From positions 5,594 to 69,593 of the forward strand of contig CAIMWN010000018.1 of the NCBI GenBank assembly GCA_903845155.1: DNA of 64,000 bases, read 5' to 3'. Positions within the stretch are counted from its first letter, which is position 1. The number at the start of each line of letters is the position of its first letter. Under the pieces are notes generated by a model that searched no databases, was not told the DNA's origin, and saw only the letters and a program-made list of their open reading frames with translations. Both the position numbers and the translations under genes were made by a program. The stretch comes from Oligoflexia bacterium. GTDB lineage: Bacteria > Bdellovibrionota > UBA1018 > CAIMNF01. Of this stretch, positions 1 to 64,000 are shown one piece after another.

Positions 1-144
1 CAATCCAACATCTGATTTAATCAGAGTGGCAATTTCATTGATCGTGGCAGTGGGAGATTGCATCCGCTCGGTAATCAGCATGGTTACCTGCGGGAGTACG
101 GGGAGGGTTTTAATTTCTTCGGTCCAAGATTTCTTAATCAGCAT
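1..144 (-). CDS. HDOD-domain signalling protein, N-terminal fragment (continues beyond window start)
   Basis: Minus-strand frame is open from 228 to the window edge. ATG at 144..142. Translation MLIKKSWTEEIKTLPVLPQVTMLITERMQSPTATINEIATLIKSDVGL matches the LPxLPxV...EL..I..DP start typical of HDOD domains. Absent from the ORF track only because it is truncated by the window edge. Confidence 0.45.
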   Translation of the reverse strand, partial: MLIKKSWTEEIKTLPVLPQVTMLITERMQSPTATINEIATLIKSDVGL

Positions 145-214
145 CCGACTATGTATCGGCAGACACAGGGGGATTCTTAAATGTTTGCTGCATGCGCCAA
201 AGCCTTGACGCTTG

Positions 215-257
215 ACGAAAAAAGTAAAGGCCTTCACTCATCCGGAGTGAAGGCCTT
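215..257 (-). terminator. Intrinsic-terminator-like hairpin (13-bp perfect stem, 5-nt loop) followed on the minus strand by a U-tract
   Basis: aaggccttcactc (227-239) / atccg / gagtgaaggcctt (245-257). On the minus strand the stem is followed by TTTACTTTTTT (224-214). On the plus strand it has an A-tract before and only TTT after. It lies in the leader between a candidate minus promoter (322-350) and the HDOD start (144). Confidence 0.5.
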
Positions 258-321
258 TAGCGCTGTCATCAAGAGACCCAATGGGATGGGGGAGATCGGG
301 TTCTCATGATGATCTGCAGCG

Positions 322-350
322 TTTCTATTCCCAGAGGCGCTGCATGTCAA
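322..350 (-). promoter_or_regulatory. Candidate sigma70-type promoter (minus strand) with a 7-bp inverted repeat spanning the spacer
   Basis: Minus-strand TTGACA (350..345), 17-nt spacer, TAGAAA (327..322). The inverted repeat tgcagcg (315-321) / cgctgca (338-344) brackets the spacer and -10 box. Confidence 0.3.
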
Positions 351-396
351 ATAAAAAAATATATCAAAAATAAGATGATTAGTTGAGAATTTGGGA

Positions 397-1278
397 ATGA
401 CATCACGCCTGCCCATTGCTGCACTGATTTTGGTGCAACTCATTTTCGGGTTTAACTATGCGGCTTCAAAAGTAATTTTGGAGCAATATCCGCCCCTGCT
501 GTGGGGGGGCATCCGCATGATCATTGCAGCAATTTTGATGTTTGCCTGTGCTTTTATGGTCGTGCCCAAATCGCAAAGGCGGATTGATCGAGAGTTTTTA
601 TTTCGGACCTTTCTATACGCTTTCTTTGGAATAGCACTTTGCCAAGGATTTTTCCTTTTGGGACTTCGCTATACCACCACCACGAACTGTGCGATTTTAA
701 ACACCCTTACGCCAATATTCACGCTAATGTTTGCAGTTCTTTTCAAGCGTGAGAAGTGGACGGTCCTTCGCGGCTTAGGTTTTTTTATCGCGGTGTTGGG
801 GGTGCTGGTGCTTCGCAGGGTAGAGGATTTTTCGCTGGCGAGCGGTACATTCAAGGGCGATATTTTTACGATGTTGAGCTGTACCTCTCTGGCATTATTT
901 TTTATTTTGAGTCGTGATTTTTTAAAAAAGAATTCACCTTTTTGGGCTACCGCATGGATGTTCTTTTTTGGTGCTATTTTGCTGATGATTGCGGGTGCAT
1001 CTGATTATGCCCACGTGGTTCCTGAGCATCTTGACTCAAGAATGTGGATAGCCATGACCTACAGTGTGGTAGCAGCGACGATGATCACTTATTTCCTGAA
1101 CTCCTGGACACTGACGAAGGTGAATTCATCCTCAGTCGCTCTTTTCATTTATTTGCAACCCGTGATTGCAGTGTTGAATGCATGGTTCTCTAAAGATGAA
1201 GTCCCTAGCGGACGCACGTTGCTTGCCATGATTTGTATCTTTACAGGGGTGAGTTTAGGAGTCATTAAAAGAGGATGA
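397..1278 (+). CDS. EamA/DMT-family (10-TM) drug/metabolite transporter
   Basis: Hydrophobic 10-helix profile with two EamA-like halves. The ORF-track start at 391 is TTG, and ATG at 397 is preferred. The 3' end overlaps the next gene by ATGA. Confidence 0.75.
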   Translation: MTSRLPIAALILVQLIFGFNYAASKVILEQYPPLLWGGIRMIIAAILMFACAFMVVPKSQRRIDREFLFRTFLYAFFGIALCQGFFLLGLRYTTTTNCAILNTLTPIFTLMFAVLFKREKWTVLRGLGFFIAVLGVLVLRRVEDFSLASGTFKGDIFTMLSCTSLALFFILSRDFLKKNSPFWATAWMFFFGAILLMIAGASDYAHVVPEHLDSRMWIAMTYSVVAATMITYFLNSWTLTKVNSSSVALFIYLQPVIAVLNAWFSKDEVPSGRTLLAMICIFTGVSLGVIKRG

Positions 1279-1712
1279 ACTACGCAGGATTCTGGATACG
1301 ATTTGTCGCGCACGTAATCGACTTCATTTTATTGAATGCTATCGAGCTCGGACTCGAATATGGAATTGCTGGTCTACTCGGGCTAAGTCCGATTACTCAG
1401 CAAATTTTGGGAGTCGTTTTTTCTTTGGTTCTTACTTATTTTTACTATTGCCGCTATCAAGTAAAAACGGGAACTACGATTGGGAAAAGACTATTTTCTA
1501 TTTATGTAGTCGATGAGAAGACGGGCGAATTCATGACGCATAAGCAAGCGATCGCCCGCACCCTCGGTTATCTGCTTTCGTATGTGATTTTGGGTTGTGG
1601 CTTTTTAATGGTTTTATTTCATCCCGAGAAGCGTGGGCTTCATGACTTAATTGCGGGTACGGTATCAGTGAGGCGTAAGAAAGTGGCTGCTGAGCCTAAT
1701 CTGCAAGCTTAA
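1275..1712 (+). CDS. RDD-family membrane protein
   Basis: Small membrane protein with conserved R...D...D spacing (KRLFSIYVVDE...GLHDLIAG). Upstream SD is aaagagg, and the start overlaps the previous gene by 4 bp (ATGA). Confidence 0.7.
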   Translation: MNYAGFWIRFVAHVIDFILLNAIELGLEYGIAGLLGLSPITQQILGVVFSLVLTYFYYCRYQVKTGTTIGKRLFSIYVVDEKTGEFMTHKQAIARTLGYLLSYVILGCGFLMVLFHPEKRGLHDLIAGTVSVRRKKVAAEPNLQA

Positions 1713-1908
1713 GATCCCAGAGCTCTCTGGAAAAAAGGCGCATCTCATTCAAGGTAACCCAAACTTCAGGTTGATACCCGTTCGGTGAATCAAAACACTC
1801 TTGCTCCACATCCCACAAGTCGTGATGAAGTTGATTGACTGCAGTTTGAATGCTCTCAGTCTTGGCGATGTTCAGGTACTTTTCTTTACAAAAATCGATA
1901 GATGCCAT
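1696..1908 (-). CDS. Hypothetical small protein (70 aa)
   Basis: ORF convergent with the RDD gene, overlapping its 3' end by 17 nt. No recognisable SD or domain. Confidence 0.25.
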   Translation of the reverse strand: MASIDFCKEKYLNIAKTESIQTAVNQLHHDLWDVEQECFDSPNGYQPEVWVTLNEMRLFSRELWDLKLAD

Positions 1909-1950
1909 GTATTGCCAGAATAAAGCCTCATGTTAAGCTTGTAAATAAGC

Positions 1951-2745
1951 ATGATCAAAATATTGATGGTTTTACCGTTTATTTTACTCAGTTTTGCCCA
2001 AAAGCCCGCTCCCTCGTTAGTGGTTCTCCCTGAGGACGAGCTGATTCTTCCCCCTTATTTAGTTACATTTGAAGGTGGCAGTATTTTGAATACTAGCTCT
2101 GCAGGGCATAAAAAACGGGCGGCGGCTCCGGCCGAGTGGCTCGAGTATGGCGATTCCTTTTCCTTGCCGGCGAGACTCAGTTTCCAGGTTTATATGAATG
2201 AGTATCTCGAGTGGGTGGGCGGGGGCGTTTTTGAGGGAACCATTGGCAAAGAAAATTGGATTAGGGCCGAGTCAGCTGATCAAGTGCGCTTAGAAAATGG
2301 CTGGATGAAGGTTTGGGTAAAGCCCTCGCCCCAAAATCACGGCAAAGGCATTGAAATCAAGACGAAGAATACATCGCTTACTGCAAATAATGCAGTTTTT
2401 TGGATCAATGCGCGCGACCAAGTGACTGAGGTTTACTTGCTGGAGGGTGCACTGACTGACTCAGGCGGTAAGTATTTAGCAGTAAGCGACTTCGGTAAGA
2501 CTTTTGCCCAGTGGACAGGTAATCAAAAAGAACTGAAATACACCTCCCAGGCCTGGGATGAAAAACCACTCGAGATCCGCCTAGCTGGAATCTATCCAGA
2601 ACTGGTAAAATTGGCTGAAAAAGCGGAAAAAGACTGGGAAAAGGGGCGGGTGACTGATCAATACGCCGAACTTCGTCGAAAAGGCTGGCGGAAAGCGTCC
2701 CGCCTGGCTCCAGCCGAGTCCAAAGATCATCTGAAGATCAAATAA
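1951..2745 (+). CDS. Secreted hypothetical protein
   Basis: N-terminal signal peptide MIKILMVLPFILLSFAQ. No recognised domain. Confidence 0.5.
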   Translation: MIKILMVLPFILLSFAQKPAPSLVVLPEDELILPPYLVTFEGGSILNTSSAGHKKRAAAPAEWLEYGDSFSLPARLSFQVYMNEYLEWVGGGVFEGTIGKENWIRAESADQVRLENGWMKVWVKPSPQNHGKGIEIKTKNTSLTANNAVFWINARDQVTEVYLLEGALTDSGGKYLAVSDFGKTFAQWTGNQKELKYTSQAWDEKPLEIRLAGIYPELVKLAEKAEKDWEKGRVTDQYAELRRKGWRKASRLAPAESKDHLKIK

Positions 2746-2771
2746 AAATCAACTTGCAGAGGTTGCACTTT

Positions 2772-2800
2772 TTGTTTACGCTTGGGCTTCGCAATTTAAA
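2772..2800 (+). promoter_or_regulatory. Candidate sigma70 promoter for tRNA-Pro
   Basis: ttgttt (2772-2777), 17-nt spacer, tttaaa/ttaaat (2795-2801), ending 3-8 nt before the tRNA 5' end. Confidence 0.35.
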
Positions 2801-2803
2801 TGT

Positions 2804-2879
2804 CGGGCCGTAGCGCAGCTGGTAGCGCACCTGGTTTGGGACCAGGGGGTCGCGAGTTCGAATCCCGCCGGCCCGACCA
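2804..2879 (+). tRNA. tRNA-Pro (anticodon TGG)
   Basis: Cloverleaf folded by hand. Acceptor stem cgggccg/cggcccg, D-arm gcgc-agctggta-gcgc, anticodon stem cctgg/ccagg with loop tttggga (anticodon TGG, G37). Variable loop gggtc, T-loop ttcgaat, discriminator A, encoded CCA. Very similar to E. coli tRNA-Pro(UGG). Confidence 0.85.
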
Positions 2880-3113
2880 TTTAAATCCCTCTTCACCAAT
2901 ATAAAACTATGATACTGCTCCCCAAGGCCAATTAAACTTTTTTGGTCCGTCGAGCCGCTGCCACTGCTTCTTTTGTTGTTGGCCAGGGGTGGGTGAGTGT
3001 TTCATAGATTAATTAAGAGGATTTCTCAGCATTTTTGCAAGTGCTTATGAATTGGATCCTTATGCGAAATTCTCAAAGTTGTTTCTATTCTCATTTTCTG
3101 CTAAGTACAGGGG

Positions 3114-3386
3114 ATGAGCAAAATTTCAGCAAGTCATATTTTGGTGGATCAAGAGTTTGAAGTGAAAGATCTTGAGAAAAAATTAGGTGAAGGCGTGAGT
3201 TTTGAAAAACTGGCGAAAGATTTTTCCAAGTGTCCGTCAGGTAAATCGGGTGGAGCACTAGGAGAATTCGGGCGCGGAATGATGGTGAAATCATTTGAAG
3301 ACGCGGCATTCGCTTTGGAGCCAGGAAAAGTATCAGGGCCAGTAAAAACTCAATTCGGGTTTCATCTCATCAAAAGAACGAAATAG
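3114..3386 (+). CDS. ppiC: Parvulin-type peptidyl-prolyl cis-trans isomerase
   Basis: 90 aa, collinear with E. coli PpiC (HILV...CPSGKSGGALGEF...QFGFHLIK). SD acagggg. Confidence 0.9.
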   Translation: MSKISASHILVDQEFEVKDLEKKLGEGVSFEKLAKDFSKCPSGKSGGALGEFGRGMMVKSFEDAAFALEPGKVSGPVKTQFGFHLIKRTK

Positions 3387-3396
3387 GCAACACTCC

Positions 3397-3846
3397 ATGA
3401 CCAATAATACGGTTCTACGGGGCGTGCGCTATTTATTGAACGTGAGCGATGAAAAATTAAAAGAAATCATCGCGCTGGGTGGTGCGGTGGTGAAGCATTC
3501 AGATGTGATCACTTATCTATTAAAAGAAGAAGAAGCCGGATATGTTGAATGTCCAGATACAGTGATGGCCCATTTTTTAGATGGGTTGATTATTTTTAAA
3601 AGGGGACGCGATGAAAGTCGGCCCTTGCCTCCGATCGAAATTCCGATCACCAATAATATAGTACTTAAAAAACTACGGGTCGCCTTTCAGTTGAAAGATG
3701 TCGACATCATTGCACTCATCGAAAAAGCGGGGCTTTCGCTGACGAAAACTGAGCTGAGCGCGTTCTTCCGTCAGCCTGATCATCGAAATTATCGTGTCTG
3801 TCATGATCAGTTTTTGCGAAATGTATTGAAGGGGCTTACTCCCTAG
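3397..3846 (+). CDS. DUF1456-family protein (YehS-like)
   Basis: 149 aa, similar to E. coli YehS along its length (LRGVRYLL...CPD...FLDGLI..KRG.DESR...NNIVLKKLR.AF.LK..DII). Confidence 0.75.
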   Translation: MTNNTVLRGVRYLLNVSDEKLKEIIALGGAVVKHSDVITYLLKEEEAGYVECPDTVMAHFLDGLIIFKRGRDESRPLPPIEIPITNNIVLKKLRVAFQLKDVDIIALIEKAGLSLTKTELSAFFRQPDHRNYRVCHDQFLRNVLKGLTP

Positions 3847-3901
3847 TATGAGGGATCAGAATGCAAATGCTGCTCGGCGCGGTCAAAACAAATAACCCCC
3901 C

Positions 3902-4876
3902 TTATTTTTTGGCATCCAGGGGGGAAAGTTCTTGGAGCACGTATTGCTTAATCTGGTTTAGATTCCAGAGCGCTCCACCGACTGGACAGAAAAGCCCAGA
4001 GCCATCACCATAGTTCAAAAGTGCAGCTATTCTCCGTTCTAATTCCGGATGTGTTGTTAGCTCGTCGCCAGTCATACCATGATAAGCTTCAATTTCATGG
4101 CGAGAAAACGCAGTCAGCTCATGCGAACTACCGGTCACCGGAATCAGCAACTTATAGATACGTCCGGCCCAATTTTTTCCAAGATAAGAACCGGTAGTTT
4201 TTCCTGCAATATTCTCGTTGCCCTTACTTGTTAAATAAGCTGCACTCCCTAATCCCACAACCGCTGAAATGGCATTGAGGTTAGCCGGCAGATAAATCGC
4301 TCCGAGCGAGCCACCGACAAATCCCACGCTCATTTCTAAAGCGAGTTTAATGTATTGAACTTTGTTCTTGATGGAATGGGACTTCTCTCTGTAATTTTCC
4401 GAGCAATTGAGAAACAAGCGGCTACCTTCCAATTCAGAGATATGAAGATCAAAGAGACGCTTCCTCAGCACATTGATTGCTTCGACAGAAACACTATAGG
4501 TTTCCGACCGTTCTTGTCCTGAGATGCCGAGATATTCATGTAATACGAGACTATTAAGTTCCATGGCCTTGATCCAATGCTTTCTTCGAATTTGAATGAG
4601 GTGTTGGTCAGGAAAGTTCGAGGCTGTGCGAGAATTTAAGAAACCTTTGTCTTTCACTACTTCAACTCTGGTGTTTCGAATAGCTTCATCTAAGAGTGAA
4701 ATCTTGATCTGGGGAAAAAATTCGGGGTCAGCGATCTTAAGGCCCGCTAGAATTTGTCGACCACGATTCTGAAAGTCTACAACAATCTCTTCGTCTGAAG
4801 GCGCAGCTAATACTAATGTATTCTGAAAAAGAGAGAGGAGAAAAACTGCAGTGATGAAAAAGAGGGAATGCTTCAT
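3902..4876 (-). CDS. Secreted hypothetical protein (324 aa)
   Basis: Signal peptide MKHSLFFITAVFLLSLFQNTLVLA. ATG start overlaps the stop of the upstream gene by ATGA. Confidence 0.55.
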   Translation of the reverse strand: MKHSLFFITAVFLLSLFQNTLVLAAPSDEEIVVDFQNRGRQILAGLKIADPEFFPQIKISLLDEAIRNTRVEVVKDKGFLNSRTASNFPDQHLIQIRRKHWIKAMELNSLVLHEYLGISGQERSETYSVSVEAINVLRKRLFDLHISELEGSRLFLNCSENYREKSHSIKNKVQYIKLALEMSVGFVGGSLGAIYLPANLNAISAVVGLGSAAYLTSKGNENIAGKTTGSYLGKNWAGRIYKLLIPVTGSSHELTAFSRHEIEAYHGMTGDELTTHPELERRIAALLNYGDGSGLFCPVGGALWNLNQIKQYVLQELSPLDAKK

Positions 4877-5304
4877 GGGAGTCTGTCTAGAATTTGATCA
4901 GCTTCACGAATGGATTCGTCGGTGGTACCGCGTTTGATCCATTCGAGATATGCCGCCAACACAGTTTCCTCGCGACGATGCCCTTTGTTAAACCAGGGGT
5001 GCCAGTACTTTTCTGAGACATAAATCGTCTTTTGATCTCGATCGATAGTGTAATGGTATTTTGAATGCCACTCGCTTCGAGACATAAAAACCACGTGAAC
5101 CTCGTTGATCGCATTTTTTAGATCAGTTGCGGTATTAGCCTCTAGTTTTTTTGCAATTTCTATAAACTGAATTCCTTCGGAGTATCCGCCGTTTCCAACG
5201 TCGCCTCCTCCCTGTGCCTCGCTATTGGGAGTATGAGATAGCAGCATCGCCAGTACCAGCGCCGCTGCGAATTGAAATTTATTTTGCATCTTGATCTCCA
5301 TCAT
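4873..5304 (-). CDS. Secreted hypothetical protein (about 140 aa)
   Basis: Signal peptide ...FAAALVLAMLLSHTPNSEA. Start may be 5289 (MQNK). Translationally coupled to 3902-4876. Confidence 0.5.
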   Translation of the reverse strand: MMEIKMQNKFQFAAALVLAMLLSHTPNSEAQGGGDVGNGGYSEGIQFIEIAKKLEANTATDLKNAINEVHVVFMSRSEWHSKYHYTIDRDQKTIYVSEKYWHPWFNKGHRREETVLAAYLEWIKRGTTDESIREADQILDRLP

Positions 5305-6184
5305 TTGGGGTTAAATTAAAAAATTGAATTGAAAGACAATAAACTTGGTCGACTTTGTTTTTATTTTGAGTGGTCATTTGCTTGTTAAATCGAGTTCTGA
5401 ATTTGCGTATAGCCGACCTAGCTTCTTCTAGCATGCTAGCATCGATTGGCATCATCAAGTTGGTGAAATCTCTTTCCGAGGTGGGGTGTTGGTCGAGAGC
5501 GAGAATTGCCTTTTCCATGACCTGGCGATGAAACTTCCTAATTACGCTTGAGGGGACTCCGTCAGGGGCCTTGGTGTATTCTTGAAGAGCACGGTATTTG
5601 TTCTTTTTCTTTACTTTCTTGTTCTCAATTAGTTTAAGCCTCACGAGGCGTTCCATTGCACCGTCCACAAGTGGAACCTGAATTCCTAGGCGCTTTGCGA
5701 TCCACACATGGTCGTGACAAAAACTTGGAAGTTGCATGAGCTGAAGAATGGCAAAGTGGTACCAATCCGAAACACAATGAAAAGCGTCGAGTTGAAGATG
5801 ACGTGTTTTTGAATTAAAGCGCAATTGCTCAAGTTTGCTCTGAGCTATGTTACGTGCGACAGCGCTTCGCGCGGATTGAGCATCAACGAGGACGGTGAAA
5901 TGCTGAATCTCTTGCGAACTCAGTCCCAATTGCTTACCGATATCGAGCGCAGCCTGATGTGAAAGTCCCTTTTTACCAGTAAGAACTTCACTCAATCGGG
6001 GAGGGCTAACGCTGATATCTCTAGAAAATGCCCGTAGCGAATATCGGGGATTGCTCTGACAGCGTCTCGCGAGCTCGTCTTTCAATATTTCCCGGTAATC
6101 GCTGTAATCGCCCAGGTACTCAGGTGGCGAAGTCGATGGAATTTTCATTGGCGTCAGCTTAATGCAATGCGGTATTTCAGTCAA
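5279..6184 (-). CDS. Member of a paralogous family (TIGR02147-like; N-terminal HTH-like region), copy 1
   Basis: Clear paralogue of 40873-41718 (NPxYSxRAFxxxxGVSPxxLSEVLxG ... SDWYHFAILQLM ... ERDFT.L..P.D). I recall this family as multi-copy in Bdellovibrio and Fibrobacter. Confidence 0.6.
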   Translation of the reverse strand: MTEIPHCIKLTPMKIPSTSPPEYLGDYSDYREILKDELARRCQSNPRYSLRAFSRDISVSPPRLSEVLTGKKGLSHQAALDIGKQLGLSSQEIQHFTVLVDAQSARSAVARNIAQSKLEQLRFNSKTRHLQLDAFHCVSDWYHFAILQLMQLPSFCHDHVWIAKRLGIQVPLVDGAMERLVRLKLIENKKVKKKNKYRALQEYTKAPDGVPSSVIRKFHRQVMEKAILALDQHPTSERDFTNLMMPIDASMLEEARSAIRKFRTRFNKQMTTQNKNKVDQVYCLSIQFFNLTPNDGDQDAK

Positions 6185-6433
6185 TAAAATAGAGAACGAG
6201 CTGTTCTCTCAGTTGATCTCTCATTACGGTTAAAAATAGACTCCTATCGAATTGTGTATTTAGCCCAGGAGAATTGTTTGAATTGCTTTAAACCCATCTC
6301 GTTGATTCCCCGGCATTCTCTCAGTCCGCACGAGAGTCAATCAGTACGAACCTACGGCGACTCGGCGATTTTAGGAGAACGGTATGTTCTCTGAGTGGTT
6401 GACTCTAGTGACCGATCCATTCATAAGGTCTTT

Positions 6434-7366
6434 ATGAAAAACAGTAAAATAGTACCGAAATATGGAATAAATAAATCGATTTTGCTTTTGAGCCTATTCA
6501 TGAACGGCATCGCACTGGCCGATGGCTCTATCCATAGAATAAACTGCGATGAAAAACGTGCTGTGATTTTTGATATTGACGATACGCTTGTCGATACAAA
6601 TTATCGAACTTTGCATATTCTACAAAAAGCGGGGAAGGAGCTTCATCTCAATGCGCTGATTGAGCTTGAGTATCCAAAAGTCGATTTTTTTTGTTCAGTA
6701 ACAGTTAAAAACGCGGGAATTAAGGATCCGGCCCTACTGGAAAAAATCTGCGGCCATTTCGATCCTGATCCGAGAAAAAATACGATGTATCAAAGCGTCT
6801 GGGGAAAATCATTTTATAGCGATCCCGAGGAACTTCACTTCGATCATGTGATGGCTGGTGCTCCCGATTTCGTGAACAGGATCATGAAGGAAACTGATGC
6901 CAAGATCATTTATGTCACTGGCCGGAGCGAAGAGCAGCAAACCCAGGGTACAATCGAAGAATTGGCCTATTATGGCTTCCCAGGTTTCAATGGAGATCAA
7001 TCTGCTTGCGCAAGCTTGGTGATGAAACCACAGAGTTATCTGGGGGATGACACTTCATTCAAAAAAGCCATCACGATAGCTCTTCAGCAGACGGGCGTGA
7101 CGATTCTTGCCGCGTTTGATGACTCCGCTTCTAATGCAAATATGTTCAGAGATATTTTTCCGGCAAAGGTATTGGTCGTTAGACCAAACCGCAATGTTGC
7201 GGATACTGCTAAAAATAGGCCGGGTATCGAGCAAATCACTAACTATTACTTAAACGCTACTGTGGACGCGAAAACCGGTGTTCGCTCAGTGAGTTCGAAT
7301 GAAGACCAGTTAACTGACATGATTCAACGAGCGATTCGAATTGATACAGATGGGAGCTTGATATGA
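6434..7366 (+). CDS. Secreted HAD-superfamily phosphatase (class-C acid phosphatase / 5'-nucleotidase e(P4)-like)
   Basis: Signal peptide MKNSKIVPKYGINKSILLLSLFMNGIALA. HAD motif I is VIFDIDDTLVDTNY; IIYVTGRSE and a distal DD motif follow. The ORF-track start at 6395 would add a non-signal extension, so ATG 6434 is preferred. Stop overlaps the next gene by ATGA. Confidence 0.6.
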   Translation: MKNSKIVPKYGINKSILLLSLFMNGIALADGSIHRINCDEKRAVIFDIDDTLVDTNYRTLHILQKAGKELHLNALIELEYPKVDFFCSVTVKNAGIKDPALLEKICGHFDPDPRKNTMYQSVWGKSFYSDPEELHFDHVMAGAPDFVNRIMKETDAKIIYVTGRSEEQQTQGTIEELAYYGFPGFNGDQSACASLVMKPQSYLGDDTSFKKAITIALQQTGVTILAAFDDSASNANMFRDIFPAKVLVVRPNRNVADTAKNRPGIEQITNYYLNATVDAKTGVRSVSSNEDQLTDMIQRAIRIDTDGSLI

Positions 7367-8259
7367 AATCATATTTTGCCCGTCATATCGGAGTTGTTGC
7401 TCTCTGTTTATCATGGCCTACTATTTCATTTGCCTGGGGGACGGTTGGGCACTCAACGGTTGCATGGATTGCTTCGCAGCACTTAACGCCACAAGCAGCA
7501 TCTGAAGTATCTGCTTTGCTTGGGCCTGGGGGTTCCCCAGATCACTTGATGCCTGAGGCTGCATCTTGGGCAGACGAAATTCTGTCTCTGCCCCAATGGA
7601 AATCGACTTGGCCTTATCATTTTGCGGATCTTGTTAACCCTAACGATTACTACCACACTCCCATTCGAAAAGATGGAGATGCTGTTCAGGCTCTCATTTA
7701 CTTCGAAGACCTCATTCGGAACCAAGCGTCGAAATTGGATCAAAAAAGAATTGCCCTGAAGTTCTTAATCCACATCGTAGGCGACATTCATCAGCCGCTA
7801 CACTCTGGGCGACGTGAAGATCGTGGAGGTAATCTAATCAATGTGACCTGGTTTGGAGCGCCTATTGATCTCCACCATGTTTGGGATAATAAACTCATTG
7901 AGAAGTTTTGCATCGACAGTGGCATTTCAAATCAAATGCCGATTTGGAAGAGTCTTGGGACGACCGTTGAACGACAATTCCCAATCCGTCCTTATGTCGA
8001 AGACACTGCTACTTTCGTAAATTGGACGGAAGAATCTCACGCTTTGAACTCAGTTGCTTACAATATTGGAGATGGACACTTGGAGACGAGCTATTACATG
8101 CGCTCCATTTCGCCGGTAAATCAACGGCTGGCGCTTGCAGGGCAGCGGCTAGCAAAGTTGTTGAATAGAATTTTCGCTCAGAGCCCCTTCACTTCAGCCG
8201 AGCTCCAAATGAGGCAGAGAGTGCAGAGCCAATGTGGCGGCGAATGCGTACTTAAATGA
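7363..8259 (+). CDS. Secreted S1/P1-family nuclease
   Basis: Signal peptide, then the hallmark mature N-terminus WGTVGHSTVAWIASQ (P1 nuclease begins WGALGHATVAYVAQ). His/Asp zinc ligands are distributed as in nuclease P1. Confidence 0.8.
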   Translation: MKSYFARHIGVVALCLSWPTISFAWGTVGHSTVAWIASQHLTPQAASEVSALLGPGGSPDHLMPEAASWADEILSLPQWKSTWPYHFADLVNPNDYYHTPIRKDGDAVQALIYFEDLIRNQASKLDQKRIALKFLIHIVGDIHQPLHSGRREDRGGNLINVTWFGAPIDLHHVWDNKLIEKFCIDSGISNQMPIWKSLGTTVERQFPIRPYVEDTATFVNWTEESHALNSVAYNIGDGHLETSYYMRSISPVNQRLALAGQRLAKLLNRIFAQSPFTSAELQMRQRVQSQCGGECVLK

Positions 8260-10058
8260 TTAAGGAAATGAAAATGATTACAGTATTGATGATGTTTTTT
8301 GCGGTGTTAAATTCCAATTCTTTTGCACAAATGCCATCACTCACGTTGCAAGGTGAGTGGGAAGAAATAGGAAGAGCAGCAGCCAAAGCTGCTTCAGTGC
8401 CACGGTCTGAAAGTATGGCGGAGGTACTCAATCAGTTCATTTCTAAGCACATCGAACAGCTTTCGAGTTTTTCACCTATTAGTACAGTAGCAAAACTCTA
8501 TATTAATCAGACTGTTTATCGAAATCTTAAAAATTCACTGCCCGAAGAAGAGCGTGACATGCTTGCAGGCGTGAATAAGGAATGGAATGTTCCACAAAAA
8601 GGCCTTGAAAGGGCATTCTTAACGCCAGAGGCGATGAACAGCGTTTTGTTATTAGGGTCAGATCGTCATCGAGCCCTTTCTCCACTGCTCTCTTGTAGCT
8701 CCTTTTATGCTGCTCATGAACGAACCCAGTCTGGAGAGCGGATACTGGGTAGAAACTTGGATTTCCCCGGAGTAAACAGCCTTGACTACTATTCGTCTGT
8801 TTATTATTTTAATCGTCAAAACGCTTATAGAATACTCTCCATAGCACCGCAAGGTTTTCCGATTCCTGGAATCAGCGGCATGAATGAAAAGGGTCTCGTG
8901 CTTATTTTGCATGAAGCATATAGTGCGCAGGTTTCCAAAAGAGGCCGTCCAATTTTTTCAGTAAATCGTGAAGTGCTAGAAACGACTTCTACGATTGAGG
9001 AAGCGATTGAAGTTTATAAAAAGTACCAATATGAAGCTGGTTGGTTGGTACATTTAAGTGATCGCGATCCTAAAACGGGTCAAGCACGGTCGGCAATTGT
9101 TGAACTGGGGGGTGCTGGGGTAGATGTTCTCTGGGGTAAGGATTCATACTCAGTACTGACGAATTCTTATCGCAGTTCCAGGCAAAAATCTTTTGAGTTA
9201 TTTATTGCTCCAGGAGTTGAGATTCATAATCATGACCGCCTTCAGCGTTTAGATCAATTGGTGACTTCCGAAAAGATCGATTTGAGCCGTGCCTTTAATA
9301 TTCTAAGTGATTCTTATTCGCCCTATTCCGCTTCAATGGTCGATTATTCGGTAAGTTCCATTCGTGCAATTGATCAGGTTAATAGCATGGTTTTTCTTCC
9401 GGATCAGTTAAAAGTAATGGTATCAACTTCGGCTGATCCAGCCAGTAATGGTACATATTATGAATATTCGTTCTCACAGATGGATCAGAAATTAGCCCCA
9501 CGTTTAGTTTCGCCACAAAAAAATGATCTTATTTCTGAATCTCATCTGAAATTGGTTCAAGCCTATCTTTTTGATTTTCAGAAAGCTGACTTTATTCGGT
9601 CTGCAAAGCTGGAGATTGAATCTGACAAACTAGCGGTTGGCTGTGGGTTAAGTCTTTTGGCGGGGGCAGCTCATTTAAGATTAGATGAGATAGATGAAGC
9701 AAAATCTTCCTTGTTACGAGCAATTTCTTGTTCGAGTCTCAGTCCTCACCATCAAATTCTCGCACATTTTTATCTTGCCATGACTCACTGGGGCTTGGGA
9801 GATGTGCTATTAGCAAAAGAGGAGCTATCCTTAGTGATCCAAGGTGAGTCAGCGCTTTTAAATAAAACTGGAATTCCCGGTGATCGTACGCTGATCAAGT
9901 TATCACATTTACTGGTTAAGCGAATAGAGAAGGGAAGAGAGATTTCGAAGAAGGAGATCCATCAACTTGCGCGATTAGATATCAAGGTGATGGATAATCT
10001 CTATGGTTGGAATCTTTCTGGACGAGACCAAAAACCTATGAAGAGACTAAAAAAGTGA
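8256..10058 (+). CDS. Secreted Ntn-hydrolase (peptidase C45 / acyl-CoA:6-APA acyltransferase-like) with C-terminal helical repeats
   Basis: Signal peptide. About 100-aa pro-region then CSSFYA...GRNLDFP, the Cys-nucleophile plus GRN(L/W)D motif of C45/choloylglycine-type Ntn hydrolases. ATGA overlap with the nuclease gene. Confidence 0.55.
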   Translation: MIKEMKMITVLMMFFAVLNSNSFAQMPSLTLQGEWEEIGRAAAKAASVPRSESMAEVLNQFISKHIEQLSSFSPISTVAKLYINQTVYRNLKNSLPEEERDMLAGVNKEWNVPQKGLERAFLTPEAMNSVLLLGSDRHRALSPLLSCSSFYAAHERTQSGERILGRNLDFPGVNSLDYYSSVYYFNRQNAYRILSIAPQGFPIPGISGMNEKGLVLILHEAYSAQVSKRGRPIFSVNREVLETTSTIEEAIEVYKKYQYEAGWLVHLSDRDPKTGQARSAIVELGGAGVDVLWGKDSYSVLTNSYRSSRQKSFELFIAPGVEIHNHDRLQRLDQLVTSEKIDLSRAFNILSDSYSPYSASMVDYSVSSIRAIDQVNSMVFLPDQLKVMVSTSADPASNGTYYEYSFSQMDQKLAPRLVSPQKNDLISESHLKLVQAYLFDFQKADFIRSAKLEIESDKLAVGCGLSLLAGAAHLRLDEIDEAKSSLLRAISCSSLSPHHQILAHFYLAMTHWGLGDVLLAKEELSLVIQGESALLNKTGIPGDRTLIKLSHLLVKRIEKGREISKKEIHQLARLDIKVMDNLYGWNLSGRDQKPMKRLKK

Positions 10059-10089
10059 GCTATTTTAATTAAACTATTGGCAGTCTCGA

Positions 10090-10791
10090 CTAGCGAAGAA
10101 ATCCAAGCAGCACTTCACAATTTCTATTTAATTCCACCGACTCTTCATGGCTTCCACCCTTATCGGGATGAAAAACGCGCGAAAGTGTTCGTTTGGCTTC
10201 TGTAATTATTTCTAGGGTGGGGCCTTCCGGCATGGGGAACCCGTTTAGCAGAAAATAGGCGAGAGCGTCTTCGATTTCGGGAGTAAATGATTTAAGCGAA
10301 GTCGCGCTTTCTCGTTTCTTTTGGGAATTCTTTTTCTCTTGAGTGCGGAGTTTGCTTTTTTGATATTGTTCTTTTCTATATTCTGACGCCCGTTCTTTGG
10401 CTGCTGCTTGATAGGTGGGTTTCGACTGATTTTCTTCGGAAAAAGTTGCTTCTGCTTTGTTGATCTCACGCTTGTTGCTCAAAAAGTCAGGACAACTTTC
10501 TTCGGCACAGAGGAGTGTGGCCCAAATATGTTTACAAAATCGATTTTTTTTCGCTGCGGGGCAGGTACAATCAGCTGTAAATGAAGGGGAAGCGATGTTT
10601 TCCGAGGTGAGGGTAACCTTAAAGGGAGGCGCCACCCTCACATAAGCTTGAATGTCGGTATCAGATTGCGCAGAGAGAGAGACCTTTTCTTGTGCAATGA
10701 GTTTTCTTCCGCTCGATTTGACTTCCGGCTTAAATAAATTTCCGAAAAGTGCTTCGATTGACGTGGATTCTGGCACATTATGCTTATTCAT
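10090..10791 (-). CDS. J-domain protein with N-terminal SWIM-type zinc finger
   Basis: C-terminal J-domain (AKRTLSRVFHPDKGGSHEE...) and N-terminal CxC...CxH (DCTCPAAKKNRFCKHIW). Start shares one nucleotide with the stop of the upstream gene. Confidence 0.55.
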   Translation of the reverse strand: MNKHNVPESTSIEALFGNLFKPEVKSSGRKLIAQEKVSLSAQSDTDIQAYVRVAPPFKVTLTSENIASPSFTADCTCPAAKKNRFCKHIWATLLCAEESCPDFLSNKREINKAEATFSEENQSKPTYQAAAKERASEYRKEQYQKSKLRTQEKKNSQKKRESATSLKSFTPEIEDALAYFLLNGFPMPEGPTLEIITEAKRTLSRVFHPDKGGSHEESVELNRNCEVLLGFLR

Positions 10792-11564
10792 TAAAAGGTA
10801 GCCACCAGAGAAGTAATGAAGGATCGATCGAGATTCTTCACTCCAAAGGCTGAGGGATCACTCGCATAACGAATTCCGTAAGAGGTTTTTAAGTTAAGTC
10901 GGTCGGTTAAGATGACGTTGATGTCGGCCTCAACGCCCACTCGCCAATTTGAAAATTGGTCCACTACCGGCAAATACTCACATGCTACTACAGCATTGGT
11001 ATGCTCGTTCCACAGGTAAGCGGCTTCAAAAAATAGTCGCGCAATGACTGAATTAAACTGGTTTCCGCTAATTTGGTTCTCACTTTGGTATCTGAATCCG
11101 AGCTCCATGGCGCCCTTTGTTCGGTCGCCTTTCCAAAGATTATGCCTCACCCCGACGTCGCTTGCGTACCGTTGTAAATACCCTGCAAATTGGTTTCCTT
11201 CGGTCGATTCAACCATGAATAATCCAAAATTTCGCATGAGTCGGCGTTCATAACGAGCGGCGAGTTTCCATCGTTCTGCTTTGAGTTTGTCATCGGTATT
11301 TTGTTCTAGAAATTGCCCTAGGACTTGCGCAGTTTCTTCGGGCCAACGGTAAGAGAATTCTTGGGAGAGAGCTGTCAGGTTGGTGTTTGTATTACCTTCA
11401 TAAAAAGCCATACCTAACTCGCTCTTGCTTCCAGGTCCTTCTTTGGGCTCATTCATCACGGAAAAAAGCGATCCGGGCAGGGTCATGGCTGTATATGCCG
11501 CAGCACTCGAGGTAAATGCAATTAAATAAACTGCTCCGTACGCAAACCCTGCTCTTAGTTTCAT
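10791..11564 (-). CDS. Outer-membrane beta-barrel protein (DUF481-like)
   Basis: Signal peptide, alternating amphipathic beta-strands, C-terminal ...SLVATF. Confidence 0.5.
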   Translation of the reverse strand: MKLRAGFAYGAVYLIAFTSSAAAYTAMTLPGSLFSVMNEPKEGPGSKSELGMAFYEGNTNTNLTALSQEFSYRWPEETAQVLGQFLEQNTDDKLKAERWKLAARYERRLMRNFGLFMVESTEGNQFAGYLQRYASDVGVRHNLWKGDRTKGAMELGFRYQSENQISGNQFNSVIARLFFEAAYLWNEHTNAVVACEYLPVVDQFSNWRVGVEADINVILTDRLNLKTSYGIRYASDPSAFGVKNLDRSFITSLVATF

Positions 11565-11619
11565 AACTTGAAGAGTAAGCGAGTTTAACTCAGTTTTGCA
11601 ATGATATTGAAGTGTTCGA

Positions 11620-12150
11620 TCAACCTACAGCTGGGGGATTATAAAAGGCCATGTGGTTTTTCAGTTTCCACCTGCTATGGCCGAGAATATTTGTTTTTTC
11701 TTCAAAAATCAGGGTGAAGCCGGTTTCTTTGCTTCCTACTTGCTTGCCCCCTTTCTTGAAATCCATGATTTGGGTGAGAAAGGTGAGTCCGCAACGAACC
11801 ATTCCGTATGCTAAGCCTTCGCCCGGCATATACTTGGTATCATTTTGAATGTATTTTAAATTGAAATTACTCGGGAGCAGTTTTTTGCAATCCCACATCA
11901 CGCGATTTACGCTGTATTGTGTTGCCTCAAGTGGAGTACTTAAGGCTCCTGCATACACTTCTGAAAATGTTTTTCCTTCAAGTGCACCAAGAGTGGCTCC
12001 CTCATCGGTGGGTACAATTTCTATTTTATTAATATTTTCCAAAATCAACTTCATGAAAGGTGCGCTGTCGATGGCGCCGTCATCCGCGCGTGCGCTGGTG
12101 ATGAGTGAATTAAGTGAACAGAGAAGGCTGAATAAAAGTAGGGTTTTCAT
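11620..12150 (-). CDS. Secreted hypothetical protein
   Basis: Signal peptide MKTLLLFSLLCSLNSLITSARA. The ORF-track start at 12183 adds 11 aa. Confidence 0.45.
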   Translation of the reverse strand: MKTLLLFSLLCSLNSLITSARADDGAIDSAPFMKLILENINKIEIVPTDEGATLGALEGKTFSEVYAGALSTPLEATQYSVNRVMWDCKKLLPSNFNLKYIQNDTKYMPGEGLAYGMVRCGLTFLTQIMDFKKGGKQVGSKETGFTLIFEEKTNILGHSRWKLKNHMAFYNPPAVG

Positions 12151-12219
12151 GGCAGCAGCATACCATTTTGTTCTATCGTACACAAGCCGTGTTTATTTAA
12201 TGCCGTCCAACGTTTCTAC

Positions 12220-13074
12220 TTATTTAGTTGATTGCAGATGACAAGCGTGATCTAAAAATGCAAACACATCAGGGAACCAGATATTTACTGCGTGGGTATT
12301 AAAAGCATGGCCTTCTTTAGTAGTGGTTCCTTGCTTTGGATATATTTTCAATTCAAACTTCTTCCCCGCACTTTTCATTTCTGCGGAAAGCGCCCGACTG
12401 GGAGTCAGGTCATAGTCATTTTCTGCTTGAAAAAAGTAGATCGGGCACTTCACCATTCGAACACTCTTTTTAAGTAGTTTTTGGAGTTCGGGGCTTGACT
12501 GCCAACTGTCAGCGCCACCGGATGCATCAAAACCAGCGCAGAACGGTTCTTTAGTAGCGGCGAGAATAGATTCAATTCCACCAAAGGAATTTCCGCCCAC
12601 TGCGATACGTTTGTGATCAATGAAAGTTTGCTTTTTTAACCATGCGTAAGCGGCAAGTTGGTCATCGAGTTGTTCCGTCTTGAGAAGGCTGATCGTCTTG
12701 GTGGATGCCGCTTTCGCTCCCCCTGACCTTCCCGCTTTTTTTATTTCGTCACCGATATATGAACCCGAGTCTTCACTTAAGCCTTGGCCGCGGCGATAGG
12801 GCATGAAAAAGGCCCAGCCATGTTTGACAAAGTAGGGGGCGATTCTCGCGGCAGTTTGGCTGTTGATCATTTTCGCCCCTTTACCGTGATTGTAAAGGAT
12901 AGCGGGAAATGGACCTTTGCCGTCAGGTTTGTAGAGAACTCCACCTAAGGGTAATTTGCCAAGATAAAAATGAATGACATCTGGCATGAGTGCACGTTCT
13001 TCGGCTGCGAATGCAGGTGTTTCGAATTGCCGTGATGAGCACAACAAGAATAAAATGAAGATCGTCAATTTCAT
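12220..13074 (-). CDS. Secreted alpha/beta-hydrolase (dienelactone-hydrolase / S9-like)
   Basis: Signal peptide MKLTIFILFLLCSS. Nucleophile elbow GGNSFGG; downstream ENDYD and EGHAF complete a Ser-Asp-His triad. Confidence 0.65.
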   Translation of the reverse strand: MKLTIFILFLLCSSRQFETPAFAAEERALMPDVIHFYLGKLPLGGVLYKPDGKGPFPAILYNHGKGAKMINSQTAARIAPYFVKHGWAFFMPYRRGQGLSEDSGSYIGDEIKKAGRSGGAKAASTKTISLLKTEQLDDQLAAYAWLKKQTFIDHKRIAVGGNSFGGIESILAATKEPFCAGFDASGGADSWQSSPELQKLLKKSVRMVKCPIYFFQAENDYDLTPSRALSAEMKSAGKKFELKIYPKQGTTTKEGHAFNTHAVNIWFPDVFAFLDHACHLQSTK

Positions 13075-13165
13075 ATGGGTAGGGTATAGCACGTTTCAAT
13101 ACAAGTGGAAACCTGATGTCAGCTTAAACAACGCATTAAGAGTATTTTTGCTGAATAATGCGCCT

Positions 13166-13194
13166 TTGTTGGGAGTTCGTTTTAGTGATAAAAT
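13166..13194 (+). promoter_or_regulatory. Candidate sigma70 promoter placing the transcript start about 1-3 nt before the kinase ATG (leaderless-type)
   Basis: ttgttg (13166-13171), 17-nt spacer, taaaat (13189-13194). ATG at 13203 with no SD. Confidence 0.3.
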
Positions 13195-13202
13195 AGTTCA
13201 CA

Positions 13203-14780
13203 ATGAACGAACTTATTCTCACGGTGGATTTGGGTACCTCCGGACCTAAAGTGGCTCTCTTTGATCAACAAGCAAAGCTGCTTGCTTCGGCATTTGAAGA
13301 AATTCCACTTCTTCTTTTTGAAAATGGGGGTGCTGAGCAACGGCCCGCGGATTGGATCGGCGCAATCAAGCGTTGTTACTCGCAAATGATTTCTGAATCA
13401 AAAATTGACCCGAAACGGATCATTGCGTTGAATTGCACGTCACAATGGAGTGGGACGGTTGCGGTTGATCAATCGGGAACGCCTCTCATGAATTCCATCA
13501 TTTGGATGGATTCGCGAGGTGCAAGTTCGCTCAAAAAATTAAATCAATCTTTATTGAATGTCAGTGGTTACGATGCACTGAAACTACTTCAATGGCTTAG
13601 AATTACGGGTGGGGCACCCTCCATATCAGGTAAGGATTCCCTTGCTCATATTTTGTATATTAAAGATGAATTGCCCGAAATTTATTCGAAGACCTATAAG
13701 TTTCTTGAGCCTAAAGATTTTCTTAATCTTTACTTCAGTGGCCAATTTCTTTCTTCCTATGATGCAATTACGATGCACTGGGTGACGGATAATCGCGATA
13801 TTAATCATATTCAATATCACGATGGACTGCTCAAAATGGTGGGGCTGGATCGGGCAAAACTTCCTGACCTCGTCCCGACCAATTCGGTAGTGGGTAAGAT
13901 TAGGAGGGAAATCGCAGCGGAATTCGGCTTAAATGAAAATGTTCAACTGATCAGTGGAGCAGGCGATATTCACAGTGCCGCAGTAGGGTCGGGTGCGATT
14001 TTAGATTATCAAGCGCACCTTTACATCGGAACCTCGTCTTGGATTGTATATCACTCTCCTGTAAAGAAGACCGATGTCCTACACAATATCGGAACCATCC
14101 CTTCTGGGATTCCCGGGAAATATATGCTTGCCAATGAACAACAAACCGCAGGCGCGTGTCTGCCGTTTTTGCGTAATCAACTATTTTATCCAAAAGACGT
14201 TCTCGACTCGAGAGCGCCGCCAGAGAATTTTTACCTTCTTGCAGATCAACTCGTTGAAACGGTTGCTCCGGGGTCAGATGGTTTGGTGTTTTTACCCTGG
14301 CTTTATGGCGAACGTTCGCCTGTAGATGACGGAAGTGTGCGAGGCGGATTTATGAATTTGACCTTGTCTCATTCGCGAGCGCAGATGATTCGTGCAGTGC
14401 TGGAAGGCGTGGCGATGAATTCCAAGTGGCTGCTTCAACACGTTGAGAAATTGGCCGGAAGAACTTTTGACTCCATTAATTTTATTGGTGGCGGGGCAAA
14501 GAGTGCAACCTGGAGTCAGATTTTCGCCGATGTTTATGACCGCCCAATTCATGCCATGAAAGATCCCATACTTTGTAATAGTCGTGGCACCGCTATTTTA
14601 GCGCTATTAGCACTGAAAAGGATTGAGCTTGCCGATATTGGTAAGTTAGTGGACGTGCAAAAAGTCTTCAACCCACGTAAAGAGAATCGCTCTCTTTATG
14701 ATGACCGTTTTGAACGTTTTTTAGATTTATATAAAATGAATAAACCGTTTTTTAACAGAATGAATAAAAAATCAAAATGA
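13203..14780 (+). CDS. FGGY-family carbohydrate/polyol kinase
   Basis: N-terminal LTVDLGTSGPKVALFD and a conserved C-terminal FGGY region (INFIGGGAKS). 525 aa. Confidence 0.85.
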   Translation: MNELILTVDLGTSGPKVALFDQQAKLLASAFEEIPLLLFENGGAEQRPADWIGAIKRCYSQMISESKIDPKRIIALNCTSQWSGTVAVDQSGTPLMNSIIWMDSRGASSLKKLNQSLLNVSGYDALKLLQWLRITGGAPSISGKDSLAHILYIKDELPEIYSKTYKFLEPKDFLNLYFSGQFLSSYDAITMHWVTDNRDINHIQYHDGLLKMVGLDRAKLPDLVPTNSVVGKIRREIAAEFGLNENVQLISGAGDIHSAAVGSGAILDYQAHLYIGTSSWIVYHSPVKKTDVLHNIGTIPSGIPGKYMLANEQQTAGACLPFLRNQLFYPKDVLDSRAPPENFYLLADQLVETVAPGSDGLVFLPWLYGERSPVDDGSVRGGFMNLTLSHSRAQMIRAVLEGVAMNSKWLLQHVEKLAGRTFDSINFIGGGAKSATWSQIFADVYDRPIHAMKDPILCNSRGTAILALLALKRIELADIGKLVDVQKVFNPRKENRSLYDDRFERFLDLYKMNKPFFNRMNKKSK

Positions 14781-16288
14781 AAAATATTGAAAGTCTGAAT
14801 GGCATCTTCCGTTACTTCCCTCATTGGCTAGTTCGCATGATTGAAAACCTGATGCAAAAAATCCCCAGCGTAAAGCTCATGATTGATGCAGAAAATGAAA
14901 AGATGATGGCTCCTCTCGAGGCATCCCTCAAACCTTATCGAGGTAAATTTGATAGCTTCGCTGCCTTACCGGCCACTTCGCGCCCGAGAAAGACTATTCT
15001 CGAAGATATTCAGAAAATGAATCAAATTGAATCGGATCGTTGGAAGGATGGCTATGTATCGGGCGGGATCTATCATGGGGATCAAGAGCATATTGATTTC
15101 TTGAATCAAGTTTACGCGCTTCATTCGCAAAGTAATCCACTCCATAGTGATCTATTTCCTTCTGCTACGAAATTTGAAGCCGAAATCGTTTCGATGGTGG
15201 CAGGCATGCTGGGGGGAGGGACGCCGAGTGCTCCGTCGGTAGTGGGAACAGTTACTTCAGGTGGTACCGAGAGTATTCTTTTAGCCATGAAAACTTATCG
15301 AGATCGGGCGAGGGCCGAACGCGGAATTTATGAACCAGAAATTATTGTCGCAGAGACCGCGCATGCCGCTTTCGACAAAGCTTCGCAATATTTTGGAATC
15401 AACATGGTCAAGGTTCCAGTAGATTCGAACTTTAAAATGGACCTCTCGCGGGTAAAACGTGCAATTGGCAGCAAAACGGTGGCACTCGTAGGATCATCTC
15501 CGTCATTTCCTCATGGGATAATCGATCCTATTGAAGGCCTTTCAGAATTGGCCACCAAGTATAAATTGGGTTTGCATGTGGACGCATGTTTGGGCGGGTT
15601 TATTCTTCCCTTTGCTCGCAAGCTTGGGGCACCTGTGCCTGCCTTTGATTTTAATTTACCGGCTGTCACTTCGATGAGTGTCGATACTCATAAATATGGG
15701 TTCGCTGCAAAGGGGACCTCGGTAGTTCTGTATCGCACTCCTGAACTCCGACATTATCAGTATTACACCACCACGGAGTGGCCAGGCGGTTTGTATTTTT
15801 CACCTACCCTTGCGGGAAGTAGACCAGGGGCACTGAGTGCTGCTTGTTGGGCGGCAATGTTATCGATGGGTGAAGAGGGTTACTTGCGTAGCACGCGCGC
15901 CATTCTTGATACTGCGGCAAAGATACGGGAGGGCCTGAAATCAATTCCTGAACTGCGTTTATTGGGAGATCCAATTTGGATATTTGCCCTCGCTTCAGAC
16001 ACCGTAAATATTTATGAAGTTTTAGATCAAATGAATCAGCGGCACTGGAGTTTGAACGGACTCCATAAGCCTTCCTGTTTTCATTTTGCGTTGACCTTAC
16101 GTCAAACTCAGCCGGGAGTGGCAGAGCGATTCTTGCAAGACCTGAAAGATTCTGTTGCGTATGTGAAGAAAAACCCGAGCCCGAATGAAGGCCTCGCACC
16201 CGTGTACGGGATGGCGGCATCGCTTCCATTTCGCGGTATTTTAAGTGACGTGCTTAAAAAATATCTCGATATTGTTTATAAGGTTTAG
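14777..16288 (+). CDS. Sphingosine-1-phosphate-lyase-like PLP-dependent enzyme (group II decarboxylase fold)
   Basis: TSMSVDTHKYGFAAKGTSVVLYR...YQYYTTTEWPGGLYFSPTLAGSRPG aligns almost residue-for-residue with the human SGPL1 active-site region ([20 protein letters not shown]...). GGTESILLA precedes it. ATGA overlap with the kinase. Confidence 0.85.
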   Translation: MKNIESLNGIFRYFPHWLVRMIENLMQKIPSVKLMIDAENEKMMAPLEASLKPYRGKFDSFAALPATSRPRKTILEDIQKMNQIESDRWKDGYVSGGIYHGDQEHIDFLNQVYALHSQSNPLHSDLFPSATKFEAEIVSMVAGMLGGGTPSAPSVVGTVTSGGTESILLAMKTYRDRARAERGIYEPEIIVAETAHAAFDKASQYFGINMVKVPVDSNFKMDLSRVKRAIGSKTVALVGSSPSFPHGIIDPIEGLSELATKYKLGLHVDACLGGFILPFARKLGAPVPAFDFNLPAVTSMSVDTHKYGFAAKGTSVVLYRTPELRHYQYYTTTEWPGGLYFSPTLAGSRPGALSAACWAAMLSMGEEGYLRSTRAILDTAAKIREGLKSIPELRLLGDPIWIFALASDTVNIYEVLDQMNQRHWSLNGLHKPSCFHFALTLRQTQPGVAERFLQDLKDSVAYVKKNPSPNEGLAPVYGMAASLPFRGILSDVLKKYLDIVYKV

Positions 16289-18723
16289 TGAGGAAGGGGC
16301 GCGCCAGGCGCTGAGTTAATCGTGGGGAACGTGGCCTCGGCGCTACCGCTATATTCAGGCGCACCGCTTGAGTAGTTGATGGTGCTATTGATTTTAATAA
16401 ATGTTTCGGCAGCGGCTCCGCCTCGAAGCCCCACTTTTCCTTGCATGGTAGAGTTTGCAAATGCTACAGCCATGGCCGAATTAGTCCAAATTGCCCAGCC
16501 ACTGGGGGGTGGCGCATTTTCGGTAAAGGTACATTGATCAAAATACATTGAAAATCGCGCGGTAGTATAGCCATTGAAAAAAACATTCGGTGCATCGGAC
16601 TGTAGTTGGTAAAATGCAAAAGTAGAGTCTACCGAATTTAAAAATTCAAGAGTAGAATATCCGATGTTCGTCGCCTTCCCATAGAACACGCTATATGAAC
16701 CACCTGAGTTAGGTGTTCCGCTATTAGAAATGGCGATATAATCGTGATCAAAAGTACCATTATAAACCAGGTTGTTTAACGCATTGTAGTTGCCGATGGC
16801 CACGCCGCGATAAGCGTTTTTAAAAGTGCAATTGTTATACATATTCTCTGAATTCATCGCAGTTGATGAATTGCCAACCGCGAGCGCATGCAAACCCCCA
16901 TCGAAAACGCAGTCGTAAAACATATTTTCTTGTGATGCAAATCCGGTTCCTGGAGTGAACTCAATATCAAAGTTAAGAGCAGTCGTGGCCGGAGACGCGG
17001 AAGCATTGTAAGGTGCAGTTTGAAAAGTGATCCCCTGAATCGTGGTATAACCAAATCCTTGCGTGCCAAAAACACCGCCATTTTGGCTAAAATTGCGCTG
17101 AATGATCGTTTGTCCGGCTCCGGCGCCACCGATATATCCACCGGCTGACTTGTATGTGTATTGAAGCGTGCTTGAAGTGAGGTAGGTGCCTGCTGGAAAA
17201 TACACGTACCTGCTTTTAGTGAGAGCGCTTTGGATGGCTGCGGTATCATCTGTAACCCCATCACCGACTGCGCCGAGGGATTTAACATTAGTCATTCCCG
17301 GAAACGGTACGTCCATCAAGGGCCTGCTGAGCGGCATGGGGATTTCGAGCTTAGGTGGAACCGCAAGTATCATATTAATTGCCGATAAGTTATTAAATGC
17401 GCCCGTACCCAAAGTTAAATTTCTGAGTGCTGGATCTACCGATCCACCATATTCCTGACGGTAGTAATACATATTCGAGGCAAAAACTAGGTAACTCATT
17501 TGCGAAGCTTTTGCTTGTGGAATGGGAGTGACGACATTGACATTGATGGGGTTGATGGGAAAGGGATTCACATCGCTTGCATTGTAATTTCCCATCGCAA
17601 CAATAGTGGCACCGGGTGCATTGCCGTTCACAATTGCGTTTGCACTCAGTGCTGCACTGTTTGAAATGAGAAACAAGTTTCCTGAACCGTTATAGTCGGC
17701 AAATGTGTTGATGGGAACGTCTGCAGCTAAACCATCGCGCAAAGACGCCGCCACCATGAGCACATTCACCCTAGTATCAGGAACTATGGTCCAATGAGTG
17801 TCCATGTGGGTAGGTGATGGAGGAACTGTTAGAATTTCAGAAGGTATGATGCCATTTAGCGGCCCGCCTTCACTTCTGACGTAAGCTATTTGATGGTAGC
17901 CAAGGTCAGATCCGGTCTCAATTTTGATGTCGCCTGCCCCTGGATTTCCTTGAAATCCAAAATCAAAAACACGAAGTCGTCCAGCTTTTTGCCAGAGGTG
18001 ATGGAACTCAGGAACCTTAAGTGTGCCACCACATCCATGGGCGTTACCGCCCACCACTACTACATCGGCATTGGGGTGATTGACGAGCAATCCTGCTGCA
18101 ACCACATTACAGGTATCGAAGGTGGAGCCTTGGAAACGAAAAGTTCCGGGACCTTCAATTGTGAATTGAGTGCCACCATTGAACACATCTTGGGATTCAT
18201 ATTGAATGGGTGAGGTATTTTGAAAGGAAATGGGAATATAATTTAGAACACTGTTGGGTACCGCAAATGTAAGACCCGCAATATTTAAGAGCGGAACATT
18301 TTTTACGATGAAGAGAGGAGCGTTCGGGTTCTTCGGTGTGAGTTGTGTGGAGATGCGATCTAATCCGTGGATATAGAGTGGCTGTGTTTGGTCGATGGTG
18401 ATGGGATTGTCGATGACGTAACTTTGCGCTTGAGGGAGTGCGATGTAGCTCGTGTGTGCGATTGCATCTTCAAGGCTCGCATATTCTGTGATGCTATGAA
18501 ACCAACTGTACGCTAAGACCGATGATGGAGTGGGGGTGGTGTTTGACAATGGAGTCGATGGTGAATTTCCAGAAGTACTTGCAATGCTATTTACTTTGCT
18601 CAAAGAATCGTTCACTTGAGGAAGAGTAAGGCTTGCGCACGTGCCGTTTTGAAAGACAAATAGGATAGCAATTAAGCTGAGAGTAATGCCAAGTGGATAT
18701 CTAAAGTCTTTGATAAATTTCAA
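16285..18723 (-). CDS. Large secreted right-handed beta-helix protein (pectate-lyase-3 / tailspike-like)
   Basis: TTG start with SD aggaga (5-nt spacing). Signal peptide. GAVGDGVTDDTAAIQSAL is the canonical N-terminal motif of the Pectate_lyase_3 family. Gly/Asn/Thr-rich repeats follow. Confidence 0.6.
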   Translation of the reverse strand: MKFIKDFRYPLGITLSLIAILFVFQNGTCASLTLPQVNDSLSKVNSIASTSGNSPSTPLSNTTPTPSSVLAYSWFHSITEYASLEDAIAHTSYIALPQAQSYVIDNPITIDQTQPLYIHGLDRISTQLTPKNPNAPLFIVKNVPLLNIAGLTFAVPNSVLNYIPISFQNTSPIQYESQDVFNGGTQFTIEGPGTFRFQGSTFDTCNVVAAGLLVNHPNADVVVVGGNAHGCGGTLKVPEFHHLWQKAGRLRVFDFGFQGNPGAGDIKIETGSDLGYHQIAYVRSEGGPLNGIIPSEILTVPPSPTHMDTHWTIVPDTRVNVLMVAASLRDGLAADVPINTFADYNGSGNLFLISNSAALSANAIVNGNAPGATIVAMGNYNASDVNPFPINPINVNVVTPIPQAKASQMSYLVFASNMYYYRQEYGGSVDPALRNLTLGTGAFNNLSAINMILAVPPKLEIPMPLSRPLMDVPFPGMTNVKSLGAVGDGVTDDTAAIQSALTKSRYVYFPAGTYLTSSTLQYTYKSAGGYIGGAGAGQTIIQRNFSQNGGVFGTQGFGYTTIQGITFQTAPYNASASPATTALNFDIEFTPGTGFASQENMFYDCVFDGGLHALAVGNSSTAMNSENMYNNCTFKNAYRGVAIGNYNALNNLVYNGTFDHDYIAISNSGTPNSGGSYSVFYGKATNIGYSTLEFLNSVDSTFAFYQLQSDAPNVFFNGYTTARFSMYFDQCTFTENAPPPSGWAIWTNSAMAVAFANSTMQGKVGLRGGAAAETFIKINSTINYSSGAPEYSGSAEATFPTINSAPGAPLPH

Positions 18724-18817
18724 ATGTATCTCCTGACCGCTTATCGCCTAAATGGCCTCCAAACTGAAGTCACTTACGGGGTGATCATTTCAGAATTAAC
18801 CCTACGTAATATCAGTG

Positions 18818-18850
18818 AATACTTCTATTTAGAATTTCTATAGAAGTATT
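18818..18850. repeat. Inverted repeat (11-bp arms, 11-nt spacer) between the lspA-like and beta-helix genes
   Basis: aatacttctat (18818-18828) / atagaagtatt (18840-18850). No U-tract on either strand. Confidence 0.5.
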
Positions 18851-18875
18851 AAATACACTTGAGTTTGGGTTGTGT

Positions 18876-19712
18876 TTAGAGCTTGTCTTTTTTCAGCGTT
18901 TGCAGACGAGAAATAATTGCGTTCACGATTTCATTTTCATCCGTTGCGCGAACTCTGATTTCGTGGTGGGGTTCTGGTTCCAAAAATCGTTCAATGGCGC
19001 GAAATGGGCCATAAATCCGATGGGTCCAAAAGAGTCCAAAAATGAAAAGGATCATTAAGATAAATATTAAGAATAACAAAAAACAAATTAACACTTCGTT
19101 GAAATTAAAGATAAGCTCATTGGACCTTAAGTAAGCAACGATAAGTAGGAAGCCAGCAGTAGCCACCACGCTCACGATGAATAAGAGTACAGAAATGATT
19201 TTGAGCTGAGAACGGGGAAAAGTGAGGAGTTGGTTTCGTAAATTTTCTTTGGGCCATAATTTTGCTGGATTCTTCCAGATTAAGATTAAGACCGCCGTTC
19301 CGCCTATCCACTGATAAAGATCGGCCAAATTCAAATAAAGAATAGGTGAAAAAAGAGAAAGTGGTATAAAATCGCAAACTCTTCCGAAGCGAAGTTTGTC
19401 GATTCCATTGCCGATAAGACCTGTTTCAAGGATGGCCAGCGAAATGATCAGCTGCGGATGCTGTCGCCAATTCAATAGTTGTATCAAACTCATGATGAAA
19501 ATACTTAAACCTAAAAGAGCCAGGGTGCAGAAGACGCGGTAGAATGGAGAAGCGCCTTCAAATGATCCTAAAAAATAGCCGGGATTGTAAATGGGGTGAG
19601 TAGCGGATATTTTTGTCCATTGGTCTATTACGAGCAGGCCCGCCATCAGTGCAGCATATCTGAATAAAGTAGTGGAGGAACGTACTGCAGAGAGAGTCGG
19701 CATATGGTTCAT
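18876..19712 (-). CDS. lspA: Signal peptidase II (LspA)-like protein with a roughly 110-aa C-terminal membrane/cytoplasmic extension
   Basis: LLVIDQWTK, GNGIDKLRFGRVCDFI and FNLADLYQWIGG correspond to LspA blocks including both catalytic Asp. 278 aa against about 160 for typical LspA. Confidence 0.6.
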   Translation of the reverse strand: MNHMPTLSAVRSSTTLFRYAALMAGLLVIDQWTKISATHPIYNPGYFLGSFEGASPFYRVFCTLALLGLSIFIMSLIQLLNWRQHPQLIISLAILETGLIGNGIDKLRFGRVCDFIPLSLFSPILYLNLADLYQWIGGTAVLILIWKNPAKLWPKENLRNQLLTFPRSQLKIISVLLFIVSVVATAGFLLIVAYLRSNELIFNFNEVLICFLLFLIFILMILFIFGLFWTHRIYGPFRAIERFLEPEPHHEIRVRATDENEIVNAIISRLQTLKKDKL

Positions 19713-19971
19713 TAAAACACATATTCAACTCCCTCTGCAAATAGAAGCTTAAGGACAAATGAGCTGAATCGTTTGCCCGTCAGCGTTGTTGCTTGAATTG
19801 GCGTTTGGATTTCCATCATATTGGTTAAGTTTTTTAAGGCCGGACTGAATATGAGTGTTGAGGTAGTTCGATGCTGCTACATAAAGTTAATGTAAATATC
19901 TGTGATTAAATGGTTCAACGACGCCGGTTATATTTTTGGTACTCCCATAATCCTTTCGCTCCAGATTGAAA

Positions 19972-20454
19972 TTAAATTTGAATTCCAAATCCCAAAATCA
20001 AATTTCTTTGCCCGTCAATAAAATCTACCGCGACTTGGGGAATGAGTGAAATCACGCCGAGTGGAATCGGAACGCGAGTTCCCACTCTTACGCCCACATG
20101 TGTGCCGATACCGGACCCAATTTCTAAAAGAGGGGAAGCATTAATGTACCAGTCTCCGCCCAGTGGATGCACAAAAACTTCGGGCACACCCATGAGTGAA
20201 ATACCCGGAGAAGAAAAAATATAATTTCCAAATGCGCCCACTCCCCACAGTGCATCGATGCGGTATTCAAACTCCGCTCCCACCTCAAGATCAGTCTCAC
20301 TTGAATTGTTCAATTCTGCAATTCCCACCCCTAAGGCAAAACGGTAGTCGTAATAGGCATTTGCCGATCTACAGGTGAAGAGGGTAGAGAGTGTGAATGC
20401 GATTGCAAACAACATAATAAATCGGCTTAGCCCTTGCTTAATCATCGAATTCAT
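19972..20454 (-). CDS. Small outer-membrane beta-barrel protein (hypothetical)
   Basis: Signal peptide MNSMIKQGLSRFIMLFAIAFTLSTLFTCRSANA with SD gaagga. Gly/aromatic-rich amphipathic strands. Confidence 0.4.
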   Translation of the reverse strand: MNSMIKQGLSRFIMLFAIAFTLSTLFTCRSANAYYDYRFALGVGIAELNNSSETDLEVGAEFEYRIDALWGVGAFGNYIFSSPGISLMGVPEVFVHPLGGDWYINASPLLEIGSGIGTHVGVRVGTRVPIPLGVISLIPQVAVDFIDGQRNLILGFGIQI

Positions 20455-20597
20455 TCTCCATTCCTTCTGAAATATTGTATCGGGCTGGACGTCCTTACTC
20501 AGTATGCCACGTCTGCAAAAAACATCCAATTTTTCGTTGGGTTCCTAAGATTTTGTGCATTGGCTTTTCTGAATGAGTGTTAGAATGGAAGGTATTA

Positions 20598-21557
20598 ATG
20601 ACGAATCGCAATCAAATGATGCTGCTCATCGCCGTCTTCGCTCTGGGTGGATATTATCTTTTCAATACACCCACGCCGAGTCCCCCTGTTGGGGTGACCG
20701 AAATTGCGCAACCGCAACCGGAAGCGCCAGAAATGACGCCAAAATTGAAATTGAATGCCGCAACTGTTAAGCAAGCGCGAGGCATTCAGTTGAGTGGGAA
20801 GTCGGCAGAAGTCAGTCAATTCCTGCCTTCTGAGGTTCCTCAAGGAAAAGTAAATCCGCGATATACTAATAAGCCGAGCGATATGACTGTTGAATTCGAA
20901 GAGATTGACGGTCAAGCGGTGGCTTTTGGTGACACCATTATCGGTAATTTAAGTAAAGACTTTACTGAGAAAAAGGGCATTACTGAAATGTTCATTCCCA
21001 AGTACTGGGACAAAGGGATTGTTCCGTATGCCATTCAGGCAACGGCGCCTCACCAAGATATGATTCAACAAGCGATCGATTATTTTAATAAAAATACTTC
21101 GATTAAATTTGTTCCCTATACAGGGCAAGACGATGCAATTGTTTTCGTAAAAGGGGAGGAGCACTGTCTCTCCTATTTGGGACGGACAGGGGGAACTCAA
21201 CCCATTTATATTTCTGGCTTGTGTGGAACTCATGAGATTCTTCATGAGCTGATGCATGCACTTGGTTTCGTCCATGAGCAATCCAGGCCAGATCGCGATC
21301 AGTATGTGGATATTTTCTGGAACCAGATTCAGGAAAAATATCAGGCACAATTTGCCATGGTTCCTGAGGTATTTATGCAAAGTTATTTCGGCTCGCCCTT
21401 TGATGCAGGTTCCATTATGATGTATAGCTCGCATGCTTTTGGAGTGAGCCCTGAGGCAGTCACTCTTAAATTAAAAAATGGACAAGAAGTGAAGCAAAGT
21501 GCCGGAGGCTTAAGTTCGAGCGACATGGAGAGAGTGAATCGGCTTTATCAAAATTAA
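20598..21557 (+). CDS. Astacin-family (M12A) zinc metalloprotease, membrane-anchored or secreted
   Basis: HELMHALGFVHEQSRPDRD (HExxHxxGxxHE) plus Met-turn SIMMYS. N-terminal signal-anchor. ATG 20598 with SD ggaagg is preferred over the GTG at 20577. Confidence 0.85.
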   Translation: MTNRNQMMLLIAVFALGGYYLFNTPTPSPPVGVTEIAQPQPEAPEMTPKLKLNAATVKQARGIQLSGKSAEVSQFLPSEVPQGKVNPRYTNKPSDMTVEFEEIDGQAVAFGDTIIGNLSKDFTEKKGITEMFIPKYWDKGIVPYAIQATAPHQDMIQQAIDYFNKNTSIKFVPYTGQDDAIVFVKGEEHCLSYLGRTGGTQPIYISGLCGTHEILHELMHALGFVHEQSRPDRDQYVDIFWNQIQEKYQAQFAMVPEVFMQSYFGSPFDAGSIMMYSSHAFGVSPEAVTLKLKNGQEVKQSAGGLSSSDMERVNRLYQN

Positions 21558-21583
21558 TATGAAGAAATTAACGTGGAAATTTA

Positions 21584-22948
21584 ATGCTCTTTAATTCGAC
21601 GTCATTTATTTTTCTTTTCATGCCCTTGGTCTTGTTGATCACTAGCAAATTGCGTGGTCAAAATTGGGTGCGAGCCATTGCACTTTTTAGTCTCATTTTT
21701 TATGCGTTCGCAGGTCATGCGTGGTTTCTCATTCCGATGCTTTTTACTACGGTCCTCGATTTCTTTTTGGCAAAGGAAATGGAAAAGCCTAAAAATGGAG
21801 ATGCGCGGAAGTCTATTTTAGTGTTTTCCATTTGTGCGAACTTAAGCCTCCTTTTCTATTTTAAATACGCAGGTTTGTTCACTCATTTGTTGGGGATTTC
21901 GATAGCGGGGGTGATTCTTCCGGCCGGAATTTCATTTTATACCTTCCAAACTTTGTCCTATATGATTGATGTATACCGAGGGAGCGCGCGTGCCGAAAGG
22001 AACTTCTGGGTATTTTTGTCCTTCGTTTCCTTTTTCCCTCATCTCGTTGCCGGGCCACTCACTCGTCACCATCAGCTGATTCCTCAGTTAAAACGAAACG
22101 CTGAAATAAAAGTTACGCCGCTCTGGAAAGCAGGAGTGTTTCTTTTTGTGCTTGGGCTTTCGAAAAAGGTGCTGGTGGCCGATCAAATTGCCCACTTGAT
22201 TGACCCTGTTTTGGAGCAGCCAAACCTCATGAGTAATCTCGACTCCTGGTTCGCCCTCTTGGGATTTGCTTTTCAAATTTACTTTGATTTTAGTGGGTAT
22301 ACCGATATGGCCATTGGGCTTGGACGTTTGCTTGGGGTCGAACTCCCGCAAAATTTCAATGACCCTTATCGATCACTCAATCCTAGTGATTTTTGGAAAC
22401 GTTGGCACATCACGCTGAGTCAGTGGTTGCGTGACTATTTATATATTCCTTTAGGCGGCAATCGCTGCTCACCTGCAAGGCAAAGATTTAATCTTTTTAT
22501 GACTATGTTGCTCGGCGGATTGTGGCATGGCGCTAATTTTACCTTTGTCATTTGGGGTTTTTATCATGGACTCTTATTGGTTTTGTATCATCAGTTTCAG
22601 AAAAAATGGGATGGACTCTCACCTCCGAGTTCAAAAGTGTTCACATTCGTACTCATCACTTTTGGCTGGGTGTTTTTTCGTGCACGAAACCTGCATGAAG
22701 TGAGTATATGGTTTGGTCAATTATTCATTCCGTCACATCTTGCTTCACTGTTAAATCCTTTTGATTTGATCAAACTAGAATTATTACTGATCGTCGCTTT
22801 TGTAATGACCACAAAAGCCCGCAGTTATTCTAAGATTGAAGCATTTGAAAAAAGCAATGTTCCCTTTGAGTTTGCGCTAGGATTGCTCGCTGCGCTTGCT
22901 TTTTTTATGATGGCAACTTCATCTAAATTTATGTATTTTCAATTTTAA
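21584..22948 (+). CDS. MBOAT-family membrane O-acyltransferase (AlgI/DltB-like)
   Basis: Multi-TM protein with WHITLSQWLRDYLYIPLGGNR (conserved His block of MBOAT/AlgI). Confidence 0.85.
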   Translation: MLFNSTSFIFLFMPLVLLITSKLRGQNWVRAIALFSLIFYAFAGHAWFLIPMLFTTVLDFFLAKEMEKPKNGDARKSILVFSICANLSLLFYFKYAGLFTHLLGISIAGVILPAGISFYTFQTLSYMIDVYRGSARAERNFWVFLSFVSFFPHLVAGPLTRHHQLIPQLKRNAEIKVTPLWKAGVFLFVLGLSKKVLVADQIAHLIDPVLEQPNLMSNLDSWFALLGFAFQIYFDFSGYTDMAIGLGRLLGVELPQNFNDPYRSLNPSDFWKRWHITLSQWLRDYLYIPLGGNRCSPARQRFNLFMTMLLGGLWHGANFTFVIWGFYHGLLLVLYHQFQKKWDGLSPPSSKVFTFVLITFGWVFFRARNLHEVSIWFGQLFIPSHLASLLNPFDLIKLELLLIVAFVMTTKARSYSKIEAFEKSNVPFEFALGLLAALAFFMMATSSKFMYFQF

Positions 22949-22963
22949 AAGGGGGGCCTCTCA

Positions 22964-24052
22964 GTGCGCATTTTTCTCGTCACATTTACAGTCCTCGTTT
23001 TAGGGGTAGGGGGCTTCAATTATTGGATTGATCCCACTCATTGGCATCATTCTTTGAACGAGTTCACTGCACCTCTACAAAAAGGTGAAGTGAGAGTGCT
23101 TGGACGAGCGGTAGATGAGCGGTTGCTTAAATTGTCGTTGATCAAGTTTGCTCCACCCGCTGATGCTGTCTTGATGGCGAGTTCAAGAGGGCTTTTAGTT
23201 CAAGAGAAAATGTTTCCTAGCCCATGCCGTTTTTTGAATTTAAGTGTGCCCAATGGATCTATTCCCGAATTTGTCGCATTTTGGGAAGCCGTCAAACTTA
23301 CTGGTCATCTTCCTAAGACCTTGATTATTTTTCTGGACCCCTGGAGTTTTAATGCGAACGGAGAACTGGGAGATCAGTCCTGGCTTTTTAAGACGGGTTT
23401 GCTCGAACAGTTTAAGATTGAACATGGGGTCATTCCCACCATGAAGGCAAAACTCAGTAATGAATGGAAGCGATGGAGTGAGTTCGAGAGTCGTTTCTTT
23501 GATCTATTTACCTGGAGCAATTTTACAGCTTCGGTGAAAATATATGATGAGCAAGGGGGGCCTGAGCGTGACCCGTATCAGGTTGTATCTGAAGGCCAAG
23601 TACCTGAAGGCAAAGCAAGCTTTGCTTATGATGGATCCTATTCTGATCCAAAAAACATGAGCCCGATTTCACAGCAAGAAATTGAGCAAAGGGCGCGGAC
23701 AGAGCCTTCCCGTATGGATGACCCACAATTCAAAAACTATAAACAAGATCCTGAACTCTTTAATTTGTTGATGGTTTTAGCTTGGGATGCACTCTGGAAG
23801 GGCACCGAGGTGCATTTCGTCATCCCTCCTTTGCATGATGTGACTCGAAATCGACTTAATAAGCTTTCGTGGACAAAAATGATCCTTCCTGATTTTGAGT
23901 CAGTTTTGAACCTAATTCATGCTCGAAATCCAGGCATTGTGATTTGCAATTTACTGGACGCCTCGCTTGCCGGTTGTGCTCCGTCGGAATTCTTAGACGG
24001 GCTGCACATGAATCGCGATTGCGCTGCAAAAGTAATCAAGAAATGCTTTTAG
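22964..24052 (+). CDS. MBOAT partner protein (DltD/AlgJ-like, N-terminal membrane anchor)
   Basis: GTG start with SD gggggg (7-nt spacing) immediately after the MBOAT gene. Single N-terminal TM then an extracytoplasmic domain. Assignment is mainly by context. Confidence 0.45.
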   Translation: MRIFLVTFTVLVLGVGGFNYWIDPTHWHHSLNEFTAPLQKGEVRVLGRAVDERLLKLSLIKFAPPADAVLMASSRGLLVQEKMFPSPCRFLNLSVPNGSIPEFVAFWEAVKLTGHLPKTLIIFLDPWSFNANGELGDQSWLFKTGLLEQFKIEHGVIPTMKAKLSNEWKRWSEFESRFFDLFTWSNFTASVKIYDEQGGPERDPYQVVSEGQVPEGKASFAYDGSYSDPKNMSPISQQEIEQRARTEPSRMDDPQFKNYKQDPELFNLLMVLAWDALWKGTEVHFVIPPLHDVTRNRLNKLSWTKMILPDFESVLNLIHARNPGIVICNLLDASLAGCAPSEFLDGLHMNRDCAAKVIKKCF

Positions 24053-24100
24053 ACTGAGACTTTTCTTTACCTCTCTGCTTGCCCTTGGCATAATGAGGAG

Positions 24101-25561
24101 GTGCGAAATACGATAGTTTTATACTTAAACGGCATACGCTGCGAGCTGAGCGGAGACCTCGCTTTCATGACGGTGTCCGATTATCTCCGCTATCAAAAGG
24201 GCCTTACTGGTACCAAGGTAGTATGTGCTGAAGGCGACTGCGGTGCTTGCACAGTGCTCGTGTCGCGGATGGTGAATGGCAAACTTGGATCATACCAATC
24301 GATCAACTCCTGTATTAGTTTTATGTATCTGCTCGATTTGTGTCACCTCATCACGGTAGAGGGCTTAAAAAAAGAGGAGACACTTCATCCGGTTCAAAAG
24401 GCAATGCTTGATTCTAATGGCGCTCAATGCGGGTATTGCACACCTGGATTTATTTGTGCAATGGCTGGCCTGACTGAAGATGCAAAAAATGGGAAATTTA
24501 TTTTGGAAGAAAAGCGAGTTAAAAACTATTTGACTGGCAACCTTTGTCGCTGCACCGGTTACGACTCTATTATTCAAGCCGGTTGCTCGGTGAATGCTGA
24601 AGCGGCTCCTTCATTGCGCGTACTGTACCAGGATGAAGAAATTGAAAAGGATTTAAAATCACTTTCGGGCCAAACAGTGTGCCTGAAAGGCGCCCAGCAA
24701 GAGTTTTGTGCCCCGGCGACTTTATCTGAAGCGCTGACATTAAAAAGTGTAAATGTGGATCTGAAGCTCACCTCAGGAGCGACAGATCTAGGTGTACTTT
24801 CTAATAAGGGAAAATTAAAATTATTAAAAACGCTCACCCTTAATCATGTGGATGAGCTGTATTCGGTAAAAGAGGACACATCTTCACTGATGGTTGGAGC
24901 TAAAGCCTCGTTGACAGCGGTGGAAGAGGCCTGCCGAACACTTTTCCCGGCATTTTCAAACTACCTTCACATTTTTGCTTCGCCTCAAATTAAAAATGCA
25001 GGCACCCTCATTGGTAATGTGGTGAATGCATCTCCGATTGCCGACACCATTCCATTTTTAAAAGTAGCAGAAGCAGAAATAGGATTGAGTAGCGTTCGCG
25101 GAGAAAGAGTGCTCAATCTCAATCAGTTTTTTAAACCCGGCTACAAACAGCTCGATCTTTTGCCTGATGAACTCGTGACGCATGTGAAAATTCCAAAATC
25201 CCATGCAAAGTTTAAACTTTATAAAGTTTCCACGCGCAAAGACCTAGATATTTCTACCGTTACCTTTGCCGTTCGTTTTGAGTTAGTAGGTGACATCATT
25301 AAAAATATTTCTTTTGCATTCGGGGGTGTGGGGCCGAGCGTACTGCGCATGACTGAACTTGAGAAACAAGCAATTGGCAAAAAATTCGAGCCCGCACTCT
25401 TTAAGGCGCTTGCTCTAAATTTGCAGTCTATGATCACACCGCTGAGTGATGTTCGCGGAAGTGCGGACTACCGTCAACTACTGTGTCACAATCTGATGCT
25501 TAAGTTTTGTGACGAAGTGACGGCTGAGCTGGGGCTCCAATCTGCGGGGATTTCGGTATGA
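24101..25561 (+). CDS. xdhA: Xanthine dehydrogenase small subunit (2Fe-2S + FAD-binding)
   Basis: Two [2Fe-2S] cysteine clusters (CAEGDCGACTV; CGYCTPGF...CRCTGY) followed by a FAD-binding CO-dehydrogenase-flavoprotein-like domain. GTG start. ATGA overlap with xdhB. Confidence 0.9.
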   Translation: MRNTIVLYLNGIRCELSGDLAFMTVSDYLRYQKGLTGTKVVCAEGDCGACTVLVSRMVNGKLGSYQSINSCISFMYLLDLCHLITVEGLKKEETLHPVQKAMLDSNGAQCGYCTPGFICAMAGLTEDAKNGKFILEEKRVKNYLTGNLCRCTGYDSIIQAGCSVNAEAAPSLRVLYQDEEIEKDLKSLSGQTVCLKGAQQEFCAPATLSEALTLKSVNVDLKLTSGATDLGVLSNKGKLKLLKTLTLNHVDELYSVKEDTSSLMVGAKASLTAVEEACRTLFPAFSNYLHIFASPQIKNAGTLIGNVVNASPIADTIPFLKVAEAEIGLSSVRGERVLNLNQFFKPGYKQLDLLPDELVTHVKIPKSHAKFKLYKVSTRKDLDISTVTFAVRFELVGDIIKNISFAFGGVGPSVLRMTELEKQAIGKKFEPALFKALALNLQSMITPLSDVRGSADYRQLLCHNLMLKFCDEVTAELGLQSAGISV

Positions 25562-27900
25562 GTGTCGGGAATAGTATTCCTCATGATTCAGGCTTGGGTC
25601 ATGTCTGTGGCGAAAGTGTTTTTATTGATGATCGTGCTGAAACTCGTGGTGAAGTACACGTGGGCTTAGTCTGTAGTTCCATTGCGTGCGGTGATTTAAT
25701 TGAAATAGATGCAAGTGAGGCACTCAGGCATCCCGATTGTTTAGGGGTATTTACCGCCAAGGATTTCGTGCATAAAAAATGGGGAACCATTGTCCATGAC
25801 CAACCATTTTTGGTGGAAGACAAAATAAATTATATGAGTGAGCCCGTTTGCATTGTGGCTAGCCGCACACGGGATTCCATTGAAGCAATTAAACATTTAG
25901 TGAAGTTACAGGAAAAAGCGGCAGCAGGTATTTTTACCATTCAAGATGCCAGGAAAAATCAGTCTGTGATTTACCGCGCACTGAAGCCTTTTGTACAAGG
26001 AAACGTGGATCAAGCATTGAAGATGGCCCCTCATAAGCTCACCGGAACGTTTACGGTGGGTGGGCAAGAACATTTTTATATGGAATCGCAAGCGGCGGTG
26101 ATTTACCCACTTGAGAATGGGCAACTTGAAATTCATTCATCAAGCCAACATCCCAGTGAAACTCAGCGTACCGTTGCCGAGGCTTTAGGTTTATCGCTTC
26201 ATCAAGTGGTGTGTGTGGTGAAGCGTATGGGCGGGGGTTTTGGTGGCAAGGAATCTCAGGCAGGCCCTATTGCGGCTTATGCTGCATTGGTCGCTCAAAA
26301 GTTAAAGAAACCTGCTCGACTCATTCTCACTAAAGATGAAGACATGAAAATTACGGGAAAAAGACACCCTTTTCAGAATGAGTACGAAGTCGCTTTCGAC
26401 GATGACGGTAAAATTCTAGGAGTGAAGGTACTACTTCAATCAGACGGAGGAGCGTACGCGGATCTTTCTGCCTCTATTCTCGATCGGGCGATGTTTCACT
26501 TCGATGGAGTCTATTATTTAGAGAACGTGCACATCGATGCTGTTTGTTATCGAACGAACAATCATTCGAATACTGCATTCAGAGGTTTTGGTGGTCCACA
26601 GGGAAACATGACCATGGAAAGCATTATCGAAGATATCGCACATTTTTTGAAAAAGGATGCAGCCGTCGTGCGACTTCGAAACCTTTATCAAGGTCCGAAC
26701 GTCAAAACCCCGTACGGACAAAATCTTGAAAACAATATGCTGCCTGAGATTTTTAGACAACTCATCACTACTTCGGAGTATGAAAAGCGCCGAGTGGAGA
26801 TTGATAAGGAAAATCTAAAAAAAACAGGGGTGCTTCGCGGGATTTCCATCACCGGCACAAAGTTTGGAATAGCCTTTACTGCGCGTTTCCTTAATCAAGG
26901 GAATGCCCTCGTCAATTTGCATTTGGATGGGACTGTACAGGTGAGCACTGGTGCGACTGAAATGGGCCAAGGCGTGAACACTAAGATTCAGCAAATCGTA
27001 GCGCATGGTTTTGGGATTGAATCCGGATCAGTTCAAGTGATGACGACTTCTACAGAGAAAAATCATAATACCTCGCCTACGGCAGCATCCAGTGGTTCTG
27101 ATATTAATGGGGCGGCAGCGCTGAAAGCGGTAAACAAGATTAAGGTGAATTTAATAGGGCTTGCTCGTAAGAAATTCGCCGGTGAAGTGAGTTCCGCATT
27201 GAAAGAGTATGAGTTAGAGCAGAACGCGGAAACCGTGCCTTTAGATCCGAATTTTATCTTTCAACATGGTAAAGTAGTGGAACTTTCCACCAAAAAGGAA
27301 ATCTCTTTAAAAGAGCTCATTAGCATCGCTTATCAAAATCGTGTTTCTTTAGGTGCCTATGCACATTTTAAAACTGGTGGCCTTGGGTTTGATAAAGAGA
27401 AAGTGGAAGGCAAAGCGTTCAATTATTTTACGCAAGGAATGGCCGTGAGCGAAGTTTCTGTTGATGAATATACCGGTGAAGTGAAGGTTTTACGTGTAGA
27501 TCTATTGATGGACCTGGGTCGTTCTATTAATCCCGGTATTGATCGCGGGCAAGTGGCGGGAGGCTTTGTGCAAGGGATGGGGTGGGTCACTACTGAAAAT
27601 CTTTTTTACGATGAAAGACGAAATCTTATTTCTCATTCTCCGACTACTTATAAAATCCCAAATATTCAAGATACGCCACGCGAATTTAATATTCATTTTA
27701 TTGAAAACCTAAATAACGACTGTAATGTGTACGGTTCAAAAGCCGTGGGGGAGCCACCACTCTTGTTGGGGTCAAGTGTGTGGACAGCCGTAAAACATGC
27801 GCTCAGTTATCGGTCGAAAAGCAACATGGTAAACCTCACATCTCCTGCGACGGGCGAAGTGGTGTTAATGGAATTGACTCGCTTAAAGAGGAGCCCTTGA
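25558..27900 (+). CDS. xdhB: Xanthine dehydrogenase molybdopterin-binding large subunit
   Basis: 780 aa; aldehyde-oxidase/xanthine-dehydrogenase a/b hammerhead and MoCo-binding blocks (GGGFGGKE, GQGxxTK). Confidence 0.9.
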   Translation: MSVGNSIPHDSGLGHVCGESVFIDDRAETRGEVHVGLVCSSIACGDLIEIDASEALRHPDCLGVFTAKDFVHKKWGTIVHDQPFLVEDKINYMSEPVCIVASRTRDSIEAIKHLVKLQEKAAAGIFTIQDARKNQSVIYRALKPFVQGNVDQALKMAPHKLTGTFTVGGQEHFYMESQAAVIYPLENGQLEIHSSSQHPSETQRTVAEALGLSLHQVVCVVKRMGGGFGGKESQAGPIAAYAALVAQKLKKPARLILTKDEDMKITGKRHPFQNEYEVAFDDDGKILGVKVLLQSDGGAYADLSASILDRAMFHFDGVYYLENVHIDAVCYRTNNHSNTAFRGFGGPQGNMTMESIIEDIAHFLKKDAAVVRLRNLYQGPNVKTPYGQNLENNMLPEIFRQLITTSEYEKRRVEIDKENLKKTGVLRGISITGTKFGIAFTARFLNQGNALVNLHLDGTVQVSTGATEMGQGVNTKIQQIVAHGFGIESGSVQVMTTSTEKNHNTSPTAASSGSDINGAAALKAVNKIKVNLIGLARKKFAGEVSSALKEYELEQNAETVPLDPNFIFQHGKVVELSTKKEISLKELISIAYQNRVSLGAYAHFKTGGLGFDKEKVEGKAFNYFTQGMAVSEVSVDEYTGEVKVLRVDLLMDLGRSINPGIDRGQVAGGFVQGMGWVTTENLFYDERRNLISHSPTTYKIPNIQDTPREFNIHFIENLNNDCNVYGSKAVGEPPLLLGSSVWTAVKHALSYRSKSNMVNLTSPATGEVVLMELTRLKRSP

Positions 27901-27902
27901 GC

Positions 27903-28703
27903 ATGGAACAGAGTCTCCCTCAGTTTTGCGAGCGCTTTTTAGAGCTTTATCAAAATAAAACTCCGATGGTAGTCGTGACCCTAACCGATATGGTAGGACA
28001 TGCACCGCAAGATGTAGGCGCAAGAATGATCGTCGGAACGGACGAAATTTATTTCGGGACCGTGGGCGGCGGTAAGCTTGAAAAGCGTTGTATTGATTTA
28101 TCACGCGAGTTTCTAACATCAAAAATTCCAATTAAAAATCAGTCCCATCAATGGAACCTGCCACGCGATATTGGAATGACTTGCGGTGGAGAGGTGACCC
28201 TTTATTTTGAAACTTATAAACCTGAAGAGACGTGGAAGATTGCAATCTTTGGTGCGGGACATATTTCTCAGGAGTTAGTCCCCATATTGCTAAAATTAAA
28301 TTGTGAACTAACCGTCGTTGATCCGAGGCCAGAGTGGTTAAGTCGATTGCCCCATTCTCCTCGTTTGAAGAAGATTCAAGAAGAGAATATGCCGCTAGTG
28401 CTAGAGACTTTAGATTCGAACACTTTTGTTGCCATCGTGACCATGGGGCACGCGACCGACTACCCATTGGTGAAGCTAGCACTTGAAAAACATCATTTTC
28501 CCTATCTAGGAGTCATTGGAAGTAAAGTGAAGAGAATTAAAATGAACGCAGATTTGATAGCGAGCGGAATTCCTGAAAAGCTAGCTAAAGAGGGATTTTA
28601 TTTACCCATGGGTGAAGATTTCGGCAGAAACACACCGGCCGAAATTGCCTTAAGTATTGTGGCGCAATTGTTGAAAACAAGAGATCAGCTCTTCAATCCG
28701 TAG
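27903..28703 (+). CDS. xdhC: XdhC-family molybdenum-cofactor insertion chaperone
   Basis: XdhC/CoxI N- and C-terminal Rossmann-like halves (VVVTLTDMVGHAPQDVGARMIV...GGG...IFGAGHISQELV). ATG 27903 with SD aagaggag is preferred to the ORF-track start at 27780, which would overlap xdhB by 120 nt. Confidence 0.8.
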   Translation: MEQSLPQFCERFLELYQNKTPMVVVTLTDMVGHAPQDVGARMIVGTDEIYFGTVGGGKLEKRCIDLSREFLTSKIPIKNQSHQWNLPRDIGMTCGGEVTLYFETYKPEETWKIAIFGAGHISQELVPILLKLNCELTVVDPRPEWLSRLPHSPRLKKIQEENMPLVLETLDSNTFVAIVTMGHATDYPLVKLALEKHHFPYLGVIGSKVKRIKMNADLIASGIPEKLAKEGFYLPMGEDFGRNTPAEIALSIVAQLLKTRDQLFNP

Positions 28704-31700
28704 ACATGCATGCGGTTGATGCCGCCGTCCGGATATACCGTTACTTTGATTTGCTTAAATTCCTGTGAAGAGTGAATTCTAAATTCTATTTTATTCCCAG
28801 CATATGCTTTCACATTGGTTTTGGGAACGAGGATGTTCCATTGATCGCCGCCTGAAAGTGTCAGACCCTGAAGACTCAACTCAAAGGGATTATTGTTTCT
28901 AAAAAATGTAAAATCAATTTCAATGCGATGAATTTGAGAAGGGCGCCCCAGTTCAACAGTTACTTCTTCGAAGTGTCCCTTCGTTCTGCTTCTTGCTGAC
29001 TCGGATCCATCAAACATATTTACCGGAGGATAAGGCGAGATCATTTGCACTGCAGGACTGTAATGTTCGTTCGTGGCACCCGTAATTTTTCCTCCATAGG
29101 CGAGGCATGCAAGATCTACCTCAGCACCTTCAGGTAAGCGATCCCAATTCTGTTGAATGGTAGTAGGTGTGGCATTGTATTTGGGTGTCAGTGGCCGCAC
29201 CGGGTGCGGAATGGGATCAGGAAAAAGAATATTCTTTGCTTGATCTAATGGCTGAAAGTTAATTTTATCTTGTTCGGGCAGTGATTCATTAAATAGGCCC
29301 ACACGCGACAAGCCCCCGTCTGGATACATGGATACGCGAATAGTTTTGTAGGTGGTGTCATCCTTTGCGAGTTGCACTTGCTTTAAAGAGTGACCTTCTA
29401 GTTTCAATTTAGGTAAGATTACTTTCCACTGGTCTGATCTAATATCTAGGCCTTCAATCGTGACGGCCTCGGGATGATTTCCTTGATGAAATTGAGTAGA
29501 GAGTGAAACAAAGTGGATTGGAGAAGGTTTCTTCAATTGAAAGGTAAGACTGTCTCGAGGGTCGTGTGCAGGTTTGTAATTATGTCTGACGCTCTCCCAG
29601 CTATCCATGATTTTCCCCTGACGGCCATACAGTTCGGGATCAAATATAGGAAGGTTCGGCGACAAAAGGTTTTCAGCTCGTGCAAAACGCTCGTTGGTGA
29701 CCTCCAGTATTTTACTTCCTACCGCTAAGTTGAAGGGAGCCAGTGGGTCGGGCGTTCCTTTGATGGTGATTGCTTCTGGCTGGTCTGGTTTAAACGCTTC
29801 AAAAATAAGCCTTTTGTAGCCTAAATTCACTATTTCTTCCTGAGGAATGCTTGAGGTGTCGAAGTCAGATTTGAAAAGGGTGGTGTCCACTCCTTGAAAA
29901 TTGAGCTCCTTTAAAATAAGTTGTGCGGCCTCTGCAATAAACAGAACGCCTTTTGTGTCTGCATTGCACAGGATAACAAAGCCGAGTCCTCGATCTGGCC
30001 CCGAAAAACATTGAACAAAGAGACCACGAAAACCATCATTTGCTCCTTGATGAATGGCGAAGCGATTTGGGCCCGCTTCAGCAATAAAAACACCTAATCC
30101 AATATTCACTCCCATGAACTTCTGACTCAAGCGATCTTGGTCACCCAGCATCTGTATCGCCGTATCGTGCGAAATAGGACCTGAGCCCTTGATTGAATGG
30201 AAACTCTCGGTGAGCTTGCTTAAAAATGAAGCCATGTCTGAGGCAGTACCCATAGCACCGGCTGCAAAAGCTGGAAACTTCTTGCGGGTGCCTTTGACGG
30301 GCTCGCCTGAATCCAAATAACCATGAGCATAGTCAATGCCGGGAATTGTATTTTGCTCAAAGCTTAAATGGTGAAGCCCCAGTTCTTTGAAAAAATCTTG
30401 GGTCATTTCTTGAATACTCTTTTGTTCTAGTGATTCCAAGAGATGCTCGAGCACCAAGAACCCTCCGCCTGAGTATTGAAACGCAGAACCCGGTTCATGA
30501 AGTACGCCCACTTTGGGATATCCGTATTTTTGGTTGCCACTGAGAAGTTCCGAAATGCGAGGCATGGGCTCGTCCGCGGGAATCCCATTCACATAGTGCA
30601 TGTTTAATGCATTATGCTTCATCAGGTTTGCAAGTGTCACTTGGTTAGCCCACTCTGGACTATTTTTGTCCAAGGATTCTAATCTAAATGAAGAAGTGGA
30701 CTGTTCAAAAACGGAATTAACAGGAGTCGAAAGCGAAATGCCATTCTTTCTAAAATACTCAAGTGCAAAGGCGCTTGCCATCGTCTTGCTTAAGGATGCA
30801 AGCTCAAACCAAGTGTGCTCACCAACTCGTTCTTTCCCTCGCTGGCGATCACCAATGCATATGTTTTGTTTCGTCGTCAACGAGGTATTCACCGTGATGG
30901 TGGCGCCATTGACTTGGTAGCGAAGAAGTAATTGATTTAACTTTTCATGAAGATTTAAAAACGGCAGTTTCTTCAGCCTCTTGAGGCTGATTTCCCATAA
31001 AGCATTTCTTGCTTGAACGAGCTCCAGTTCCTGGGTGCTTTGTAAGCGCGTATTTAAATCAGCAAGTATCTCGGCGCTCGATTTTCCTTCTGCAGAAATG
31101 AGGTACTTAAACCCAAACTTCTTCAAGTAGCGGTCGCCCAATGCACGAAGTTCGGCCTGTGTCTCGGCGCCAGCTTTTAAAACAAGTGCTTGTTCTTGAG
31201 ATGCGACTTCATCGAGAGTTTTCTTGCTTTCGCCAATATTCCCGTGAAAGCTTGCGGCATGAAGGATGTCATCTAGGGTAAAGTTTTTTATAATCGTTTC
31301 AGCCTTCACCAAATCAACCGTGAGGTCAGAAGCAAGCGGGTGGGCAAACGAAACGCTTCCGCATATAGAAAAGTATTCGTTAAAACGTTGAATGTAATCT
31401 GTGCATAGAAACTTCTCAGGATCCAGTTTAGTCACGACATTCCAAGGGTCGCTTTCATTTCTGATTGACTCGACAGTAAACGGCAGTAAGAGTTCAGTTG
31501 CGAATTCGGGAGGGTGGGAACTTGTCATGAGTTTGATCATGATTTTCATTGCGATCCCGTACCATTTTTCAGTTCTTTCATCCCATTTCACTTGAACGAT
31601 TTTCTGAGCGTTCGATAAGTCTTTCCGAATGAAGAGCATTTCCTCATGAATAATTTTCAAGAATGCATCGATGCTAAATCGCCCATGATGAATCTCGTGC

Positions 31701-33433
31701 CAAACTTCCCAACGCGAGCGCTCCGCAGTGGCGAGGTCATCCATCACTCGTACAGAAACTCCATTGATGGTTGCAGGAAGTGCAACGCAGCCACGGCCTG
31801 ATAGCCAGTCGGTAAGGTACTGGAGTGATTGAAATACATTATAGCGGATTTCTTCGCTGTCGTTATTCGCTATAAATGGTGATTCCTTCATGTCGGCTAC
31901 AATTAATGACCGAGGATAGAGTGGGTGATGAGTGTCGAGGCCCACTATGTCTTTCCCGTGTATAAAACTCATCATGTCAGCGTGGTGCTCTTTTACTAGT
32001 AAACCTTCCACCATTTTTTGAAGAGGAGCAGAATCATTTTGTTGATGAAGTTCCCATGCGCGAACCAAGGCGAGTCCAATGCGAATAAAGTCTGGGTGGG
32101 CGACCCAAAAACCACTCAAGCCGCGCTTAAGCTGTGTGATCACATCTCTCATAAAACCTTTAATCGTCATTTGAAATGAGGCGCTCAGGCGATCATCGTC
32201 GATGGAAAGAATGCCATACATGCCGCCAATCTTAATCCCACCTCTTGAGCCCACCACTTCAGTGAGAAGATCGTGTGAGGCTTTGATGCATTTAATTACA
32301 ATATTCGGATCAGCCTTTACGGGAATTCGATAGTTTGAGTCCTCTCTAAATAAGCGTGCCGTTGAAGCGAGGTAGTCATGCCAACCAAGAGATGCACCAG
32401 CGAAGTAGGGATAGAGTGCGTCCATAATCTCATTCACGCGAAAGATCGCACGCGGATTTTCTAAAACGAGGAGTAAACGGATACTGCCCAACTTGTACGC
32501 GGAATGACGATTTTTGAGGAGTTTTTCTGTCGTTTCCACCATGTGATGAATGTAAAGAGCATCTTCTTCATTTTCTAGCTTGGGCACATAGAAGGTGAGG
32601 GCGGCTTCGTTTTCCCAATGTTTAAAACAATGGAGAGCAAAATCGTATAAGTGTAAAGGGATTGGTTGCTCACGGTAAAATAAGAAGGTGCAAGGCAGCG
32701 CGAGACCCGGAAAGCGTTTAATAGGAAGGGTGAGCCGTTCGCTTTCAATTTTGTAGGTTTTGTTATTTTTTGAGTCTGTAAAGCTTAAGCTCTGGTCGTA
32801 ACAGGCGTTCAGATTCATTGCTGCCGCGATTAAATCCTGTCGGATAGGCGTTTTTGAATCTTCATCATCCGCGCCCCATTTAGGAAGATCAGTGCTAGTT
32901 TCAAGCAATTCAGAAATAATGCTCGGTTCATCTTTGAGTTTACGATGAAAGGCATTCATCGCGTTGATACAGAGTTTTGCGTTATCGGGTGGACCAAAGA
33001 GAGTAACGTGATTTCCGCTCAAGTGCTTCGGAATAGGCGCAATGGGTTTGCCATAACCGCGTGTGCAGTAGTGTTCGTTTTTCGGCCCAAGCACAGTGCG
33101 GCCGTTTCCGTCTTCGTGGCTGATGACGGTTTCATATCGTGGATCCAGTAAATCAATTCCGAGTGTGCGATTGAGTTCGCTGCAAGCGCGCGTTCGTTGA
33201 TCAATAAATTGTCGATCTTGAGTGCGTTGAGAGAGTGTTGCAGCCAATTGCCCTTTCACGCCATCGTAAAGTTCGCATAAAAACTGAAGCGAAGATTGGG
33301 TCTCAAGGCCTCCACCTTTGCCTACTTCGCGAAGTTCAGGAATATTCGTAACGGGCTGGCTCTCAGCCAATAACTTGGAAAGAAGGGCCGGAGTAATATA
33401 ATCTTGATAATAGGGGATCTCTCGCTGTTTCAT
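28685..33433 (-). CDS. Four-module purine-catabolism fusion protein: malate-synthase-like / OHCU decarboxylase / serine beta-lactamase-fold hydrolase / allantoicase (two repeats)
   Basis: Uninterrupted 1582-codon ORF. aa 1-640 match malate synthase A blocks (VTLFGPPDNAKLCINAMNA; IRLLLVLENPRAIFRVNEIMDALYPYFAGASLGWHDY; FWVAHPDF). aa 650-825 match OHCU decarboxylase (SFHGNIGE; KKFGFKYLISAEGKSSAEILADLNTRL). aa 840-1180 carry SxxK (ASLSK), YxN (HYVNG) and HxG (IHQGANDG) of the beta-lactamase/PBP fold. aa 1200-1582 carry two allantoicase repeats (MDSWESVRH; GSESARSR) each ending YPDGG...R. ATGA-coupled to hiuH upstream. Confidence 0.8.
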   Translation of the reverse strand: MKQREIPYYQDYITPALLSKLLAESQPVTNIPELREVGKGGGLETQSSLQFLCELYDGVKGQLAATLSQRTQDRQFIDQRTRACSELNRTLGIDLLDPRYETVISHEDGNGRTVLGPKNEHYCTRGYGKPIAPIPKHLSGNHVTLFGPPDNAKLCINAMNAFHRKLKDEPSIISELLETSTDLPKWGADDEDSKTPIRQDLIAAAMNLNACYDQSLSFTDSKNNKTYKIESERLTLPIKRFPGLALPCTFLFYREQPIPLHLYDFALHCFKHWENEAALTFYVPKLENEEDALYIHHMVETTEKLLKNRHSAYKLGSIRLLLVLENPRAIFRVNEIMDALYPYFAGASLGWHDYLASTARLFREDSNYRIPVKADPNIVIKCIKASHDLLTEVVGSRGGIKIGGMYGILSIDDDRLSASFQMTIKGFMRDVITQLKRGLSGFWVAHPDFIRIGLALVRAWELHQQNDSAPLQKMVEGLLVKEHHADMMSFIHGKDIVGLDTHHPLYPRSLIVADMKESPFIANNDSEEIRYNVFQSLQYLTDWLSGRGCVALPATINGVSVRVMDDLATAERSRWEVWHEIHHGRFSIDAFLKIIHEEMLFIRKDLSNAQKIVQVKWDERTEKWYGIAMKIMIKLMTSSHPPEFATELLLPFTVESIRNESDPWNVVTKLDPEKFLCTDYIQRFNEYFSICGSVSFAHPLASDLTVDLVKAETIIKNFTLDDILHAASFHGNIGESKKTLDEVASQEQALVLKAGAETQAELRALGDRYLKKFGFKYLISAEGKSSAEILADLNTRLQSTQELELVQARNALWEISLKRLKKLPFLNLHEKLNQLLLRYQVNGATITVNTSLTTKQNICIGDRQRGKERVGEHTWFELASLSKTMASAFALEYFRKNGISLSTPVNSVFEQSTSSFRLESLDKNSPEWANQVTLANLMKHNALNMHYVNGIPADEPMPRISELLSGNQKYGYPKVGVLHEPGSAFQYSGGGFLVLEHLLESLEQKSIQEMTQDFFKELGLHHLSFEQNTIPGIDYAHGYLDSGEPVKGTRKKFPAFAAGAMGTASDMASFLSKLTESFHSIKGSGPISHDTAIQMLGDQDRLSQKFMGVNIGLGVFIAEAGPNRFAIHQGANDGFRGLFVQCFSGPDRGLGFVILCNADTKGVLFIAEAAQLILKELNFQGVDTTLFKSDFDTSSIPQEEIVNLGYKRLIFEAFKPDQPEAITIKGTPDPLAPFNLAVGSKILEVTNERFARAENLLSPNLPIFDPELYGRQGKIMDSWESVRHNYKPAHDPRDSLTFQLKKPSPIHFVSLSTQFHQGNHPEAVTIEGLDIRSDQWKVILPKLKLEGHSLKQVQLAKDDTTYKTIRVSMYPDGGLSRVGLFNESLPEQDKINFQPLDQAKNILFPDPIPHPVRPLTPKYNATPTTIQQNWDRLPEGAEVDLACLAYGGKITGATNEHYSPAVQMISPYPPVNMFDGSESARSRTKGHFEEVTVELGRPSQIHRIEIDFTFFRNNNPFELSLQGLTLSGGDQWNILVPKTNVKAYAGNKIEFRIHSSQEFKQIKVTVYPDGGINRMHVYGLKS

Positions 33434-33753
33434 GTGCCTCGATAGGTGGAGTATCCAAACGGGTTCAGTAAAAGTGGAACGTGATACTTTCGTTGAGTGT
33501 TTTCTACTTTAAAGATAACGGGTATGTCTTGGAAGAAGCATTCGGTAGATTTATTTTTAAAATAGTTTTCAATCTCAAAAATGATTTGATAAATCCCAAC
33601 ATTCTTTTCGATATCAAAGGAAAATCGGCCGTCCGCATTGGTCGTTCCCGCAGCGAGAGTGGTCCATTGGCCGCCATTTTTGATGAGCAACTTCACGGTG
33701 ACTCCAGAGGCAGCGGTTCCGAGACTCGTATCTAAAATATGAGTGCTGATCAT
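33430..33753 (-). CDS. hiuH: 5-hydroxyisourate hydrolase (transthyretin-like)
   Basis: 107 aa. N-terminal STHILDTSLGTAASGV and C-terminal ...YRGT (HIUase signature is YRGS). Confidence 0.8.
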   Translation of the reverse strand: MISTHILDTSLGTAASGVTVKLLIKNGGQWTTLAAGTTNADGRFSFDIEKNVGIYQIIFEIENYFKNKSTECFFQDIPVIFKVENTQRKYHVPLLLNPFGYSTYRGT

Positions 33754-33756
33754 TTC

Positions 33757-35366
33757 TTACTCCTTCTTAAACGAAAAATCTAAATTAATGGTTTCATTCT
33801 CTTTGACGGAAACTTTTTTAGACTGATTGCCAAATACTTCATGCCACGCTTCAAGGGTGTATTCACCTACGGGGATGTTCTTGATGATGAACTCTCCGGC
33901 ATCATTGGTCACGCTGTAAAAGGGATGATCCATTACTGCGATCGATGCACTCATCCAAGGATGTACGCTACATTTCGTCTGTACAAAAATCTCAGGGTGA
34001 TTGAAAATCTTGGTGACCCGATCATCTTTGCTTGGCATCGCAACATTGAAATTCTCATTCTGACTGGTGATTGATTTCACATTGTGAAATGTCGCATCGC
34101 TGTTGATGAAATCCACCTTTTGCCCCACACGTACGGCAATGACTCGAGGTTCATATTGGCAATTTTTTTGATCCAGAATTGCCGCTACGGCAGGCACGTC
34201 ATGATATTCTTTGCCTTCAAGGCCCTTCGAGATTCGGACAAGGACGTTTTTTAGTTTTCCATTGTTGATCATGATGTCGTTGGCGTAAGTGTCGCTTTTA
34301 TTTTGTTGTGCACAAATGAGTGGAAGTTGAAGTTTCTCACCGTGAAGTGCGGGACCATTAAACAGAGCTAATCCTTTAATGGTGCCAGTGGGGCCATTCG
34401 CTGCAGCCGATGGTTCAGTTGCTGGTGTATTCGTTGCAGTTGCTGCAAGGGGTGCCGAGTTCTCGTGGGTAAAGAAAATCACGCCAATGATCAATGCAAC
34501 TCCCACTAAACCAAACGCTTTAGATCGAGGTGGATTCTTTAAGCGCACCACGAAGAATTCCCGAATGGCTGCTCCCGCTGCACTCATTAACAAAAGAATG
34601 ATCCAATTGTATTGGTTTCCGTAAGTGGACGGAAAATGATTGCTGAGCATGATGAAGATCACGGGAAGCGTGAAGTAGGTATTATGGGTAGAACGATTTT
34701 TTGCGTTTTTCCCCCATTCCTGATTCACGGGCTCGCCTCTTTTAGACGCTTCCACCATTTTCAATTGGCGAGGAATAATGCGTAGAAAAACGTTGGCCGT
34801 CATCCAAGTACCGAGCATGCCGCCGATATGAATATAGGCAGCTCTACCGCTGAGTGTATGGCAGAGAAAATATGCCATCCCGCCAAACCAAAGGAGGGTG
34901 AGGGCGTGCGCAAGAACCGGAGTGGTTTTTGAAAATTTGGATTCCCATAAAAAATCATAAAAGAGCCAAGAACCCACCAGTGAGATGACACTCAGACCAA
35001 CCGCCTGAAAAAACGTAATGTGAGAGAGACGGAAGCGTCGAGAAGAAAAGTGCCACTTCCGGCGTAGAAAATCATGCAGATCAAAAAAATTCCGCTGAGC
35101 CAGGTCCAGTATGACTCCCATTTGAACCAATGGAGTGATTCAGGAACTTTGGTAGGGCCCATGAGAAGTTTCTCTACGTGGTAAAATCCACCACCATGAA
35201 CCATCCACAACTCACCCACATGTCCGTCTTTTTTTGATAGCTCATTGAACTCAATGGTGCGATCCAGCCACATGAAAAAGATGGAAGTTCCAATCCACGT
35301 AATGGCGACGGTAATATGAAGCCAGCGTCCTAGTAAAAGTAGCCAATCAAATAACTCTTGATCCAC
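33757..35366 (-). CDS. puuD: PuuD-like integral-membrane urate oxidase with C-terminal cupredoxin (type-1 copper) domain; apparent +1 frameshift in an A6/T6 run
   Basis: The N-terminal 124-aa ORF (GTG 35366, SD gagggg) reads WLHITVAITWIGTSIFFMWLD...GELWMVHGGGFYH...LHWFKWESYWTWLSG, as recalled for the Urate_ox_N/PuuD family. The membrane domain continues in another frame (ORF 33757-35130) after the run at 35009-35014. One extra base joins ...SVSLTLRFF|QAVGLSVISL... seamlessly. The C-terminus has His-x37-Cys-x2-His-x2-Met (FHNV...CSVHPWM), an amicyanin-like copper site, with no CxxCH. Confidence 0.5.
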
Positions 35367-35433
35367 AAATATCCCCTCATTTTGATGTTTTCAGCATATT
35401 GAATTTGAGCTGAAAGTACAGTACTATTTCTCG

Positions 35434-36753
35434 ATGCCCGGGCAAAATTACCGCTTCTTTCTCGCTAGTATTTTAAATCCAAAAAACGACACCAAGTGCG
35501 ATTATTTTGCGCATGGGATGTTGGTCGTTTGCGATCAGGGTAAACAGAGCTTCATTGAGGCCGTTCTCCCGTTCAATAAGGGCATGAAAAAATACTCAAG
35601 ACTCATGACCACCGCCAATACCACTGATTTTGGGAGTGCGGTGATCATGCCCGGATTCTTTGATATGCACTTTCATTGGGTGCAAGATGATGTTCGCACG
35701 CAACCCAAGGACTCTCTGCTTGAGTGGCTTGAAAAGTATACCTTTCCCGCTGAAATGAAATTTGCAGATCCAAAATATGCTGCAAGTGAGGCCAAGATTT
35801 TTTTCAAACGCTTGAGTCGAGTTGGCACATTGGGTGGCGCTTGTTATAGTTCTATTCACGGTCCGGCGCTGGAGTGCGCGATGAGTGAAGTGAAGGGGGA
35901 TTTCGTCATTGGGAATGTGCTGATGGATCAGTTTTCTCCGCCTGAGCTTACTCAGACGGAGGCTGAGGCAATTGCGCTCACCAAGAAGATGATTCGAAAG
36001 TTTGGGAGGAGATTTGCGTTTACCCCTCGCTTTGCAATCAGCACCTCGCCAGCGCTGATGAAAAAAGGAAGTAAGCTTGCCGACCAAGCTCATTGTTTTA
36101 AACAAAGTCACTTGTCAGAAAATCCGGCAGAAATTGAATTTGTTTTGAAACTCTATAAAAAGTTACCGGGTTACAAAAAGTGTTCCTCTTATACAGATAT
36201 ATACAAAAAGACAGGAATGCTCGGCAAGCGTTCACTGATGGGGCATGGTATTCATCTTTCCAGTGCAGAATTAAAAATGCTCCATGAAACAAAAACCACG
36301 CTCATTCATTGTCCAACCTCGAACGCGCCGATTCGAGAAAAGGGTCTTGGTTCTGGGCTTTTTGATTTCAAACGGGTTGAAAGAGCGAAAGTGCGTTGGG
36401 CACTTGGTTCCGATATTGGTGGCGGCCCCTTTTTATCGATGTTTGATGTGATGAGAAGTTTTGTGATTCAAAATAAGCGAGCCAAGGTGAAAGGTGCCAC
36501 TTTTGTAAAGGCGTTGTACCGTTCCACGCTCTCGGGTGCCGAGGTTTTTGGAATTGCTGCAAAGACTGGAAATTTAAATCGGAAGAAGGAAGTAAATTTT
36601 ATCGTCGTGCCGTTGAATGCTTCAAAGCCCCCCCATTCCGCGGAGGATGCATTGAAGCGCATTATCAATGCCCCAAAGGCGAAGCGAGAGTTGTTTGATC
36701 AGCTGCCGAGCGTAGTTTACTACCGCGGCAAACCTATCGTGAATCAAGCGTAG
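35434..36753 (+). CDS. guaD: Guanine deaminase
   Basis: Collinear with E. coli GuaD: PGFFDMHFHWVQ, SLLEWLEKYTFPAE, FTPRFAISTS, HLSENPAEIEFV, HCPTSN, LGSDIGGG. Confidence 0.85.
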   Translation: MPGQNYRFFLASILNPKNDTKCDYFAHGMLVVCDQGKQSFIEAVLPFNKGMKKYSRLMTTANTTDFGSAVIMPGFFDMHFHWVQDDVRTQPKDSLLEWLEKYTFPAEMKFADPKYAASEAKIFFKRLSRVGTLGGACYSSIHGPALECAMSEVKGDFVIGNVLMDQFSPPELTQTEAEAIALTKKMIRKFGRRFAFTPRFAISTSPALMKKGSKLADQAHCFKQSHLSENPAEIEFVLKLYKKLPGYKKCSSYTDIYKKTGMLGKRSLMGHGIHLSSAELKMLHETKTTLIHCPTSNAPIREKGLGSGLFDFKRVERAKVRWALGSDIGGGPFLSMFDVMRSFVIQNKRAKVKGATFVKALYRSTLSGAEVFGIAAKTGNLNRKKEVNFIVVPLNASKPPHSAEDALKRIINAPKAKRELFDQLPSVVYYRGKPIVNQA

Positions 36754-36838
36754 CTAAATCAAGCTTGATTACACTGCCTATTCTTGCACTGCTACTCACA
36801 CTTCGGTTCGTGTCTCAGAGTGAACCCTGCCTATTGTT

Positions 36839-37876
36839 TTAGAATTTAATATTCCGAACGTAGTGACAACTATATCCTTTTTTGCCCTTTTTCTCTAAAT
36901 CAGCAAGATAGTTTTGATGATGCTCTTCTGCTCTCCAAAATTTGGTAAAAGGCACAATTTCAGTGACGACAGGCGCTTTCCATACTTTGGCGGTTTCAAC
37001 ACGCGCTTTCATTTTTATAGCAGCATTCTTTTGGGCTTCGCTCTCATAAAAAATGGCGGAGCGATACTGACTGCCAATATCGTTCTCTTGTCGATCTTTG
37101 GTGGTTGGATCATGCATTTTAAAAAAGAGGACTAGTAAGTTTTCGTAAGTCGTCACCTTAGGATCAAAAAGAATTTGAACTGATTCTGCATGTCCGGTCG
37201 TCCCGCTGGATACGTCTTCGTAACTCGGGTCAGATTTAGTGCCACCGGTGTATCCGGTTTGAGTTTCAATGACTCCGGGTTGGGTTTGAAGTAAATGTTC
37301 CATTCCCCAAAAACAGCCTCCTGCGAGGGTTGCAATTTCCCAGTGCTTCTTTTTGGCAAACATAAAAAGGAATCTCCCATTTCCAGTTTCTTTGAGTTTA
37401 TCGAGAGGTATGAATTTCATCGCTCCTGAATTGATGCAGAACCGTTGCCCACCTTTGTCTTTTGGTCCGTCATCAAACACGTGTCCCAAATGAGAGTCAG
37501 AACTGCTCGAGAGTACTTCGTTTCGATCGTCGAGAAGCGAGGTGTCTTTTTTAATGTTCACTTTTTTGTCGGTAATCGGTCTGGTAAAGCTTGGCCAACC
37601 GGTGCCCGAATCATACTTATCGATCGAACTAAAGAGGGGTTCGCTCGTTACGAGATCGACGTAAATGCCATCCTCGTGGTTGTTCCAGTAGGCATTATGA
37701 AAGGGTTGTTCCGTACCTGCCTCTTGCGTGATGCTGTATTGTTCAGGAGTGAGTTTCTTTTTCAGTTCGCTTTTCGATGGAAGGCCGCTTCCAGAGAAAG
37801 CAAAGAGGGGGAGGATGACTGCTGCTGCAACTAGTATTGTTTTAATTAATCTTTTTTTCATATTTACGCTCCACAA
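36839..37876 (-). CDS. msrAB: Secreted bifunctional methionine sulfoxide reductase MsrB-MsrA
   Basis: Signal peptide. MsrB block (GTGWPSF...RFCINSGAM) followed by MsrA block (GGCFWGMEH). Confidence 0.9.
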   Translation of the reverse strand: MWSVNMKKRLIKTILVAAAVILPLFAFSGSGLPSKSELKKKLTPEQYSITQEAGTEQPFHNAYWNNHEDGIYVDLVTSEPLFSSIDKYDSGTGWPSFTRPITDKKVNIKKDTSLLDDRNEVLSSSSDSHLGHVFDDGPKDKGGQRFCINSGAMKFIPLDKLKETGNGRFLFMFAKKKHWEIATLAGGCFWGMEHLLQTQPGVIETQTGYTGGTKSDPSYEDVSSGTTGHAESVQILFDPKVTTYENLLVLFFKMHDPTTKDRQENDIGSQYRSAIFYESEAQKNAAIKMKARVETAKVWKAPVVTEIVPFTKFWRAEEHHQNYLADLEKKGKKGYSCHYVRNIKF

Positions 37877-37958
37877 TGTACTACGATTGCGTTCGAAAAG
37901 GGTTACAGAAAAAATAATTTATATTAAGTTAAAAAAACTTGAGTCGTGAAAATGACAC

Positions 37959-38360
37959 TTAGGGCACTTTGCTGAGGTTCTTATAAACTGTTTCGAGTTT
38001 TTCCCTTAACGTCTCGCGGGTAAAGGGCTTTGTGATGACTGCATTGGCCTCTTCGATTACGGATTCTGCAACATCATTGAGTTCCGCTTCGGTCACCATG
38101 AGTACCAGAGGTATAGATTTAAAGCGGCTGTCAGTTCTCATTCTTCTTAAGAGATCGATCCCATCGGCAATAGGCATGGTTAAATCGGTAATAATAAGGT
38201 CGTGCGGAGGATTGGCTTCTTGCAAAGCCTGCCAAGCGACGGTTCCATCAGACGCTTCAGTGATATCGGTAAAACCGATCTCATTGCAGGCCTTAATGAT
38301 GATTTTTCTCATCATGAGCATGTCTTCAACTACGAGTAGTTTTGTTTTTGAACCAAACAC
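37959..38360 (-). CDS. Single-domain CheY-like response regulator
   Basis: Receiver domain (LLVVED...DLIITDLTMP...KPF). A perfect SD gaaggagg lies inside the ORF-track N-terminus, 6 nt before GTG at 38360. The true start is therefore probably 38360 (MFGSKTKLLVVED...), not 38384. Confidence 0.8.
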   Translation of the reverse strand: MFGSKTKLLVVEDMLMMRKIIIKACNEIGFTDITEASDGTVAWQALQEANPPHDLIITDLTMPIADGIDLLRRMRTDSRFKSIPLVLMVTEAELNDVAESVIEEANAVITKPFTRETLREKLETVYKNLSKVP

Positions 38361-38420
38361 GGCCGTCCTCCTTCGTGACTTCATGATAACGTATTTTTCT
38401 AAAAATGCGATAGTTTAAGC

Positions 38421-38466
38421 GATCCAAAATTTTGGATCAGTTTTGGATCAACTTGATCCAAAACTG
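38421..38466. promoter_or_regulatory. Array of four GATC-containing half-sites forming two abutting perfect palindromes (operator-like)
   Basis: gatccaaaa|ttttggatc (38421-38438, 18-nt perfect palindrome), then cagttttggatcaa-c-ttgatccaaaactg (38438-38466, 29-nt perfect palindrome). It lies 60-110 nt upstream of the response-regulator start and overlaps a possible -35 (TTGGAT). Confidence 0.5.
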
Positions 38467-38565
38467 CTTGTGCTCACTTCACTCTTCCGTTAGCTTGCGC
38501 TTCAAGAGCAATGATTTCAAAGCAAGCTTTGGAAACTAATTATTGAAAATTAATAAGGGGTAACC

Positions 38566-39117
38566 GTGAAGAAAATTAAGTTAATGGTCATAGTTTGTCT
38601 ATTCATCACCATCAATGGATACGCGCAGTCGCAGCCCAAGATTCCGTCTTGCGACTCAACAAGATTAAACACGGTTTTCCCATGTTCTGTTGTTGCTGAT
38701 GAATCAGACCAGATTTTGCGCACTATGATGCTGAACAATTTAAAAGCCTTAAAGCGTGTGGCGAACGGGCCGACCGTAAACCCTGGATTTAATCAATACC
38801 GAGTTTCGTTGCTGGCAGAAAAGCAAAGGCCCGGTCATGGGCCCGGTACTTACCGGAATCGCTCAGTTTATAAAATTCAGATTCTGATTCAAAGTCGAGA
38901 TCATGGGCCAGCACCCGGAACCGAACCGTCCTTATTGACCGTGTTCGTGAATGAGCTTTCTTCTACACAGGGCGCTCAAACAAAATACGAATCGCAGTTA
39001 AAAAAATTGACCAATCACGAGGTGGGTAACGTTGGCAATCCAAGGTTAGAAGAAATTCCAGTAATTGAAACTTTCGATCCAACCGAGAGAATGATTGCTG
39101 AGGGTTTCGAATACTGA
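38566..39117 (+). CDS. Secreted hypothetical protein
   Basis: Signal peptide MKKIKLMVIVCLFITINGYAQ. Pro/Gly-rich middle. No known domain. Confidence 0.45.
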   Translation: MKKIKLMVIVCLFITINGYAQSQPKIPSCDSTRLNTVFPCSVVADESDQILRTMMLNNLKALKRVANGPTVNPGFNQYRVSLLAEKQRPGHGPGTYRNRSVYKIQILIQSRDHGPAPGTEPSLLTVFVNELSSTQGAQTKYESQLKKLTNHEVGNVGNPRLEEIPVIETFDPTERMIAEGFEY

Positions 39118-39171
39118 CTCTGGGAGTAATGAAAATTTAGAAATTAACTTACGAATAAAATAGGAAATCTT

Positions 39172-39570
39172 ATGAGAAATCTAACTATGAGCATGATCGT
39201 TTTTTATTGCGTATTTCAATCGCCTGCGATGGCCGAGTCGAAATCGGTGAAATTAGACTACGAACAATCTTGGGTAACAAATGCGTTAGTGCAAGCTACA
39301 CTCAAAACAAAAGCTGCAAAAATCTTTAGCCAGTATTCTGGTTTCGATGAAATTACTGCAAAGTTTGAAGAGCAGGGGCGATACACGACTCTTACCATTG
39401 AAGCCAAAGGAATGTACCTCTATCAAGGTGATATCGCCTGTGGTGAACTAAGGTTGAACGTTGTGGAGAGAGTGAAAAGTAGTCCGGGGCTATCTTCAAC
39501 TGAGTATACAGCTACTTTGGATCGCAGTGGGTTATTCCCATCACGTCATTGCCAAATTAATGAAAACTAG
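39172..39570 (+). CDS. Secreted hypothetical protein
   Basis: Signal peptide MRNLTMSMIVFYCVFQSPAMA. No known domain. Confidence 0.4.
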   Translation: MRNLTMSMIVFYCVFQSPAMAESKSVKLDYEQSWVTNALVQATLKTKAAKIFSQYSGFDEITAKFEEQGRYTTLTIEAKGMYLYQGDIACGELRLNVVERVKSSPGLSSTEYTATLDRSGLFPSRHCQINEN

Positions 39571-39685
39571 TGTTTGGCATTCCTTAACGGGAACGCTTAA
39601 GAAAAAGTCAACGGACGGTAAGTTTACATAAATTTCTCGAAATGGTGCTAGAGCGGCACTTGGCACTGTTAATAATTTAAATCAT

Positions 39686-39723
39686 TTGACACATGACCAT
39701 ACTGTAACTATAATCGTTACAGT
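39686..39723 (+). promoter_or_regulatory. Consensus sigma70 promoter (TTGACA-17-TATAAT) with an 8-bp inverted repeat bracketing the -10 box (candidate Rrf2 operator)
   Basis: TTGACA 39686-39691, 17-nt spacer, TATAAT 39709-39714. actgtaac (39701-39708) / gttacagt (39716-39723). SD aaggag at 39737-39742 and gst ATG at 39748. Confidence 0.5.
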
Positions 39724-39747
39724 TATAAATTTAACAAAGGAGATTTT

Positions 39748-40374
39748 ATGAAACTATATTATTCTGCAGGTTCATGTTCAACTTCATGCCATATTACTTT
39801 AGAAGAGTCAGGACTGAAATACGAAGCGGTTGAAGTTGATTTTGATAATGCTACTGATCCAAATGTTGCGCTGGTTGGTAAGTTGAATCCACTGGGAACG
39901 CTCCCTATTTTCATCACTGATGATGGCAAACAATTGGATCAAAACATTGCGATTCAAACCTACATTGCTGATAAGGCGGTAGGGAAGAATCTTCTGCCTT
40001 CTGTGGGCACCATTGAACGTGCTCAAGCAATGAATTGGTTGTCTTTTGTGTGTTCAGATTTACACAAAGGAATTGGGGCTTTATTTGGTGTTTCCTACAT
40101 ATCAGAAGATAAAGCAGTGCAACAGCAAGTGAGATCTTTTTTAGTCGGCAGAGCCACTGAGTGCATTGCTTACTTAGATGCAAAGCTTGCGGGCAAAGAA
40201 TACCTGATGGGAAGTACATTTATTCCCGCAGATGCTTACGCATTTGTAGTTTTAGGCTGGACTAAATATCTTGATATTCCACTTGCGCCCTATAAAAATA
40301 TTGAAGCGTATATGGCTCGAGTTGCTTCACGTCCGGCAGTGGCAGCGGTTCTGAAGGCTGAAGGTCTGGTATAA
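39748..40374 (+). CDS. Glutathione S-transferase
   Basis: MKLYYSAGSCS...LPIF thioredoxin-like N-domain plus helical C-domain. About 208 aa, like bacterial Gst. Confidence 0.85.
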   Translation: MKLYYSAGSCSTSCHITLEESGLKYEAVEVDFDNATDPNVALVGKLNPLGTLPIFITDDGKQLDQNIAIQTYIADKAVGKNLLPSVGTIERAQAMNWLSFVCSDLHKGIGALFGVSYISEDKAVQQQVRSFLVGRATECIAYLDAKLAGKEYLMGSTFIPADAYAFVVLGWTKYLDIPLAPYKNIEAYMARVASRPAVAAVLKAEGLV

Positions 40375-40390
40375 TCAGAAAGCATTAATT

Positions 40391-40810
40391 ATGGCGGAAA
40401 GTACGCGGTTCTCTGTAGCGGTTCATGTTCTTTCCGTATTAGGTTATCTTGAGCAATCTGGCGTAAAATTAGTTTCATCTAGCCAGATTGCTCAAAGTGT
40501 AAACACCAATGCAGTGGTGATTCGAAATTTAATGAGCGCCCTTAAAAAGGCCAAGCTGGTTCGATCTAAAGAGGGAAAGAATGGTGGCTTGTATTTAGCA
40601 AGAAAGCCTTCTCAGATTTCACTTCAAGAAATTTATTCCGCAGTAGAGACTGAAGGTGTTTTAAGTTCCCACCAAAAACCACACTTTGCCCCCTGTCCCG
40701 TGAGTCGTGGAATGAAAAAGGTTTTTCTCAATGTTTCCAAGGAAGTAGATGGCGCCGTAGCCAAAGTGCTTCATAAAAAAACACTAAAGGACATCGTCGA
40801 TCAATTCTAA
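40391..40810 (+). CDS. Rrf2-family transcriptional regulator
   Basis: N-terminal winged helix (FSVAVHVLSVLGYLE...SSQIAQSVNTNAVVIRNLMSALKKAKLV...GGLYLA). 16 nt downstream of gst, so a likely gst-rrf2 operon. Confidence 0.85.
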   Translation: MAESTRFSVAVHVLSVLGYLEQSGVKLVSSSQIAQSVNTNAVVIRNLMSALKKAKLVRSKEGKNGGLYLARKPSQISLQEIYSAVETEGVLSSHQKPHFAPCPVSRGMKKVFLNVSKEVDGAVAKVLHKKTLKDIVDQF

Positions 40811-40872
40811 TTGGGATTGATTTGTCCGTAGCGATAGGTACGCGAATAAACGAAGTTGATTGATGGATCACT

Positions 40873-41718
40873 ATGATCCAAATTCCTAGTATTCCTACGA
40901 AAAACGAGCTAAACTGCGCTCCAATGAACGCCATGAATCAAATTCAACGGGTTTTGCAGAAAACCTTACTTGAGCTCCGGAGAAAGAATCCGCAATACTC
41001 AGGTCGTGCGCTTGCAAAAAAAATTGGGGTGAGTCCGGGGGCTCTCAGTGAAATCCTCAATGGAACCCGAGTAGTTTCAAGAAAAATGGCGGTGAAGATT
41101 TGTGATCGCCTTCTCCTGGACCCCATGGATAAAGCGATAGTCCTCAAATCATTTTCTGAAAAAAGAGTCACGTCGACCGAAAGTGAGGATGCTACCCACT
41201 ATTTAAAGCTCTCATCTGATCAATTTAAACTCATGAGCGAGTGGTATTATTTTGGAATTTTGGCATTCATGAAAACCGCTCATTTTAAATCAGACGTAGA
41301 TGTGGTGGCCGAGCGTCTAGGGCTTACTCGCGCGCAGGTAAATCAGGCACTCGAAAGAATGATTCGGTTAAATGTGATTCAAGTCGAAAAAGATGGAACG
41401 TGGGTGAGAGGGGAGGCCGGCCATCGCACGAGTGACGACATTGTGGATCTATCGGTGGTGAAAAGCCACTTAGAGACGCTGGAGCTGGCCAAAACGGCGC
41501 TTCAAGAACTTAAGATTGACGAGCGCGATTTCACAGCACTCACCCTGCCGCTCGACTATGAAGATCTTCCCGAAGCTAAAAAAATGATTCGAAAATTTCA
41601 AAATGAGTTCGCGGAGAAGTTTTTAAAAGGAAAAAAACCAAAAGAAGTTTTTAGAATAGCAGTTCAAGTCTTCCCGCTCAGTAAACGAGGGATGAAGGAT
41701 ATTTCAAAAAAAGGATAA
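40873..41718 (+). CDS. Member of a paralogous family (TIGR02147-like), copy 2
   Basis: Paralogue of 5279-6184 (KNPQYSGRALAKKIGVSPGALSEILNG; SEWYYFGILAFM; ERDFTALTLPLD). Confidence 0.6.
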   Translation: MIQIPSIPTKNELNCAPMNAMNQIQRVLQKTLLELRRKNPQYSGRALAKKIGVSPGALSEILNGTRVVSRKMAVKICDRLLLDPMDKAIVLKSFSEKRVTSTESEDATHYLKLSSDQFKLMSEWYYFGILAFMKTAHFKSDVDVVAERLGLTRAQVNQALERMIRLNVIQVEKDGTWVRGEAGHRTSDDIVDLSVVKSHLETLELAKTALQELKIDERDFTALTLPLDYEDLPEAKKMIRKFQNEFAEKFLKGKKPKEVFRIAVQVFPLSKRGMKDISKKG

Positions 41719-41721
41719 AAT

Positions 41722-42144
41722 ATGAAAAGAATAATGAAGTTGAGCTTATTGTTATTGTGTCTGACTGGTTCAAGCCCCTACGTTCATGCTCAAGAGCATA
41801 CGGGGAACGGGCAGCAGCAACAGGCGCAAAGGCCAAAAGTGAAAAAAATAAAAATCGTCAGAGGTAAACTAGCTGAAGAACTTTATCATTCACTATCGGC
41901 GATGAATAAGATTTCTGACTTGAGTAATATTTGCAGTGATCCAGTGCAAATGGTGAGTGGCACCGTGAGTGAACCGGTTGAAGGTGAGGCTCGCTGTTTC
42001 TTTCGCGGTAAAGATATTGATTGGGGAAGTGATTATAAATGCTACATTGAGACGCACGAAGAGGGTTCAAAGTGGAGTAGGTTCATCTATGCTTTATTTC
42101 ACAGAGACGACACCTGCGGTGGAGATGGCATTTTCCTAAAATAG
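41722..42144 (+). CDS. Small secreted Cys-containing hypothetical protein
   Basis: Signal peptide MKRIMKLSLLLLCLTGSSPYVHA. Gln-rich linker. Six Cys. Confidence 0.4.
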   Translation: MKRIMKLSLLLLCLTGSSPYVHAQEHTGNGQQQQAQRPKVKKIKIVRGKLAEELYHSLSAMNKISDLSNICSDPVQMVSGTVSEPVEGEARCFFRGKDIDWGSDYKCYIETHEEGSKWSRFIYALFHRDDTCGGDGIFLK

Positions 42145-42188
42145 CGTCGATTTTTAAACTAAAATTCATGCGTACGGGCTAGCTTTGC

Positions 42189-43157
42189 TTATTTTTTGTA
42201 AAATGCGATGGTCTGATTCAAGTCGTGTTCAAGCTCTTCAAATTTGAGTTCCTGAACTTGTGCTTGAGTTCCCTTGCAGTTGATTCGAATTTGGTGAGGA
42301 CTGTAGCTCCAGTTTGCGAAAACCAAGTCAGTCGATTTTGTCTCTGGATGGGCAGAGAATCCTAAAAACGTATATTTTGCTCCTTTTTCGTACTTGCCAC
42401 TGATAGAATCTGACTCTTGAGCAACGAGCATGCATTTCTTTCCCTCGAAAAGATGCGCGCCGGCGGGTTCGCGATAAACATTCAAATTAGCGCCGATATG
42501 AAGTTGGATGCCGTATTGGCCGGGTAGTCCTGATCCAAATAAACCGTTCAGAAAGGTACCACTCAATGCTTTTACGCTGTGGCTGGTGATGCTCTGTTGA
42601 GCATCGGATGACACTATGTTTTTAGGTAAATAGGAATGAACTTCAAAAACCCCTGATACTTGATCTTCAAAATCTTCAACGGTCCATTGTTGAAGATCGC
42701 TATGACTGCAGGATACTGAAATCTTACAGATGCTCGCGCCCTTACTTTTAAACTCTGCACTCATGACTCCGTTTTGTGAAGCAAATGCGTTGAGTACATA
42801 TTGAGATTCTGCGGGGATGGTCTCCTTTGCGCCGCTCATAAAAACACTATCATAAGCACTTACCGAATGGGGCGTGCACGATTTAGTAACCGTTCTGACG
42901 ACGCAGGAATTACCAATTTGTGCCGAACCAAATGAATCTAAGTTCACTTCTTTTTTGAACACTAAAGAGGGGAGAACTGTTGTTTGGTGATCACTGCTCG
43001 TGCTGCGATTAAGTTTTTGTAGTGAATTCATTTGAAATGAGTGTAGCAATTCAATGATATTGAATTGAGCGGGGGCTTTTGGTGATGCTAAGGCACTATT
43101 GCCGATCAGTGCTGAAACAACGATTAAGATTAAAGAAGTTTGCTGTACCATACTCAT
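42189..43157 (-). CDS. Secreted hypothetical protein (322 aa)
   Basis: Signal peptide MSMVQQTSLILIVVSALIGNSALA. No known domain. Confidence 0.5.
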   Translation of the reverse strand: MSMVQQTSLILIVVSALIGNSALASPKAPAQFNIIELLHSFQMNSLQKLNRSTSSDHQTTVLPSLVFKKEVNLDSFGSAQIGNSCVVRTVTKSCTPHSVSAYDSVFMSGAKETIPAESQYVLNAFASQNGVMSAEFKSKGASICKISVSCSHSDLQQWTVEDFEDQVSGVFEVHSYLPKNIVSSDAQQSITSHSVKALSGTFLNGLFGSGLPGQYGIQLHIGANLNVYREPAGAHLFEGKKCMLVAQESDSISGKYEKGAKYTFLGFSAHPETKSTDLVFANWSYSPHQIRINCKGTQAQVQELKFEELEHDLNQTIAFYKK

Positions 43158-43415
43158 GATAAAGCACGGAGCGTGCCACTGAAACCCACGTAAAGCAGTT
43201 CTGATGTGCCATAGGAAAAACCCGTGTCGAGACCCAGATCTATTGTCAAAAGTTTAGTCAAGGGTGTCTAAAATTTGTTCAATTATTGGGATTAAGTTGG
43301 GAACAGGTTGGGTTTTGCTAACAACTCGCTAATAAAGCGTCAGCTCTTTGTTGTTTTTTTACGAATTATGCAGATTTGCATGCAAAAGAAGTGCCGACTG
43401 CGCTAAAATGAATTC

Positions 43416-44897
43416 ATGGGCATACAACTAAAACAGAGTCTAAAACTTGGGCAAAATCTAGTGATGACGCCCCAATTGCAACAAGCGATTAAGCTATTGC
43501 AGTTGAATCATATGGAACTCGCAGAACTCATCACACAAGAGTTGACTGAAAATCCGGTGCTGGAAGAAATCAACGAAGCTGAAGGAGACGCGCCTCCCAC
43601 TGCAGAAGATAATTTTGATCCTGAGGTTCAGCAGCAGACGGATGAGACTGCACAACTTGCACCTCAAGTAGAAGATGATAAGTCGCTCACGAATAAAGAT
43701 GATGTAAATTGGGACGCATACTTAGAAGATTTTAATGATAGTTCGGGCACTGCTCCATCAATGAAGGAGAATTCTGAAGACTCTCCGACCTATGAAAACC
43801 TTCTCACTAAGACGACTTCACTGGAAGAGCATTTAAATTGGCAGCTTTCAATGTTGAACCTGATTGAAAGTGAAGAGAAGCTCGCCCAACTCATCATTGC
43901 GAACCTGAATGATGATGGATACTTGGAAACCGAACTTGCAAAGCTTGCAACTGAAGCAGGAATGGAACTTGAGGATGCCGAAGAAATCCTAAAAATGATC
44001 CACAATTTTGATCCAGTTGGAATTGCGGCACGGAGTCTTCAGGAGTGTTTGCTCCTTCAGGCGAAATTCCTTACACCTCGCCAGCCCTTGGTTGAGAAAA
44101 TTATTGCAGAGCACATGGTGGACCTTGAAAAGCACAATTTGCCAGCCATTGCCAAAGCGCTATCTGTGCCAATTGAAAAAGTAGTAGAAGCGCAAAAAAT
44201 TGTTCATGAATTTGAACCAAAACCCGGCAGTATTTTTACTGAATCAGATACCCAGTATATTATGCCCGATATCTATATTCAAAAAGTAGGAGCCAATTAC
44301 GTCATCAATATGAATGACGAAGGTATTCCTCGCCTTCGGGTTTCAAATTATTATAAAAGCATTGTTCAGAAAGAAGCGGCCACAGCTGGCGGCGGCACGA
44401 AGGCCAAAGAATATGTGCAAGACAAACTCAGGTCAGCGCTTTGGTTAATTCGCTCTATTCAAAACAGACAAAAAACCATCTATAAAGTGACCGAAGCGAT
44501 TTTAGCTCGTCAGCGCGATTTCTTTGAAAAGGGCGCACATTTTCTAAAGCCAATGGTCTTGAAAGATATCGCAGCTGATGTAGGCATGCACGAATCTACC
44601 ATCTCGCGTGTGACCACGAACAAGTACATGCACACGCCGGTTGGAACATTTGAGTTAAAGTATTTTTTCAATTCCAGCATTTCTGCTTCAGATGGTGGAG
44701 ATGCATTGGCGAGCAGTGCAGTGAAAGAAAAGATAAAGCAACTGATTGGTCGTGAAGATCCCAAAAAACCTCTCTCCGATCAACAAATTGTGGAGATGCT
44801 CGGCAAAGAAAATGTGGAAATCGCACGTAGAACAGTAGCGAAGTACCGCGAGATGCTGAATATTCTTCCCTCTTCAAAACGCAAACGGTCCTTCTAA
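43416..44897 (+). CDS. rpoN: RNA polymerase sigma-54 factor
   Basis: N-terminal Gln-rich region I (LKQSLKLGQNLVMTPQLQQAIKLLQL). Acidic region II. C-terminal RpoN box ARRTVAKYRE. Confidence 0.95.
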   Translation: MGIQLKQSLKLGQNLVMTPQLQQAIKLLQLNHMELAELITQELTENPVLEEINEAEGDAPPTAEDNFDPEVQQQTDETAQLAPQVEDDKSLTNKDDVNWDAYLEDFNDSSGTAPSMKENSEDSPTYENLLTKTTSLEEHLNWQLSMLNLIESEEKLAQLIIANLNDDGYLETELAKLATEAGMELEDAEEILKMIHNFDPVGIAARSLQECLLLQAKFLTPRQPLVEKIIAEHMVDLEKHNLPAIAKALSVPIEKVVEAQKIVHEFEPKPGSIFTESDTQYIMPDIYIQKVGANYVINMNDEGIPRLRVSNYYKSIVQKEAATAGGGTKAKEYVQDKLRSALWLIRSIQNRQKTIYKVTEAILARQRDFFEKGAHFLKPMVLKDIAADVGMHESTISRVTTNKYMHTPVGTFELKYFFNSSISASDGGDALASSAVKEKIKQLIGREDPKKPLSDQQIVEMLGKENVEIARRTVAKYREMLNILPSSKRKRSF

Positions 44898-44966
44898 ACG
44901 TTCTTAAATATTGATGTTACAACAAGAAAATTAAAAACAATATTGGATGAGCAATGAACGCAAGTC

Positions 44967-45986
44967 TCAACACTCATTAGTCGGAGACCATTGAATGAGC
45001 ACTTTCCCTGTGGCTTTCCGTGACTCTAAAAAAGAGTGAGCCTTTGCGATTTCATCTGCTTTAAAAATCTGGCTGATGTGAGGGATGAGTTTTTGTTCTT
45101 CTACTGAATTCCATTTGGCTTGGATGCCTTTTACATATTCTACGTCTTCAAGAAGGCGGAGAACGTTGAGTGCGTAGACACCTTTGTTTTGGTTAAACAT
45201 GGACACCAGTGAAAAGCGGGGCATGGTGATTCCTAATTTAATCAGGGCGATCAGATCTCGTTTGCCATCTTTGATCGCGGACGACATTCCAAACGCAACG
45301 ACTCGCCCGGTGTGTTTCAGTTGCTGGTAGTGTTCGCGAACACTTTTTCCACCTTGAGAATTCAAAATCAGATCAAAGCGCGGCAAGTTCTGATTGGTTT
45401 GATATTCAGCGTGGGTCATGGGTGTTGCACCATAGCTTTTAATAAAATCCAACTTACTTGGGCTACTGGTCAATCCAATGGTTTCGGCTTTGAGATGCCT
45501 TAATATTTGAAGAGCAATCGTGCCGACACCACCGCTCGCGGCGTCGACTAATACCAAGTCACCTGCGCGCGCTCTACCCATGTCAATAATGGCAGCGTAT
45601 GCAGTCGCCCAATTTACAGGCATGGCTGCTGCTTCCGTTAAGCTTAAGTGAGCGGGCTTTTTAAAGACCAAGTCCTCAGGGGTGGTGACTACTGAAGAGT
45701 ATCCACCAAACAAGGTGCCTGCGGCCACTTCGTCACCTTCACGTATGCGACGAACATTTTTCCCCACTGCTTTCACGATGCCGGAGACTTCATAGCCTGG
45801 TACATAGGGCCTTTTGGGCGCGTCCGGGTAAAGTCCAAGCCTCATCACAATGTCGGCGAAATTAACTCCCGAATAATGAACGTCGATACAAACGTCGTGA
45901 TCTCCCAATGATAGAGGACGATCTTTTTCTTCCTCAACGCTTAATGCGTCTGGTCCGCCATTTTTTCTAAGCCAAATTTTTTTCAT
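44967..45986 (-). CDS. Zinc-independent MDR-family NAD(P)H:quinone oxidoreductase
   Basis: GroES-like N-domain plus Rossmann DAASGGVGTIALQIL. Medium-chain dehydrogenase/reductase fold. Confidence 0.85.
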   Translation of the reverse strand: MKKIWLRKNGGPDALSVEEEKDRPLSLGDHDVCIDVHYSGVNFADIVMRLGLYPDAPKRPYVPGYEVSGIVKAVGKNVRRIREGDEVAAGTLFGGYSSVVTTPEDLVFKKPAHLSLTEAAAMPVNWATAYAAIIDMGRARAGDLVLVDAASGGVGTIALQILRHLKAETIGLTSSPSKLDFIKSYGATPMTHAEYQTNQNLPRFDLILNSQGGKSVREHYQQLKHTGRVVAFGMSSAIKDGKRDLIALIKLGITMPRFSLVSMFNQNKGVYALNVLRLLEDVEYVKGIQAKWNSVEEQKLIPHISQIFKADEIAKAHSFLESRKATGKVLIQWSPTNEC

Positions 45987-45989
45987 ACT

Positions 45990-46742
45990 TTAAAGTTTAA
46001 AATTTTCGCCCAAGTATTTTTCGCGAGCTTGAGGGGAGTTTGCAATTTGTTCAGGTGTGCCTTGCTCAAAAATCACTCCTTCGCTGAGAAGGCATGCATG
46101 GTCGCAAATGTTAAGGGTCTCGCGCACGTTGTGATCGGTAATGAGCACTCCGATATTTCGTTCCTTGAGATGCAGAATCATTTTTTGAATATCAGCGACT
46201 GCAAGGGGGTCGACGCCCGCAAAGGGCTCATCGAGCAGAATAAAAGCGGGGTTCAGTGCGAGGGCTCGCGCCACCTCCACGCGTCTGCGCTCACCTCCAG
46301 ATAAGGTGTATGCTTCTTGTTTGGAAACTTGATTGAGCGAGAACTCATCCAGAAGTTCTTGCAAGCGATGTTTGCGATCAGAATGAGTAAGATTCATGGA
46401 TTCAAGGGTGGCCATGATGTTGTCTTCGACTGTTAATTTTCTAAATACCGATGGTTCTTGAGGGAGGTAGGCAATTCCTTGTCTTGCGCGCTCATGCATA
46501 GGCAAGCGAGATATATCGTCGTTGCCCAAGAACACATGACCTTCATCTGGAAGGGTTAAGCCCGTAATCATGTAGAAGGTGGTTGTTTTACCCGCACCAT
46601 TTAGCCCAAGTAAACCTACCACTTGCCCCGATTGAACTTCGAGGCTTACGCCCTTTACTACCGGTCTTTTTTGATAAGTTTTGATGAGATTGACTGCACG
46701 CAGTTTTTTAGGAGCTGTCTTTTCGTTATTTGTGGGTTGCAT
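45990..46742 (-). CDS. lptB: LPS export ABC transporter ATP-binding protein
   Basis: Walker A GLNGAGKTTT, signature LSGGERRRVEVARAL, Walker B ILLDEP. The LptB-typical start L.A.NL.K.Y.KR.VV favours Met at 46742 over 46760. Confidence 0.9.
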   Translation of the reverse strand: MQPTNNEKTAPKKLRAVNLIKTYQKRPVVKGVSLEVQSGQVVGLLGLNGAGKTTTFYMITGLTLPDEGHVFLGNDDISRLPMHERARQGIAYLPQEPSVFRKLTVEDNIMATLESMNLTHSDRKHRLQELLDEFSLNQVSKQEAYTLSGGERRRVEVARALALNPAFILLDEPFAGVDPLAVADIQKMILHLKERNIGVLITDHNVRETLNICDHACLLSEGVIFEQGTPEQIANSPQAREKYLGENFKL

Positions 46743-47781
46743 TGCTCTGTTTGACCTCAATCATGTCAGTTTTTCGGTTATAAACAATCACTTCACCCGT
46801 GATCGTATCACCATCCTGATAGACCTGCGGGAAATCCTCCAAGTAAATGACATTTTTTCCTTCTTGATAGGTCGCCCTGCCTGAAGTGCCTGTAGAAATA
46901 TGCTCTGGGTCTTGGGTGTCCTTAAAGTAAACGTCTTTATTGGCAAAAATTCGCTGAAGTTGTTTCTCGTCTCCAAGCTCAATGACTAGGTTTCTGGCTT
47001 TGAGATAGAGATCGGGCTGCTTCACTTCTGCGAATTGTTTCTCGAGAGGCTGGTGGTCATTCATTTCAAAAAAAGCGCGGTTGTTCAGCTGATTATAAAT
47101 TGCGCGATCCGAGTAAACGATTGTTCTTTCGTCATTATAGATATTAAAAATGACATTGCTTAAGAGTTTTAATTCTTTTTGATTAGTGTCGAGATAGGAA
47201 AAGCCCTTTGCGGTAAACTCTACGCGGCTATCGGGGTTATTTTTTTCGCCACGAACCGGTTCCGTCAGTGGAATGGTGATGTTGAGAATGGGTTGAGTCA
47301 CGGCCCTTAAATATTCAGAATAGGTAATGGTGCCATTGGTGAAGAAAACCCGCACGTCGCCAAAAAATTCGATGATATTTTGGTTAATATAAACGAGACC
47401 CTCTTTTGAGTGAATTTGGGTGCCATCCTGAAGCTCAAGAATGAGATCCCTGGCGTGCAGAAGGTTTGCTACTTGGTAAACATTGGCTTTCCTTGCGGTG
47501 AGCTTCCACTGGCTTTGCGCACCGATACTGTTGTAAAAAACGAGGTCGCGAAGGGAGTAGGAGGGCGCAACGGTGTTGGGTACGGGTTTCGCAATGGTGG
47601 TGGATTCGTTTTGCAGAAAATTGAGAAGGTCTTTAGGGTTTACGACTCGGACGCCGTTGAAGTCTTCCTCGAGGTTAGATGGGGATAGGAGTAAGAAATG
47701 GGCAACGAAGAAAAGGAAGAGACCAAGGATGAGAAGGGACTGTAACTGCGAATTTTTGAACCCAAGTAAGCGTGTAGCCAC
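46726..47781 (-). CDS. LptC/LptA-like (OstA-type beta-jellyroll) protein with N-terminal membrane anchor
   Basis: Immediately upstream of lptB. N-terminal TM helix, beta-rich body, C-terminal GDTITGEVIVYNRKTDMIEV resembling the LptA/LptC terminal strands. 351 aa may be an LptC-LptA fusion. GTG start abuts the palindromic ctccttaaggag. Confidence 0.45.
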   Translation of the reverse strand: MATRLLGFKNSQLQSLLILGLFLFFVAHFLLLSPSNLEEDFNGVRVVNPKDLLNFLQNESTTIAKPVPNTVAPSYSLRDLVFYNSIGAQSQWKLTARKANVYQVANLLHARDLILELQDGTQIHSKEGLVYINQNIIEFFGDVRVFFTNGTITYSEYLRAVTQPILNITIPLTEPVRGEKNNPDSRVEFTAKGFSYLDTNQKELKLLSNVIFNIYNDERTIVYSDRAIYNQLNNRAFFEMNDHQPLEKQFAEVKQPDLYLKARNLVIELGDEKQLQRIFANKDVYFKDTQDPEHISTGTSGRATYQEGKNVIYLEDFPQVYQDGDTITGEVIVYNRKTDMIEVKQSNATHK

Positions 47782-47958
47782 TCCTTAAGGAGACCATGAA
47801 ATCCTTTCGAACTCCTAGCGGTTTTTTCGAGTTGTATTTGCTTCTTTTCAATCGGACGTGTATCCATGGAGGATCTATATTTAACCTCAGGGGAAGGGGA
47901 TGGGGTAGCGAATTTGCTGCGGCGCAGCTTCAATCCCCCGATGACCAAGGAGTCTGCC

Positions 47959-48414
47959 ATGCCCACTATTAAAGAGATCAATCAAGAAACAATGAAAACG
48001 GCCATGAAGGGCGGGAATAAGGAACTGGTTCAGTACACTCGTAATCTTCATGCGGCGATTCGCAAAAAAGAAATCGACGATCGTAAAGACTTAGATGACA
48101 CCGAGATCACGAAAATCATTTCATCAATGCTGAAGCAACGTGAAGAATCGATAACTCAGTTTAAACTGGGCGGTCGCGAAGACCTCGTGGGCCAAGAAGA
48201 AGCGGAAGCAAAATATTTGAGACAGTTTATGCCAGCGCAAATGTCTGAAGTAGAGTTGAAAGCGCTCGTTACTGCAACCATTGCAGAAGTTCAAGCCAAA
48301 GATGCTAAAGACTTGGGAAAAGTAATGAAGGTCCTTCAGCCTAAGGTTGCCGGTCGTGCGGATGGAAAAATCGTAACTCAAATCGTAAAAGAGTTGTTGG
48401 GCGCTACGGCTTAG
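47959..48414 (+). CDS. GatB/YqeY-domain protein
   Basis: Collinear with YqeY (MPTIKEINQETMKTAMKGG...GREDLV..E.AE...L..F.P...SE.EL...V...IAEV..KD...GKVM..L.PK..GRADG). SD aaggag 6 nt before ATG 47959; the ORF-track start at 47866 adds 31 non-conserved residues. Confidence 0.8.
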   Translation: MPTIKEINQETMKTAMKGGNKELVQYTRNLHAAIRKKEIDDRKDLDDTEITKIISSMLKQREESITQFKLGGREDLVGQEEAEAKYLRQFMPAQMSEVELKALVTATIAEVQAKDAKDLGKVMKVLQPKVAGRADGKIVTQIVKELLGATA

Positions 48415-48438
48415 CTTGTTCGGGTAGTATAAGGAAGC

Positions 48439-50385
48439 ATGCAAAAAAAGGGTCGATTTACCGCAGAATGGATACAGAAACTCAAACAAGGGATTTCTTT
48501 AATCGATGTTGCATCTGAAAACATTGAACTCAGAAAAACGGGCGCGAGGTATATGGGCCGGTGTCCTTTTCATGGTGATCGGTCTCCTTCGTTTTCAGTA
48601 AACAAAGATTTCTTTTATTGCTTTGGCTGCAAAGAGACCGGCGATGTCATTAAGTTCGTGATGCAACTACACGGCCTCAGTTTTGAAGAGGCCTGTGAAG
48701 ATCTTGCTGAAAAAGCGAAGATACCGATCCCTGAGTCTGCCTATTCTCTTTCGAGCGCAGAGGAGCAAGCGCTTTATCAAAAACGGATCCGTGTGCAAAA
48801 GGGTGCACGCCTGAATCATTTTGCATCCCTCCAGTTTTTCCATCAAAATTTAGTTCAAGGCGCTGGCAGCCCCTTGTTTCAAGAAGCCCGTGATTACCTT
48901 AAAAAACGCGGTATTTCGGATAAAATCATTCAGAACTTTCAGGTAGGAGTGGTGGGGTCTCAAGCGGACGGACTCGTTCAGTATTTAACGAAGGCAAAAG
49001 CACCGCTGGAGTTAGCGCGTGAGTATGGCCTCATTCGTCCTTCTCAGAAGCAAGCGGGTGATTACGACTTTTTCCGCGAGCGTGTCATTTTTCCTCTGAT
49101 TGATGTTCGCGGACGGGTCTGCGGTTTTGGTGGCCGAATTCTTCCGTCTTGTAATAATAGGCCTGATCAAAAGTTACCGAAGTATTTGAATAGTTCGGAG
49201 AGCGAACTTTTTCATAAATCAAATTTTCTATACGGACTCTTTCAGGCGAAACGGTCCATTCGCGAAGAAGAAGTGGTGATCGTGGTAGAAGGGTATTTTG
49301 ACGTGATTTCGCTTCACCAAGCGGGCATTGAAAATGTAGTAGCGACCTGCGGAACTTCACTTACGGAAGAACACCTAAAAATTCTAACCCGTTTGGCGAA
49401 GAAAATTATTGTCTTTTTCGACCATGACCAGGCCGGAATTAATGCCACAGTGAAAGCGATGGAGCTTGGTTTAAAGAATGGCCTGATGCTTTATGGGATT
49501 CCTTTTGAAAGCACACTCGACCCAGATGAGTTTTTGCTCCTTAGCCCTGCGGAGAATTTAATAAAGTTAAAGGCGTGGATCAATGAGCCGTTTCCGCTCC
49601 TGGATCACCTCGTTGAACAGGAGTTGAAGGCCAGTGAGGCAGACGTAGAAAAGCGTTCCACCACTGTAAAGCAAATCACGGAATGGTTACAGCATTACAC
49701 TGACCCAGTGGGACGGGCCCTTCGGGTGGATCAATTGATTCAAAAGTGGAGAATCCCACCATCGGCGCTGGGGGCACTCGCCACTTCGTTGAGACCCGCC
49801 CAACCCCAAGGTCGACCCGGATTGCCTCAGGGGAATCCTTCTATGCCGCGAACTTCAGTAACACCGCAGCAAGGACTGCGGCGTAAACCAATTGGGGCCC
49901 ACGATCGAAACTTGCTCCACTTTCTGGCCAAATTTAACGATTTTGGTTCACTTTTCGTAGAAGCGCGTAAACAGTTGCCTGAAAAAGATACACTATCCGT
50001 CATGTTTGATGACACCGAGGTGCAGGCTTGGGTGCAAAAAATGAGTGAAGACCCGAACGGTTTTACTTTGCTCAAGCTCGCTCCTGAAAACCTCGTAAAT
50101 GAAGCAATTTCCCAAGAGTTACGGTCGGTTATTATGGAAGGGTTGCTTCAGGAATCGGTCCCAGGGGAGGAAGAAAGTCTGAAAACTTTGCTGAAACGTG
50201 GCATCCACAAGTCGTGGGCACGATATTCGCAAAGACTAAAAGCACAGATGGCGATTGCAGATGCTAGCCAAGATATGGAAAAATTTAAGGAATTATCAGA
50301 ACAATTCCTTGACCTACAACGAAAACTAAAGGATTTTGAAGATTCATATGTCTCAGGAAAATCAAACGACCCAGCCCAAAATTAA
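48439..50385 (+). CDS. dnaG: DNA primase
   Basis: CHC2 zinc finger [13 protein letters not shown]...CFGC. TOPRIM ([14 protein letters not shown]). SD aaggaag. Confidence 0.95.
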
Positions 50386-52192
50386 TCGTAATCATAAAGA
50401 CATCAAAAAACTTTTAGACTTAGGAGTTCAACGTGGATTTCTGTCCTTTGTTGAAGTGCACGAATTGTTGCCACCAGAAATGGTTTCTCCCGAAGAAATA
50501 GATGAAGTGATGGTCATGCTCGGTGAAAACGAAATCGAAGTCACCGATGGTCGTAAACGCTTTGAAGGTGAAGAGGGCGAAGAAGCGGAAGATTCTTTGC
50601 TTGAAGACTTTGCGGCAGGAGCCGCTCCGGCAGAGGAAGAGCTTCAGTCAGATGAATCGGGTGATCTCGTATCTACTGCTGAATACGCAAAGGGCACCGA
50701 CCCTGTAAAACTTTATTTGAAAAAAATGGGTTCAGTTTCCCTTCTGACTCGTGAAGGTGAAGTTGAAATTGCAAAACGGATTGAAGCAGGTGAATTAGAA
50801 ATTCTCCGCGCGCTCCTCGCTTCTCGTCTCGGTACAATGGCGATTGTGGAACTCGGTGAGCGGCTTGAAACTGCGAAGACTAAAGTTAAAGATGTCATTC
50901 GTGGTGTGGAAGACGAAGTCTCGCCTGAAGATGAAAAAGAATATCTCGATAAAGTAATTAAAGCCGTTTCTAAGGTGAAGTCACTTCTTGCGTTCCAGGA
51001 AAAAATGGATCCGAAGTTAGTGGGCCTAGAAGCGAAGAAAACTCCGATTAAAGAAAAAGAAGTGATTCGCGTTGAAATTAAAAAACGCGAGCGCCAAGTA
51101 GAGTCTGCCTTCCAAAACATCGCATTTAATCGCAAAACCATCAATGTTCTCTCAGCTCAAATTAAAGAGTATTGGACTCGCGGTAAAGAATTGATGGAAG
51201 AGCGCGGTCGTATTTACCAATACGTAGGCGTAAAAGATGGGGATGAGTTTGCCATGATTGCAGCCCTCGTTGCAGACAACGCAAAAGAGCCGACTAAAAT
51301 TTTAGAGATTTGTAAAAAATACGATCTTCCAGAAGCAAAGCTCATGCAGTTGATTGCGCAAGAAGATGAAGCGGTGAAGAAATTGCTCCGTCTTGAAAGT
51401 GAATCAGGCGTGACGGTTGATGAGCTGAAGCGAATCAATGAAAGTCTGATGATTGGTGAGCGCAGAGCCGATATTGCAAAAAGCGAACTCGTGGAAGCGA
51501 ATCTTCGTCTTGTGGTTTCAATTGCAAAAAAATATACCAACCGTGGTCTTCAATTCTTGGACTTAATTCAAGAAGGAAACATTGGCCTGATGAAAGCGGT
51601 CGATAAATTCGAGTATCGCCGTGGATATAAATTTTCAACTTATGCTACTTGGTGGATCAGACAAGCGATCACTCGTGCGATCGCCGATCAAGCGCGCACC
51701 ATTCGTATTCCAGTTCACATGATTGAGACTATTAATAAACTCGTGCGCACTTCTCGTATGCTCATGCAACAGTTAGGTCGTGAGCCACAGCCTGAAGAAA
51801 TTGCAGTGAAAATGGAAATGCCGGTCGATAAAGTACGTAAAGTACTGAAGATTGCCAAAGAGCCTATTTCTCTTGAGACTCCAATTGGTGAGGAAGAAGA
51901 TTCATCTTTAGGTGATTTTATCGAAGATAAAAATATCATCAATCCTTCTGAAGCGGTCATCAGCCTCAATTTGTCTGAACAAACTCGTAAAGTGCTTTCT
52001 ACCCTCACTCCACGTGAAGAAAAAGTACTTCGGATGCGTTTCGGAATCGGCGAAAAGTCCGACCATACCTTGGAAGAGGTGGGGCAGGATTTCTTCGTTA
52101 CCCGTGAGCGGATTCGTCAAATTGAAGCGAAGGCACTCCGTAAGTTGCGTCATCCTAGCCGCGCGAAGCTCCTCAAAGCGTTCACTGATTAG
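50348..52192 (+). CDS. rpoD: RNA polymerase sigma-70 factor
   Basis: Regions 1.1-4.2 ([19 protein letters not shown]; [18 protein letters not shown]; [28 protein letters not shown]). ATG 50348 lies 38 nt inside the dnaG 3' end. Confidence 0.95.
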
Positions 52193-52195
52193 GAA

Positions 52196-52224
52196 TGCGC
52201 TGAAGCGCAGCGTTTCGCCTTTTT
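52196..52224 (+). terminator. Weak candidate intrinsic terminator after rpoD
   Basis: Short hairpin tgcgc-tgaa-gcgca (52196-52209) followed 10 nt later by a CTTTTT run (52219-52224). Confidence 0.25.
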
Positions 52225-52326
52225 GAGCGAGATACTGGCAGCAATATATCCATGACAAAATAAATCAAGTACTGAAACCTGAGTAATGCATTGCGTTGCG
52301 GCACTGCATTTGATAGGCAATTCTCG

Positions 52327-53016
52327 ATGTCTAAAGACCATAACAATCTTTATCTATACCTCATCTCACTCGTGTTGTTTGCTGGTTGCGGCTTCTATCA
52401 CTCTAAAATAGCTGAGCCAAGCCAAGCCGAGATCAAAGCGAGGTCAGCGTCCTACAGTAAAATTTGTGAATCCGTGATTTACCCCAATTGCGTGAGTTGC
52501 CATAATCAAGCCCAAGCGAGTGGTGGGGTAATCCTGGATACTTATGCCGCGGTGAAAGCCAATCTTGGTGAAGTTGAAAATGATGCACTCATTGAAAAAA
52601 CGATGCCCCCCAAAGGGCCTTTATCATCTGGGGATCAAAAAATTCTCAGAAGTTGGATCACGCGTGGGGCTCCCCAGTATGAGGTGTCTGCACCCGATCC
52701 TAATGCTCCTGTTCCCAGTCCCACTCCCGCGCTTCAGCTCAAAGCCACTTATGCAAGTATTCGAGAGTTAGTGCTGGTACCAAAATGCCTGAACTGTCAT
52801 GGGGTAGGAGGCAAGGCTTACGCAAAAGTTCCTTTCGAAAACTATGAGCAATTAATGAAGGGCAATACGATAAGAAAAGGCGACCCAGAAAACAGCACGT
52901 TTTACAGCCAAATGGAATTGGGTAAAATGCCGACCAAGAAATCAGGCTTGGCCAAGGTATCTCCAGCTGATTTACAAATCATCAGTCAGTGGATTTCAAT
53001 CGGAGCATCACCGTAG
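52327..53016 (+). CDS. Dihaem c-type cytochrome lipoprotein
   Basis: Two CxxCH motifs (CVSCH, CLNCH). Lipobox LFAGC after MSKDHNNLYLYLISLV. The start could be 52291. Confidence 0.75.
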   Translation: MSKDHNNLYLYLISLVLFAGCGFYHSKIAEPSQAEIKARSASYSKICESVIYPNCVSCHNQAQASGGVILDTYAAVKANLGEVENDALIEKTMPPKGPLSSGDQKILRSWITRGAPQYEVSAPDPNAPVPSPTPALQLKATYASIRELVLVPKCLNCHGVGGKAYAKVPFENYEQLMKGNTIRKGDPENSTFYSQMELGKMPTKKSGLAKVSPADLQIISQWISIGASP

Positions 53017-53104
53017 TTTTTGCTAAAGCATTTCTATAGCTTTTTATAGTCAAGAAGCGTATTTTTCCCTTACAAGCGCACAGATTAGCGTCGAAGGAGT
53101 TCTA

Positions 53105-54925
53105 TTGTTTCTCGGTAGATTGAAAAGAATTGTATTGGGTGATCCTTTAACCACAGACATGGCACACCATGAGCGCATTCCAAAATGGAAGGCACTTGCG
53201 GTTCTCTCTTCTGATGCACTGTCATCAGTGGCATACGCGACAGAAGAAATTTTAATTCCACTTTCAGGATTTGCAGCAGCTGCAGTGATGTGGTCGATGC
53301 CGATCGCGCTCGCCATTGGTTTTTTGTTATTAGTGGTGACCATCTCTTATCAGCAAACTATTCATGCATACCCAAGTGGCGGTGGTGCTTACATTGTTTC
53401 AAAAGATAACTTAGGAACGACTGCGGGTTTAGTTGCTGGGGCCTCATTACTGATTGATTATATTTTGACTGTTTCGGTGTCAGTGGCAGCAGGCATGGAG
53501 AACGTGGTTTCGGCGTTTCCAGAAGTTGCCCCTCACGCAGTGGTTCTGGGGAGCGGAATCATTCTTTTGATTATGTTTTTGAATCTCAGAGGAATACGCG
53601 AATCTGCCAATATTTTTGCACTTCCGACCTATCTCTTTATCTTTTCATTCCTTCTCATGATTGTGGTGGGATTTTGGAAGCACGCTCATCAAATTCCAGT
53701 GGTCCAAACGGTGGTGGAGAATACCTATCCGAGTATTCCTCTGTTTTTGCTGTTGCGGGCGTTCTCGTCTGGGTGTTCAGCGCTCACGGGGATTGAAGCG
53801 ATTTCAAATGGTATCCCTGTGTTTCAGGCACCATCAGAACGAAATGCAAAAATCACCATGGCATGGATGTCGCTCATTTTAGGTGGCTTCTTTCTCGCCA
53901 TTACTTATCTCTGTCACCTTTATGGATTAGTACCGAAAGAAGGCGAGACTGCTGTATCGTTGCTTGCCCATCAAATTTTTGGTAACGATCGTTTGTACTT
54001 TTTGATTCCGGTGTCTACTGCGCTCATTCTTTTTTTGGCAGCGAATACCAGTTATGCAGATTTTCCACGCTTATCATCGCTCCTCGCGCGCGATCGTTTT
54101 TTGCCAAGGCAGCTAGGGAGTCTCGGCGATCGTTTGGTGTTCTCGAACGGAATTATCGGACTGAGCCTTTTCGCGATTTTTCTCTTGGTGATTTATAAAG
54201 GTGAAACCCATCATTTGATCCCGCTCTATGCGGTGGGCGTATTCATTTCGTTTACGCTTTCACAAGCGGGAATGGTGGTTCATCATCTGAGAATTCGCCA
54301 GCCACGCTGGATGCTGGCCTTAGGTTTTAATGCCTTAGGTGCCTTAACTACTTTTGTGGTTTTAGTGGTGATTGCGACCACCAAATTTATGAATGGTGCT
54401 TGGATGGTCGTCGTTCTGATTCCAGTTTTAGTTTTAGTTTTCAAAGCGATTGAAAGTCATTACTTAAGTGTTGCAAAACAGCTTGCTTATCAAACTACTT
54501 CTGAACCGCATGTGTTTGTGCCCATTAAGAATACCGCAATCATTCCTGTTTCTGGAATTCATCCGGGAGTAGTGGATGCCATTCGCTATGCTCTTTCCAT
54601 TTCTAAGAATGTGAAGGCTTGTTATGTAGAGCTGGATCCTGAGGCGCGCATTCGAATGGAGACGCAGTGGAAGCTGTGGGCCCCTGATGTTGAATTGGTG
54701 ATTCTGAAGTCTCCGTTTCGTTCAGTGATTATGCCCATTATTGATTACTTAAACGAAGTAGAGAGAACAGCGAAGGATGATATCATCACTGTAATTGTCC
54801 CCGAATTCGTTACTTCAAAATGGTATCATCAGTTTTTGCATAATCAAACTGCGACCGTTCTGCGTGCAATTCTTCGCTTTAAACGCGGGAGAATTGTAAC
54901 GAGTGTTCGTTACCATTTGAAGTAG
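53105..54925 (+). CDS. APC-superfamily permease (KimA-like amino-acid/K+ transporter family)
   Basis: TTG start with SD gaaggag (5-nt spacing). 12 TM segments. Conserved N-terminal LSSDALSSVAYATEE block. About 130-aa cytoplasmic C-domain. Confidence 0.7.
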   Translation: MFLGRLKRIVLGDPLTTDMAHHERIPKWKALAVLSSDALSSVAYATEEILIPLSGFAAAAVMWSMPIALAIGFLLLVVTISYQQTIHAYPSGGGAYIVSKDNLGTTAGLVAGASLLIDYILTVSVSVAAGMENVVSAFPEVAPHAVVLGSGIILLIMFLNLRGIRESANIFALPTYLFIFSFLLMIVVGFWKHAHQIPVVQTVVENTYPSIPLFLLLRAFSSGCSALTGIEAISNGIPVFQAPSERNAKITMAWMSLILGGFFLAITYLCHLYGLVPKEGETAVSLLAHQIFGNDRLYFLIPVSTALILFLAANTSYADFPRLSSLLARDRFLPRQLGSLGDRLVFSNGIIGLSLFAIFLLVIYKGETHHLIPLYAVGVFISFTLSQAGMVVHHLRIRQPRWMLALGFNALGALTTFVVLVVIATTKFMNGAWMVVVLIPVLVLVFKAIESHYLSVAKQLAYQTTSEPHVFVPIKNTAIIPVSGIHPGVVDAIRYALSISKNVKACYVELDPEARIRMETQWKLWAPDVELVILKSPFRSVIMPIIDYLNEVERTAKDDIITVIVPEFVTSKWYHQFLHNQTATVLRAILRFKRGRIVTSVRYHLK

Positions 54926-54946
54926 TCGTCATTTGAAATAATCGTG

Positions 54947-55384
54947 TTATTTATTGTCTTCAGTTTTATTGTTTTGCTCTACGATGAGCTCTTTTCTTAA
55001 ATCTGCGACCACTCTGCCTTCATGTGCGGGGTCAATACTCAATTGACGGGCAATGTCGTCCCAGCTTTTACGTTCATCAGAATGCATTCTGATCACCAAA
55101 GATGCTGATTTGCCAGTGTCTTTTGCCAATTGCTCCGCAATTGCAATGTCAGAGTACTGTAGTCCTTGTTCTTTAAAGTCATTTACCTTCTCTTCACTCA
55201 CTCCATATCGATTTTTAAGTGTATTGGTCCATGCACTGTTATTGTGGATTTTATCGAGCTCCCGACTTTCATCGGAAAGTTGAACGTCGTTGCTCATGGC
55301 CCAAGTTGAATGACTAAATCCGACCAACAAAAAACCTAAAATTGTTTTTATCGTTCTAGCTTTTAATCTTTTTGAAAAATTCAT
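54947..55384 (-). CDS. Secreted hypothetical protein
   Basis: Signal peptide MNFSKRLKARTIKTILGFLLVGFSHSTWA. Confidence 0.4.
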   Translation of the reverse strand: MNFSKRLKARTIKTILGFLLVGFSHSTWAMSNDVQLSDESRELDKIHNNSAWTNTLKNRYGVSEEKVNDFKEQGLQYSDIAIAEQLAKDTGKSASLVIRMHSDERKSWDDIARQLSIDPAHEGRVVADLRKELIVEQNNKTEDNK

Positions 55385-55665
55385 ATGCACCTCCACGTGT
55401 ACTCTCTTTATATCTCTCCGTGGGAAGCACGATGATTAATGTTCAGTAAAATAAGCTTAATAGCACTTCGCTAGTATTGCGAATGGTCATGTGGAAGATA
55501 CTCATAGGGCTCAAAACGAGAACTCTTGAGAGCAGGGTGAGTTTTGAATTAAGGGTAAATGGTAATAAAGCAAAGTAAATTCAATTATTTGTCCTGAGCG
55601 GGGTCGCATGTCGATAATACATTATGTCAATTTAATATTTGAGCGCAAATTGCCGATAAGCCAAT

Positions 55666-56871
55666 GTGATTCAACTCTTGCTACTCATTGCATGTATTTT
55701 GCCCAATTTTACTCAGGCTCAAGGCCAAGGGGTGGCTGTTAAGCAAGTGTTGGGGCGGACCTGCCAGATTGGCTTTGATGATGATCCTTATTTTTCTAAA
55801 TCGACGACGAAGGCCCTGAGGGCTGAATTGAAAAAGCGCGGGTATTCGATAACCGACGTCTGCGGCTGCCAGGAGTATTTGGCGGATGATTGCTATATGT
55901 TTATGCGAGAGGGTAAAAACAACGGAGTTACATTTCCGCCCACTCTTGTCCGAGTGAGCCCAGTGACTTCTGGTGTTAAGAAAGAAAGACCAAATATATA
56001 TGCAAAAAACTCGAGCACCAATCAAAGCTTAATTGATGACTTCCTCAAAATGCTTCCTTCACCGACCTGCAAACAAACTCAGCGGATCCCCTCCAAGCAA
56101 ACTCTTCATGAATGGATAAAGAAAAAAATCATTCCAACGATTGATGGTTCTGCTTGCATGATCCTTCCTCAGAATATGGTTTATATGGGTACGGCTAAAA
56201 ATGAATGCGGCCAACTCTTGTTAAGCGACCTGGCAAAGCCTAAAAAGAAATCTCCCAAAGCTACGCCTGCAAAAGTGAATGATGAGTCCTGTGCCGTAGT
56301 GCAGCCCGGCCCGCTCACTCAGCTCGTTGAAGAGGTGAAGAAACTCCCTCCGGTCATGGTCAGAGTGGATTGGTGGACCGGGCAAGGGTTCTTGCGAGGA
56401 AATTTAGGTGACGACGAATCGCAACTCGAACCCCTTATGCAGGCGGAAGCCATACTACCTAAAACGAAAGATTCGCCGGAATTGAAGTACAAACCCTACG
56501 AAAATTTATTGAATGATTTGAAAGCGATTCAGAATTCGCCAACGGTGTTGGACTTAAAGAGTAAATCGAAATGCACCGCAACCCTGGTGGTAGAGATCGC
56601 AAAAGGGGTATTCCTCGATAGTAAGCCCATTACTGAATACGATCAAAAGCCGGGCAGTCATTTTAAGATTGATTCGCATTGGGCAATCCGGGGATCAGTG
56701 AATGGCGTAATCTCTTATAGTGATGATATTAATGTTCAGCATGGAGAGTTCCCGTTTTCGGCAGCGAGGGATTCACACCACCCTGATCAGGCCATCGTTG
56801 GATCACCGCTGAGCCCAGATTACATTTCCCGTCTACAGCAAGGTCTTGCTGCTTGTCCTTTAGATAAGTGA
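55666..56871 (+). CDS. Secreted hypothetical protein (401 aa)
   Basis: GTG start. Signal peptide MIQLLLLIACILPNFTQAQG. Several Cys pairs. Confidence 0.5.
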   Translation: MIQLLLLIACILPNFTQAQGQGVAVKQVLGRTCQIGFDDDPYFSKSTTKALRAELKKRGYSITDVCGCQEYLADDCYMFMREGKNNGVTFPPTLVRVSPVTSGVKKERPNIYAKNSSTNQSLIDDFLKMLPSPTCKQTQRIPSKQTLHEWIKKKIIPTIDGSACMILPQNMVYMGTAKNECGQLLLSDLAKPKKKSPKATPAKVNDESCAVVQPGPLTQLVEEVKKLPPVMVRVDWWTGQGFLRGNLGDDESQLEPLMQAEAILPKTKDSPELKYKPYENLLNDLKAIQNSPTVLDLKSKSKCTATLVVEIAKGVFLDSKPITEYDQKPGSHFKIDSHWAIRGSVNGVISYSDDINVQHGEFPFSAARDSHHPDQAIVGSPLSPDYISRLQQGLAACPLDK

Positions 56872-56879
56872 AGAGCCAG

Positions 56880-57674
56880 CTATTGATAAATCCACTTCTT
56901 AAAATAAGGAAGATAAACGGTCGCTACTTGTTTGGAATTTATTTTAGTAGAGTGGAGTGCGATCAGCGAGAGTGTGTCGCCCGTTCTTAGGAAGACGGGG
57001 CTACCCGAATCCCCAATCGCCGAGTACGCATCTCTGATGTAGATCTCTCTTTGGTCTTTTTGTTCGTAAAAAACCTTGGTCCAAATGCGTTTGTTTTCTT
57101 CGCCTCTCAGGCCAAAGCCCACGCGTTCTAAAGGTTGGCCCATCACGAAGTGAAATTCCTGGTCGTCGGAGAGTTCAGGAATGGAGACAAAACGGTCCAC
57201 GGTTGAATCTTCTTTGAGCTCGAAAACCGCCAAGTCTGAGTCACTGAACGAATGAGTGGGATTATATTTGGGGTGAACGCGGATGCTATTTTGATCAACC
57301 TTAAAAAAAGTAAGATTTGAATCGCGGAGAGAGTTTCCGATCAGCACTTCGTTTTGGTCCGACTTCGCGATGCAGTGTGCAGCGGTGATTCCGAGGCGCT
57401 TTGAAAGCATCACGGCCGAGCAAATATAAGTGTTTTTCCCGCGATAGGTTTTCAGGATCACGGCTGCTTGAAATTCGCTCCAATTCGTCGGCGTTTCAGG
57501 CATTTTTGCTAGATTGCTTGTAGAGCGTGAGTCGTGAGGAGGTGAAACGCGAGCAGGGGCTACTTGTTTAGAAGAAATTTGTGATGAGGTGCTGCACCCA
57601 GTGAACATTAAAAAACAAAATAAGTTTAGCGGGAAATAGTTCTTCAGAATATTATTCATTAAAATTAATCTCAA
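56880..57674 (-). CDS. Trypsin-like (S1) serine protease lipoprotein
   Basis: Lipobox LMFTGC. TAAHC (His), active-site Asp in DSDLAVF region, GDSGSPVF (Ser). Confidence 0.85.
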   Translation of the reverse strand: MRLILMNNILKNYFPLNLFCFLMFTGCSTSSQISSKQVAPARVSPPHDSRSTSNLAKMPETPTNWSEFQAAVILKTYRGKNTYICSAVMLSKRLGITAAHCIAKSDQNEVLIGNSLRDSNLTFFKVDQNSIRVHPKYNPTHSFSDSDLAVFELKEDSTVDRFVSIPELSDDQEFHFVMGQPLERVGFGLRGEENKRIWTKVFYEQKDQREIYIRDAYSAIGDSGSPVFLRTGDTLSLIALHSTKINSKQVATVYLPYFKKWIYQ

Positions 57675-57707
57675 CGTTCATTTAAAGTTCACGAAAGGCA
57701 CCTCAAA

Positions 57708-58508
57708 TTAGAGATACATGCGATCAGGGTCGATTTTGTGACGAAGTAAATCCAAGGCCTTCGGATCGGGTTCGCCAGGGATGCGTAATTCGGCTGCCAC
57801 CTTTAAATCCCAACCACAGTTTTGTTTTACTTGCTCGACCGTTACGCCAGGATAGATTTCAGTCAGCGTAAACTCACCATCGATCATTTCGAGCACTCCC
57901 AAATCGGTGATTGCTTTGACCGGGCCACCGCCAGGGAGTTTTAATTCAGCGCGGGTTTTCCCCTGATCTTTGGATGGTTTTGAAGAGTCCATCCGCGAGC
58001 CGGGGCTCGTGACGAAATCACATTTCGCTACAAAGCTTTTCGGGCTCATTCGCATCATGATGAGGACGCGGTGTGAGTGGGTTGCAATTTCGCAAGCGCC
58101 ACCCGAGCCCGGCAAGCGAATTTTTGGATTGTCATAGTCGCCAATCACAGTAGTGTTGATGTTTCCGTAACGATCGACTTGTGCGCCACCCAAGAAACCT
58201 ACTTCGATGAGTCCGCCTTGGAGATAGCATTGAAATATATCTGACTGAGAAACAATCGCGAGTGAATCCGTAACGAGAGTGGGGTCACCAATCGATACAG
58301 GCAAACGCGCAGGAATAGTTCCAATCGTGCCGCTCTCATAAATCATATATAGCTGTGGTGCATGAGTGGCGCGCGCGAGGTTACACGCTAAATTGGGAAG
58401 GCCGATCCCTACAAATACCACTTCGCGATCTTGAAGTTCTTGAGACGCACGAATAGCCATGCGCTCAGAAGGGGTGATGATAGAAGGAGAAGCATTTTTA
58501 GTATCCAT
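57708..58508 (-). CDS. CoA-transferase subunit B (glutaconate-CoA-transferase-like)
   Basis: Family-I CoA-transferase beta subunit with catalytic Glu in MIYESGTIG. 266 aa. Overlaps subunit A by 11 nt. Confidence 0.8.
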   Translation of the reverse strand: MDTKNASPSIITPSERMAIRASQELQDREVVFVGIGLPNLACNLARATHAPQLYMIYESGTIGTIPARLPVSIGDPTLVTDSLAIVSQSDIFQCYLQGGLIEVGFLGGAQVDRYGNINTTVIGDYDNPKIRLPGSGGACEIATHSHRVLIMMRMSPKSFVAKCDFVTSPGSRMDSSKPSKDQGKTRAELKLPGGGPVKAITDLGVLEMIDGEFTLTEIYPGVTVEQVKQNCGWDLKVAAELRIPGEPDPKALDLLRHKIDPDRMYL

Positions 58509-59427
58509 AATCCACTCCTTCGCATTTGCGGGGTTTTGCTTTCAGGCGATCGATTAAATCAGTGCCTGATTTTGCAATGTATTCTTTACGGTCTTTTACG
58601 CCATAAACAAAGGCTTCTAGGTAATCTTGATAAGTTTTAGGATCGCGCGAGATGTCTTCCCACTTCACGTAGAATGCATTATCGCGGTCATAGTAGCCCT
58701 GAGTGTAAGAAGGATGGCAACCCCAGGGTTCGTGAACGACGTGGTCGACTAAAATACCGGGAACGAGAGTGCGATTCGGATCACGACGAATGACGGAAGT
58801 GTCTACAATTTCTTCGGCTACGACAATGAGGCGCTTAGACGCAAAGGCCACTTCTTTTTGTGTGCCCATGAGTCCCCACACTTGTGCATTTCCTTCTTGA
58901 TCGCAGCGTTGCGCATGAATGATTGCAACATCAGGGTGGAGTGCCGGTACGGTTGCGAAGTTTTCGCCAGTGTAGGGGCAGGTGACAGATTTAATGAGTG
59001 GGTTCACTTCAGCAATGTGAGTGCCCTCATAGTTTTTAAGTGGCCAAAAGGGGAGTCCGGCACTTCCGGCGAGAGTGCGAGCGACCATTCCGAAGTGTGA
59101 GTATTCTTCGAGTTCAATCTTTGAAGCCGAATCTTTTTGAGAACGTCTACGAAGACCGTGCAAGCTGCCTACACCCGGATTTCCGGCCCAACTAAAAACC
59201 AGTTTTTTCACCAAGCCCGCTTCGATGAGTTGGTCATAAACCAAATCAGGAGTGAGGCGCATTGCTGTAAGATTTCCAATGCGTTGACGAATGATCTCGT
59301 GTCCGGCCGCAAAACAAATCAAGTGAGTGAAGCCTTCGATGTAAAGACTCGAGCCGGGTTTCACGGTATCTTGTATTGCTTCCTTCATGGAAACAATTTT
59401 ATTGGGGTTGAGCTTAGGCTTACGCAT
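58498..59427 (-). CDS. CoA-transferase subunit A (glutaconate-CoA-transferase-like)
   Basis: Family-I CoA-transferase alpha subunit (KIVSMKEAIQDTVKPGSSLYIEGFT). 309 aa. Confidence 0.8.
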   Translation of the reverse strand: MRKPKLNPNKIVSMKEAIQDTVKPGSSLYIEGFTHLICFAAGHEIIRQRIGNLTAMRLTPDLVYDQLIEAGLVKKLVFSWAGNPGVGSLHGLRRRSQKDSASKIELEEYSHFGMVARTLAGSAGLPFWPLKNYEGTHIAEVNPLIKSVTCPYTGENFATVPALHPDVAIIHAQRCDQEGNAQVWGLMGTQKEVAFASKRLIVVAEEIVDTSVIRRDPNRTLVPGILVDHVVHEPWGCHPSYTQGYYDRDNAFYVKWEDISRDPKTYQDYLEAFVYGVKDRKEYIAKSGTDLIDRLKAKPRKCEGVDYGY

Positions 59428-59435
59428 GATCGCTC

Positions 59436-60776
59436 CTAGGGAGTTCCGAGTTCAGTGAGGCACTGATCGAGAATTTCGAGTCCTACTTTCACTTCCCCTT
59501 CCGTAATCACTAGAGGGGGGGCAAAGCGAATGGTCGATTTACCACAGGAAAGGAGCAAGAGCCCTTTTCTGAAAGCCAATTGTTCAAGTTTGCCCACATA
59601 ATCTTGTGCTGGCGTTCCATCTTTCAGCGTGAATTCAACGCCAATCATCAGGCCTACGCCGCGAATATCAGCAATTACGGGGTGTTTCTTTTGAAGAATC
59701 TTAAGCTGTTCTTTGAAGTATAGGCCCGTTTTTTTAATGGTAGGTAATTGTCCTTCAATAATCTCGATCGTTGCATTCGCAGCTGCACAACAAACGGGGT
59801 TTCCGCCGTAAGTAGAACCGTGAGTTCCGCGACCCCAAGTCATCACAGAAGTTTTGGCAACGATTGCCCCGATTGGCATGCCCGATGCTATGCCTTTTGC
59901 AGTAAGTAAAATGTCTGGGGCCACGCCAAGTGTTTCGGCCGCAAACATATCACCGGTACGGCCGATGCCGCTTTGAACTTCATCGAATACGAGCATGATG
60001 CCGTGCTTGTCGCAAATCGCACGAAGATCTTTTAAGAATTTCAGTGCTGGCATAATATATCCGCCCTCACCTTGAATTGGTTCAACGAAAATCGCAGCCA
60101 CTTCTTCTGGAGCAAAGTGACTCGGGAACCAATCTTGTTCAATTTTATTTGCACACACGCAATTGCTTTCACACCAGGTTTTTTCATTCTTATAAGCGCA
60201 ACGAAACGGGTAAGAGTAAGGGAGGTGATAAACTTCTGGAAGGAGCGGGCCAAAGTGAGCTTTTTGAGTCACCTTAGACGAGTTTAGTGTGATCGCAGCC
60301 AAGGTACGGCCATGGAACGCACCTTTAAATGAAATAATTTTACTGCGACGAGTGTGGTGGCGTGCAAGCTTGATGGCGCCATCGACTGCCTCAGTCCCAG
60401 AGTTAGTTAAAAAAACTTTAGACTGCCCCATGTAGGGCGCTACAGATTTAGAAAGTTTTTCGCAAAGAGTAACCATCGACTCATAATAAAAATCGGTACC
60501 GCAAATGTGTAAAAATTTTGCAGCCGCATCTTGAATGGCTTTGACCACTTTGGGGTGAGAGTGGCCGGTAGAGGCTACGGCAATTCCTGCCATGAAATCT
60601 AAATATGAGTTTCCGTCGACATCATAAATCCAAACACCTTCGCCGCGCTCTACCACGAGTGGGTATTCCTTAATATACGAAGGAGAGGTCACTGCATGGT
60701 CGCGTTCAATCATCGCCTTCGCTTTTGGGCCGGGTGGTGGGATCTTAATCTCTGGTTTTTTAACTGTATTTAGCAT
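59436..60776 (-). CDS. Class-III PLP-dependent aminotransferase (ornithine/4-aminobutyrate aminotransferase family)
   Basis: DEVQSGIGRTG, PLP-lysine region LTAKGIASGMPIGAIV, GGNPVCCAAA. Confidence 0.9.
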   Translation of the reverse strand: MLNTVKKPEIKIPPPGPKAKAMIERDHAVTSPSYIKEYPLVVERGEGVWIYDVDGNSYLDFMAGIAVASTGHSHPKVVKAIQDAAAKFLHICGTDFYYESMVTLCEKLSKSVAPYMGQSKVFLTNSGTEAVDGAIKLARHHTRRSKIISFKGAFHGRTLAAITLNSSKVTQKAHFGPLLPEVYHLPYSYPFRCAYKNEKTWCESNCVCANKIEQDWFPSHFAPEEVAAIFVEPIQGEGGYIMPALKFLKDLRAICDKHGIMLVFDEVQSGIGRTGDMFAAETLGVAPDILLTAKGIASGMPIGAIVAKTSVMTWGRGTHGSTYGGNPVCCAAANATIEIIEGQLPTIKKTGLYFKEQLKILQKKHPVIADIRGVGLMIGVEFTLKDGTPAQDYVGKLEQLAFRKGLLLLSCGKSTIRFAPPLVITEGEVKVGLEILDQCLTELGTP

Positions 60777-60847
60777 GAAAATACAGTACCTGAAATTTGG
60801 CTTGAGTGAAAGGGGGCGGTCAAGATTGAGGGTGTTTATGACTCACT

Positions 60848-60915
60848 CTGCAATTGTGCCTGAAATGCACAAAGTTAAGTTTTCTCGACAGTGTGCATTT
60901 TAGGCACAATTGCAG
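60848..60915. repeat. 23-bp near-perfect inverted repeat with 22-nt spacer between the P5C-dehydrogenase and aminotransferase genes
   Basis: ctgcaattgtgcctgaaatgcac (60848-60870) / gtgcattttaggcacaattgcag (60893-60915), 22 of 23 complementary. No U-tract on the coding (minus) strand. Confidence 0.6.
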
Positions 60916-60954
60916 ATGGCTCACCGTTGCCTCGATTACTGAGCAGTCAAAAAA

Positions 60955-62523
60955 CTACCCCATAATAGTGCGGGACTGTTCGCGCATGAATTGTGAAACG
61001 TAGTAAGGTCCGCAGCCGCCTTTACCGCTCATTCCTGAGCCCTTCCAGCCACAGAAAGATTGAACTCCAGGCCAAGCACCGGTCGTCGCGCCGGTCGCGC
61101 GATTTGCATACAAGACACCTGCTTCAATATTGTCCATGAAGTAACTAATTTCTTTCTGGTCTTCGCTGAATACGCCTGCAGTCAAGCCGTAGTCGGCTTG
61201 GTTGGCGTGATCGATCGCTTCTGCGAGGTCCGTAAATTGAGTGACGGCCAAGAAGGGTGCAAAAAATTCATCACGTAAGTGACGAGCATTGCGCGGCACC
61301 TCAACAATAGCGGGCTCAACGAAGTGGCCATTTTTGAATTCGCTTTGAGTGCGAAGGTCGGAGCCACCACACAGCACTTTTCCGATTTCACGCGCTTCCT
61401 TTACTGCTTGTAGAAACCGATCTACCGTTTTTGCATTGATCACTGGTCCCATGTAAATTTCTTGTTTTGAAGGGTCGCCGATTTTAACGGTTTTGGCTTG
61501 AGCAATTAATTTCTCGATAAATTGATCATAAATACTCTCATGAACGTAGATGCGAGAGAGTGCGCTACATTTTTGGCCAGAAAGACCAAAGGCACTTCGC
61601 ATAGAACCTTGAGCTGCCTTTTCTAGGTTTGCACTCGCGCACACAAAAGCCGGGTTTTTGCCGCCGAGTTCTGCAAGCACTGGCTTTGTAAAAGCTCCAC
61701 TGGTCATGGTGCGAAGAATGGACAAGCCCACCGCTTTACTCCCCGTAAAGGCAACACCATCGCAAAGTGGGTTTTTAATCATGGCTTCGCCTAAAGAGGC
61801 GCCAAGGCCGTAAACCACTTGAAGCGTTCCTTCGGGAAGACCCGCTTCACGATATGCTTCATAAAGTTCATGCGCGGTGCCGGGTGCATCGTCAGAAGGT
61901 TTTAGAATAACGCTGTTTCCACCTAAAATCGCGGCCGATGTCATTCCTGCAGAAAGTGCCATCGGGAAATTGAAAGGGGCAATTACTGCAAATACTCCGT
62001 AAGGGCGAAGCACGTCTTGTGTTTGCTCGTTAGGTGAAAGTTTACCAAGTGGTTTCACAAAACCGTTCGCTTCTTCCATCTGTTGAGCGTAGTAGGAGAG
62101 GAGGTCGGCTGATTCTTCTGCATCGCCGAGTGATTCCATTCTGTTTTTGCCTACCTCTAAGGTCATCGAAATCGCGATACGCATTTTACGGTCACGGATA
62201 ATGTCGGCAGCTTTATTCGTGATGCGCACTCTTTCTTTCCATGGAGTGGCGGCCCACGTTTTTTGCGCTTTCTTTGCCGCCTGAAATGCTTCAACAAGAT
62301 GCGATTCGTTCACCACATGATATTTTGCAATGAGCTCGTTCGTATTTGCCGGATTTAATTTAGAATTAAAAACTCCAGTCGTTATTTTTTTCCCATTGAT
62401 GATGGAAGGAAATTCGCGACCCAGTTCCGATTTTATTTTGGAAAGTTCTTCATCAAAGGCCTTGTGAATGAGTGACATGTCGGCGTTTAAAGCGGAATAG
62501 GTAATTTTAAAATTGGAAGACAT
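60955..62523 (-). CDS. rocA: 1-pyrroline-5-carboxylate (glutamate-semialdehyde) dehydrogenase, RocA-type
   Basis: Collinear with B. subtilis RocA: GREFPSIINGKKI, ELGGKNP, GQKCSA, C-terminal GWKGSGMSGKGGCGPYYV. Confidence 0.85.
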   Translation of the reverse strand: MSSNFKITYSALNADMSLIHKAFDEELSKIKSELGREFPSIINGKKITTGVFNSKLNPANTNELIAKYHVVNESHLVEAFQAAKKAQKTWAATPWKERVRITNKAADIIRDRKMRIAISMTLEVGKNRMESLGDAEESADLLSYYAQQMEEANGFVKPLGKLSPNEQTQDVLRPYGVFAVIAPFNFPMALSAGMTSAAILGGNSVILKPSDDAPGTAHELYEAYREAGLPEGTLQVVYGLGASLGEAMIKNPLCDGVAFTGSKAVGLSILRTMTSGAFTKPVLAELGGKNPAFVCASANLEKAAQGSMRSAFGLSGQKCSALSRIYVHESIYDQFIEKLIAQAKTVKIGDPSKQEIYMGPVINAKTVDRFLQAVKEAREIGKVLCGGSDLRTQSEFKNGHFVEPAIVEVPRNARHLRDEFFAPFLAVTQFTDLAEAIDHANQADYGLTAGVFSEDQKEISYFMDNIEAGVLYANRATGATTGAWPGVQSFCGWKGSGMSGKGGCGPYYVSQFMREQSRTIMG

Positions 62524-62545
62524 TTTCGAGGCTCCTGCTTGGGTA

Positions 62546-63352
62546 TTATTGAGTAAGTGTTTCAGTATTCATCATATAGGTTTCAGGATTATATTCAAGT
62601 GAGAGGATTTTGTTATCTGAATAGGTAATGATAAAAGCAAGATAACCCTCGGTGCTTCGAATTTGAGAATCCGGCGTAATTTCAACCGTCACGATCTCTC
62701 CAAGCTCTGACAATTTTTTGGCTAACTCTGGATCTTTGAGTGAATAGTTTAGTAATTCTAAATGAGCAACTACTGGTTTTTCGTCACTTGCATTCATGGT
62801 TGGAGTTTTCGAAGCAACCGTATGATCGTGATACCAATCATAGTTATCACTGCGGTGACCATATTGATCCAGTGGCGCGACAGCGCTTCTTCTGCTTCCA
62901 TTTGGAGTTACAGTTACAACTTCTTGCCCATTTCTTTCTACCCGTACTGCTGGATTGGGTTTTGCAACTGGGGCGGTCTCGCGTTTTCTGGTAGGGTACC
63001 CATTTGGATTTTGGGTAATGTAGGGATGTCGGACTATTAGCATCTCTCCTGCGCTCATGCCATAATCGTATCTATGGCTTCCATTTGGAAACGTAACGAC
63101 TTGGCCATCGTGGTTTTTGTGAACAACAGTTGAGACACGGCCATGCGTAATGCTTGTTTTGGTAGTGGTATGACTTCCGTTCTGTTTCAGTTGCGGAACT
63201 GGTTTAATCGCCAATCGCTGCTCGATTGTTTTCGCAACATAGGTTCCATCCGCAACGTTATCGGTAGGCAGCTTTGTGGTTTGAGCGAAGCTGATGCTGC
63301 ATAGTAGGAGGCTAGAGGTGACGATTGTTTTTTTTATAAAGAGCTTTTTCAT
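62546..63352 (-). CDS. Secreted hypothetical protein
   Basis: Signal peptide MKKLFIKKTIVTSSLLLCSISFAQT. Thr/Pro/Asn-rich. Confidence 0.5.
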   Translation of the reverse strand: MKKLFIKKTIVTSSLLLCSISFAQTTKLPTDNVADGTYVAKTIEQRLAIKPVPQLKQNGSHTTTKTSITHGRVSTVVHKNHDGQVVTFPNGSHRYDYGMSAGEMLIVRHPYITQNPNGYPTRKRETAPVAKPNPAVRVERNGQEVVTVTPNGSRRSAVAPLDQYGHRSDNYDWYHDHTVASKTPTMNASDEKPVVAHLELLNYSLKDPELAKKLSELGEIVTVEITPDSQIRSTEGYLAFIITYSDNKILSLEYNPETYMMNTETLTQ

Positions 63353-63390
63353 AAGTTAGGTATTTCTCTTTTTTCGGCAGACGTTTCAAA

Positions 63391-63419
63391 AGAATGTTTG
63401 TATTATATTATAATTGATT
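63391..63419 (-). promoter_or_regulatory. Consensus sigma70 promoter (TTGACA-17-TATAAT) on the minus strand upstream of 62546-63352
   Basis: Minus-strand TTGACA (63419..63414), exactly 17-nt spacer, TATAAT (63396..63391), about 40 nt upstream of the start codon at 63352. Confidence 0.5.
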
Positions 63420-63505
63420 GTTTTTGTCAAGTATGATATTAAAACCCCTGTCCTTGGTTGTGCTTATGTAATAATATTAGAGCGTGTTGCACACAATGAC
63501 TTTCG

Positions 63506-63961
63506 TTAATGAGTCACTTTGCTGGGTTCAATGATTGGTATTTCGACATCCAAGTCAGCATCGACTTTGTTATTGATGATTTGATTTTTGTTAATGATGT
63601 TGCTAACAGAGACAGCGGTTTGGTTTACGTTCAATTGATGTGCTTGATGGACTGATGAAATTTTTTCTGCCATGAGAAATAAACCAAAAATCATGTTCAA
63701 TTCTATCACTCTTTTTCGGATGGTGTTCAGTATAGTTTTTCTGACCACCTCATTGCGGATGGCATTTAATCGTGGTGATTGATCGGTTGCGAGTTCGGGA
63801 ACACCGGCTTCAGCTTTCAGAAGCGTGGTTCCTTCTTCAAGGTAAAGATCAATTTCATCTGATGTGAAATTGACTTGAGGAAAGTACACGAGTGGATAAC
63901 CGGTGAATAATCCAGCATTAAAAAATGCAACTTTAGCGGCTTTTATTAGAGGCCGATTCAT
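63506..63961 (-). CDS. Hypothetical protein (151 aa)
   Basis: ORF only. No domain recognised. Confidence 0.35.
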   Translation of the reverse strand: MNRPLIKAAKVAFFNAGLFTGYPLVYFPQVNFTSDEIDLYLEEGTTLLKAEAGVPELATDQSPRLNAIRNEVVRKTILNTIRKRVIELNMIFGLFLMAEKISSVHQAHQLNVNQTAVSVSNIINKNQIINNKVDADLDVEIPIIEPSKVTH

Positions 63962-64000
63962 AAACTCCTTTAGAGTATCAGACCAAAGCCGAGGTGTTCT

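Follow-up and report, generated by a model that had tools for sequence, protein, structure and literature searches.

A beta-lactamase-fold (Bla) domain, found within a four-domain protein encoded in the 64-kb stretch of DNA analysed here (hereafter, the window), is a candidate for a new, serine-hydrolase type of allantoinase that displaced the known types, and we regard this reading as likely. It builds on the observed identity, fold, conservation, gene context and fusion partners of the domain, and on its local complementarity with the allantoinases AllB and PuuE. The same reading had been put forward in a preliminary description of the window, and it is supported as a candidate by a conserved fusion and gene linkage, by the presence of AllB or PuuE in sister clusters that lack the Bla domain, by varied fusions of the domain to ureide enzymes and by its invariant Ser, Lys and Tyr.

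Domain layout, fold and motifs of the fusion protein

The fusion protein (1582 aa) is encoded by a single uninterrupted open reading frame on the minus strand (28685-33433). Its N-terminal malate-synthase-like (MS-like) domain (aa 1-690; 31364-33433) contains Pfam matches to MS_TIM-barrel and MS_C that span aa 242-646, and is followed by an OHCU decarboxylase domain (aa ~695-823; 30965-31351; TIGR03180, 1.3e-20) with a PF09349 match at aa 710-821 (7.6e-20), whose product is predicted from sequence to be (S)-allantoin. Next comes the Bla domain, of the PF00144 beta-lactamase/DD-peptidase fold (aa ~826-1215; 29789-30958), in which the Pfam match covers aa 861-1163 (9e-25; 88 bits, cut-off 27), and the protein ends in an allantoicase domain (aa ~1225-1582; 28688-29761; TIGR02961, 1.3e-57) with two repeats matched at aa 1239-1579 (PF03561, 2.6e-52). 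This Pfam order bears out the earlier claim that the Bla domain sits between the allantoin-producing and allantoate-consuming modules of one polypeptide. The best relatives are from Bdellovibrionota, with 57% in the Bla domain and 70% in the MS-like portion, and a megablast search of the fusion ORF against plasmids gave no match.

The preliminary description had located the Bla domain at 29894-30916, which is correct as to place and too short as to extent: the AlphaFold model is confident (pLDDT 93.7) over aa ~826-1215, or nt 29789-30958, and takes in an invariant C-terminal helix, QEEIVN. The fold comprises an alpha/beta and an all-alpha domain, as in PF00144 serine hydrolases. A PDB sequence search with the family profile returned only remote class C matches (1e-13), and no close solved structure was found, the nearest folds being at 15-22% identity. 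A class C (AmpC) beta-lactamase proper was rejected: with the NCBIfam model NF033085 the domain reaches 42 bits (cut-off 415), it has HQG in place of KTG, and it is internal to a 1582-aa fusion.

All three motifs of PF00144 enzymes (S-x-x-K, the motif-2 Tyr and the beta3 K/H-x-G) were found. The first, S880-L-S-K883 (30785-30796, minus strand, as claimed), supplies the nucleophile Ser and general-base Lys and is invariant in 86 family homologues, mostly standalone proteins of eukaryotic type, and in 81 fusion proteins. The second is H946-Y947-V-N949 (30587-30598, minus strand), with Y947-V-N949 at nt 30587-30595 as previously placed; its His and Tyr are invariant, while residue 949 is Asn in 44 of the 86 homologues and 49 of the 81 fusion proteins. 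The third, H1128-Q-G-A-N1132-D-G-F-R1136 (30026-30052, minus strand), is a family-specific version of the KTG strand with invariant H, Q, N and R. Here the position first assigned to H-x-G (30047-30055) was off by one codon and covers I-H-Q; H1128-Q-G1130 lies at nt 30044-30052. The three catalytic signatures described earlier are thus present, with Ser880, Lys883, Tyr947 and His1128 invariant across both the 86 and the 81 proteins, but Asn949 and Gly1130 vary across the family, residue 1130 being Ala rather than Gly in 75 of 86 homologues. The family has an invariant set of its own, consisting of HY, HQ(G/A)AN-GFR and QEEIVN.

The purine-catabolism neighbourhood lacks a known type of allantoinase

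Upstream of the fusion lies a gene for 5-hydroxyisourate (HIU) hydrolase (33430-33753, minus strand; PF00576, 1.2e-33; TIGR02962 above cut-off), the stop of which overlaps the fusion start by 4 nt, so that the two are probably co-translated from one operon. Beyond it lies the gene for a PuuD-type membrane urate oxidase (33757-35366, minus strand), which is broken into two ORFs; the frameshift responsible, near 35010-35030, may reflect decay of the pathway in this organism or an assembly error. On the plus strand, xdhA, xdhB and xdhC (24101-28703), encoding xanthine dehydrogenase and its maturation factor, are convergent with the fusion ORF and overlap its 3' end by 19 nt. A guanine-deaminase-like amidohydrolase is encoded at 35434-36753 (plus strand; match to guanine deaminase at 3e-88, short of the curated cut-off); that it might be a hidden allantoinase was ruled out by this match and by its lack of similarity to AllB.

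Together these genes cover each step from guanine and xanthine to ureidoglycolate, with the exception of allantoinase. Phmmer searches of all ORFs with E. coli AllB and the S. meliloti PuuE domain found no allantoinase of either type in the window, which extends to the full 64 kb the earlier statement that the cluster has no canonical allantoinase. With the S. meliloti PuuE-UraD fusion as query, the UraD half alone matches in the window and in related loci, and the PuuE half does not match the Bla domain.

The Bla domain and the known allantoinases are locally complementary

The comparison across about a hundred other genomes included 80 fusion loci, mostly from Bdellovibrionota and some from Planctomycetota, with flanks of about 10 kb (1.19 Mb in total). 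Bdellovibrio sp. HCB337 (NZ_CP178621.1) and Peredibacter sp. HCB2-198 (NZ_CP174607.1) are examples of genomes with the fusion. The four-domain fusion is complete in 74 of these, and the remaining six are cut by contig ends. HIU hydrolase adjoins it in 57 of the 80 loci, PuuD in 54 and xdhABC in 24-28, and loci from Planctomycetota carry a classical uricase (PF01014) in place of PuuD. Searches for AllB (threshold E<1e-3), PuuE and AllA gave zero matches in the 1.19 Mb of flanks. Every other neighbour family occurs in at most nine of the 80 loci, and none is allantoinase-like. The recurrent neighbours were considered as alternative allantoinases, and none of them (uricase, MoeA, NIF3, MltA, GNAT, Tag glycosylase, an M24 peptidase, a CDA-type deaminase and an ABC ATPase) fits.

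As positive controls, the same searches detect puuE beside uraD and alc in Vibrio and on an S. meliloti replicon, and the PuuE query matches PuuE in control and sister loci at 1e-126 to 1e-128. Two sister clusters are informative: one (L096) holds puuD, uraH, an allantoicase-OHCU decarboxylase fusion and an MS-like gene together with an allantoinase of AllB type, which matches E. coli AllB at 1.3e-88, and the other (L095) has the same gene set with a PuuE-type allantoinase (1.3e-128). The Bla domain is absent from both. Across the window, the 80 loci (1.19 Mb) and these two clusters, the Bla domain and AllB or PuuE occur in a complementary manner.

The absence of AllB and PuuE applies to the window and the 80 loci. 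The Bla domain might have an accessory role beside a canonical allantoinase encoded elsewhere in the genome, such as clearance of side products of urate oxidation, an esterase or thioesterase activity tied to the MS-like domain, or a scaffold for oligomerisation or channelling. PF00144 relatives do include esterases and large oligomers (e.g. EstB, IS11 and the octameric Pab87), and at three loci (L094, L097 and L098) the standalone gene for the MS-like protein lies away from genes of ureide metabolism. We nevertheless consider an accessory role unlikely. AllB or PuuE is in the cluster exactly where the Bla domain is missing, the domain is fused to allantoicase also where the MS-like domain is missing, and no member departs from the catalytic Ser, Lys and Tyr, which makes a pure scaffold improbable.

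The MS-like domain may handle ureidoglycolate or glyoxylate

Sequence comparison makes the MS-like domain a candidate ureidoglycolate lyase or, alternatively, a malate synthase that consumes glyoxylate. Assignment as a malate synthase A equivalog was rejected (TIGR01344, 138 bits against a cut-off of 594), Arg276 not being conserved: relative to E. coli AceB, R276 is replaced by W and W277 by H, while R166, E250, D278, W365 and D447 are kept. All of 59 fused and 104 standalone MS-like homologues show the R276W and W277H changes, and some of the standalone homologues adjoin AllE/AllC or PuuE/AllB clusters. A eukaryotic malate-synthase-like ureidoglycolate lyase (UGL), DrMSL, carries R276I and W365M, and the study describing it places the UGL group in eukaryotes only (PMC10120013). 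Compared by these reported residue changes, the MS-like domain of the fusion differs in having R276W and W277H and in keeping W365 (PMC10120013). As a point against reading the Bla domain as allantoinase from its position, fused partners need not act in adjacent steps, and the N-terminal MS-like domain is not pathway-adjacent to the OHCU decarboxylase.

The Bla family is joined to ureide enzymes in several architectures

Besides the four-domain protein, the family occurs in Bla-allantoicase, OHCU decarboxylase-Bla-allantoicase and HIU hydrolase-Bla (P0069) fusions, and the dinoflagellate Polykrikos kofoidii has a Bla-AllA(PF04115)-allantoicase protein (P0274). The family also occurs as standalone proteins, among others in protists. 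The standalone homologues (n = 76) are of eukaryotic origin in each case with a named source or an available gene context; for three of them (L084-L089) the neighbouring genes on the contig are of eukaryotic type and carry no operon information. Of the 76, 34 end in a PTS1-like tripeptide, such as SKL, ARL or SRL, which points to the peroxisome, where many eukaryotes break down ureides.

Association with ureide enzymes points to the pathway and not to the step, and the Bla domain might instead perform another ureide hydrolysis, as a ureidoglycolate amidohydrolase or lyase, in amidohydrolysis of the allantoate or ureidoglycine type, or in the handling of (R)-allantoin, with allantoinase encoded elsewhere. 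An AllA-type lyase is absent from the window as well as from the 80 loci, and if the MS-like domain really is a malate synthase, no enzyme would be assigned to the ureidoglycolate step either. The Polykrikos protein, however, joins the Bla domain to an AllA-type ureidoglycolate lyase and allantoicase; since it already has that lyase, the Bla domain is not that enzyme. In otherwise equal clusters, moreover, the domain complements AllB or PuuE and not AllA or the MS-like protein, allantoicase renders an allantoate amidohydrolase route unnecessary, and no racemase is needed because OHCU decarboxylase makes (S)-allantoin directly. Assignment to a different ureide step thus appears improbable. A chance fusion, in which the Bla domain would be no more than a common D-aminopeptidase, DD-peptidase, esterase or beta-lactamase unrelated to purine catabolism, is highly improbable: its closest solved folds are those of D-amino acid amidase, R61 DD-peptidase, EstB and class C beta-lactamases, but identity to these solved relatives is low, the class C model falls far below its cut-off, the domain is internal to a cytoplasmic enzyme with no signal peptide context, and the fusion is kept across phyla, with the family joined to ureide enzymes in varied ways.

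Proposed pathway, mechanism and significance

With the Bla domain as allantoinase, guanine and xanthine would be converted to urate by guanine deaminase and XdhABC, urate to 5-hydroxyisourate by PuuD, and 5-hydroxyisourate to OHCU by HIU hydrolase. The OHCU decarboxylase domain of the fusion would then yield (S)-allantoin, the beta-lactamase-fold domain would open the hydantoin ring to give allantoate, the allantoicase domain would split allantoate into ureidoglycolate and urea, and the MS-like domain would dispose of ureidoglycolate or glyoxylate.

We infer the substrate and chemistry of the Bla domain from its context and its likeness to better-known enzymes. On the model of class C beta-lactamases and DD-peptidases, Ser880, activated by Lys883 and Tyr947, would attack the C4 carbonyl of the hydantoin ring; cleavage of the N3-C4 amide bond would leave an allantoyl-serine ester, from which water activated by Tyr947 would free allantoate. 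The family-specific invariant residues His940, His946, Gln1129, Asn1132, Arg1136 and Asn1203 may line a small polar pocket that accommodates the ureide, replacing the subsites for beta-lactam or peptide. Catalytic details may differ from the class C model, given a Y-x-N motif whose Asn varies and a third motif that reads H-Q-G or H-Q-A instead of K-T-G.

More tentatively, and with somewhat less than even confidence, we suggest that the fusion is a single-chain machine converting OHCU to glyoxylate and two urea, in which a covalent serine-hydrolase allantoinase of a third class with a new mechanism, widespread among predatory bacteria, planctomycetes and marine protists and peroxisomal in the last, works together with a bacterial MS-like ureidoglycolate lyase. 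In that event the lyase would be of a type so far reported from eukaryotes only.

To our knowledge there are two types of allantoinase, AllB/DAL1 and PuuE, which are unrelated, and we know of no PF00144 enzyme that opens a hydantoin ring. A literature search found no serine or beta-lactamase-fold allantoinase, in agreement with the initial view that such an enzyme would be undescribed. If the allantoinase reading is correct, a third, covalent type would be a clear example of an enzyme displacing non-homologous counterparts in a pathway central to nitrogen recycling, ring opening of hydantoin would be a new reaction class for the beta-lactamase/PBP fold, and a pathway hole would be closed in planctomycetes, in predators resembling Bdellovibrio and in numerous marine algae and protists. 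A metal-independent allantoinase of this kind could also be used in biosensors. Genes of the family are at present annotated as 'beta-lactamase' or 'CubicO peptidase', which inflates counts of resistance genes, and the fusion offers a system in which to study substrate channelling over four active sites.

Comparison with known systems

AllB/DAL1 allantoinases belong to the amidohydrolase superfamily and have a binuclear metal centre. They catalyse the reaction proposed for the Bla domain, and an AllB-type gene fills its slot in one sister cluster (L096), but their fold is unrelated to that of the Bla domain and their mechanism is metal-dependent. PuuE has a polysaccharide-deacetylase fold and is metal-independent. 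In the S. meliloti PuuE-UraD fusion and in Vibrio, PuuE occupies the same slot, fused to or beside OHCU decarboxylase and beside allantoicase, and PuuE clusters, like those of the Bla fusion, also hold uraH, puuD, xdhABC and guaD; the Bla domain has no sequence or fold relationship to PuuE, and by analogy its chemistry would be covalent, through an acyl-serine.

Among serine hydrolases, the Bla domain shares 15-22% identity with DaaA (2dns), Pab87 (2qmi), R61 DD-peptidase (1cef/3pte), EstB (1ci8), class C beta-lactamases and LACTB. It differs from PF00144 serine hydrolases in the variable Asn of its Y-x-N motif, in its own set of invariant residues, and in being intracellular or peroxisomal and tied to ureide enzymes. 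The cyanuric acid hydrolases and barbiturases of the AtzD family provide a precedent for metal-independent, Ser-Lys ring opening of cyclic ureides and amides, with a fold and substrates completely different from those of the Bla domain.

Results

The open reading frame at 28685..33433 (minus strand) runs uninterrupted for 1582 aa and fuses four modules: a malate-synthase-like (MS-like) module (aa ~1-690, 31364-33433, minus strand; Pfam MS_TIM-barrel and MS_C), which scores 138 bits with the NCBIfam model TIGR01344 against a cut-off of 594; an OHCU decarboxylase module (aa ~704-823; Pfam and NCBIfam); a PF00144 'Beta-lactamase' module (aa 861-1163, E 9e-25), the candidate allantoinase; and an allantoicase module of two repeats (aa 1239-1579; Pfam and NCBIfam), all on the minus strand. 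The stop of an HIU hydrolase gene (33430-33753, minus strand) overlaps the start of the fusion, a PuuD-type urate oxidase in two reading frames lies at 33757-35366 (minus strand), a guanine-deaminase-like amidohydrolase at 35434-36753 (plus strand), and xdhA, xdhB and xdhC occupy 24101-28703 (plus strand). The genes further out (astacin, MBOAT, MsrBA, response regulator, GST, RpoN) have no ureide relation.

The two puuD frames, 34992-35366 and 33757-35130 (its own aa 35-456), correspond to aa 1-115 and 113-538 of the ~538-aa PuuD of relatives and meet at ~35010-35030, at a T6 run adjoining a CT repeat; the split reflects either an indel in the assembly or a genuine pseudogene. The xdhC ORF (27780-28703, plus strand) is convergent with the fusion ORF, the 3' ends overlapping by 19 nt. 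As listed, it begins at a GTG 120 nt within xdhB, and as its Pfam match starts only at aa 58, translation probably begins further downstream. Immediately upstream of xdhA, 20577-24052 (plus strand) encodes an astacin metalloprotease, an MBOAT acyltransferase and a 362-aa ORF without family match, none apparently connected to the purine genes.

The catalytic motifs of the PF00144 domain were largely as first described: S880-L-S-K883 lies at nt 30785-30796 and Y947-V-N949 at nt 30587-30595, while the third, H1128-Q-G1130, exists but occupies nt 30044-30052, one codon from the position given in the preliminary description. The domain itself is real, and an AlphaFold2 model built from a 77-sequence alignment is confident (pLDDT 93.7, pTM 0.92); its fold spans ~aa 826-1215 and so exceeds the range of about aa 835-1185 proposed earlier. 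An AmpC identity was rejected, the class C model scoring 42 bits against a cut-off of 415. Conservation was assessed in 86 full-length family members and in 81 fusion proteins. Ser880, Lys883, His940, His946, Tyr947, His1128, Asn1132, Arg1136 and Asn1203 are invariant in both sets, as is Gln1129 bar one exception among the 86. Asn949 varies in both, and position 1130 changes from Gly to Ala in 75 of the 86, a set of mostly standalone, eukaryotic-type proteins; thus all three signatures are present, although only their Ser, Lys, Tyr and His are constants of the family.

That the cluster lacks a canonical allantoinase, as originally claimed, holds for every ORF of the 64-kb window: E. coli AllA, AllB, AllC, AllD and AllE and the S. 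meliloti PuuE-UraD protein, used as queries, found no match except for the UraD half. That the search method works is shown by positive cases: on a Vibrio replicon and in S. meliloti, the same queries picked up puuE with uraD and alc as its neighbors. A domain-alignment scan with one genome per species yielded 80 loci, by record title ~63 from Bdellovibrionota (Bdellovibrio, Bacteriovorax, Peredibacter, Oligoflexales), 7 from Planctomycetota and a few from other groups. The complete four-domain protein is present in 74; the remaining 6 are cut by contig ends. Adjacent to the fusion are HIUase (57 loci), PuuD (54), xdhC (28), xdhB (27) and xdhA (24), and every other neighboring family occurs in at most nine loci, none being allantoinase-like. 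AllB, PuuE and AllA are absent from the 1.19 Mb that these loci comprise, 32 of them with the full +/-10 kb.

In planctomycete loci a classical uricase (PF01014) replaces PuuD, so non-homologous enzymes take the urate oxidase position as well. Seven loci (L031, L034, L037, L042, L045, L050, L051) carry the fusion with this cofactor-less uricase and MoeA and without PuuD; their record titles are mostly planctomycete, L037 being titled Chitinophaga pinensis.

Two sister clusters, which are contexts of standalone MS-like genes and serve as natural controls, fill the allantoinase slot in other ways. One (L096) contains puuD, uraH, an allantoicase-OHCU decarboxylase fusion, an allantoinase of AllB type that matches E. 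coli AllB at 1.3e-88, and an MS-like gene; the other (L095, a Myxococcales MAG) contains MS-like, a PuuE-type allantoinase (1.3e-128), puuD, an allantoicase-OHCU decarboxylase ORF and uraH. There are therefore three versions of one gene set, with AllB, PuuE or the PF00144 domain in the same slot, the classical signature of non-orthologous displacement. The allantoicase-OHCU decarboxylase fusions (~507 aa; L095:12536-14071, plus strand; L096:6569-8092, minus strand) have no Bla domain and the reverse of the domain order in the window protein.

An exhaustive profile search of the domain family (826 cluster representatives at E<=1e-30) revealed, besides the four-domain protein, which in some copies ends in ARL or SKL, the architectures OHCUdc-Bla-allantoicase, Bla-allantoicase, HIUase-Bla (P0069) and, in a transcript of the dinoflagellate Polykrikos kofoidii (P0274), Bla-AllA(PF04115)-allantoicase with an SKL end. 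The fusion partners are ureide enzymes in every case. That the domain performs another ureide hydrolysis is improbable, and a role as ureidoglycolate lyase is ruled out because P0274 already contains one in its AllA.

Standalone forms of ~430 aa have named sources that are all protists (Prymnesium, Sphaeroforma, Amorphochlora); for three of them the contigs were inspected, and the neighboring genes there are of eukaryotic type, and 34 of 76 end in a PTS1-like tripeptide. The eukaryote-type multi-enzyme versions (P0274, P0069, P0254, P0305), among them four-domain proteins with an ARL or SKL terminus, suggest peroxisomal ureide 'super-enzymes', and gene transfer between protists and bacteria is possible.

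Eukaryotic 'malate synthase-like' proteins, in which Arg276 and the acetyl-CoA site are gone, were shown to be (S)-ureidoglycolate lyases by a study that found none but eukaryotes in this group (PMC10120013). The MS-like domain of the fusion has many standalone bacterial homologues of ~690 aa. Arg276 is replaced by Trp and Trp277 by His, and both replacements hold without exception in 59 fused homologues and 104 standalone bacterial ones; Arg166, Glu250, Asp278, Trp365 and Asp447 are retained. In Desulfobulbales, the standalone MS-like gene shares an operon with an ABC transporter, an AllE-like bicupin (4e-79), an AllC-like M20 protein (2e-59) and GntR, the slot expected for a ureidoglycolate consumer. 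Ureide genes of the AllE/AllC or PuuE/AllB kind are repeated neighbors of the ~690-aa family (L090, L091, L095, L096); no ureide genes lie within 10 kb of it in L094, L097 and L098 (a Bradymonadaceae MAG and two others), and roles of the family may extend beyond purine catabolism. From these residues and contexts, a lyase role is likely, which makes the domain a candidate bacterial counterpart of the eukaryotic enzyme; a genuine glyoxylate-consuming synthase is possible. The argument on the PF00144 domain is the same either way.

Discussion

Gene context and the displacement pattern with AllB and PuuE support the earlier proposal, and we conclude that the PF00144 domain is probably an allantoinase. 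Ser880, activated by Lys883 and Tyr947, would attack the hydantoin C4 of (S)-allantoin supplied by the adjoining OHCU decarboxylase domain; the N3-C4 bond would break to leave an allantoyl-enzyme ester, whose hydrolysis would pass allantoate to the allantoicase domain. A variable Asn949, a strand reading H-Q-G/A and the invariance of His940, His946, Gln1129, Asn1132, Arg1136 and Asn1203 fit a small polar substrate better than an acylamido beta-lactam or a peptide. An accessory or scaffold role for the domain, beside a canonical allantoinase elsewhere in the genome, is unlikely, and an unrelated peptidase or esterase is very improbable.

Full-text literature searches did not turn up any serine or beta-lactamase-fold allantoinase, and databases label family members in generic terms ('beta-lactamase', 'serine hydrolase', 'CubicO group peptidase'). 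Both the pathway and the fold are already known; what would be new is the pairing of this fold with this reaction. The Vibrio cluster, ordered uraH-puuE-uraD-alc-allA-puuD, offers a comparison: the window would encode equal functions, with the PF00144 domain replacing PuuE and the MS-like domain replacing AllA.

Follow-up and report, generated by a model that had tools for sequence, protein, structure and literature searches.

The window, the whole 64,000 nt stretch of DNA that was analysed, contains an open reading frame on the reverse strand (28685..33433) encoding a 1582 aa fusion protein with four enzyme modules for purine breakdown. These modules and the adjacent genes are as follows:

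24101..28703, forward strand: xdhA, xdhB and xdhC, encoding xanthine dehydrogenase and its maturation factor (Pfam)
28685..29758, reverse strand: allantoicase module of the fusion, two repeats, about aa 1226-1582 (Pfam PF03561, E 2.6e-52)
29819..30949, reverse strand: serine beta-lactamase-fold module of the fusion, a candidate allantoinase, about aa 829-1205 (Pfam PF00144, E 9e-25)
30959..31336, reverse strand: OHCU decarboxylase module of the fusion, about aa 700-825 (Pfam PF09349, E 7.6e-20)
31364..33433, reverse strand: malate-synthase-like (MSL) module, aa 1-690 of the fusion (Pfam MS_TIM-barrel and MS_C)
33430..33753, reverse strand: HIU hydrolase gene (Pfam Transthyretin, E 1.2e-33)
33757..35366, reverse strand: PuuD-type membrane urate hydroxylase, split into two ORFs (Urate_ox_N profile)
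35434..36753, forward strand: amidohydrolase, guanine-deaminase-like (Pfam Amidohydro_1)

The stop codon of the HIU hydrolase gene overlaps the start codon of the fusion gene (ATGA), and the two urate hydroxylase ORFs match positions 3-110 (34992..35366) and 112-293 (33757..35130) of the Urate_ox_N profile. A guanine-deaminase-like amidohydrolase gene recurs beside the cluster at other loci. The products of allantoicase are (S)-ureidoglycolate and urea. The beta-lactamase-fold module, which matches class C beta-lactamases (E 4e-9) and retains the SxxK motif, is mutually exclusive with AllB/PuuE across loci; it was considered as a ureidoglycolate enzyme and rejected, because it is exclusive with the known allantoinases and with nothing else.

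Fold and catalytic residues of the MSL module

The MSL module matches Pfam MS_TIM-barrel (PF01274) over aa 242-456, with 66.0 bits against a gathering cutoff of 26.4, and MS_C (PF20659) over aa 526-646, with 39.3 bits against a cutoff of 23.1, placing it in the malate synthase superfamily. The closest solved structure is that of E. coli malate synthase A (MSA), 3cuz (E 2.9e-28), and hhalign pairs the module with MSA over 493 columns (probability 100, E 6e-41). An AF2 model of the module has a pLDDT of 94.7; its top four Foldseek matches are MSA structures, E. coli 3cv2/3cuz among them, with TM scores of 0.82-0.84 on the target, followed by malate synthase G (MSG), and the match to E. coli MSA has TM scores of 0.82-0.83 and 23% identity. 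N-terminal helices, a TIM barrel and a C-terminal plug are shared with the E. coli enzyme (AceB; PDB 3CUZ/3CV2; EC 2.3.3.9), whereas identity to MSA is about 23-28% and the module is around 150 residues longer. Against TIGR01344, the malate synthase A equivalog model, it scores 137.7 bits, below the cutoff of 594.5. PF04115, the cupin lyase of the AllA/DAL3 type, has no Pfam match in the fusion protein, the fold of the module being a TIM barrel.

Relatives of the module were found in 410 species genomes, and 192 sequences of this family were aligned; with 100% bootstrap support, the family forms a clade apart from 18 diverse MSAs. Conservation in canonical MSAs was taken from 125 diverse sequences, the search for AceB homologues having returned only enterobacterial sequences of at least 84% identity. 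The N-terminal CoA loop was left unaligned when AceB was aligned globally to the family HMM with hmmalign, which was resolved by local HMM alignment and hhalign. The residues and motifs of interest are:

32951..33007, reverse strand: VTLFGPPDNAKLCINAMNA, aa 143-161, comprising strand beta-1, a loop and a helix; its AceB counterpart is the acetyl-CoA adenine/pantetheine loop V92-EITGPVERKMVINALNA109
32714..32716, reverse strand: Arg240, equivalent to AceB Arg166, the catalytic acid polarising glyoxylate and the enolate
32459..32461, reverse strand: Glu325, equivalent to AceB Glu250, a Mg2+ ligand; invariant
32375..32383, reverse strand: Trp351-His352-Asp353, in which Asp353 is equivalent to AceB Asp278, a Mg2+ ligand, and Trp-His replaces Arg276-Trp277
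32213..32227, reverse strand: GGMYG, aa 403-407, with Met405 equivalent to AceB Met330; invariant in 192 sequences
32090-32122, reverse strand: GLSGFWVAHPD, aa 438-448, aligned with AceB GHDGTWIAHPG (G360...G)
31787..31789, reverse strand: Cys549, equivalent to AceB Cys438, the active-site Cys of MSA and MSG; invariant in the family
31712..31753, reverse strand: VRVMDDLATAERSR, aa 561-574, with Asp566 equivalent to AceB Asp447, the catalytic base

The preliminary description of this DNA took GLSGFWVAHPD to be the block holding the catalytic Asp, concluded that this residue might be lost, and proposed a profile alignment as a check. Its pairing of the block with AceB GHDGTWIAHPG is upheld by phmmer, HMM and hhalign alignments, which agree, and the replacement of AceB His361-Asp362 by Leu439-Ser440 is real. 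Elsewhere in the block, Trp443, His446 and Pro447, equivalent to AceB Trp365, His368 and Pro369, are invariant in the 192 sequences; AceB Trp365 adjoins the aldehyde carbon of glyoxylate and Pro369 stacks on adenine. However, in E. coli MSA it is Asp447 that serves as catalytic base, with the role of acid assigned to Arg166 because it corresponds to MSG Arg338 (PMC3112382). Asp447 lies within LMEDAATAEISR of AceB; the aligned segment of the module is VMDDLATAERSR and the equivalent residue Asp566, preceded by a beta-hairpin eight residues longer than that in MSA. When the profile alignment was run, the catalytic Asp and Arg and both Mg2+ ligands proved to be conserved, contrary to the claimed loss: Arg240, Glu325, Asp353 and Asp566 are kept in all 184-192 family sequences, Arg240 being present in every one with a residue at that column (one row is gapped).

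Position 440, that of AceB Asp362, is relaxed in the family, being D in 75, T in 50 and S in 39 of the 192 sequences, and also N, and genuine MSG, which is fully active, has Ala530-Asn531 at the positions of His361-Asp362. As the position varies, carries Asn in MSG and does not correspond to the catalytic base, Leu-Ser was rejected as a loss of function. The GHDGTW block is a tempting place to look for the catalytic Asp, and that misreading is set right here: judged from the alignments, no catalytic residue is lost in the MSL module, and the apparent loss arose from giving the role to the wrong motif. It is extremely improbable that the module is a catalytically disabled domain, only binding glyoxylate-like ligands after losing its catalytic Asp. 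The Leu-Ser change does affect a residue, Asp362, that is 97% conserved in the 125 canonical MSAs, but His361 is only 49% conserved there, MSG is active with Ala-Asn, and the true base is invariant, such that the idea is already contradicted by the alignment.

The Mg2+-ligand region had been placed at 32414-32476; both of its blocks are indeed present, but this range spans only the first, LLVLENPR with Glu325 (nt 32450-32473), the second being LGWHDY with Asp353 (nt 32372-32389). Trp-His-Asp is found in 184 of 184 family sequences and constitutes a family signature. In the 125 canonical MSAs, Arg276 is 100% and Trp277 99% conserved, hence the module departs from the Arg-Trp-Asp of MSA; a PROSITE-style MSA signature likewise fits AceB yet is absent from all 192 family sequences. 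Within the malate synthase superfamily, this bacterial Trp-His-Asp clade is apparently undescribed. MSL further differs from MSA in having Tyr for Ala331 and 20 additional residues following the CoA helix. The glyoxylate site is remodelled, with Trp-His, Tyr406 and the new invariant residues Arg437, Arg451 and Arg562.

The acetyl-CoA pocket

In the CoA loop, 190-191 of the 192 sequences keep T144, L145, F146, G147 and P148, whilst residue 153 is K or R and residue 154 L or M. The pocket equivalents (MSL/AceB) are L145/I94, G147/G96, K153/K101, M or L154/M102, M405/M330, P447/P369 and C549/C438. AceB I94, T95, G96 and M102 have roles in the acetyl-CoA site, Thr95 as a possible pantetheine contact, and Met330 contacts the mercaptoethylamine arm of acetyl-CoA (PMC3112382). 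At the MSA pocket positions Ile94, Thr95, Gly96, Met102, Met330, Pro369 and Cys438, the family thus has Leu, Phe, Gly, Met/Leu, Met, Pro and Cys, around 100% conserved; canonical MSAs have C or A at the last of these. Across at least four named phyla the pocket residues are invariant or conservatively replaced, against a family column identity of around 39%, and the sole non-conservative change is that of Thr95 to an invariant Phe.

The module is accordingly predicted from these residues to bind CoA. It had also been proposed that the module binds glyoxylate-like ligands without performing Claisen condensation, a reading left without support, given that the catalytic Asp and Arg and the Mg2+ ligands do not vary and that only Thr95 of the acetyl-CoA pocket has changed non-conservatively.

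Gene neighbourhoods of the family

Genes of the urate/allantoin pathway are linked to the MSL module at 117 of 167 loci, by fusion at 87 and by adjacency at 30. Its partners encode PuuD or uricase, HIU hydrolase, OHCU decarboxylase, an allantoinase, and allantoicase or AllC with AllE. Across five distinct cluster architectures, every step save the cleavage of ureidoglycolate is accounted for and MSL is the sole gene without a step; the clusters composed of AllC, AllE and MSL have no allantoicase at all. Searches of the neighbourhoods by jackhmmer and phmmer with E. coli AllA detected no AllA-type ureidoglycolate lyase at any of the 167 loci, even at phmmer E<1, and AllD was likewise found at none of them. 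Clustering the unassigned neighbouring ORFs of the 167 loci, followed by Pfam searches, gave no other recurrent lyase candidate, the only recurrent neighbours being genes for Moco biosynthesis, a deaminase, sensor kinases and unrelated syntenic genes. The observation that the ureidoglycolate-to-glyoxylate step is otherwise missing from the cluster therefore holds and is strengthened, as no known ureidoglycolate-cleaving enzyme is encoded in the window or at the 167 related loci.

Isocitrate lyase, GlcE and GlcF, searched for with AceA, GlcE and GlcF, were also absent from all 167 loci, and a role for MSL in the glyoxylate shunt or glycolate oxidation was rejected on these grounds. A canonical Arg-Trp-Asp malate synthase does adjoin isocitrate lyase in Pseudobdellovibrionaceae MAGs.

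Malate synthase genes are known from purine or allantoin clusters elsewhere: yeast DAL7 and Paraglaciecola glcB are each accompanied by a dedicated lyase (as cited in PMC10120013). MSL would resemble these as a malate synthase paralogue dedicated to glyoxylate from ureides; however, they are canonical MSA/MSG proteins found with DAL3 or AllA, whereas MSL belongs to a divergent clade with no accompanying lyase. On this precedent the module might be only a malate synthase, a divergent isoform for purine-derived glyoxylate, with ureidoglycolate splitting spontaneously, through a side activity of allantoicase or AllE, or through a lyase encoded elsewhere. The intact catalytic and metal residues, along with those of the CoA pocket other than Thr95, are consistent with this, and ureidoglycolate is just moderately stable, decaying spontaneously to glyoxylate and urea (PMC3793230), such that a lyase is not strictly required. 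Nevertheless, we consider it rather unlikely, given the lack of the lyase that accompanies the synthase in the published cases, the remodelling to Trp-His of the MSA-invariant Arg276-Trp277 at the glyoxylate site, the clusters of AllC, AllE and MSL without allantoicase, and the identity of the closest relatives, which are allantoicase fusions without the CoA site.

Of 80 stand-alone MSL loci, 50 are without ureide neighbours, 22 of these having at least 10 kb of sequence. The neighbours at such loci are heterogeneous, and spurious ORFs in high-GC sequence hampered their annotation. These 22 loci, and the remodelled glyoxylate site, could indicate some other CoA-dependent reaction, acting on a ureide intermediate or on another 2-oxo or 2-hydroxy acid and involving neither ureidoglycolate cleavage nor malate formation. 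This appears very unlikely, since the gene contexts suggest no candidate substrate and the accounting of pathway steps leaves exactly the ureidoglycolate step vacant.

Nearest relatives and proposed function

Outside the family, the nearest proteins are P0311, P0328, P0409 and P0389, which are malate-synthase-like and fused or adjacent to allantoicase. All four are from eukaryote-like metagenomic contigs, that of P0389 carrying eukaryotic-type genes, and no published description of them was found. They share with MSL the Trp-His-Asp motif, Arg-Gly-Leu at 359-361, 'ERSR' after the catalytic Asp, the longer hairpin and the physical link to allantoicase; they differ in having two domains (malate-synthase-like and allantoicase) rather than the four of the fusion, in showing around 29-33% identity, and in that their CoA-pocket residues are not conserved. 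By raw score, they are equally close to canonical MSAs and to the MSL family; in a neighbour-joining tree with a single MSG outgroup they group with the MSL family in 87.5% of 200 bootstraps. This distance tree and the shared motifs suggest that the allantoicase-linked clade is probably the sister of the bacterial MSL family.

Eukaryotic malate-synthase-like proteins have been found to be ureidoglycolate lyases (UGL), as exemplified by zebrafish DrMSL (Dembech et al. 2023, PMC10120013), which has Arg276Ile and Trp365Met changes, an unconserved acetyl-CoA site and no malate synthase activity. In the pair that was tested, the sea-anemone malate synthase lacked lyase activity and the zebrafish protein malate synthase activity; a bifunctional enzyme was raised only for an ancestor of eukaryotic malate synthase and UGL, and the UGL group was reported as purely eukaryotic (PMC10120013). 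The eukaryotic proteins and MSL have in common their superfamily, a tie to allantoicase and purine catabolism in the absence of AllA/DAL3 (here 117 of 167 loci, with AllA at 0 of 167) and a glyoxylate site that is kept but for Arg276, which is invariant in the 125 MSAs and replaced by Trp in MSL and Ile in zebrafish. Compared with the published description of DrMSL, however, the family has Trp rather than Ile at Arg276, retains Trp365 and has a conserved CoA site.

Hence the module could be a lyase alone, like the zebrafish protein, making no malate and using its CoA-pocket residues for structure, regulation or another ligand. This is unlikely, although, besides the eukaryotic precedent and the absence of AllA from the 167 loci, it would fit the loss of CoA residues in the allantoicase-fused clade with the same Trp-His-Asp site, and a rare fused variant (P0271) that lacks the CoA loop and has Cys438Asn. 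Yet the CoA positions, which have drifted in the proven lyase-only clade (PMC10120013), are almost wholly conserved in the 192 MSL sequences, far above the overall column identity.

A role for MSL on ureidoglycolate is likely, because no known cleaving enzyme is present at the loci, eukaryotic MSL proteins provide a precedent and the closest relatives are fused to allantoicase; it probably adds to malate synthase chemistry rather than replacing it. The suggestion that the enzyme is repurposed thus gains support from its context, whilst the reason originally given, a lost catalytic Asp, was wrong. Our favoured reading, held tentatively, is that MSL, as a member of the Trp-His-Asp clade with intact catalytic residues, would be the exit enzyme of the pathway. 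(S)-ureidoglycolate, generated by the allantoicase module within this polypeptide, would bind at the Mg2+/glyoxylate site, where urea would be eliminated by lyase chemistry as in the eukaryotic proteins; the resulting glyoxylate would then be condensed with acetyl-CoA to malate and CoA by the retained Asp566/Arg240 Claisen machinery. We infer both activities, their coupling and this order of events. The 50 stand-alone loci without ureide genes, the invariant Phe at Thr95 and the spontaneous decay of ureidoglycolate count against it. MSL would then probably occupy the same pathway position as AllA/DAL3 (cupin fold, EC 4.3.2.3), unrelated in fold and sequence, by non-orthologous displacement.

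As the synthase and lyase activities are separate in the only pair tested, bifunctionality of MSL is put forward as a hypothesis. A fuller and more doubtful proposal is that the clade might convert ureidoglycolate and acetyl-CoA to malate and urea without free glyoxylate, as a living counterpart of the ancestor considered by Dembech et al. and the prokaryotic lineage that is sister to, or gave rise to, the eukaryotic malate-synthase-like lyases linked to allantoicase, the 1,580-residue Bdellovibrionota fusion carrying OHCU through to malate. If so, the lineage of those lyases would cease to be exclusively eukaryotic. On the favoured reading, the conversion of malate synthase into ureidoglycolate lyase, a recent discovery in eukaryotes, would extend to bacteria, with the MSL clade as a candidate for its bifunctional intermediate. 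MSL would also provide the purine catabolism of several hundred bacterial species that appear to lack AllA, among the Bdellovibrionota, Myxococcota, Desulfobulbales, Planctomycetota and marine uncultured lineages, with its missing last enzyme.

Family members are currently annotated as 'malate synthase', 'aldolase/citrate lyase family protein' or 'hypothetical protein'. In annotation, the Trp-His-Asp signature cleanly tells MSL proteins from the malate synthases of the glyoxylate shunt.

The fusion protein and its gene cluster

The malate-synthase-like (MSL) module lies at the N terminus of a fusion protein, in which Pfam matches delimit the following modules:

Window 28685..33433 (-), ORF of the fusion gene, 1582 aa
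aa 242-456 and aa 526-646, MSL module (MS_TIM-barrel and MS_C respectively)
aa 710-821, OHCU decarboxylase module
aa 861-1163, serine beta-lactamase-fold module
aa 1239-1579, two allantoicase repeats

The interval originally assigned to the MSL module comprises fusion residues 1-640; the module in fact reaches approximately residue 690. The cluster around the gene is, on the basis of Pfam matches, one of purine-to-ureide catabolism. Upstream on the same strand is a HIU hydrolase gene, the stop codon of which overlaps the fusion start as ATGA (window 33430-33433), suggesting translational coupling, followed by a PuuD-type urate hydroxylase; the flanking genes, on the plus strand, are xdhABC and one for a guanine-deaminase-like amidohydrolase. 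The hydroxylase is encoded by two ORFs (window 33757-35366 (-); 124 aa and 457 aa) matching positions 3-110 and 112-293 of the Urate_ox_N profile respectively; almost every related locus encodes it as a single ORF of around 540 aa. As PuuD is split likewise in locus L164 (109 aa and 457 aa), despite a DNA identity to the window of only around 67%, the division may reflect a genuine arrangement of two genes and not a frameshift introduced by sequencing. Neighbours unrelated to the pathway (window 36839-37876 (-) and 20577-22948 (+)) encode a fused MsrB-MsrA methionine sulfoxide reductase (SelR and PMSR domains), an astacin-family metallopeptidase and an MBOAT acyltransferase.

Active site residues of the MSL family

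The catalytic base of E. coli malate synthase A (MSA, AceB) is Asp447, equal to Asp631 of malate synthase G (MSG); the catalytic acid is MSG Arg338, corresponding to MSA Arg166, and the Mg2+ ligands are MSG Glu427 and Asp455, corresponding to MSA Glu250 and Asp278 (PMC3112382). The preliminary description had placed the catalytic Asp in the GHDGTWIAHPG block, and read GLSGFWVAHPD (aa 438-448, nt 32090-32122) as its possible loss, which would leave a module that binds glyoxylate-like ligands without Claisen condensation. The substitution of Leu-Ser for His-Asp is real, the motif pairing with AceB G360-H361-D362-G-T-W365-I-A-H368-P369-G in three independent alignments: phmmer against PDB 3cuz, the family HMM against AceB, and profile-profile hhalign (family against MSA: probability 100, E 6e-41, 493 columns). 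However, the base lies elsewhere. With correspondences counted along AceB from E. coli K-12, Asp447 falls within LMEDAATAEISR, which aligns with VMDDLATAERSR in the MSL module and is matched by Asp566, whilst Arg166 corresponds to Arg240, Glu250 to Glu325 and Asp278 to Asp353. All four catalytic and metal residues are thus kept, and an inactive binding module, being at odds with this alignment, is scarcely credible.

Asp566, Arg240, Glu325 and Asp353 are invariant across 192 family sequences (120 database homologues, supplemented with MSL genes from loci identified by genome scanning). Position 440, the supposedly lost Asp, is variable in the same set (D in 75, T in 50, S in 39, the others N or Q), being mostly S/T in fused proteins and mostly D in stand-alone ones. 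Among 125 diverse canonical MSAs, Asp362 is kept in 97%, but His361 in only 49%, with Phe in 43%, and genuine E. coli MSG has Ala530-Asn531 at the equivalent positions; hence malate synthase chemistry can dispense with the His-Asp pair. Only MSA has both Arg276 and Asp362, MSG having Phe453/Asn531 and the MSL family Trp351 and the variable position 440. We infer from this covariation that Asp362 may be the partner of Arg276, freed to vary once the latter was replaced.

A confident AlphaFold2 model of the module, using 69 homologues (pLDDT 94.7, pTM 0.94), is closest to MSA from E. coli and B. anthracis, at 21-23% identity and a TM score on the target of 0.82-0.84, with MSG next. The module scores 137.7 bits, below the MSA equivalog cutoff of 594.5 bits, and belongs to a discrete family among the 1.84 billion cluster representatives searched, 95 of which match at E<=1e-30, canonical MSAs being reached only at about 1e-20 to 1e-27. 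Family members are named 'malate synthase', 'aldolase/citrate lyase family protein' or 'hypothetical protein' in databases; a literature search found no published description, and this is apparently an undescribed bacterial clade, kin to malate synthase and the eukaryotic MS-like lyases. Its signature is an invariant Trp351-His352-Asp353 where MSA has an equally invariant Arg276-Trp277-Asp278. Other invariant changes relative to MSA are Thr95Phe, Ala331Tyr, His361Leu and Asn359Arg; furthermore, the hairpin preceding the catalytic Asp is 8 residues longer, and an insert of around 20 residues follows the CoA helix.

Residues listed for the CoA pocket of MSA are Ile94, Thr95, Gly96, Met102, Met330, Pro369 and Cys438 (PMC3112382). 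The MSL counterparts (in order Leu145, Phe146, Gly147, Met/Leu154, Met405, Pro447 and Cys549) are approximately 100% conserved, against a mean column identity of around 39% in the family alignment, and Lys101 is matched by Lys/Arg153. That the pocket is so well conserved is the chief reason to think that CoA-thioester chemistry has been retained, unlike in the zebrafish MS-like protein, the acetyl-CoA site of which is not conserved (PMC10120013). In one rare form of the four-domain fusion (P0271, 1506 aa, with cluster members P0402 and P0403), the MS-like module lacks the CoA-loop region and carries Cys438Asn and Met445Val; CoA binding may have been secondarily lost.

Genomic context and candidate functions

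Relatives were found in 410 species genomes, scanned at one genome per species, and a metagenome scan added 267 more; 167 loci were annotated by jackhmmer with references from the window, E. coli K-12 and related loci. The module is fused in 87 of these and a stand-alone gene in 80. Fused loci, from Bdellovibrionota and some Phycisphaerales/Planctomycetia, nearly all encode MSL+OHCU+beta-lactamase+allantoicase beside HIU hydrolase and PuuD or uricase, often with xdhABC. Ureide genes adjoin 30 of the 80 stand-alone genes, in four further architectures; for 22 of the 50 loci without such neighbours, the sequence spans 10 kb or more.

Architectures of stand-alone MSL genes adjoining ureide genes
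MSL, PuuE, PuuD, allantoicase-OHCU, HIU hydrolase (Myxococcales)
PuuD, HIU hydrolase, allantoicase-OHCU, AllB, MSL
xdhCBA, AllC, AllE, uricase, AllB-OHCU, HIU hydrolase, MSL
ABC transporter, MSL, AllE-like, AllC-like, GntR (Desulfobulbales)

Every architecture covers all steps but ureidoglycolate cleavage, with MSL the sole gene lacking a step; the earlier observation that the ureidoglycolate-to-glyoxylate enzyme is otherwise missing from the cluster therefore holds, and extends across the 167 loci. None of their sequences contained AllA, the cupin-fold ureidoglycolate lyase (UGL), even at phmmer E<1, nor were AllD, isocitrate lyase or GlcE/GlcF found in any; clustering all unassigned neighbour ORFs of these loci revealed no other recurrent candidate. 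Ureidoglycolate also breaks down spontaneously (PMC3793230).

A role for the module on ureidoglycolate is likely, and the proposal of a repurposed ureidoglycolate enzyme stands to that extent, although not through loss of catalysis. Our leading, if tentative, reading is that it acts as a UGL and then as a malate synthase. Ureidoglycolate from the allantoicase module would bind at the Mg2+/glyoxylate site, urea would leave, and Asp566 and Arg240 would condense the resulting glyoxylate with acetyl-CoA; if so, OHCU would be taken towards malate within one polypeptide. A bifunctional enzyme of exactly this kind has been proposed as one from which eukaryotic MS and UGL may have descended (Dembech et al., PMC10120013). 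Cleavage of ureidoglycolate without malate synthesis would leave the invariant CoA pocket unexplained, and is rather doubtful. A malate synthase without lyase activity, which would account for neither the absence of a lyase, the remodelling of the glyoxylate site nor the relatives fused to allantoicase, is unlikely, and a different CoA-dependent reaction improbable.

Pseudobdellovibrionaceae MAGs encode a canonical Arg-Trp-Asp malate synthase immediately upstream of isocitrate lyase, a classical pairing for the glyoxylate shunt that is distinct from the ureide-linked clade; hence this lineage has a shunt enzyme other than MSL. One such pair is at L177:8001-10999, the malate synthase (563 aa) being named 'aldolase/citrate lyase family protein'.

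The beta-lactamase-fold module (window 29819-30949 (-), aa ~829-1205) may be an allantoinase of a new type. Of the loci that carry allantoicase or AllC, 75 contain the module without AllB/PuuE, 16 contain AllB/PuuE without the module, four lack both and one combines them. Its top PDB matches are AmpC-type enzymes (E 4e-9); relative to class C beta-lactamases, SxxK (as SLSK) and the Tyr are kept, whilst Gly replaces the Asn in Y-x-N and HQG replaces KTG. Other fusions in related loci join OHCU decarboxylase N-terminally to MSL (L100:1838-4414, 858 aa), allantoicase to OHCU decarboxylase (L002:12554-14074 and L089:6569-8092, around 505 aa) and AllB allantoinase to OHCU decarboxylase (L086:7723-9603, 626 aa).

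Relatives outside the family

The highest-ranking matches that do not belong to the family form a small clade that includes:

P0311, 1038 aa, MS-like + allantoicase fusion
P0328, 1027 aa, MS-like + allantoicase fusion
P0409, 908 aa, MS-like + allantoicase fusion
P0389, 587 aa, allantoicase gene starting 40 bp downstream

The 40-kb contig of P0389 is probably eukaryotic, as it also has ESF1, DER1 and protein-kinase genes. The clade shares with the bacterial family Trp-His-Asp, Arg-Gly-Leu at 359-361, 'ERSR' after the catalytic Asp and a hairpin 8-9 residues longer; by contrast, its CoA pocket has drifted (Lys101 to D/A/S, Met102 to S/F, His368 to N/Y/D, Cys438 to N). A neighbour-joining tree of 403 columns placed the two together, apart from MSA, in 87.5% of 200 bootstraps. 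As the method is distance-based and used one outgroup only (E. coli MSG, whose catalytic residues aligned correctly), and by raw score the clade is about equally close to MSAs and the bacterial family, a sister relationship is probable rather than established.

In bacterial ureide clusters Trp-His-Asp is accompanied by the CoA site, whilst in eukaryote-like allantoicase fusions it is not; the proven zebrafish lyase has Ile at 276 and no CoA site (PMC10120013). This three-way pattern points to a ureidoglycolate-handling lineage inside the malate synthase superfamily. A literature search found no paper mentioning MS-like + allantoicase fusions. Such fusions or adjacent pairs at L172:10001-13003 and L174:540-3656, on eukaryotic-looking contigs with ESF1, DER1 and protein-kinase neighbours, may fall within or beside the published eukaryotic UGL group.

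Follow-up and report, generated by a model that had tools for sequence, protein, structure and literature searches.

A putative PuuD-type membrane urate oxidase with a cupredoxin module in the place of cytochrome c

The locus at 33757–35366 on the minus strand of the window, that is, of the whole 64,000-nt stretch of DNA analysed here, probably codes for a copper-type PuuD that heads, as its first enzyme, the urate-to-glyoxylate operon of an uncultured, Bdellovibrionota-like bacterium, as judged from sequence comparison and structural modelling. The copper domain most likely takes over the part of cytochrome c, accepting single electrons in the periplasm. The characterised PuuD, Atu2314 of Agrobacterium fabrum, is an integral-membrane cytochrome c urate oxidase; the CxxCH motif was described as strictly conserved in all PuuD sequences, and all full-length members carried cytochrome c with a distal Met (Doniselli et al. 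2015, PMC4562309). The puuD copy of the window lacks an intact reading frame because of a TC insertion, and the protein described below is P0001, the single intact 535-aa product encoded by five pieces of near-identical contigs (99.9%) from four samples. The parts of the gene, with residues numbered as in P0001, are the following.

35025..35366, minus strand: authentic 5' coding part of puuD, residues 1–114, identical to P0001
35022..35029, minus strand: (TC)4 run with the 2-nt insertion, by comparison with L001–L004 and L089
33757..35022, minus strand: authentic 3' coding part of puuD, residues 115–535
34390..34455, minus strand: Ala/Thr/Pro-rich linker, residues about 304–325, disordered in the model
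33760..34389, minus strand: periplasmic C-terminal module, residues about 326–535
34159..34314, minus strand: span from Cys351 (34312–34314) to Cys402 (34159–34161)
33931..34188, minus strand: cupredoxin core, residues about 393–478
34084–34086, 33970–33972, 33961–33963 and 33952–33954, minus strand: codons of the predicted type-1 copper ligands His427, Cys465, His468 and Met471, respectively

The membrane domain of P0001 matches positions 3–293 of the 295-position Urate_ox_N profile (PF06181) with E 3.2e-106 and 355 bits, the cut-off being 26.9. In the window the same match falls into two pieces, profile positions 3–110 (E 1e-42) in the ORF at 34992–35366 and 112–293 (E 3e-58) in the ORF at 33757–35130. 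In NCBIfam, with E 0.01 as the limit, P0001 matches no model of the PuuD family and is hit by amicyanin alone, weakly. The AF2 model features eight long TM helices. Lysines and arginines number 19 in the odd loops versus one in the even loops and termini, and this charge bias matches the published N-out/C-out topology of PuuD (PMC4562309), hence the C-terminal domain of the copper type is periplasmic. The conserved loops of the Urate_ox_N domain are on the cytoplasmic side. While the mean identity of the TM domains of the copper and cytochrome c types is 42.5%, 48 residues are invariant in 14 copper-type and 66 cytochrome c-type proteins, among them His17 and His243, situated near the periplasmic face, and His57, His79 and His227 at the cytoplasmic face.

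The linker reads APLAATATNTPATEPSAAANGPTG and has pLDDT below 50 at residues 304–320 of the AF2 model. The module that follows is apparently a cupredoxin inserted into a transthyretin-like/CarboxypepD_reg beta-sandwich, the latter matching the CarboxypepD_reg and CarbopepD_reg_2 profiles. No CxxCH is found in P0001, whose cysteines are at positions 97, 168, 351, 402 and 465 only, whereas the motif H-x37-C-x2-H-x2-M is exact, from the His codon at 34084–34086 to the Met codon at 33952–33954. The four ligands and Asn428 are invariant in 68 full-length fusion proteins (64–99% identity), and the same ligands with the His–Asn dyad are invariant in 20 standalone homologues (34–42% identity), thus the motif is not a chance occurrence. 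An Asn immediately after the first His ligand is a second-sphere hallmark of cupredoxins. Cys351 and Cys402 are also invariant in these 68 and 20 sequences and are predicted to form a periplasmic disulphide.

The module is modelled confidently as a Greek-key cupredoxin beta-barrel, with pLDDT 90.7, and in the Foldseek search the target TM-scores of amicyanin and plastocyanin are about 0.7–0.8. The Cys, His and Met ligands align with those of amicyanin, and in the sequence and profile matches also with 5fc9 and the C-terminal cupredoxin of 9cck (E 2e-5 to 1e-3). The curated cupredoxin models are below threshold: Copper-bind (PF00127) scores 18.6 bits versus the gathering score of 21.2, and the amicyanin model TIGR02657 scores 21.7 bits versus the cut-off of 110. 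Hence the cupredoxin assignment is carried by the ligand pattern, by alignments to profiles and PDB entries and by the fold search rather than by Pfam, and pipelines based on Pfam miss this domain. The module is a divergent cupredoxin and not an orthologue of amicyanin or plastocyanin, and its complete type-1 ligand set predicts a blue-copper site. The first-pass annotation, made from the letters and ORF translations, had proposed a Urate_ox_N/PuuD domain, a Thr/Ala/Pro-rich linker, this very ligand motif in a protein without CxxCH, a beta-sandwich tail, and a cupredoxin replacing cytochrome c; the profile search, the model and the genome comparison below bear out this reading. Two outcomes had been named there as counting against it, an N-terminal domain without an HMM match to Urate_ox_N and a C-terminal domain without the Cys/His/Met ligands, and neither was obtained.

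Compared with the type-1 cupredoxins amicyanin, plastocyanin and pseudoazurin (PDB 1aac, 1id2, 7pcy), the module shares the His–Asn dyad and the ligand loop, CSVHPWM here and CTPHPFM there. However, the identity is 18–26%, the amicyanin and plastocyanin models score far below their cut-offs, and two extra invariant cysteines are present. Besides, amicyanin is a free soluble carrier, whereas this cupredoxin is anchored to a membrane enzyme and sits within a second domain, the beta-sandwich. The WHE motif of the latter was weighed as another metal site; since NOMO repeats have similar strands with a His, the motif is more probably structural.

The distribution of the two types was surveyed in the 80 best species genomes, the types being assigned by the presence of C-x2-H-x2-M or CxxCH. 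The copper motif without CxxCH is seen in 13 of the 80, CxxCH without the copper motif in 66, and one is incomplete. The two versions occupy the same position of PuuD and are mutually exclusive, never being found together in these genomes. The cytochrome c domain, with its CxxCH and distal Met, is absent from P0001 and from all 13 copper-type genome copies. The copper-type proteins are longer, 526–558 aa versus 389–434 aa. The copper-type PuuD is a common variant, found mainly in predatory Bdellovibrio-like bacteria, and apparently an undescribed one: our literature search for a copper or plastocyanin PuuD found no paper describing it.

The A. fabrum protein and the copper type have much in common: the 8-TM DUF989/Urate_ox_N domain with the shared invariant residues, the N-out/C-out topology, a linker followed by a small redox domain for single electrons in the periplasm, and the purine-catabolic context. 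They differ in the redox domain itself, which is cytochrome c in the former and a cupredoxin plus beta-sandwich module of roughly 210 aa in the latter. The copper type would accordingly need copper delivery and not haem export and Ccm maturation.

The cupredoxin makes up just one half of a bigger periplasmic unit of two domains, which is widespread. At E <= 1e-30 the copper module occurs in 664 clusters (50% identity). The best matches are mostly proteins of about 260 aa, and all 20 of those examined stand alone and carry lipoprotein-type signal peptides; the genes around one of them (L085) gave no hint of function. These uncharacterised lipoproteins of the 'plastocyanin / carboxypeptidase regulatory-like domain' kind (for example P0133, P0136, NCBI HSC21682.1) retain the whole 210-aa module end to end at 34–42% identity, with the ligands, both cysteines and WHE, but have their own signal peptide and lipobox and no Urate_ox_N fusion. 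In P0138 the module is fused to COX2_TM and COX2 with an intact CuA motif, and in P0162, P0201 and P0242 to giant multihaem cytochromes. Both kinds of fusion, with subunit II of cytochrome oxidase and with multihaem proteins, point to ordinary electron transfer between proteins. A small carrier domain fused to a redox enzyme is also known in the caa3-type oxidases and similar enzymes, to which P0138 is a parallel; in PuuD, however, the carrier is on the electron-donating enzyme rather than on the oxidase, and it would hold copper rather than haem c.

The genes adjacent to puuD are the following.

33430..33753, minus strand: hiuH, 5-hydroxyisourate hydrolase, 107 aa, with the C-terminal YRGT (Transthyretin/HIUase, E 1.2e-33)
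28685..33433, minus strand: third gene of the operon, encoding a 1582-aa fusion protein, by profile matches
24101..28703, plus strand: xanthine dehydrogenase genes (FeS/FAD subunit, Mo subunit) and xdhC, convergent with the puuD operon
35434..36753, plus strand: guanine-deaminase-like amidohydrolase, divergent; the guanine deaminase models score 284–296 bits, below their cut-offs of 351–375

The puuD stop codon is at 33757–33759 and hiuH starts at 33753, with AAGGAG lying inside the end of puuD; hiuH is probably translationally coupled to puuD. The hiuH stop codon, in turn, shares the ATGA at 33430–33433 with the start codon of the third gene. The latter encodes malate-synthase-like, OHCU decarboxylase, class-C beta-lactamase-like serine hydrolase and allantoicase (two repeats) domains. 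Hence the first-pass description of puuD as the first gene of an operon with hiuH stands, although OHCU decarboxylase, listed there as a gene of its own, is one domain of the 1582-aa fusion. The association of PuuD with HIU hydrolase and OHCU decarboxylase is found both in the window and in the copper-type loci: the order of puuD, hiuH and the OHCU decarboxylase/allantoicase fusion is kept in 11 of the 13, while the other two have hiuH within about 3 kb, with HiuH and allantoicase encoded nearby. The absence of a soluble uricase, also suggested earlier, holds for the 64-kb window, where no ORF among those scanned (>= 150 aa) has a uricase or FAD urate-hydroxylase Pfam match.

The interval 33757–35366 had been read as one puuD gene. 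The domain assignment was correct, but the single gene was not, as two frames had been spliced together: the interval is 1610 nt, which is not divisible by 3, and the ORF list contains two ORFs in different frames with the overlap at 34992–35130. Alignment to the related contigs shows that puuD is split by a 2-nt TC insertion in the (TC)n run at the site encoding the periplasmic loop between TM2 and TM3. The run is (TC)4 in the window, reading CGTCTCTCTCAC, and (TC)3 in the related contigs, reading CGTCTCTCAC in L001–L004. The 5' part starts with GTG, preceded by the ribosome-binding site GAGGGG 6 nt upstream, and encodes TM helix 1, cytoplasmic loop 1 and TM helix 2; the listed ORF continues out of frame to TGA at 34992–34994. 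The 3' part, shifted to frame –1 with respect to the 5' one, encodes TM helices 3–8, the linker and the copper module, and its listed ORF reaches upstream to TTG at 35130. Loss of a T in a T6 run as the cause of the frameshift is ruled out by the intact-contig alignment, which places the change in the (TC) run.

The insertion is absent from all five contig pieces that encode intact P0001 (L001–L004 and L089) and is the sole indel in 13.6 kb between the window and L001. Between the window and the 619-kb scaffold of the same population there are two indels in 56.3 kb at 99.95–99.99% identity, the second one at 63449, between listed ORFs. The truncated 454-aa product is on record in the public NCBI/ENA collections, on a contig of 72,161 bp. 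Given the insertion, the window copy is a pseudogene of recent origin or a variant of this strain, unless the assembly is in error here, and the enzyme may not be made in this genome.

We give about an even chance to a genuine loss-of-function variant, produced by slipped-strand extension of (TC)3 to (TC)4 and leaving this organism with no copper urate oxidase. This agrees with the two ORFs in different frames, the absence of the insertion from near-identical contigs of four samples, the scarcity of indels in the window assembly, and the publicly recorded truncated product. However, a real variant and a consensus error are inseparable from a single assembly; moreover, any inactivation would have to be very recent, since the remaining operon genes are intact and the two parts of puuD differ from P0001 in nothing else. 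Loss of this copy is compatible with the existence of the copper-type PuuD as a family, since it concerns only the window. An assembly or consensus error, in which case the organism makes the intact 535-aa protein, is a serious possibility that falls somewhat short of even; puuD is intact in every other member of the population that was sampled, and no further degradation is seen in the operon, but dinucleotide-repeat insertions are atypical as short-read errors, and the assembly agrees with the 619-kb scaffold except for the other indel at 63449. Finally, bypass by a –1 ribosomal slip at U_UUU_UUC (35007–35013), or a (TC)n phase-variation switch, is highly improbable. The heptamer is a perfect X_XXY_YYZ in the zero frame, 12 nt ahead of the stop of the 5' ORF, and a –1 slip there would restore the downstream frame. 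We nevertheless rejected programmed frameshifting, as no stimulatory RNA structure is seen downstream (z-score –0.85) and the insertion is unique to the window assembly, so that nothing could have selected for recoding; the (TC)3/(TC)4 tract, for its part, is too short for a typical contingency locus.

For the intact copper-type PuuD we propose the following mechanism, in which urate as the substrate and the direction and partners of electron transfer are predicted. The membrane domain would oxidise urate to 5-hydroxyisourate and pass the electrons singly to the blue copper centre of the periplasmic module, which the flexible linker tethers to the eight-helix Urate_ox_N domain. From the copper centre they may move on to a terminal oxidase or to a partner protein in the periplasm, and by this route no H2O2 would be released. 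The unstable products of urate oxidation would be handled in the cytoplasm by HiuH and the fusion protein.

Two alternatives to such a relay concern the role of the copper domain and the substrate. For the cytochrome c PuuD, electron transfer to the respiratory chain was not proven, azide gave no specific inhibition, and a superoxide-scavenging role of the cytochrome c domain was raised and left open by Doniselli et al. (PMC4562309). By analogy, the copper domain could be a protective scavenger, accepting electrons of superoxide or of radicals that arise while urate is oxidised. We consider this unlikely in view of the COX2 and multihaem cytochrome fusions of the same module and of its coordinatively saturated His2CysMet site, which in cupredoxins is the classic outer-sphere electron carrier. 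It is a shade less probable still that the copper-type membrane domain has some substrate besides urate as its own, or that the catalyst lies elsewhere, the PuuD name having been transferred wrongly. The modest identity of the TM domains of the two types would allow for that, but the 48 invariant residues, the tight gene neighbourhood, which comprises hiuH, OHCU decarboxylase, allantoicase and xdh, and the absence of a second urate oxidase candidate within the 64-kb window speak for urate.

To our knowledge, PuuD is the least understood of the three kinds of urate oxidase, with no purified enzyme, cofactor inventory or structure. That a large natural clade exchanges cytochrome c for an unrelated one-electron carrier of similar function argues for a C-terminal domain that relays electrons in a generic way and against one with haem-specific catalysis. 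The copper type offers an experimental handle, as its intense blue chromophore should bleach upon reduction by urate, and the enzyme should be independent of cytochrome c maturation. In predatory bacteria the copper type would also couple the breakdown of purines with the supply of copper, and possibly with respiration, and it provides the first functional context for a widespread unnamed family of periplasmic cupredoxin lipoproteins.

A broader and more tentative reading, which we regard as possible but rather doubtful, combines these observations: the module would be a portable dedicated donor of haem-copper oxidases, the copper-type PuuD a respiratory urate dehydrogenase, and the invariant histidines a transmembrane relay. 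Electrons would then pass from a cytoplasmic urate site through the His relay, possibly comprising bis-His haem b or metal sites, to the periplasmic copper, and electrons of prey-derived purines would enter the aerobic chain of predatory Bdellovibrionota. If this is true, the exchange of cytochrome c for a cupredoxin settles the role of the C-terminal domain of PuuD. The architecture of the copper-type PuuD is already partly reflected in JGI and NCBI protein names.

The region 33757-35366 on the reverse strand was taken in the first-pass annotation for a single gene encoding a PuuD-like urate oxidase with a blue-copper cupredoxin in place of cytochrome c. While the domain reading is correct, the 1610 nucleotides hold not one reading frame but two ORFs, which overlap and differ in frame:

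34992-35366, reverse strand: puuD 5' ORF, 124 aa, GTG start with GAGGGG just before it
33757-35130, reverse strand: puuD 3' ORF, 457 aa, in the other frame, overlapping the 5' ORF

In Pfam, positions 3-110 of the Urate_ox_N profile are matched in the former (E 1e-42) and positions 112-293 in the latter (E 3e-58), thus a single domain is split between the two ORFs. With the sequence repaired by hand as query, a protein search yielded the intact ortholog P0001 (535 aa, 99% identical), present on six metagenome contigs; residue numbers below follow this protein. The DNA alignment of the window with four of these contigs shows that the frameshift is caused by a 2-nt TC insertion in the (TC) run at 35022-35029, where the window reads CGTCTCTCTCAC and all four contigs read CGTCTCTCAC. 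The site corresponds to the short periplasmic loop joining TM helices 2 and 3.

The insertion may reflect either true strain variation or an error in the consensus. The 454-aa truncated product is found in public collections (NCBI and ENA, 72,161-bp contig), hence the frameshift belongs to the deposited assembly. Only two indels are seen in 56.3 kb of the window aligned with pieces of a 619-kb scaffold from the same population (99.95-99.99% identity), the TC insertion in puuD and a 1-nt deletion in the window at 63449, the latter falling between the ORFs 62546-63352 and 63506-63961. With so low an indel rate, the balance tips slightly towards a real variant. A slippery-type heptamer U_UUU_UUC (35007-35013, reverse strand) is situated 12 nt before the stop of the truncated 5' ORF, in its zero frame, and a -1 slip at it would rejoin both halves of puuD. 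However, no stimulatory structure was found downstream of the heptamer (z-score -0.85) and the insertion is unique to the window assembly, so recoding was rejected and the heptamer is probably a coincidence. Being frameshifted, the window copy is a less than ideal representative of copper-type PuuD, that is, of the Urate_ox_N membrane domain followed by a cupredoxin-containing module.

The N-terminal region of P0001 is indeed Urate_ox_N, matching positions 3-293 of 295 in the profile (E 3.2e-106). The AlphaFold model, based on a 68-sequence alignment (pLDDT 78.6, pTM 0.72), features eight long helices, a disordered segment (residues 304-320) and a C-terminal region that is all-beta, its pLDDT being about 85-95. 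Loops 1, 3, 5 and 7 contain 19 Lys and Arg residues, whereas the N-terminus, the even loops (2, 4 and 6) and the linker after TM8 together contain one. This bias gives the N-out/C-out topology, in agreement with that published for Agrobacterium PuuD (PMC4562309), and hence the C-terminal region is periplasmic.

None of the five cysteines of P0001 is in a CxxCH motif, as had been claimed, and the ligand motif His427-x37-Cys465-x2-His468-x2-Met471 is exactly where the first-pass annotation placed it:

34084-34086, reverse strand: codon of His427
33970-33972, reverse strand: codon of Cys465
33961-33963, reverse strand: codon of His468
33952-33954, reverse strand: codon of Met471

These residues and Asn428, which follows the first His, are invariant in 68 full-length relatives (64-99% identity) and in 20 standalone homologs (34-42% identity). 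The same holds for Cys351 and Cys402, which we infer to form a disulphide. Curated HMMs give no more than a hint of a cupredoxin domain: the Pfam Copper-bind score of the C-terminal region is 18.6 bits (below the gathering score of 21.2), and that of the amicyanin model TIGR02657 is 21.7 bits (below the cut-off of 110). Among PDB sequences, direct and profile searches matched amicyanins, 5fc9 (a cupredoxin from Nitrosopumilus) and the cupredoxin at the C-terminus of 9cck, at E 2e-5 to 1e-3. In these alignments the His of HNV is in register, as is the C-x2-H-x2-M loop; the loop is CTPHPFM in amicyanin and CSVHPWM in the window protein. Foldseek with the full-length model produced cupredoxins alone among the top 50 matches listed. 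Judging by these comparisons, the predicted domain is a divergent type-1 cupredoxin, an ortholog of neither amicyanin nor plastocyanin. The Pfam CarboxypepD_reg match in the C-terminal part begins only at profile position ~13-17, and strands 326-335 and 375-380, preceding the cupredoxin, resemble the missing first strands of this fold. Hence the cupredoxin appears to be inserted into the CarboxypepD_reg beta-sandwich.

A survey of PuuD with one genome per species gave at least 598 loci, and the best 80 were classified. Thirteen are copper-type: they are 526-558 aa long, with C-x2-H-x2-M, HN[VI] 38 residues upstream of it and no CxxCH. Another 66, of 389-434 aa, are cytochrome c-type, with CxxCH present and the copper motif absent. 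The remaining PuuD is truncated; none among these best 80 of at least 598 loci has both motifs. The copper-type loci belong to Bdellovibrio, Bacteriovorax, Halobacteriovoraceae and other Bdellovibrionota, as well as to a single MAG of Acidobacteria and a single MAG bearing the label Lysobacteraceae. In the neighbor-joining tree of the TM domain, the 12 Bdellovibrionota-like copper-type sequences form one clade, and the two most divergent copper-type proteins (L016 and L017) are outside it. The only fixed difference between the types in this domain is at residue 140 (window ~34945-34947, reverse strand), where TM helix 3 is predicted to reach the cytoplasmic side: 14/14 copper-type proteins have Trp there, and at least 90% of the 66 cytochrome c-type ones have Cys. 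The mean TM-domain identity between the types is 42.5%, and 48 residues, five His among them, are invariant across both. The catalytic domain is conserved, the redox tail alone being different.

In the founding paper, a cytochrome c domain with strictly conserved CxxCH is universal in PuuD (PMC4562309). The window protein shares the defining membrane domain and would work in the same way, and the cytochrome c domain with its motif is the one universal from that paper that it lacks. Database names, 'uncharacterized membrane protein/plastocyanin' (JGI) and 'urate hydroxylase PuuD' (NCBI), hint at the architecture; a full-text literature search found no description of copper-type PuuD. As the exchange of cytochrome c and cupredoxin for one another is well known in protein evolution, this protein is of moderate interest. 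It bears on what the C-terminal domain of PuuD does, and it offers a handle for spectroscopy.

The 228-aa C-terminal region was used as query in an exhaustive search, which yielded 12,295 proteins at E <= 0.001 and 664 clusters (50% identity) at E <= 1e-30. The best matches are mostly ~260 aa long, and 20 out of 20 aligned standalone homologs have a signal peptide with a lipobox-like cysteine, followed by the module aligned over its whole length. Several are named 'plastocyanin' (JGI) and one 'carboxypeptidase regulatory-like domain-containing protein' (NCBI). Fusions with Urate_ox_N occur in many separate clusters (P0125, P0127, P0130, P0165, P0211, P0241, P0245). P0138, a protein of 502 aa from a 6.3-kb NCBI contig, carries the module with its full set of copper ligands as an N-terminal fusion to cytochrome oxidase subunit II. 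Both the TM domain and the CuA domain (CAEFCGLGHYRM) of this subunit are intact, and the protein is a copper analog of caa3-type oxidases. In P0162, P0201 and P0242 the partners are multihaem cytochrome c proteins of 1300-2100 aa. Such partners are those expected for a periplasmic electron-transfer module, and they point to a haem-copper oxidase as plausible electron acceptor.

A His2CysMet site, when coordinatively saturated, serves as a carrier rather than as a catalyst. Urate would be converted to 5-hydroxyisourate at the membrane domain, probably at the conserved cytoplasmic loops, proposed as the urate oxidation site of PuuD (PMC4562309). The electrons would arrive singly at the type-1 copper and then pass to a periplasmic partner or oxidase, without H2O2. 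The invariant His residues near both membrane faces prompt the speculation that haem b or metal sites might carry electrons across the membrane.

The proposed position of puuD at the start of an operon is borne out: hiuH starts 3 nt after the puuD stop codon, its AAGGAG is within the puuD 3' end, and its own stop overlaps the start codon of the next ORF. The OHCU decarboxylase is in the operon as well, not as a separate gene but as one domain of this ORF:

28685-33433, reverse strand: fusion ORF, 1582 aa, with a malate-synthase-like TIM barrel, OHCU decarboxylase, serine hydrolase and two allantoicase repeats

The puuD-hiuH-fusion order is seen in 11 of the 13 copper-type loci, the fusion being kept as a single gene in 11 Bdellovibrionota genomes (L005-L015); in the other two copper-type loci, HiuH and allantoicase are no more than a few kb away. 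The serine hydrolase is similar to class-C beta-lactamases and the R61 DD-peptidase, with SLSK, YSG and HQG motifs identified by eye. There is no AllB- or PuuE-type allantoinase near the fusion gene. Since the hydrolase domain stands in the place of the missing allantoinase step (hydantoin ring opening), it is a candidate for this function and may represent an allantoinase of a new kind.

Downstream of the puuD operon there are genes for xanthine dehydrogenase, together with xdhC, and upstream there is a divergent gene:

35434-36753, forward strand: guanine-deaminase-like gene

Guanine deaminase model scores of this ORF are below the cut-offs. Its length is 439 aa from the first ATG, compared with 368 aa on two related contigs and 439 aa on another (the counterpart in the related locus L001 is at 4614-5720), thus the start site is ambiguous. 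The suggested absence of soluble uricase holds for the 64-kb window, where the scanned ORFs of at least 150 aa gave no match to uricase or FAD urate hydroxylase.

The window also contains two paralogous DUF4423 proteins (5279-6184, reverse strand; 40873-41718, forward strand), one of which matches helix-turn-helix models too, and secreted hydrolases:

7363-8259: S1/P1 nuclease
20577-21557: astacin
56880-57674: trypsin-like

The pair and these hydrolases fit a predatory Bdellovibrionota genome.

Follow-up and report, generated by a model that had tools for sequence, protein, structure and literature searches.

PuuD of Agrobacterium fabrum is an integral-membrane cytochrome c urate oxidase in which a DUF989 domain is fused to a cytochrome c domain (Doniselli et al. 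2015, PMC4562309). Its membrane part has eight helices, of which helices I, II, V and VI make up the conserved core (PMC4562309), and the CXXCH motif of its cytochrome c domain is strictly conserved (Doniselli et al. 2015, Sci Rep 5:13798, PMC4562309). Here we describe a related gene in a window of 64,000 nucleotides, the whole stretch of Oligoflexia bacterium DNA that was analysed. As in PuuD (PMC4562309), the product of this gene has a full-length DUF989 / PF06181 domain with eight predicted membrane helices, and its gene neighbours specify a 5-hydroxyisourate (HIU) hydrolase, an OHCU decarboxylase domain, a xanthine dehydrogenase and a guanine-deaminase-like amidohydrolase. Where PuuD (PMC4562309) has a cytochrome c domain with CXXCH, however, the protein encoded here has a predicted cupredoxin-like domain and a CarboxypepD_reg-like beta-sandwich. 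The window gene, unlike PuuD, is additionally frame-broken.

The frame break is real, but a preliminary description of this DNA had mislocated and over-interpreted it. The lesion is a gain of two base pairs that turns (TC)3 into (TC)4 and shifts the frame after Ser114; the nearby T6 homopolymer is not involved. The coordinates of all features are collected in Table 1.

Table 1. Features of the frame-broken puuD-like gene and its surroundings (window coordinates).
Feature	Position	Strand	Description
puuD-like gene, frame-broken	33757..35366	(-)	1610 nt here vs 1608 nt / 535 aa in intact alleles
ORF A	34992..35366	(-)	124 aa, GTG start; native residues 1-114 plus 10 out-of-frame residues (LTLRFFRRLV), from profile match and AlphaFold model
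ORF B	33757..35130	(-)	457 aa counted from TTG (35130); first ~35 residues out of frame, native from HITFF on (helices III-VIII and C-terminal domains)
TC tract, site of 2-bp insertion	35022..35029	(-)	(TC)4 on coding strand, (GA)4 on + strand; (TC)3 in intact alleles
T6 run (A6 on + strand)	35008..35013	(-)	wild-type length; 9 nt downstream of TC tract
U UUU UUC heptamer	35007..35013	(-)	in X XXY YYZ phase with frame A in broken allele only; first U is codon position 3
Premature TGA in shifted frame	34992..34994	(-)	10 codons past insertion
Predicted cupredoxin-like domain	33931..34197	(-)	about residues 390-478 of intact protein; sequence and predicted-fold matches
5-hydroxyisourate hydrolase (transthyretin family), intact	33430..33753	(-)	downstream of puuD-like gene; PF00576, E = 1e-33
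1582-aa fusion protein, intact	28685..33433	(-)	downstream; domain matches
Amidohydrolase (Amidohydro_1), intact	35434..36753	(+)	divergent; guanine-deaminase-like by context
Second indel	63445..63448		intergenic, between ORFs 62546..63352 and 63506..63961; C4 in window vs C5 in L089, L090 and L091

Results and Discussion

Predicted identity and fold of the product

Both open reading frames of the preliminary description are present on the minus strand as it gave them, and the addition of one T to the homopolymer does produce an uninterrupted frame of 536 aa with the junction that it had written. This repaired protein matches the Urate_ox_N profile (PF06181, formerly DUF989; COG3748) in one stretch, from residue 5 to residue 299 and over profile positions 3-293 of 295 (E = 6e-105, 351 bits, cut-off 26.9). 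The single match bears out the view that the two frames are pieces of one urate oxidase gene. Close homologues are named 'urate hydroxylase PuuD' by NCBI. As judged from the predicted product, this is a puuD-like gene for a membrane urate oxidase (PF06181).

The intact protein was modelled with AlphaFold from a 46-sequence alignment. The model, of moderate confidence (mean pLDDT 75), has eight long helices within residues 3-299 (3-35, 76-103, 118-141, 149-168, 173-208, 215-241, 253-272 and 278-299). A simple hydropathy scan detected part of these eight helices. The intact protein is predicted to consist, in order, of the eight-helix Urate_ox_N domain, a linker, the cupredoxin-like domain and the CarboxypepD_reg-like beta-sandwich. 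Its C-terminal ~210 residues, encoded at 33757..34390 (-), hold the last two of these, the cupredoxin-like part first.

The cupredoxin assignment comes from two kinds of comparison. At the sequence level, the domain matches amicyanin and a Nitrosopumilus cupredoxin with E-values of 6e-4 to 1e-2, and the His and Cys-x-x-His-x-x-Met ligand motifs are aligned. The predicted fold matches those of amicyanin, plastocyanin and pseudoazurin, with target TM-scores of 0.70-0.76 and E-values down to 1e-6. The candidate type-1 copper ligands, H427, C465, H468 and M471, show no variation across 46 homologues, and no CxxCH motif was found anywhere in the puuD-like protein. Among the best 120 database matches (519-571 aa), most have precomputed matches to both the membrane domain and CarboxypepD_reg-like, and many are labelled 'membrane protein/plastocyanin' by JGI. 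These data point to a large, mostly Bdellovibrionota clade of PuuD proteins (P0001-P0120, L005-L084) that would carry a cupredoxin domain where the described enzyme has cytochrome c. A search of one literature library returned no description of a cupredoxin-type PuuD; the one co-occurrence of the terms concerned the unrelated putrescine puuD gene. This exchange of cupredoxin for cytochrome c is a more interesting by-product of the analysis of this locus than the frame break.

Purine-catabolism cluster

The puuD-like gene is the first gene of a purine-catabolism cluster. The fusion protein encoded downstream combines a malate synthase-like part (TIM barrel and C-terminal), an OHCU decarboxylase (PF09349), a beta-lactamase-like domain and two allantoicase repeats, and looks like a multi-step ureide-pathway and glyoxylate-capture protein. 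Its gene lies directly 3' of the HIU hydrolase gene, which it overlaps by 4 nt, and is of equal length in related metagenome contigs. Xanthine dehydrogenase genes, which are intact, and XdhC adjoin the cluster. The start codon of the divergent amidohydrolase gene is uncertain, because gene calls on identical DNA give 439 aa for L004 but 368 aa for L001 and L002; in the 439-aa form, 67 nt separate it from the start of the puuD-like gene.

Localisation of the lesion

A join free of stop codons is uninformative on the site of the lesion, because both frames are open over 145 nt (34995..35139). Insertion of one base at any of 146 positions in this open zone gives a single uninterrupted ORF, as do 139 of the 144 two-base deletions. 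Three slippage-prone tracts fall within the zone, namely T7 at 35083..35089 and the (TC)4 and T6 tracts of Table 1; A/T runs of 6 or more number 159 in the window. A caution applies wherever ORFs in different frames overlap: an indel at nearly any position they share can fuse them with no intervening stop, and the choice of the nearest homopolymer is therefore a guess and not a localisation. The lesion could be pinned only through comparison with close relatives.

Four metagenome contigs from different samples of one ENA series (L001-L004) encode P0001, an intact protein of 535 aa. The window gene is identical to all four at 1608 of 1608 positions, and the extra TC is the sole difference; the same difference was found in the comparison with L087. 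At the lesion the window reads GTCTCTCTCAC where L001-L004 read GTCTCTCAC, the placement of the extra unit within the tract being arbitrary. In the window, the codons GTC TCT CTC ACA TTA CGT TTT TTC AGG CGG TTG GTC TGA specify V S L T L R F F R R L V and a stop, whereas those of the intact allele, GTC TCT CAC ATT ACG TTT TTT CAG, specify V S H I T F F Q. The T6 run thus encodes two native Phe residues (acg TTT TTT cag) and is present in 4/4 intact alleles. Comparison with the relatives indicates that the intact (TC)3 allele is ancestral.

The preliminary description had placed the lesion in an A6 run at 35009..35014. The run lies one base away from there. Four independent assemblies combine A6 with an intact gene, which in effect supplies the confirmation of A6 that the preliminary description had named as evidence against its reading; the extra TC alone distinguishes the window gene. 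The junction offered there as a fit to a continuous PuuD, SVSLTLRFFQAVG, is one residue longer than the junction of the intact protein, SVSHITFFQAVG (DASVS-HITFFQAVG), and differs from it at three positions. Likewise P0001, which is continuous and 99% identical to the repaired protein, contains GTFLLDASVSHITFFQAVGLSV and not DASVSLTLRFFQAVG. The T6-to-T7 repair is ruled out by the DNA of the intact conspecific alleles, by orthologue length and by a profile score lower by 9 bits. The proper repair is the deletion of one TC, which yields the 535-aa protein, and the gene should be annotated as a frameshifted puuD or a pseudogene with its lesion at the TC tract.

Orthologues

Orthologues were sought in one genome per GTDB species, and the best 80 loci were compared. 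Almost all are from Bdellovibrionota (Oligoflexia, Bdellovibrio, Bacteriovoracaceae), and the species of the window itself is not among them; the closest full-length orthologue is 71% identical and a partial one 82%. The gene is continuous through the lesion site in all of these 80 loci. The preliminary description had set its reading of a broken gene against a two-gene arrangement in orthologues, and none of the 80 is split. The distance from the invariant D110 to the SW(F/L)FYD motif is the same as in P0001 in 80/80, and the junction made by adding one T (DASVS-LTLRFF-QAVG) is one residue longer than that of every one of these orthologues.

A profile was built from the 67 full-length orthologues. 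It matched ORF A through residue 114 (...DASVS) and ORF B from about residue 35 (LSHITFF), so that profile positions 1-114 are covered by ORF A and 113-539 by ORF B. This switch of frame at residue 114 is independent evidence that the TC tract is where the lesion lies. Against the profile, the (TC)3 allele scored 976.6 bits and the one-T join 967.4 bits. At the site itself, T6 occurs in 1/80 of these orthologues, a (TC) tract of 3 or more units in 4/80 and one of 4 or more in 0/80. Neither the T6 run nor the TC repeat is conserved at this sampling of sequences.

Distribution of the alleles and divergence of the window

P0001 forms a 90%-identity cluster with two other proteins. It is itself found on 6 contigs, and the likewise intact 535-aa P0121 on one; the third member, P0122 (454 aa), is identical to ORF B called from an internal ATG at 35121 and occurs on a single contig of 72,161 bp (NCBI and ENA), evidently the source of the window. 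Counted by contig, seven are intact, four of them read at the DNA level as (TC)3, and one is truncated. Among the contigs available, the broken allele is restricted to one. A protein database look-up gave no record of the exact 124-aa product of ORF A, and a scan of JGI metagenomes gave no match to a pattern fitting either allele.

Positions 3203..64000 of the window were compared with a reference made of the 620-kb GROS21 scaffold_6 (pieces L085, L087 and L089) and L001. Over these 60,798 bp, we counted 14 substitutions, all of them transitions, and two indels, the TC insertion and the intergenic C4/C5 difference of Table 1. The reference haplotype is common to contigs from different samples; the window therefore comes from a lineage that differs slightly from it, by about 0.02%. 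Window and reference agree in the length of all 156 homopolymers of at least 6 nt, 38 of which reach 7 nt or more and 5 of which reach 8 nt or more. There is therefore no sign of systematic indel error in the assembly, and the agreement speaks against an indel-prone technology or poor polishing.

The substitutions comprise nine nonsynonymous, two synonymous and three intergenic changes. The nonsynonymous share (9 of the 11 coding substitutions) is unusually high, and the 9:2 split fits a very recent divergence in which deleterious changes are still unpurged. One window-specific nonsynonymous SNP lies in DnaG. An aldehyde dehydrogenase gene of L090 (213 + 317 aa; 3617..5171, corresponding to window 60955..62523) was considered as a second broken gene and rejected. 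A run of Ns with missing bases interrupts it; the split reflects a gap in the scaffold rather than a frameshift.

Origin of the insertion

The insertion is probably a real and very recent slippage mutation, borne by a lineage, which would entail loss of function and be neither programmed nor regulatory. Replication slippage in the short dinucleotide tract would have duplicated one TC unit, (TC)3 becoming (TC)4, in the lineage behind the window contig. Translation would then leave its frame after Ser114, in the loop that the model places between helix II (76-103) and helix III (118-141), and would end at the TGA 10 codons on. ORF A retains helices I and II with the conserved cytosolic loop between them. 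The polypeptide would lack helices III-VIII, among them helices V and VI of the conserved core (PMC4562309), together with both C-terminal domains, the putatively periplasmic cupredoxin domain being one of them. PuuD function would presumably be lost, and with it membrane urate oxidation in this lineage, while the remaining purine-degradation cluster would be left intact. If so, the biological consequence is small: at most, the first step of urate degradation has recently disappeared from one lineage of an uncultured Bdellovibrionota species.

Of the causes put forward in the preliminary description, an assembly indel and a recent inactivating mutation are both still viable; slippage-prone expression control finds no support, the T6 run being a native Phe-Phe pair found in 1/80 orthologues and followed by RNA without notable structure (z = -0.63). 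We infer a biological origin rather than an assembly error: a real mutation is favoured because the 60.8-kb comparison gave 14 transitions, two indels and complete agreement of the homopolymers. An artefact of sequencing, assembly or polishing, in an organism that truly carries (TC)3, is possible but rather unlikely. It would agree with the presence of the broken allele on one contig against seven intact ones, with the complete identity of the gene to the intact one in all other respects, and with the location of the second indel in another simple tract. However, an error-prone technology would strike homopolymers of 6 nt or more before anything else, and none of the 156 differs; a dinucleotide tract of four units is not a typical error site; and the window is a distinct haplotype with 14 transitions, so that real differences, indels included, are expected. 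The gene is otherwise unchanged and gives no independent sign of decay, which suits a very recent mutation and an error alike. Even more doubtful is a functional split gene, in which ORF A, with helices I-II, and ORF B, with helices III-VIII and the redox domain, would give two polypeptides that assemble. Although both frames are long and jointly span the whole protein, none of the best 80 orthologous loci is so arranged, ORF B would open with about 35 out-of-frame residues, no Shine-Dalgarno-like sequence was seen before its TTG (35130) or ATG (35121), and sister contigs only 0.02% different carry the fused gene. We consider this extremely improbable.

Readings in which the sequence is genuine and the frame is restored or switched are scarcely more credible. 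Programmed frameshifting and phase variation are both unsupported, because the two repeats lack conservation and T6 is followed by no stimulatory RNA structure. The U UUU UUC heptamer is a fortuitous potential -1 slip site. A -1 slip there in the (TC)4 allele would give SVSLTLRFFQAVG and read through to the normal stop, the same junction as in the preliminary description; the corresponding junction peptides are SVSLTLRFFQAVGLSVISLVGSW for the slip product and SVSHITFFQAVG for the intact protein. In this way, a full-length PuuD could arise by -1 ribosomal frameshifting, programmed or leaky, or by transcriptional slippage at T6; the X XXY YYZ phase of the heptamer with ORF A and the restoration of frame by a -1 slip speak for such a mechanism. 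That phase, however, was created by the insertion itself, the T6 run being Phe-Phe in the intact alleles. T6 is rare and a frame break absent among the best 80 orthologues, and 0/4 conspecific contigs are split at the DNA level. Moreover, the 100 nt from T6 on fold no better than shuffled sequence (MFE -21.9 vs -19.9 +/- 3.1 kcal/mol), the 18 nt preceding T6 show no purine tract resembling a Shine-Dalgarno sequence, and helix III of the product would begin with three substituted residues and one additional one. We regard such frameshifting as highly unlikely. It would be equally surprising if (TC)4 were a genuine segregating Bdellovibrionota allele that is not fully null, with -1 slippage seven codons before the stop giving low-level PuuD; the result would be a self-suppressing frameshift, a full-length protein with a four-residue scar (LTLR for HIT). 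As for phase variation, in which the TC tract would act as a contingency repeat switching puuD on and off in the population, an in-frame (TC)3 and an out-of-frame (TC)4 do occur in one species-level population and differ by exactly one repeat unit. Known contingency tracts, however, are far longer than three to four units. The tract here has only that length, and it is not special, since 92 dinucleotide repeats of at least 3 units occur in the 60.8 kb compared; tracts of 3 or more units are found in few, and of 4 or more in none, of the best 80 orthologues; and the OFF allele is on 1/8 contigs. Phase variation is thus very improbable.

Comparison with known systems

The arrangement resembles the programmed -1 frameshift sites of dnaX (A AAA AAG) and of IS3-family transposases in that a heptamer of X XXY YYZ form lies shortly before the stop of the upstream frame, with the downstream ORF in the -1 frame. 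Unlike those sites, the heptamer found here is not conserved, neither a stimulatory structure nor an upstream Shine-Dalgarno-like element was detected, and the arrangement is absent from the best 80 orthologues and from seven conspecific contigs. With the contingency loci of Haemophilus, Neisseria and Campylobacter it shares a one-unit change in a coding repeat that toggles the frame, but its tract of three to four units is unconserved and not enriched over background. No feature sets the lesion apart from ordinary slipped-strand frameshift pseudogenes, with which it has in common the gain of one unit, the early stop and the intact allele in sister genomes and orthologues. It is a one-unit repeat insertion of an ordinary kind, specific to a strain or to an assembly.
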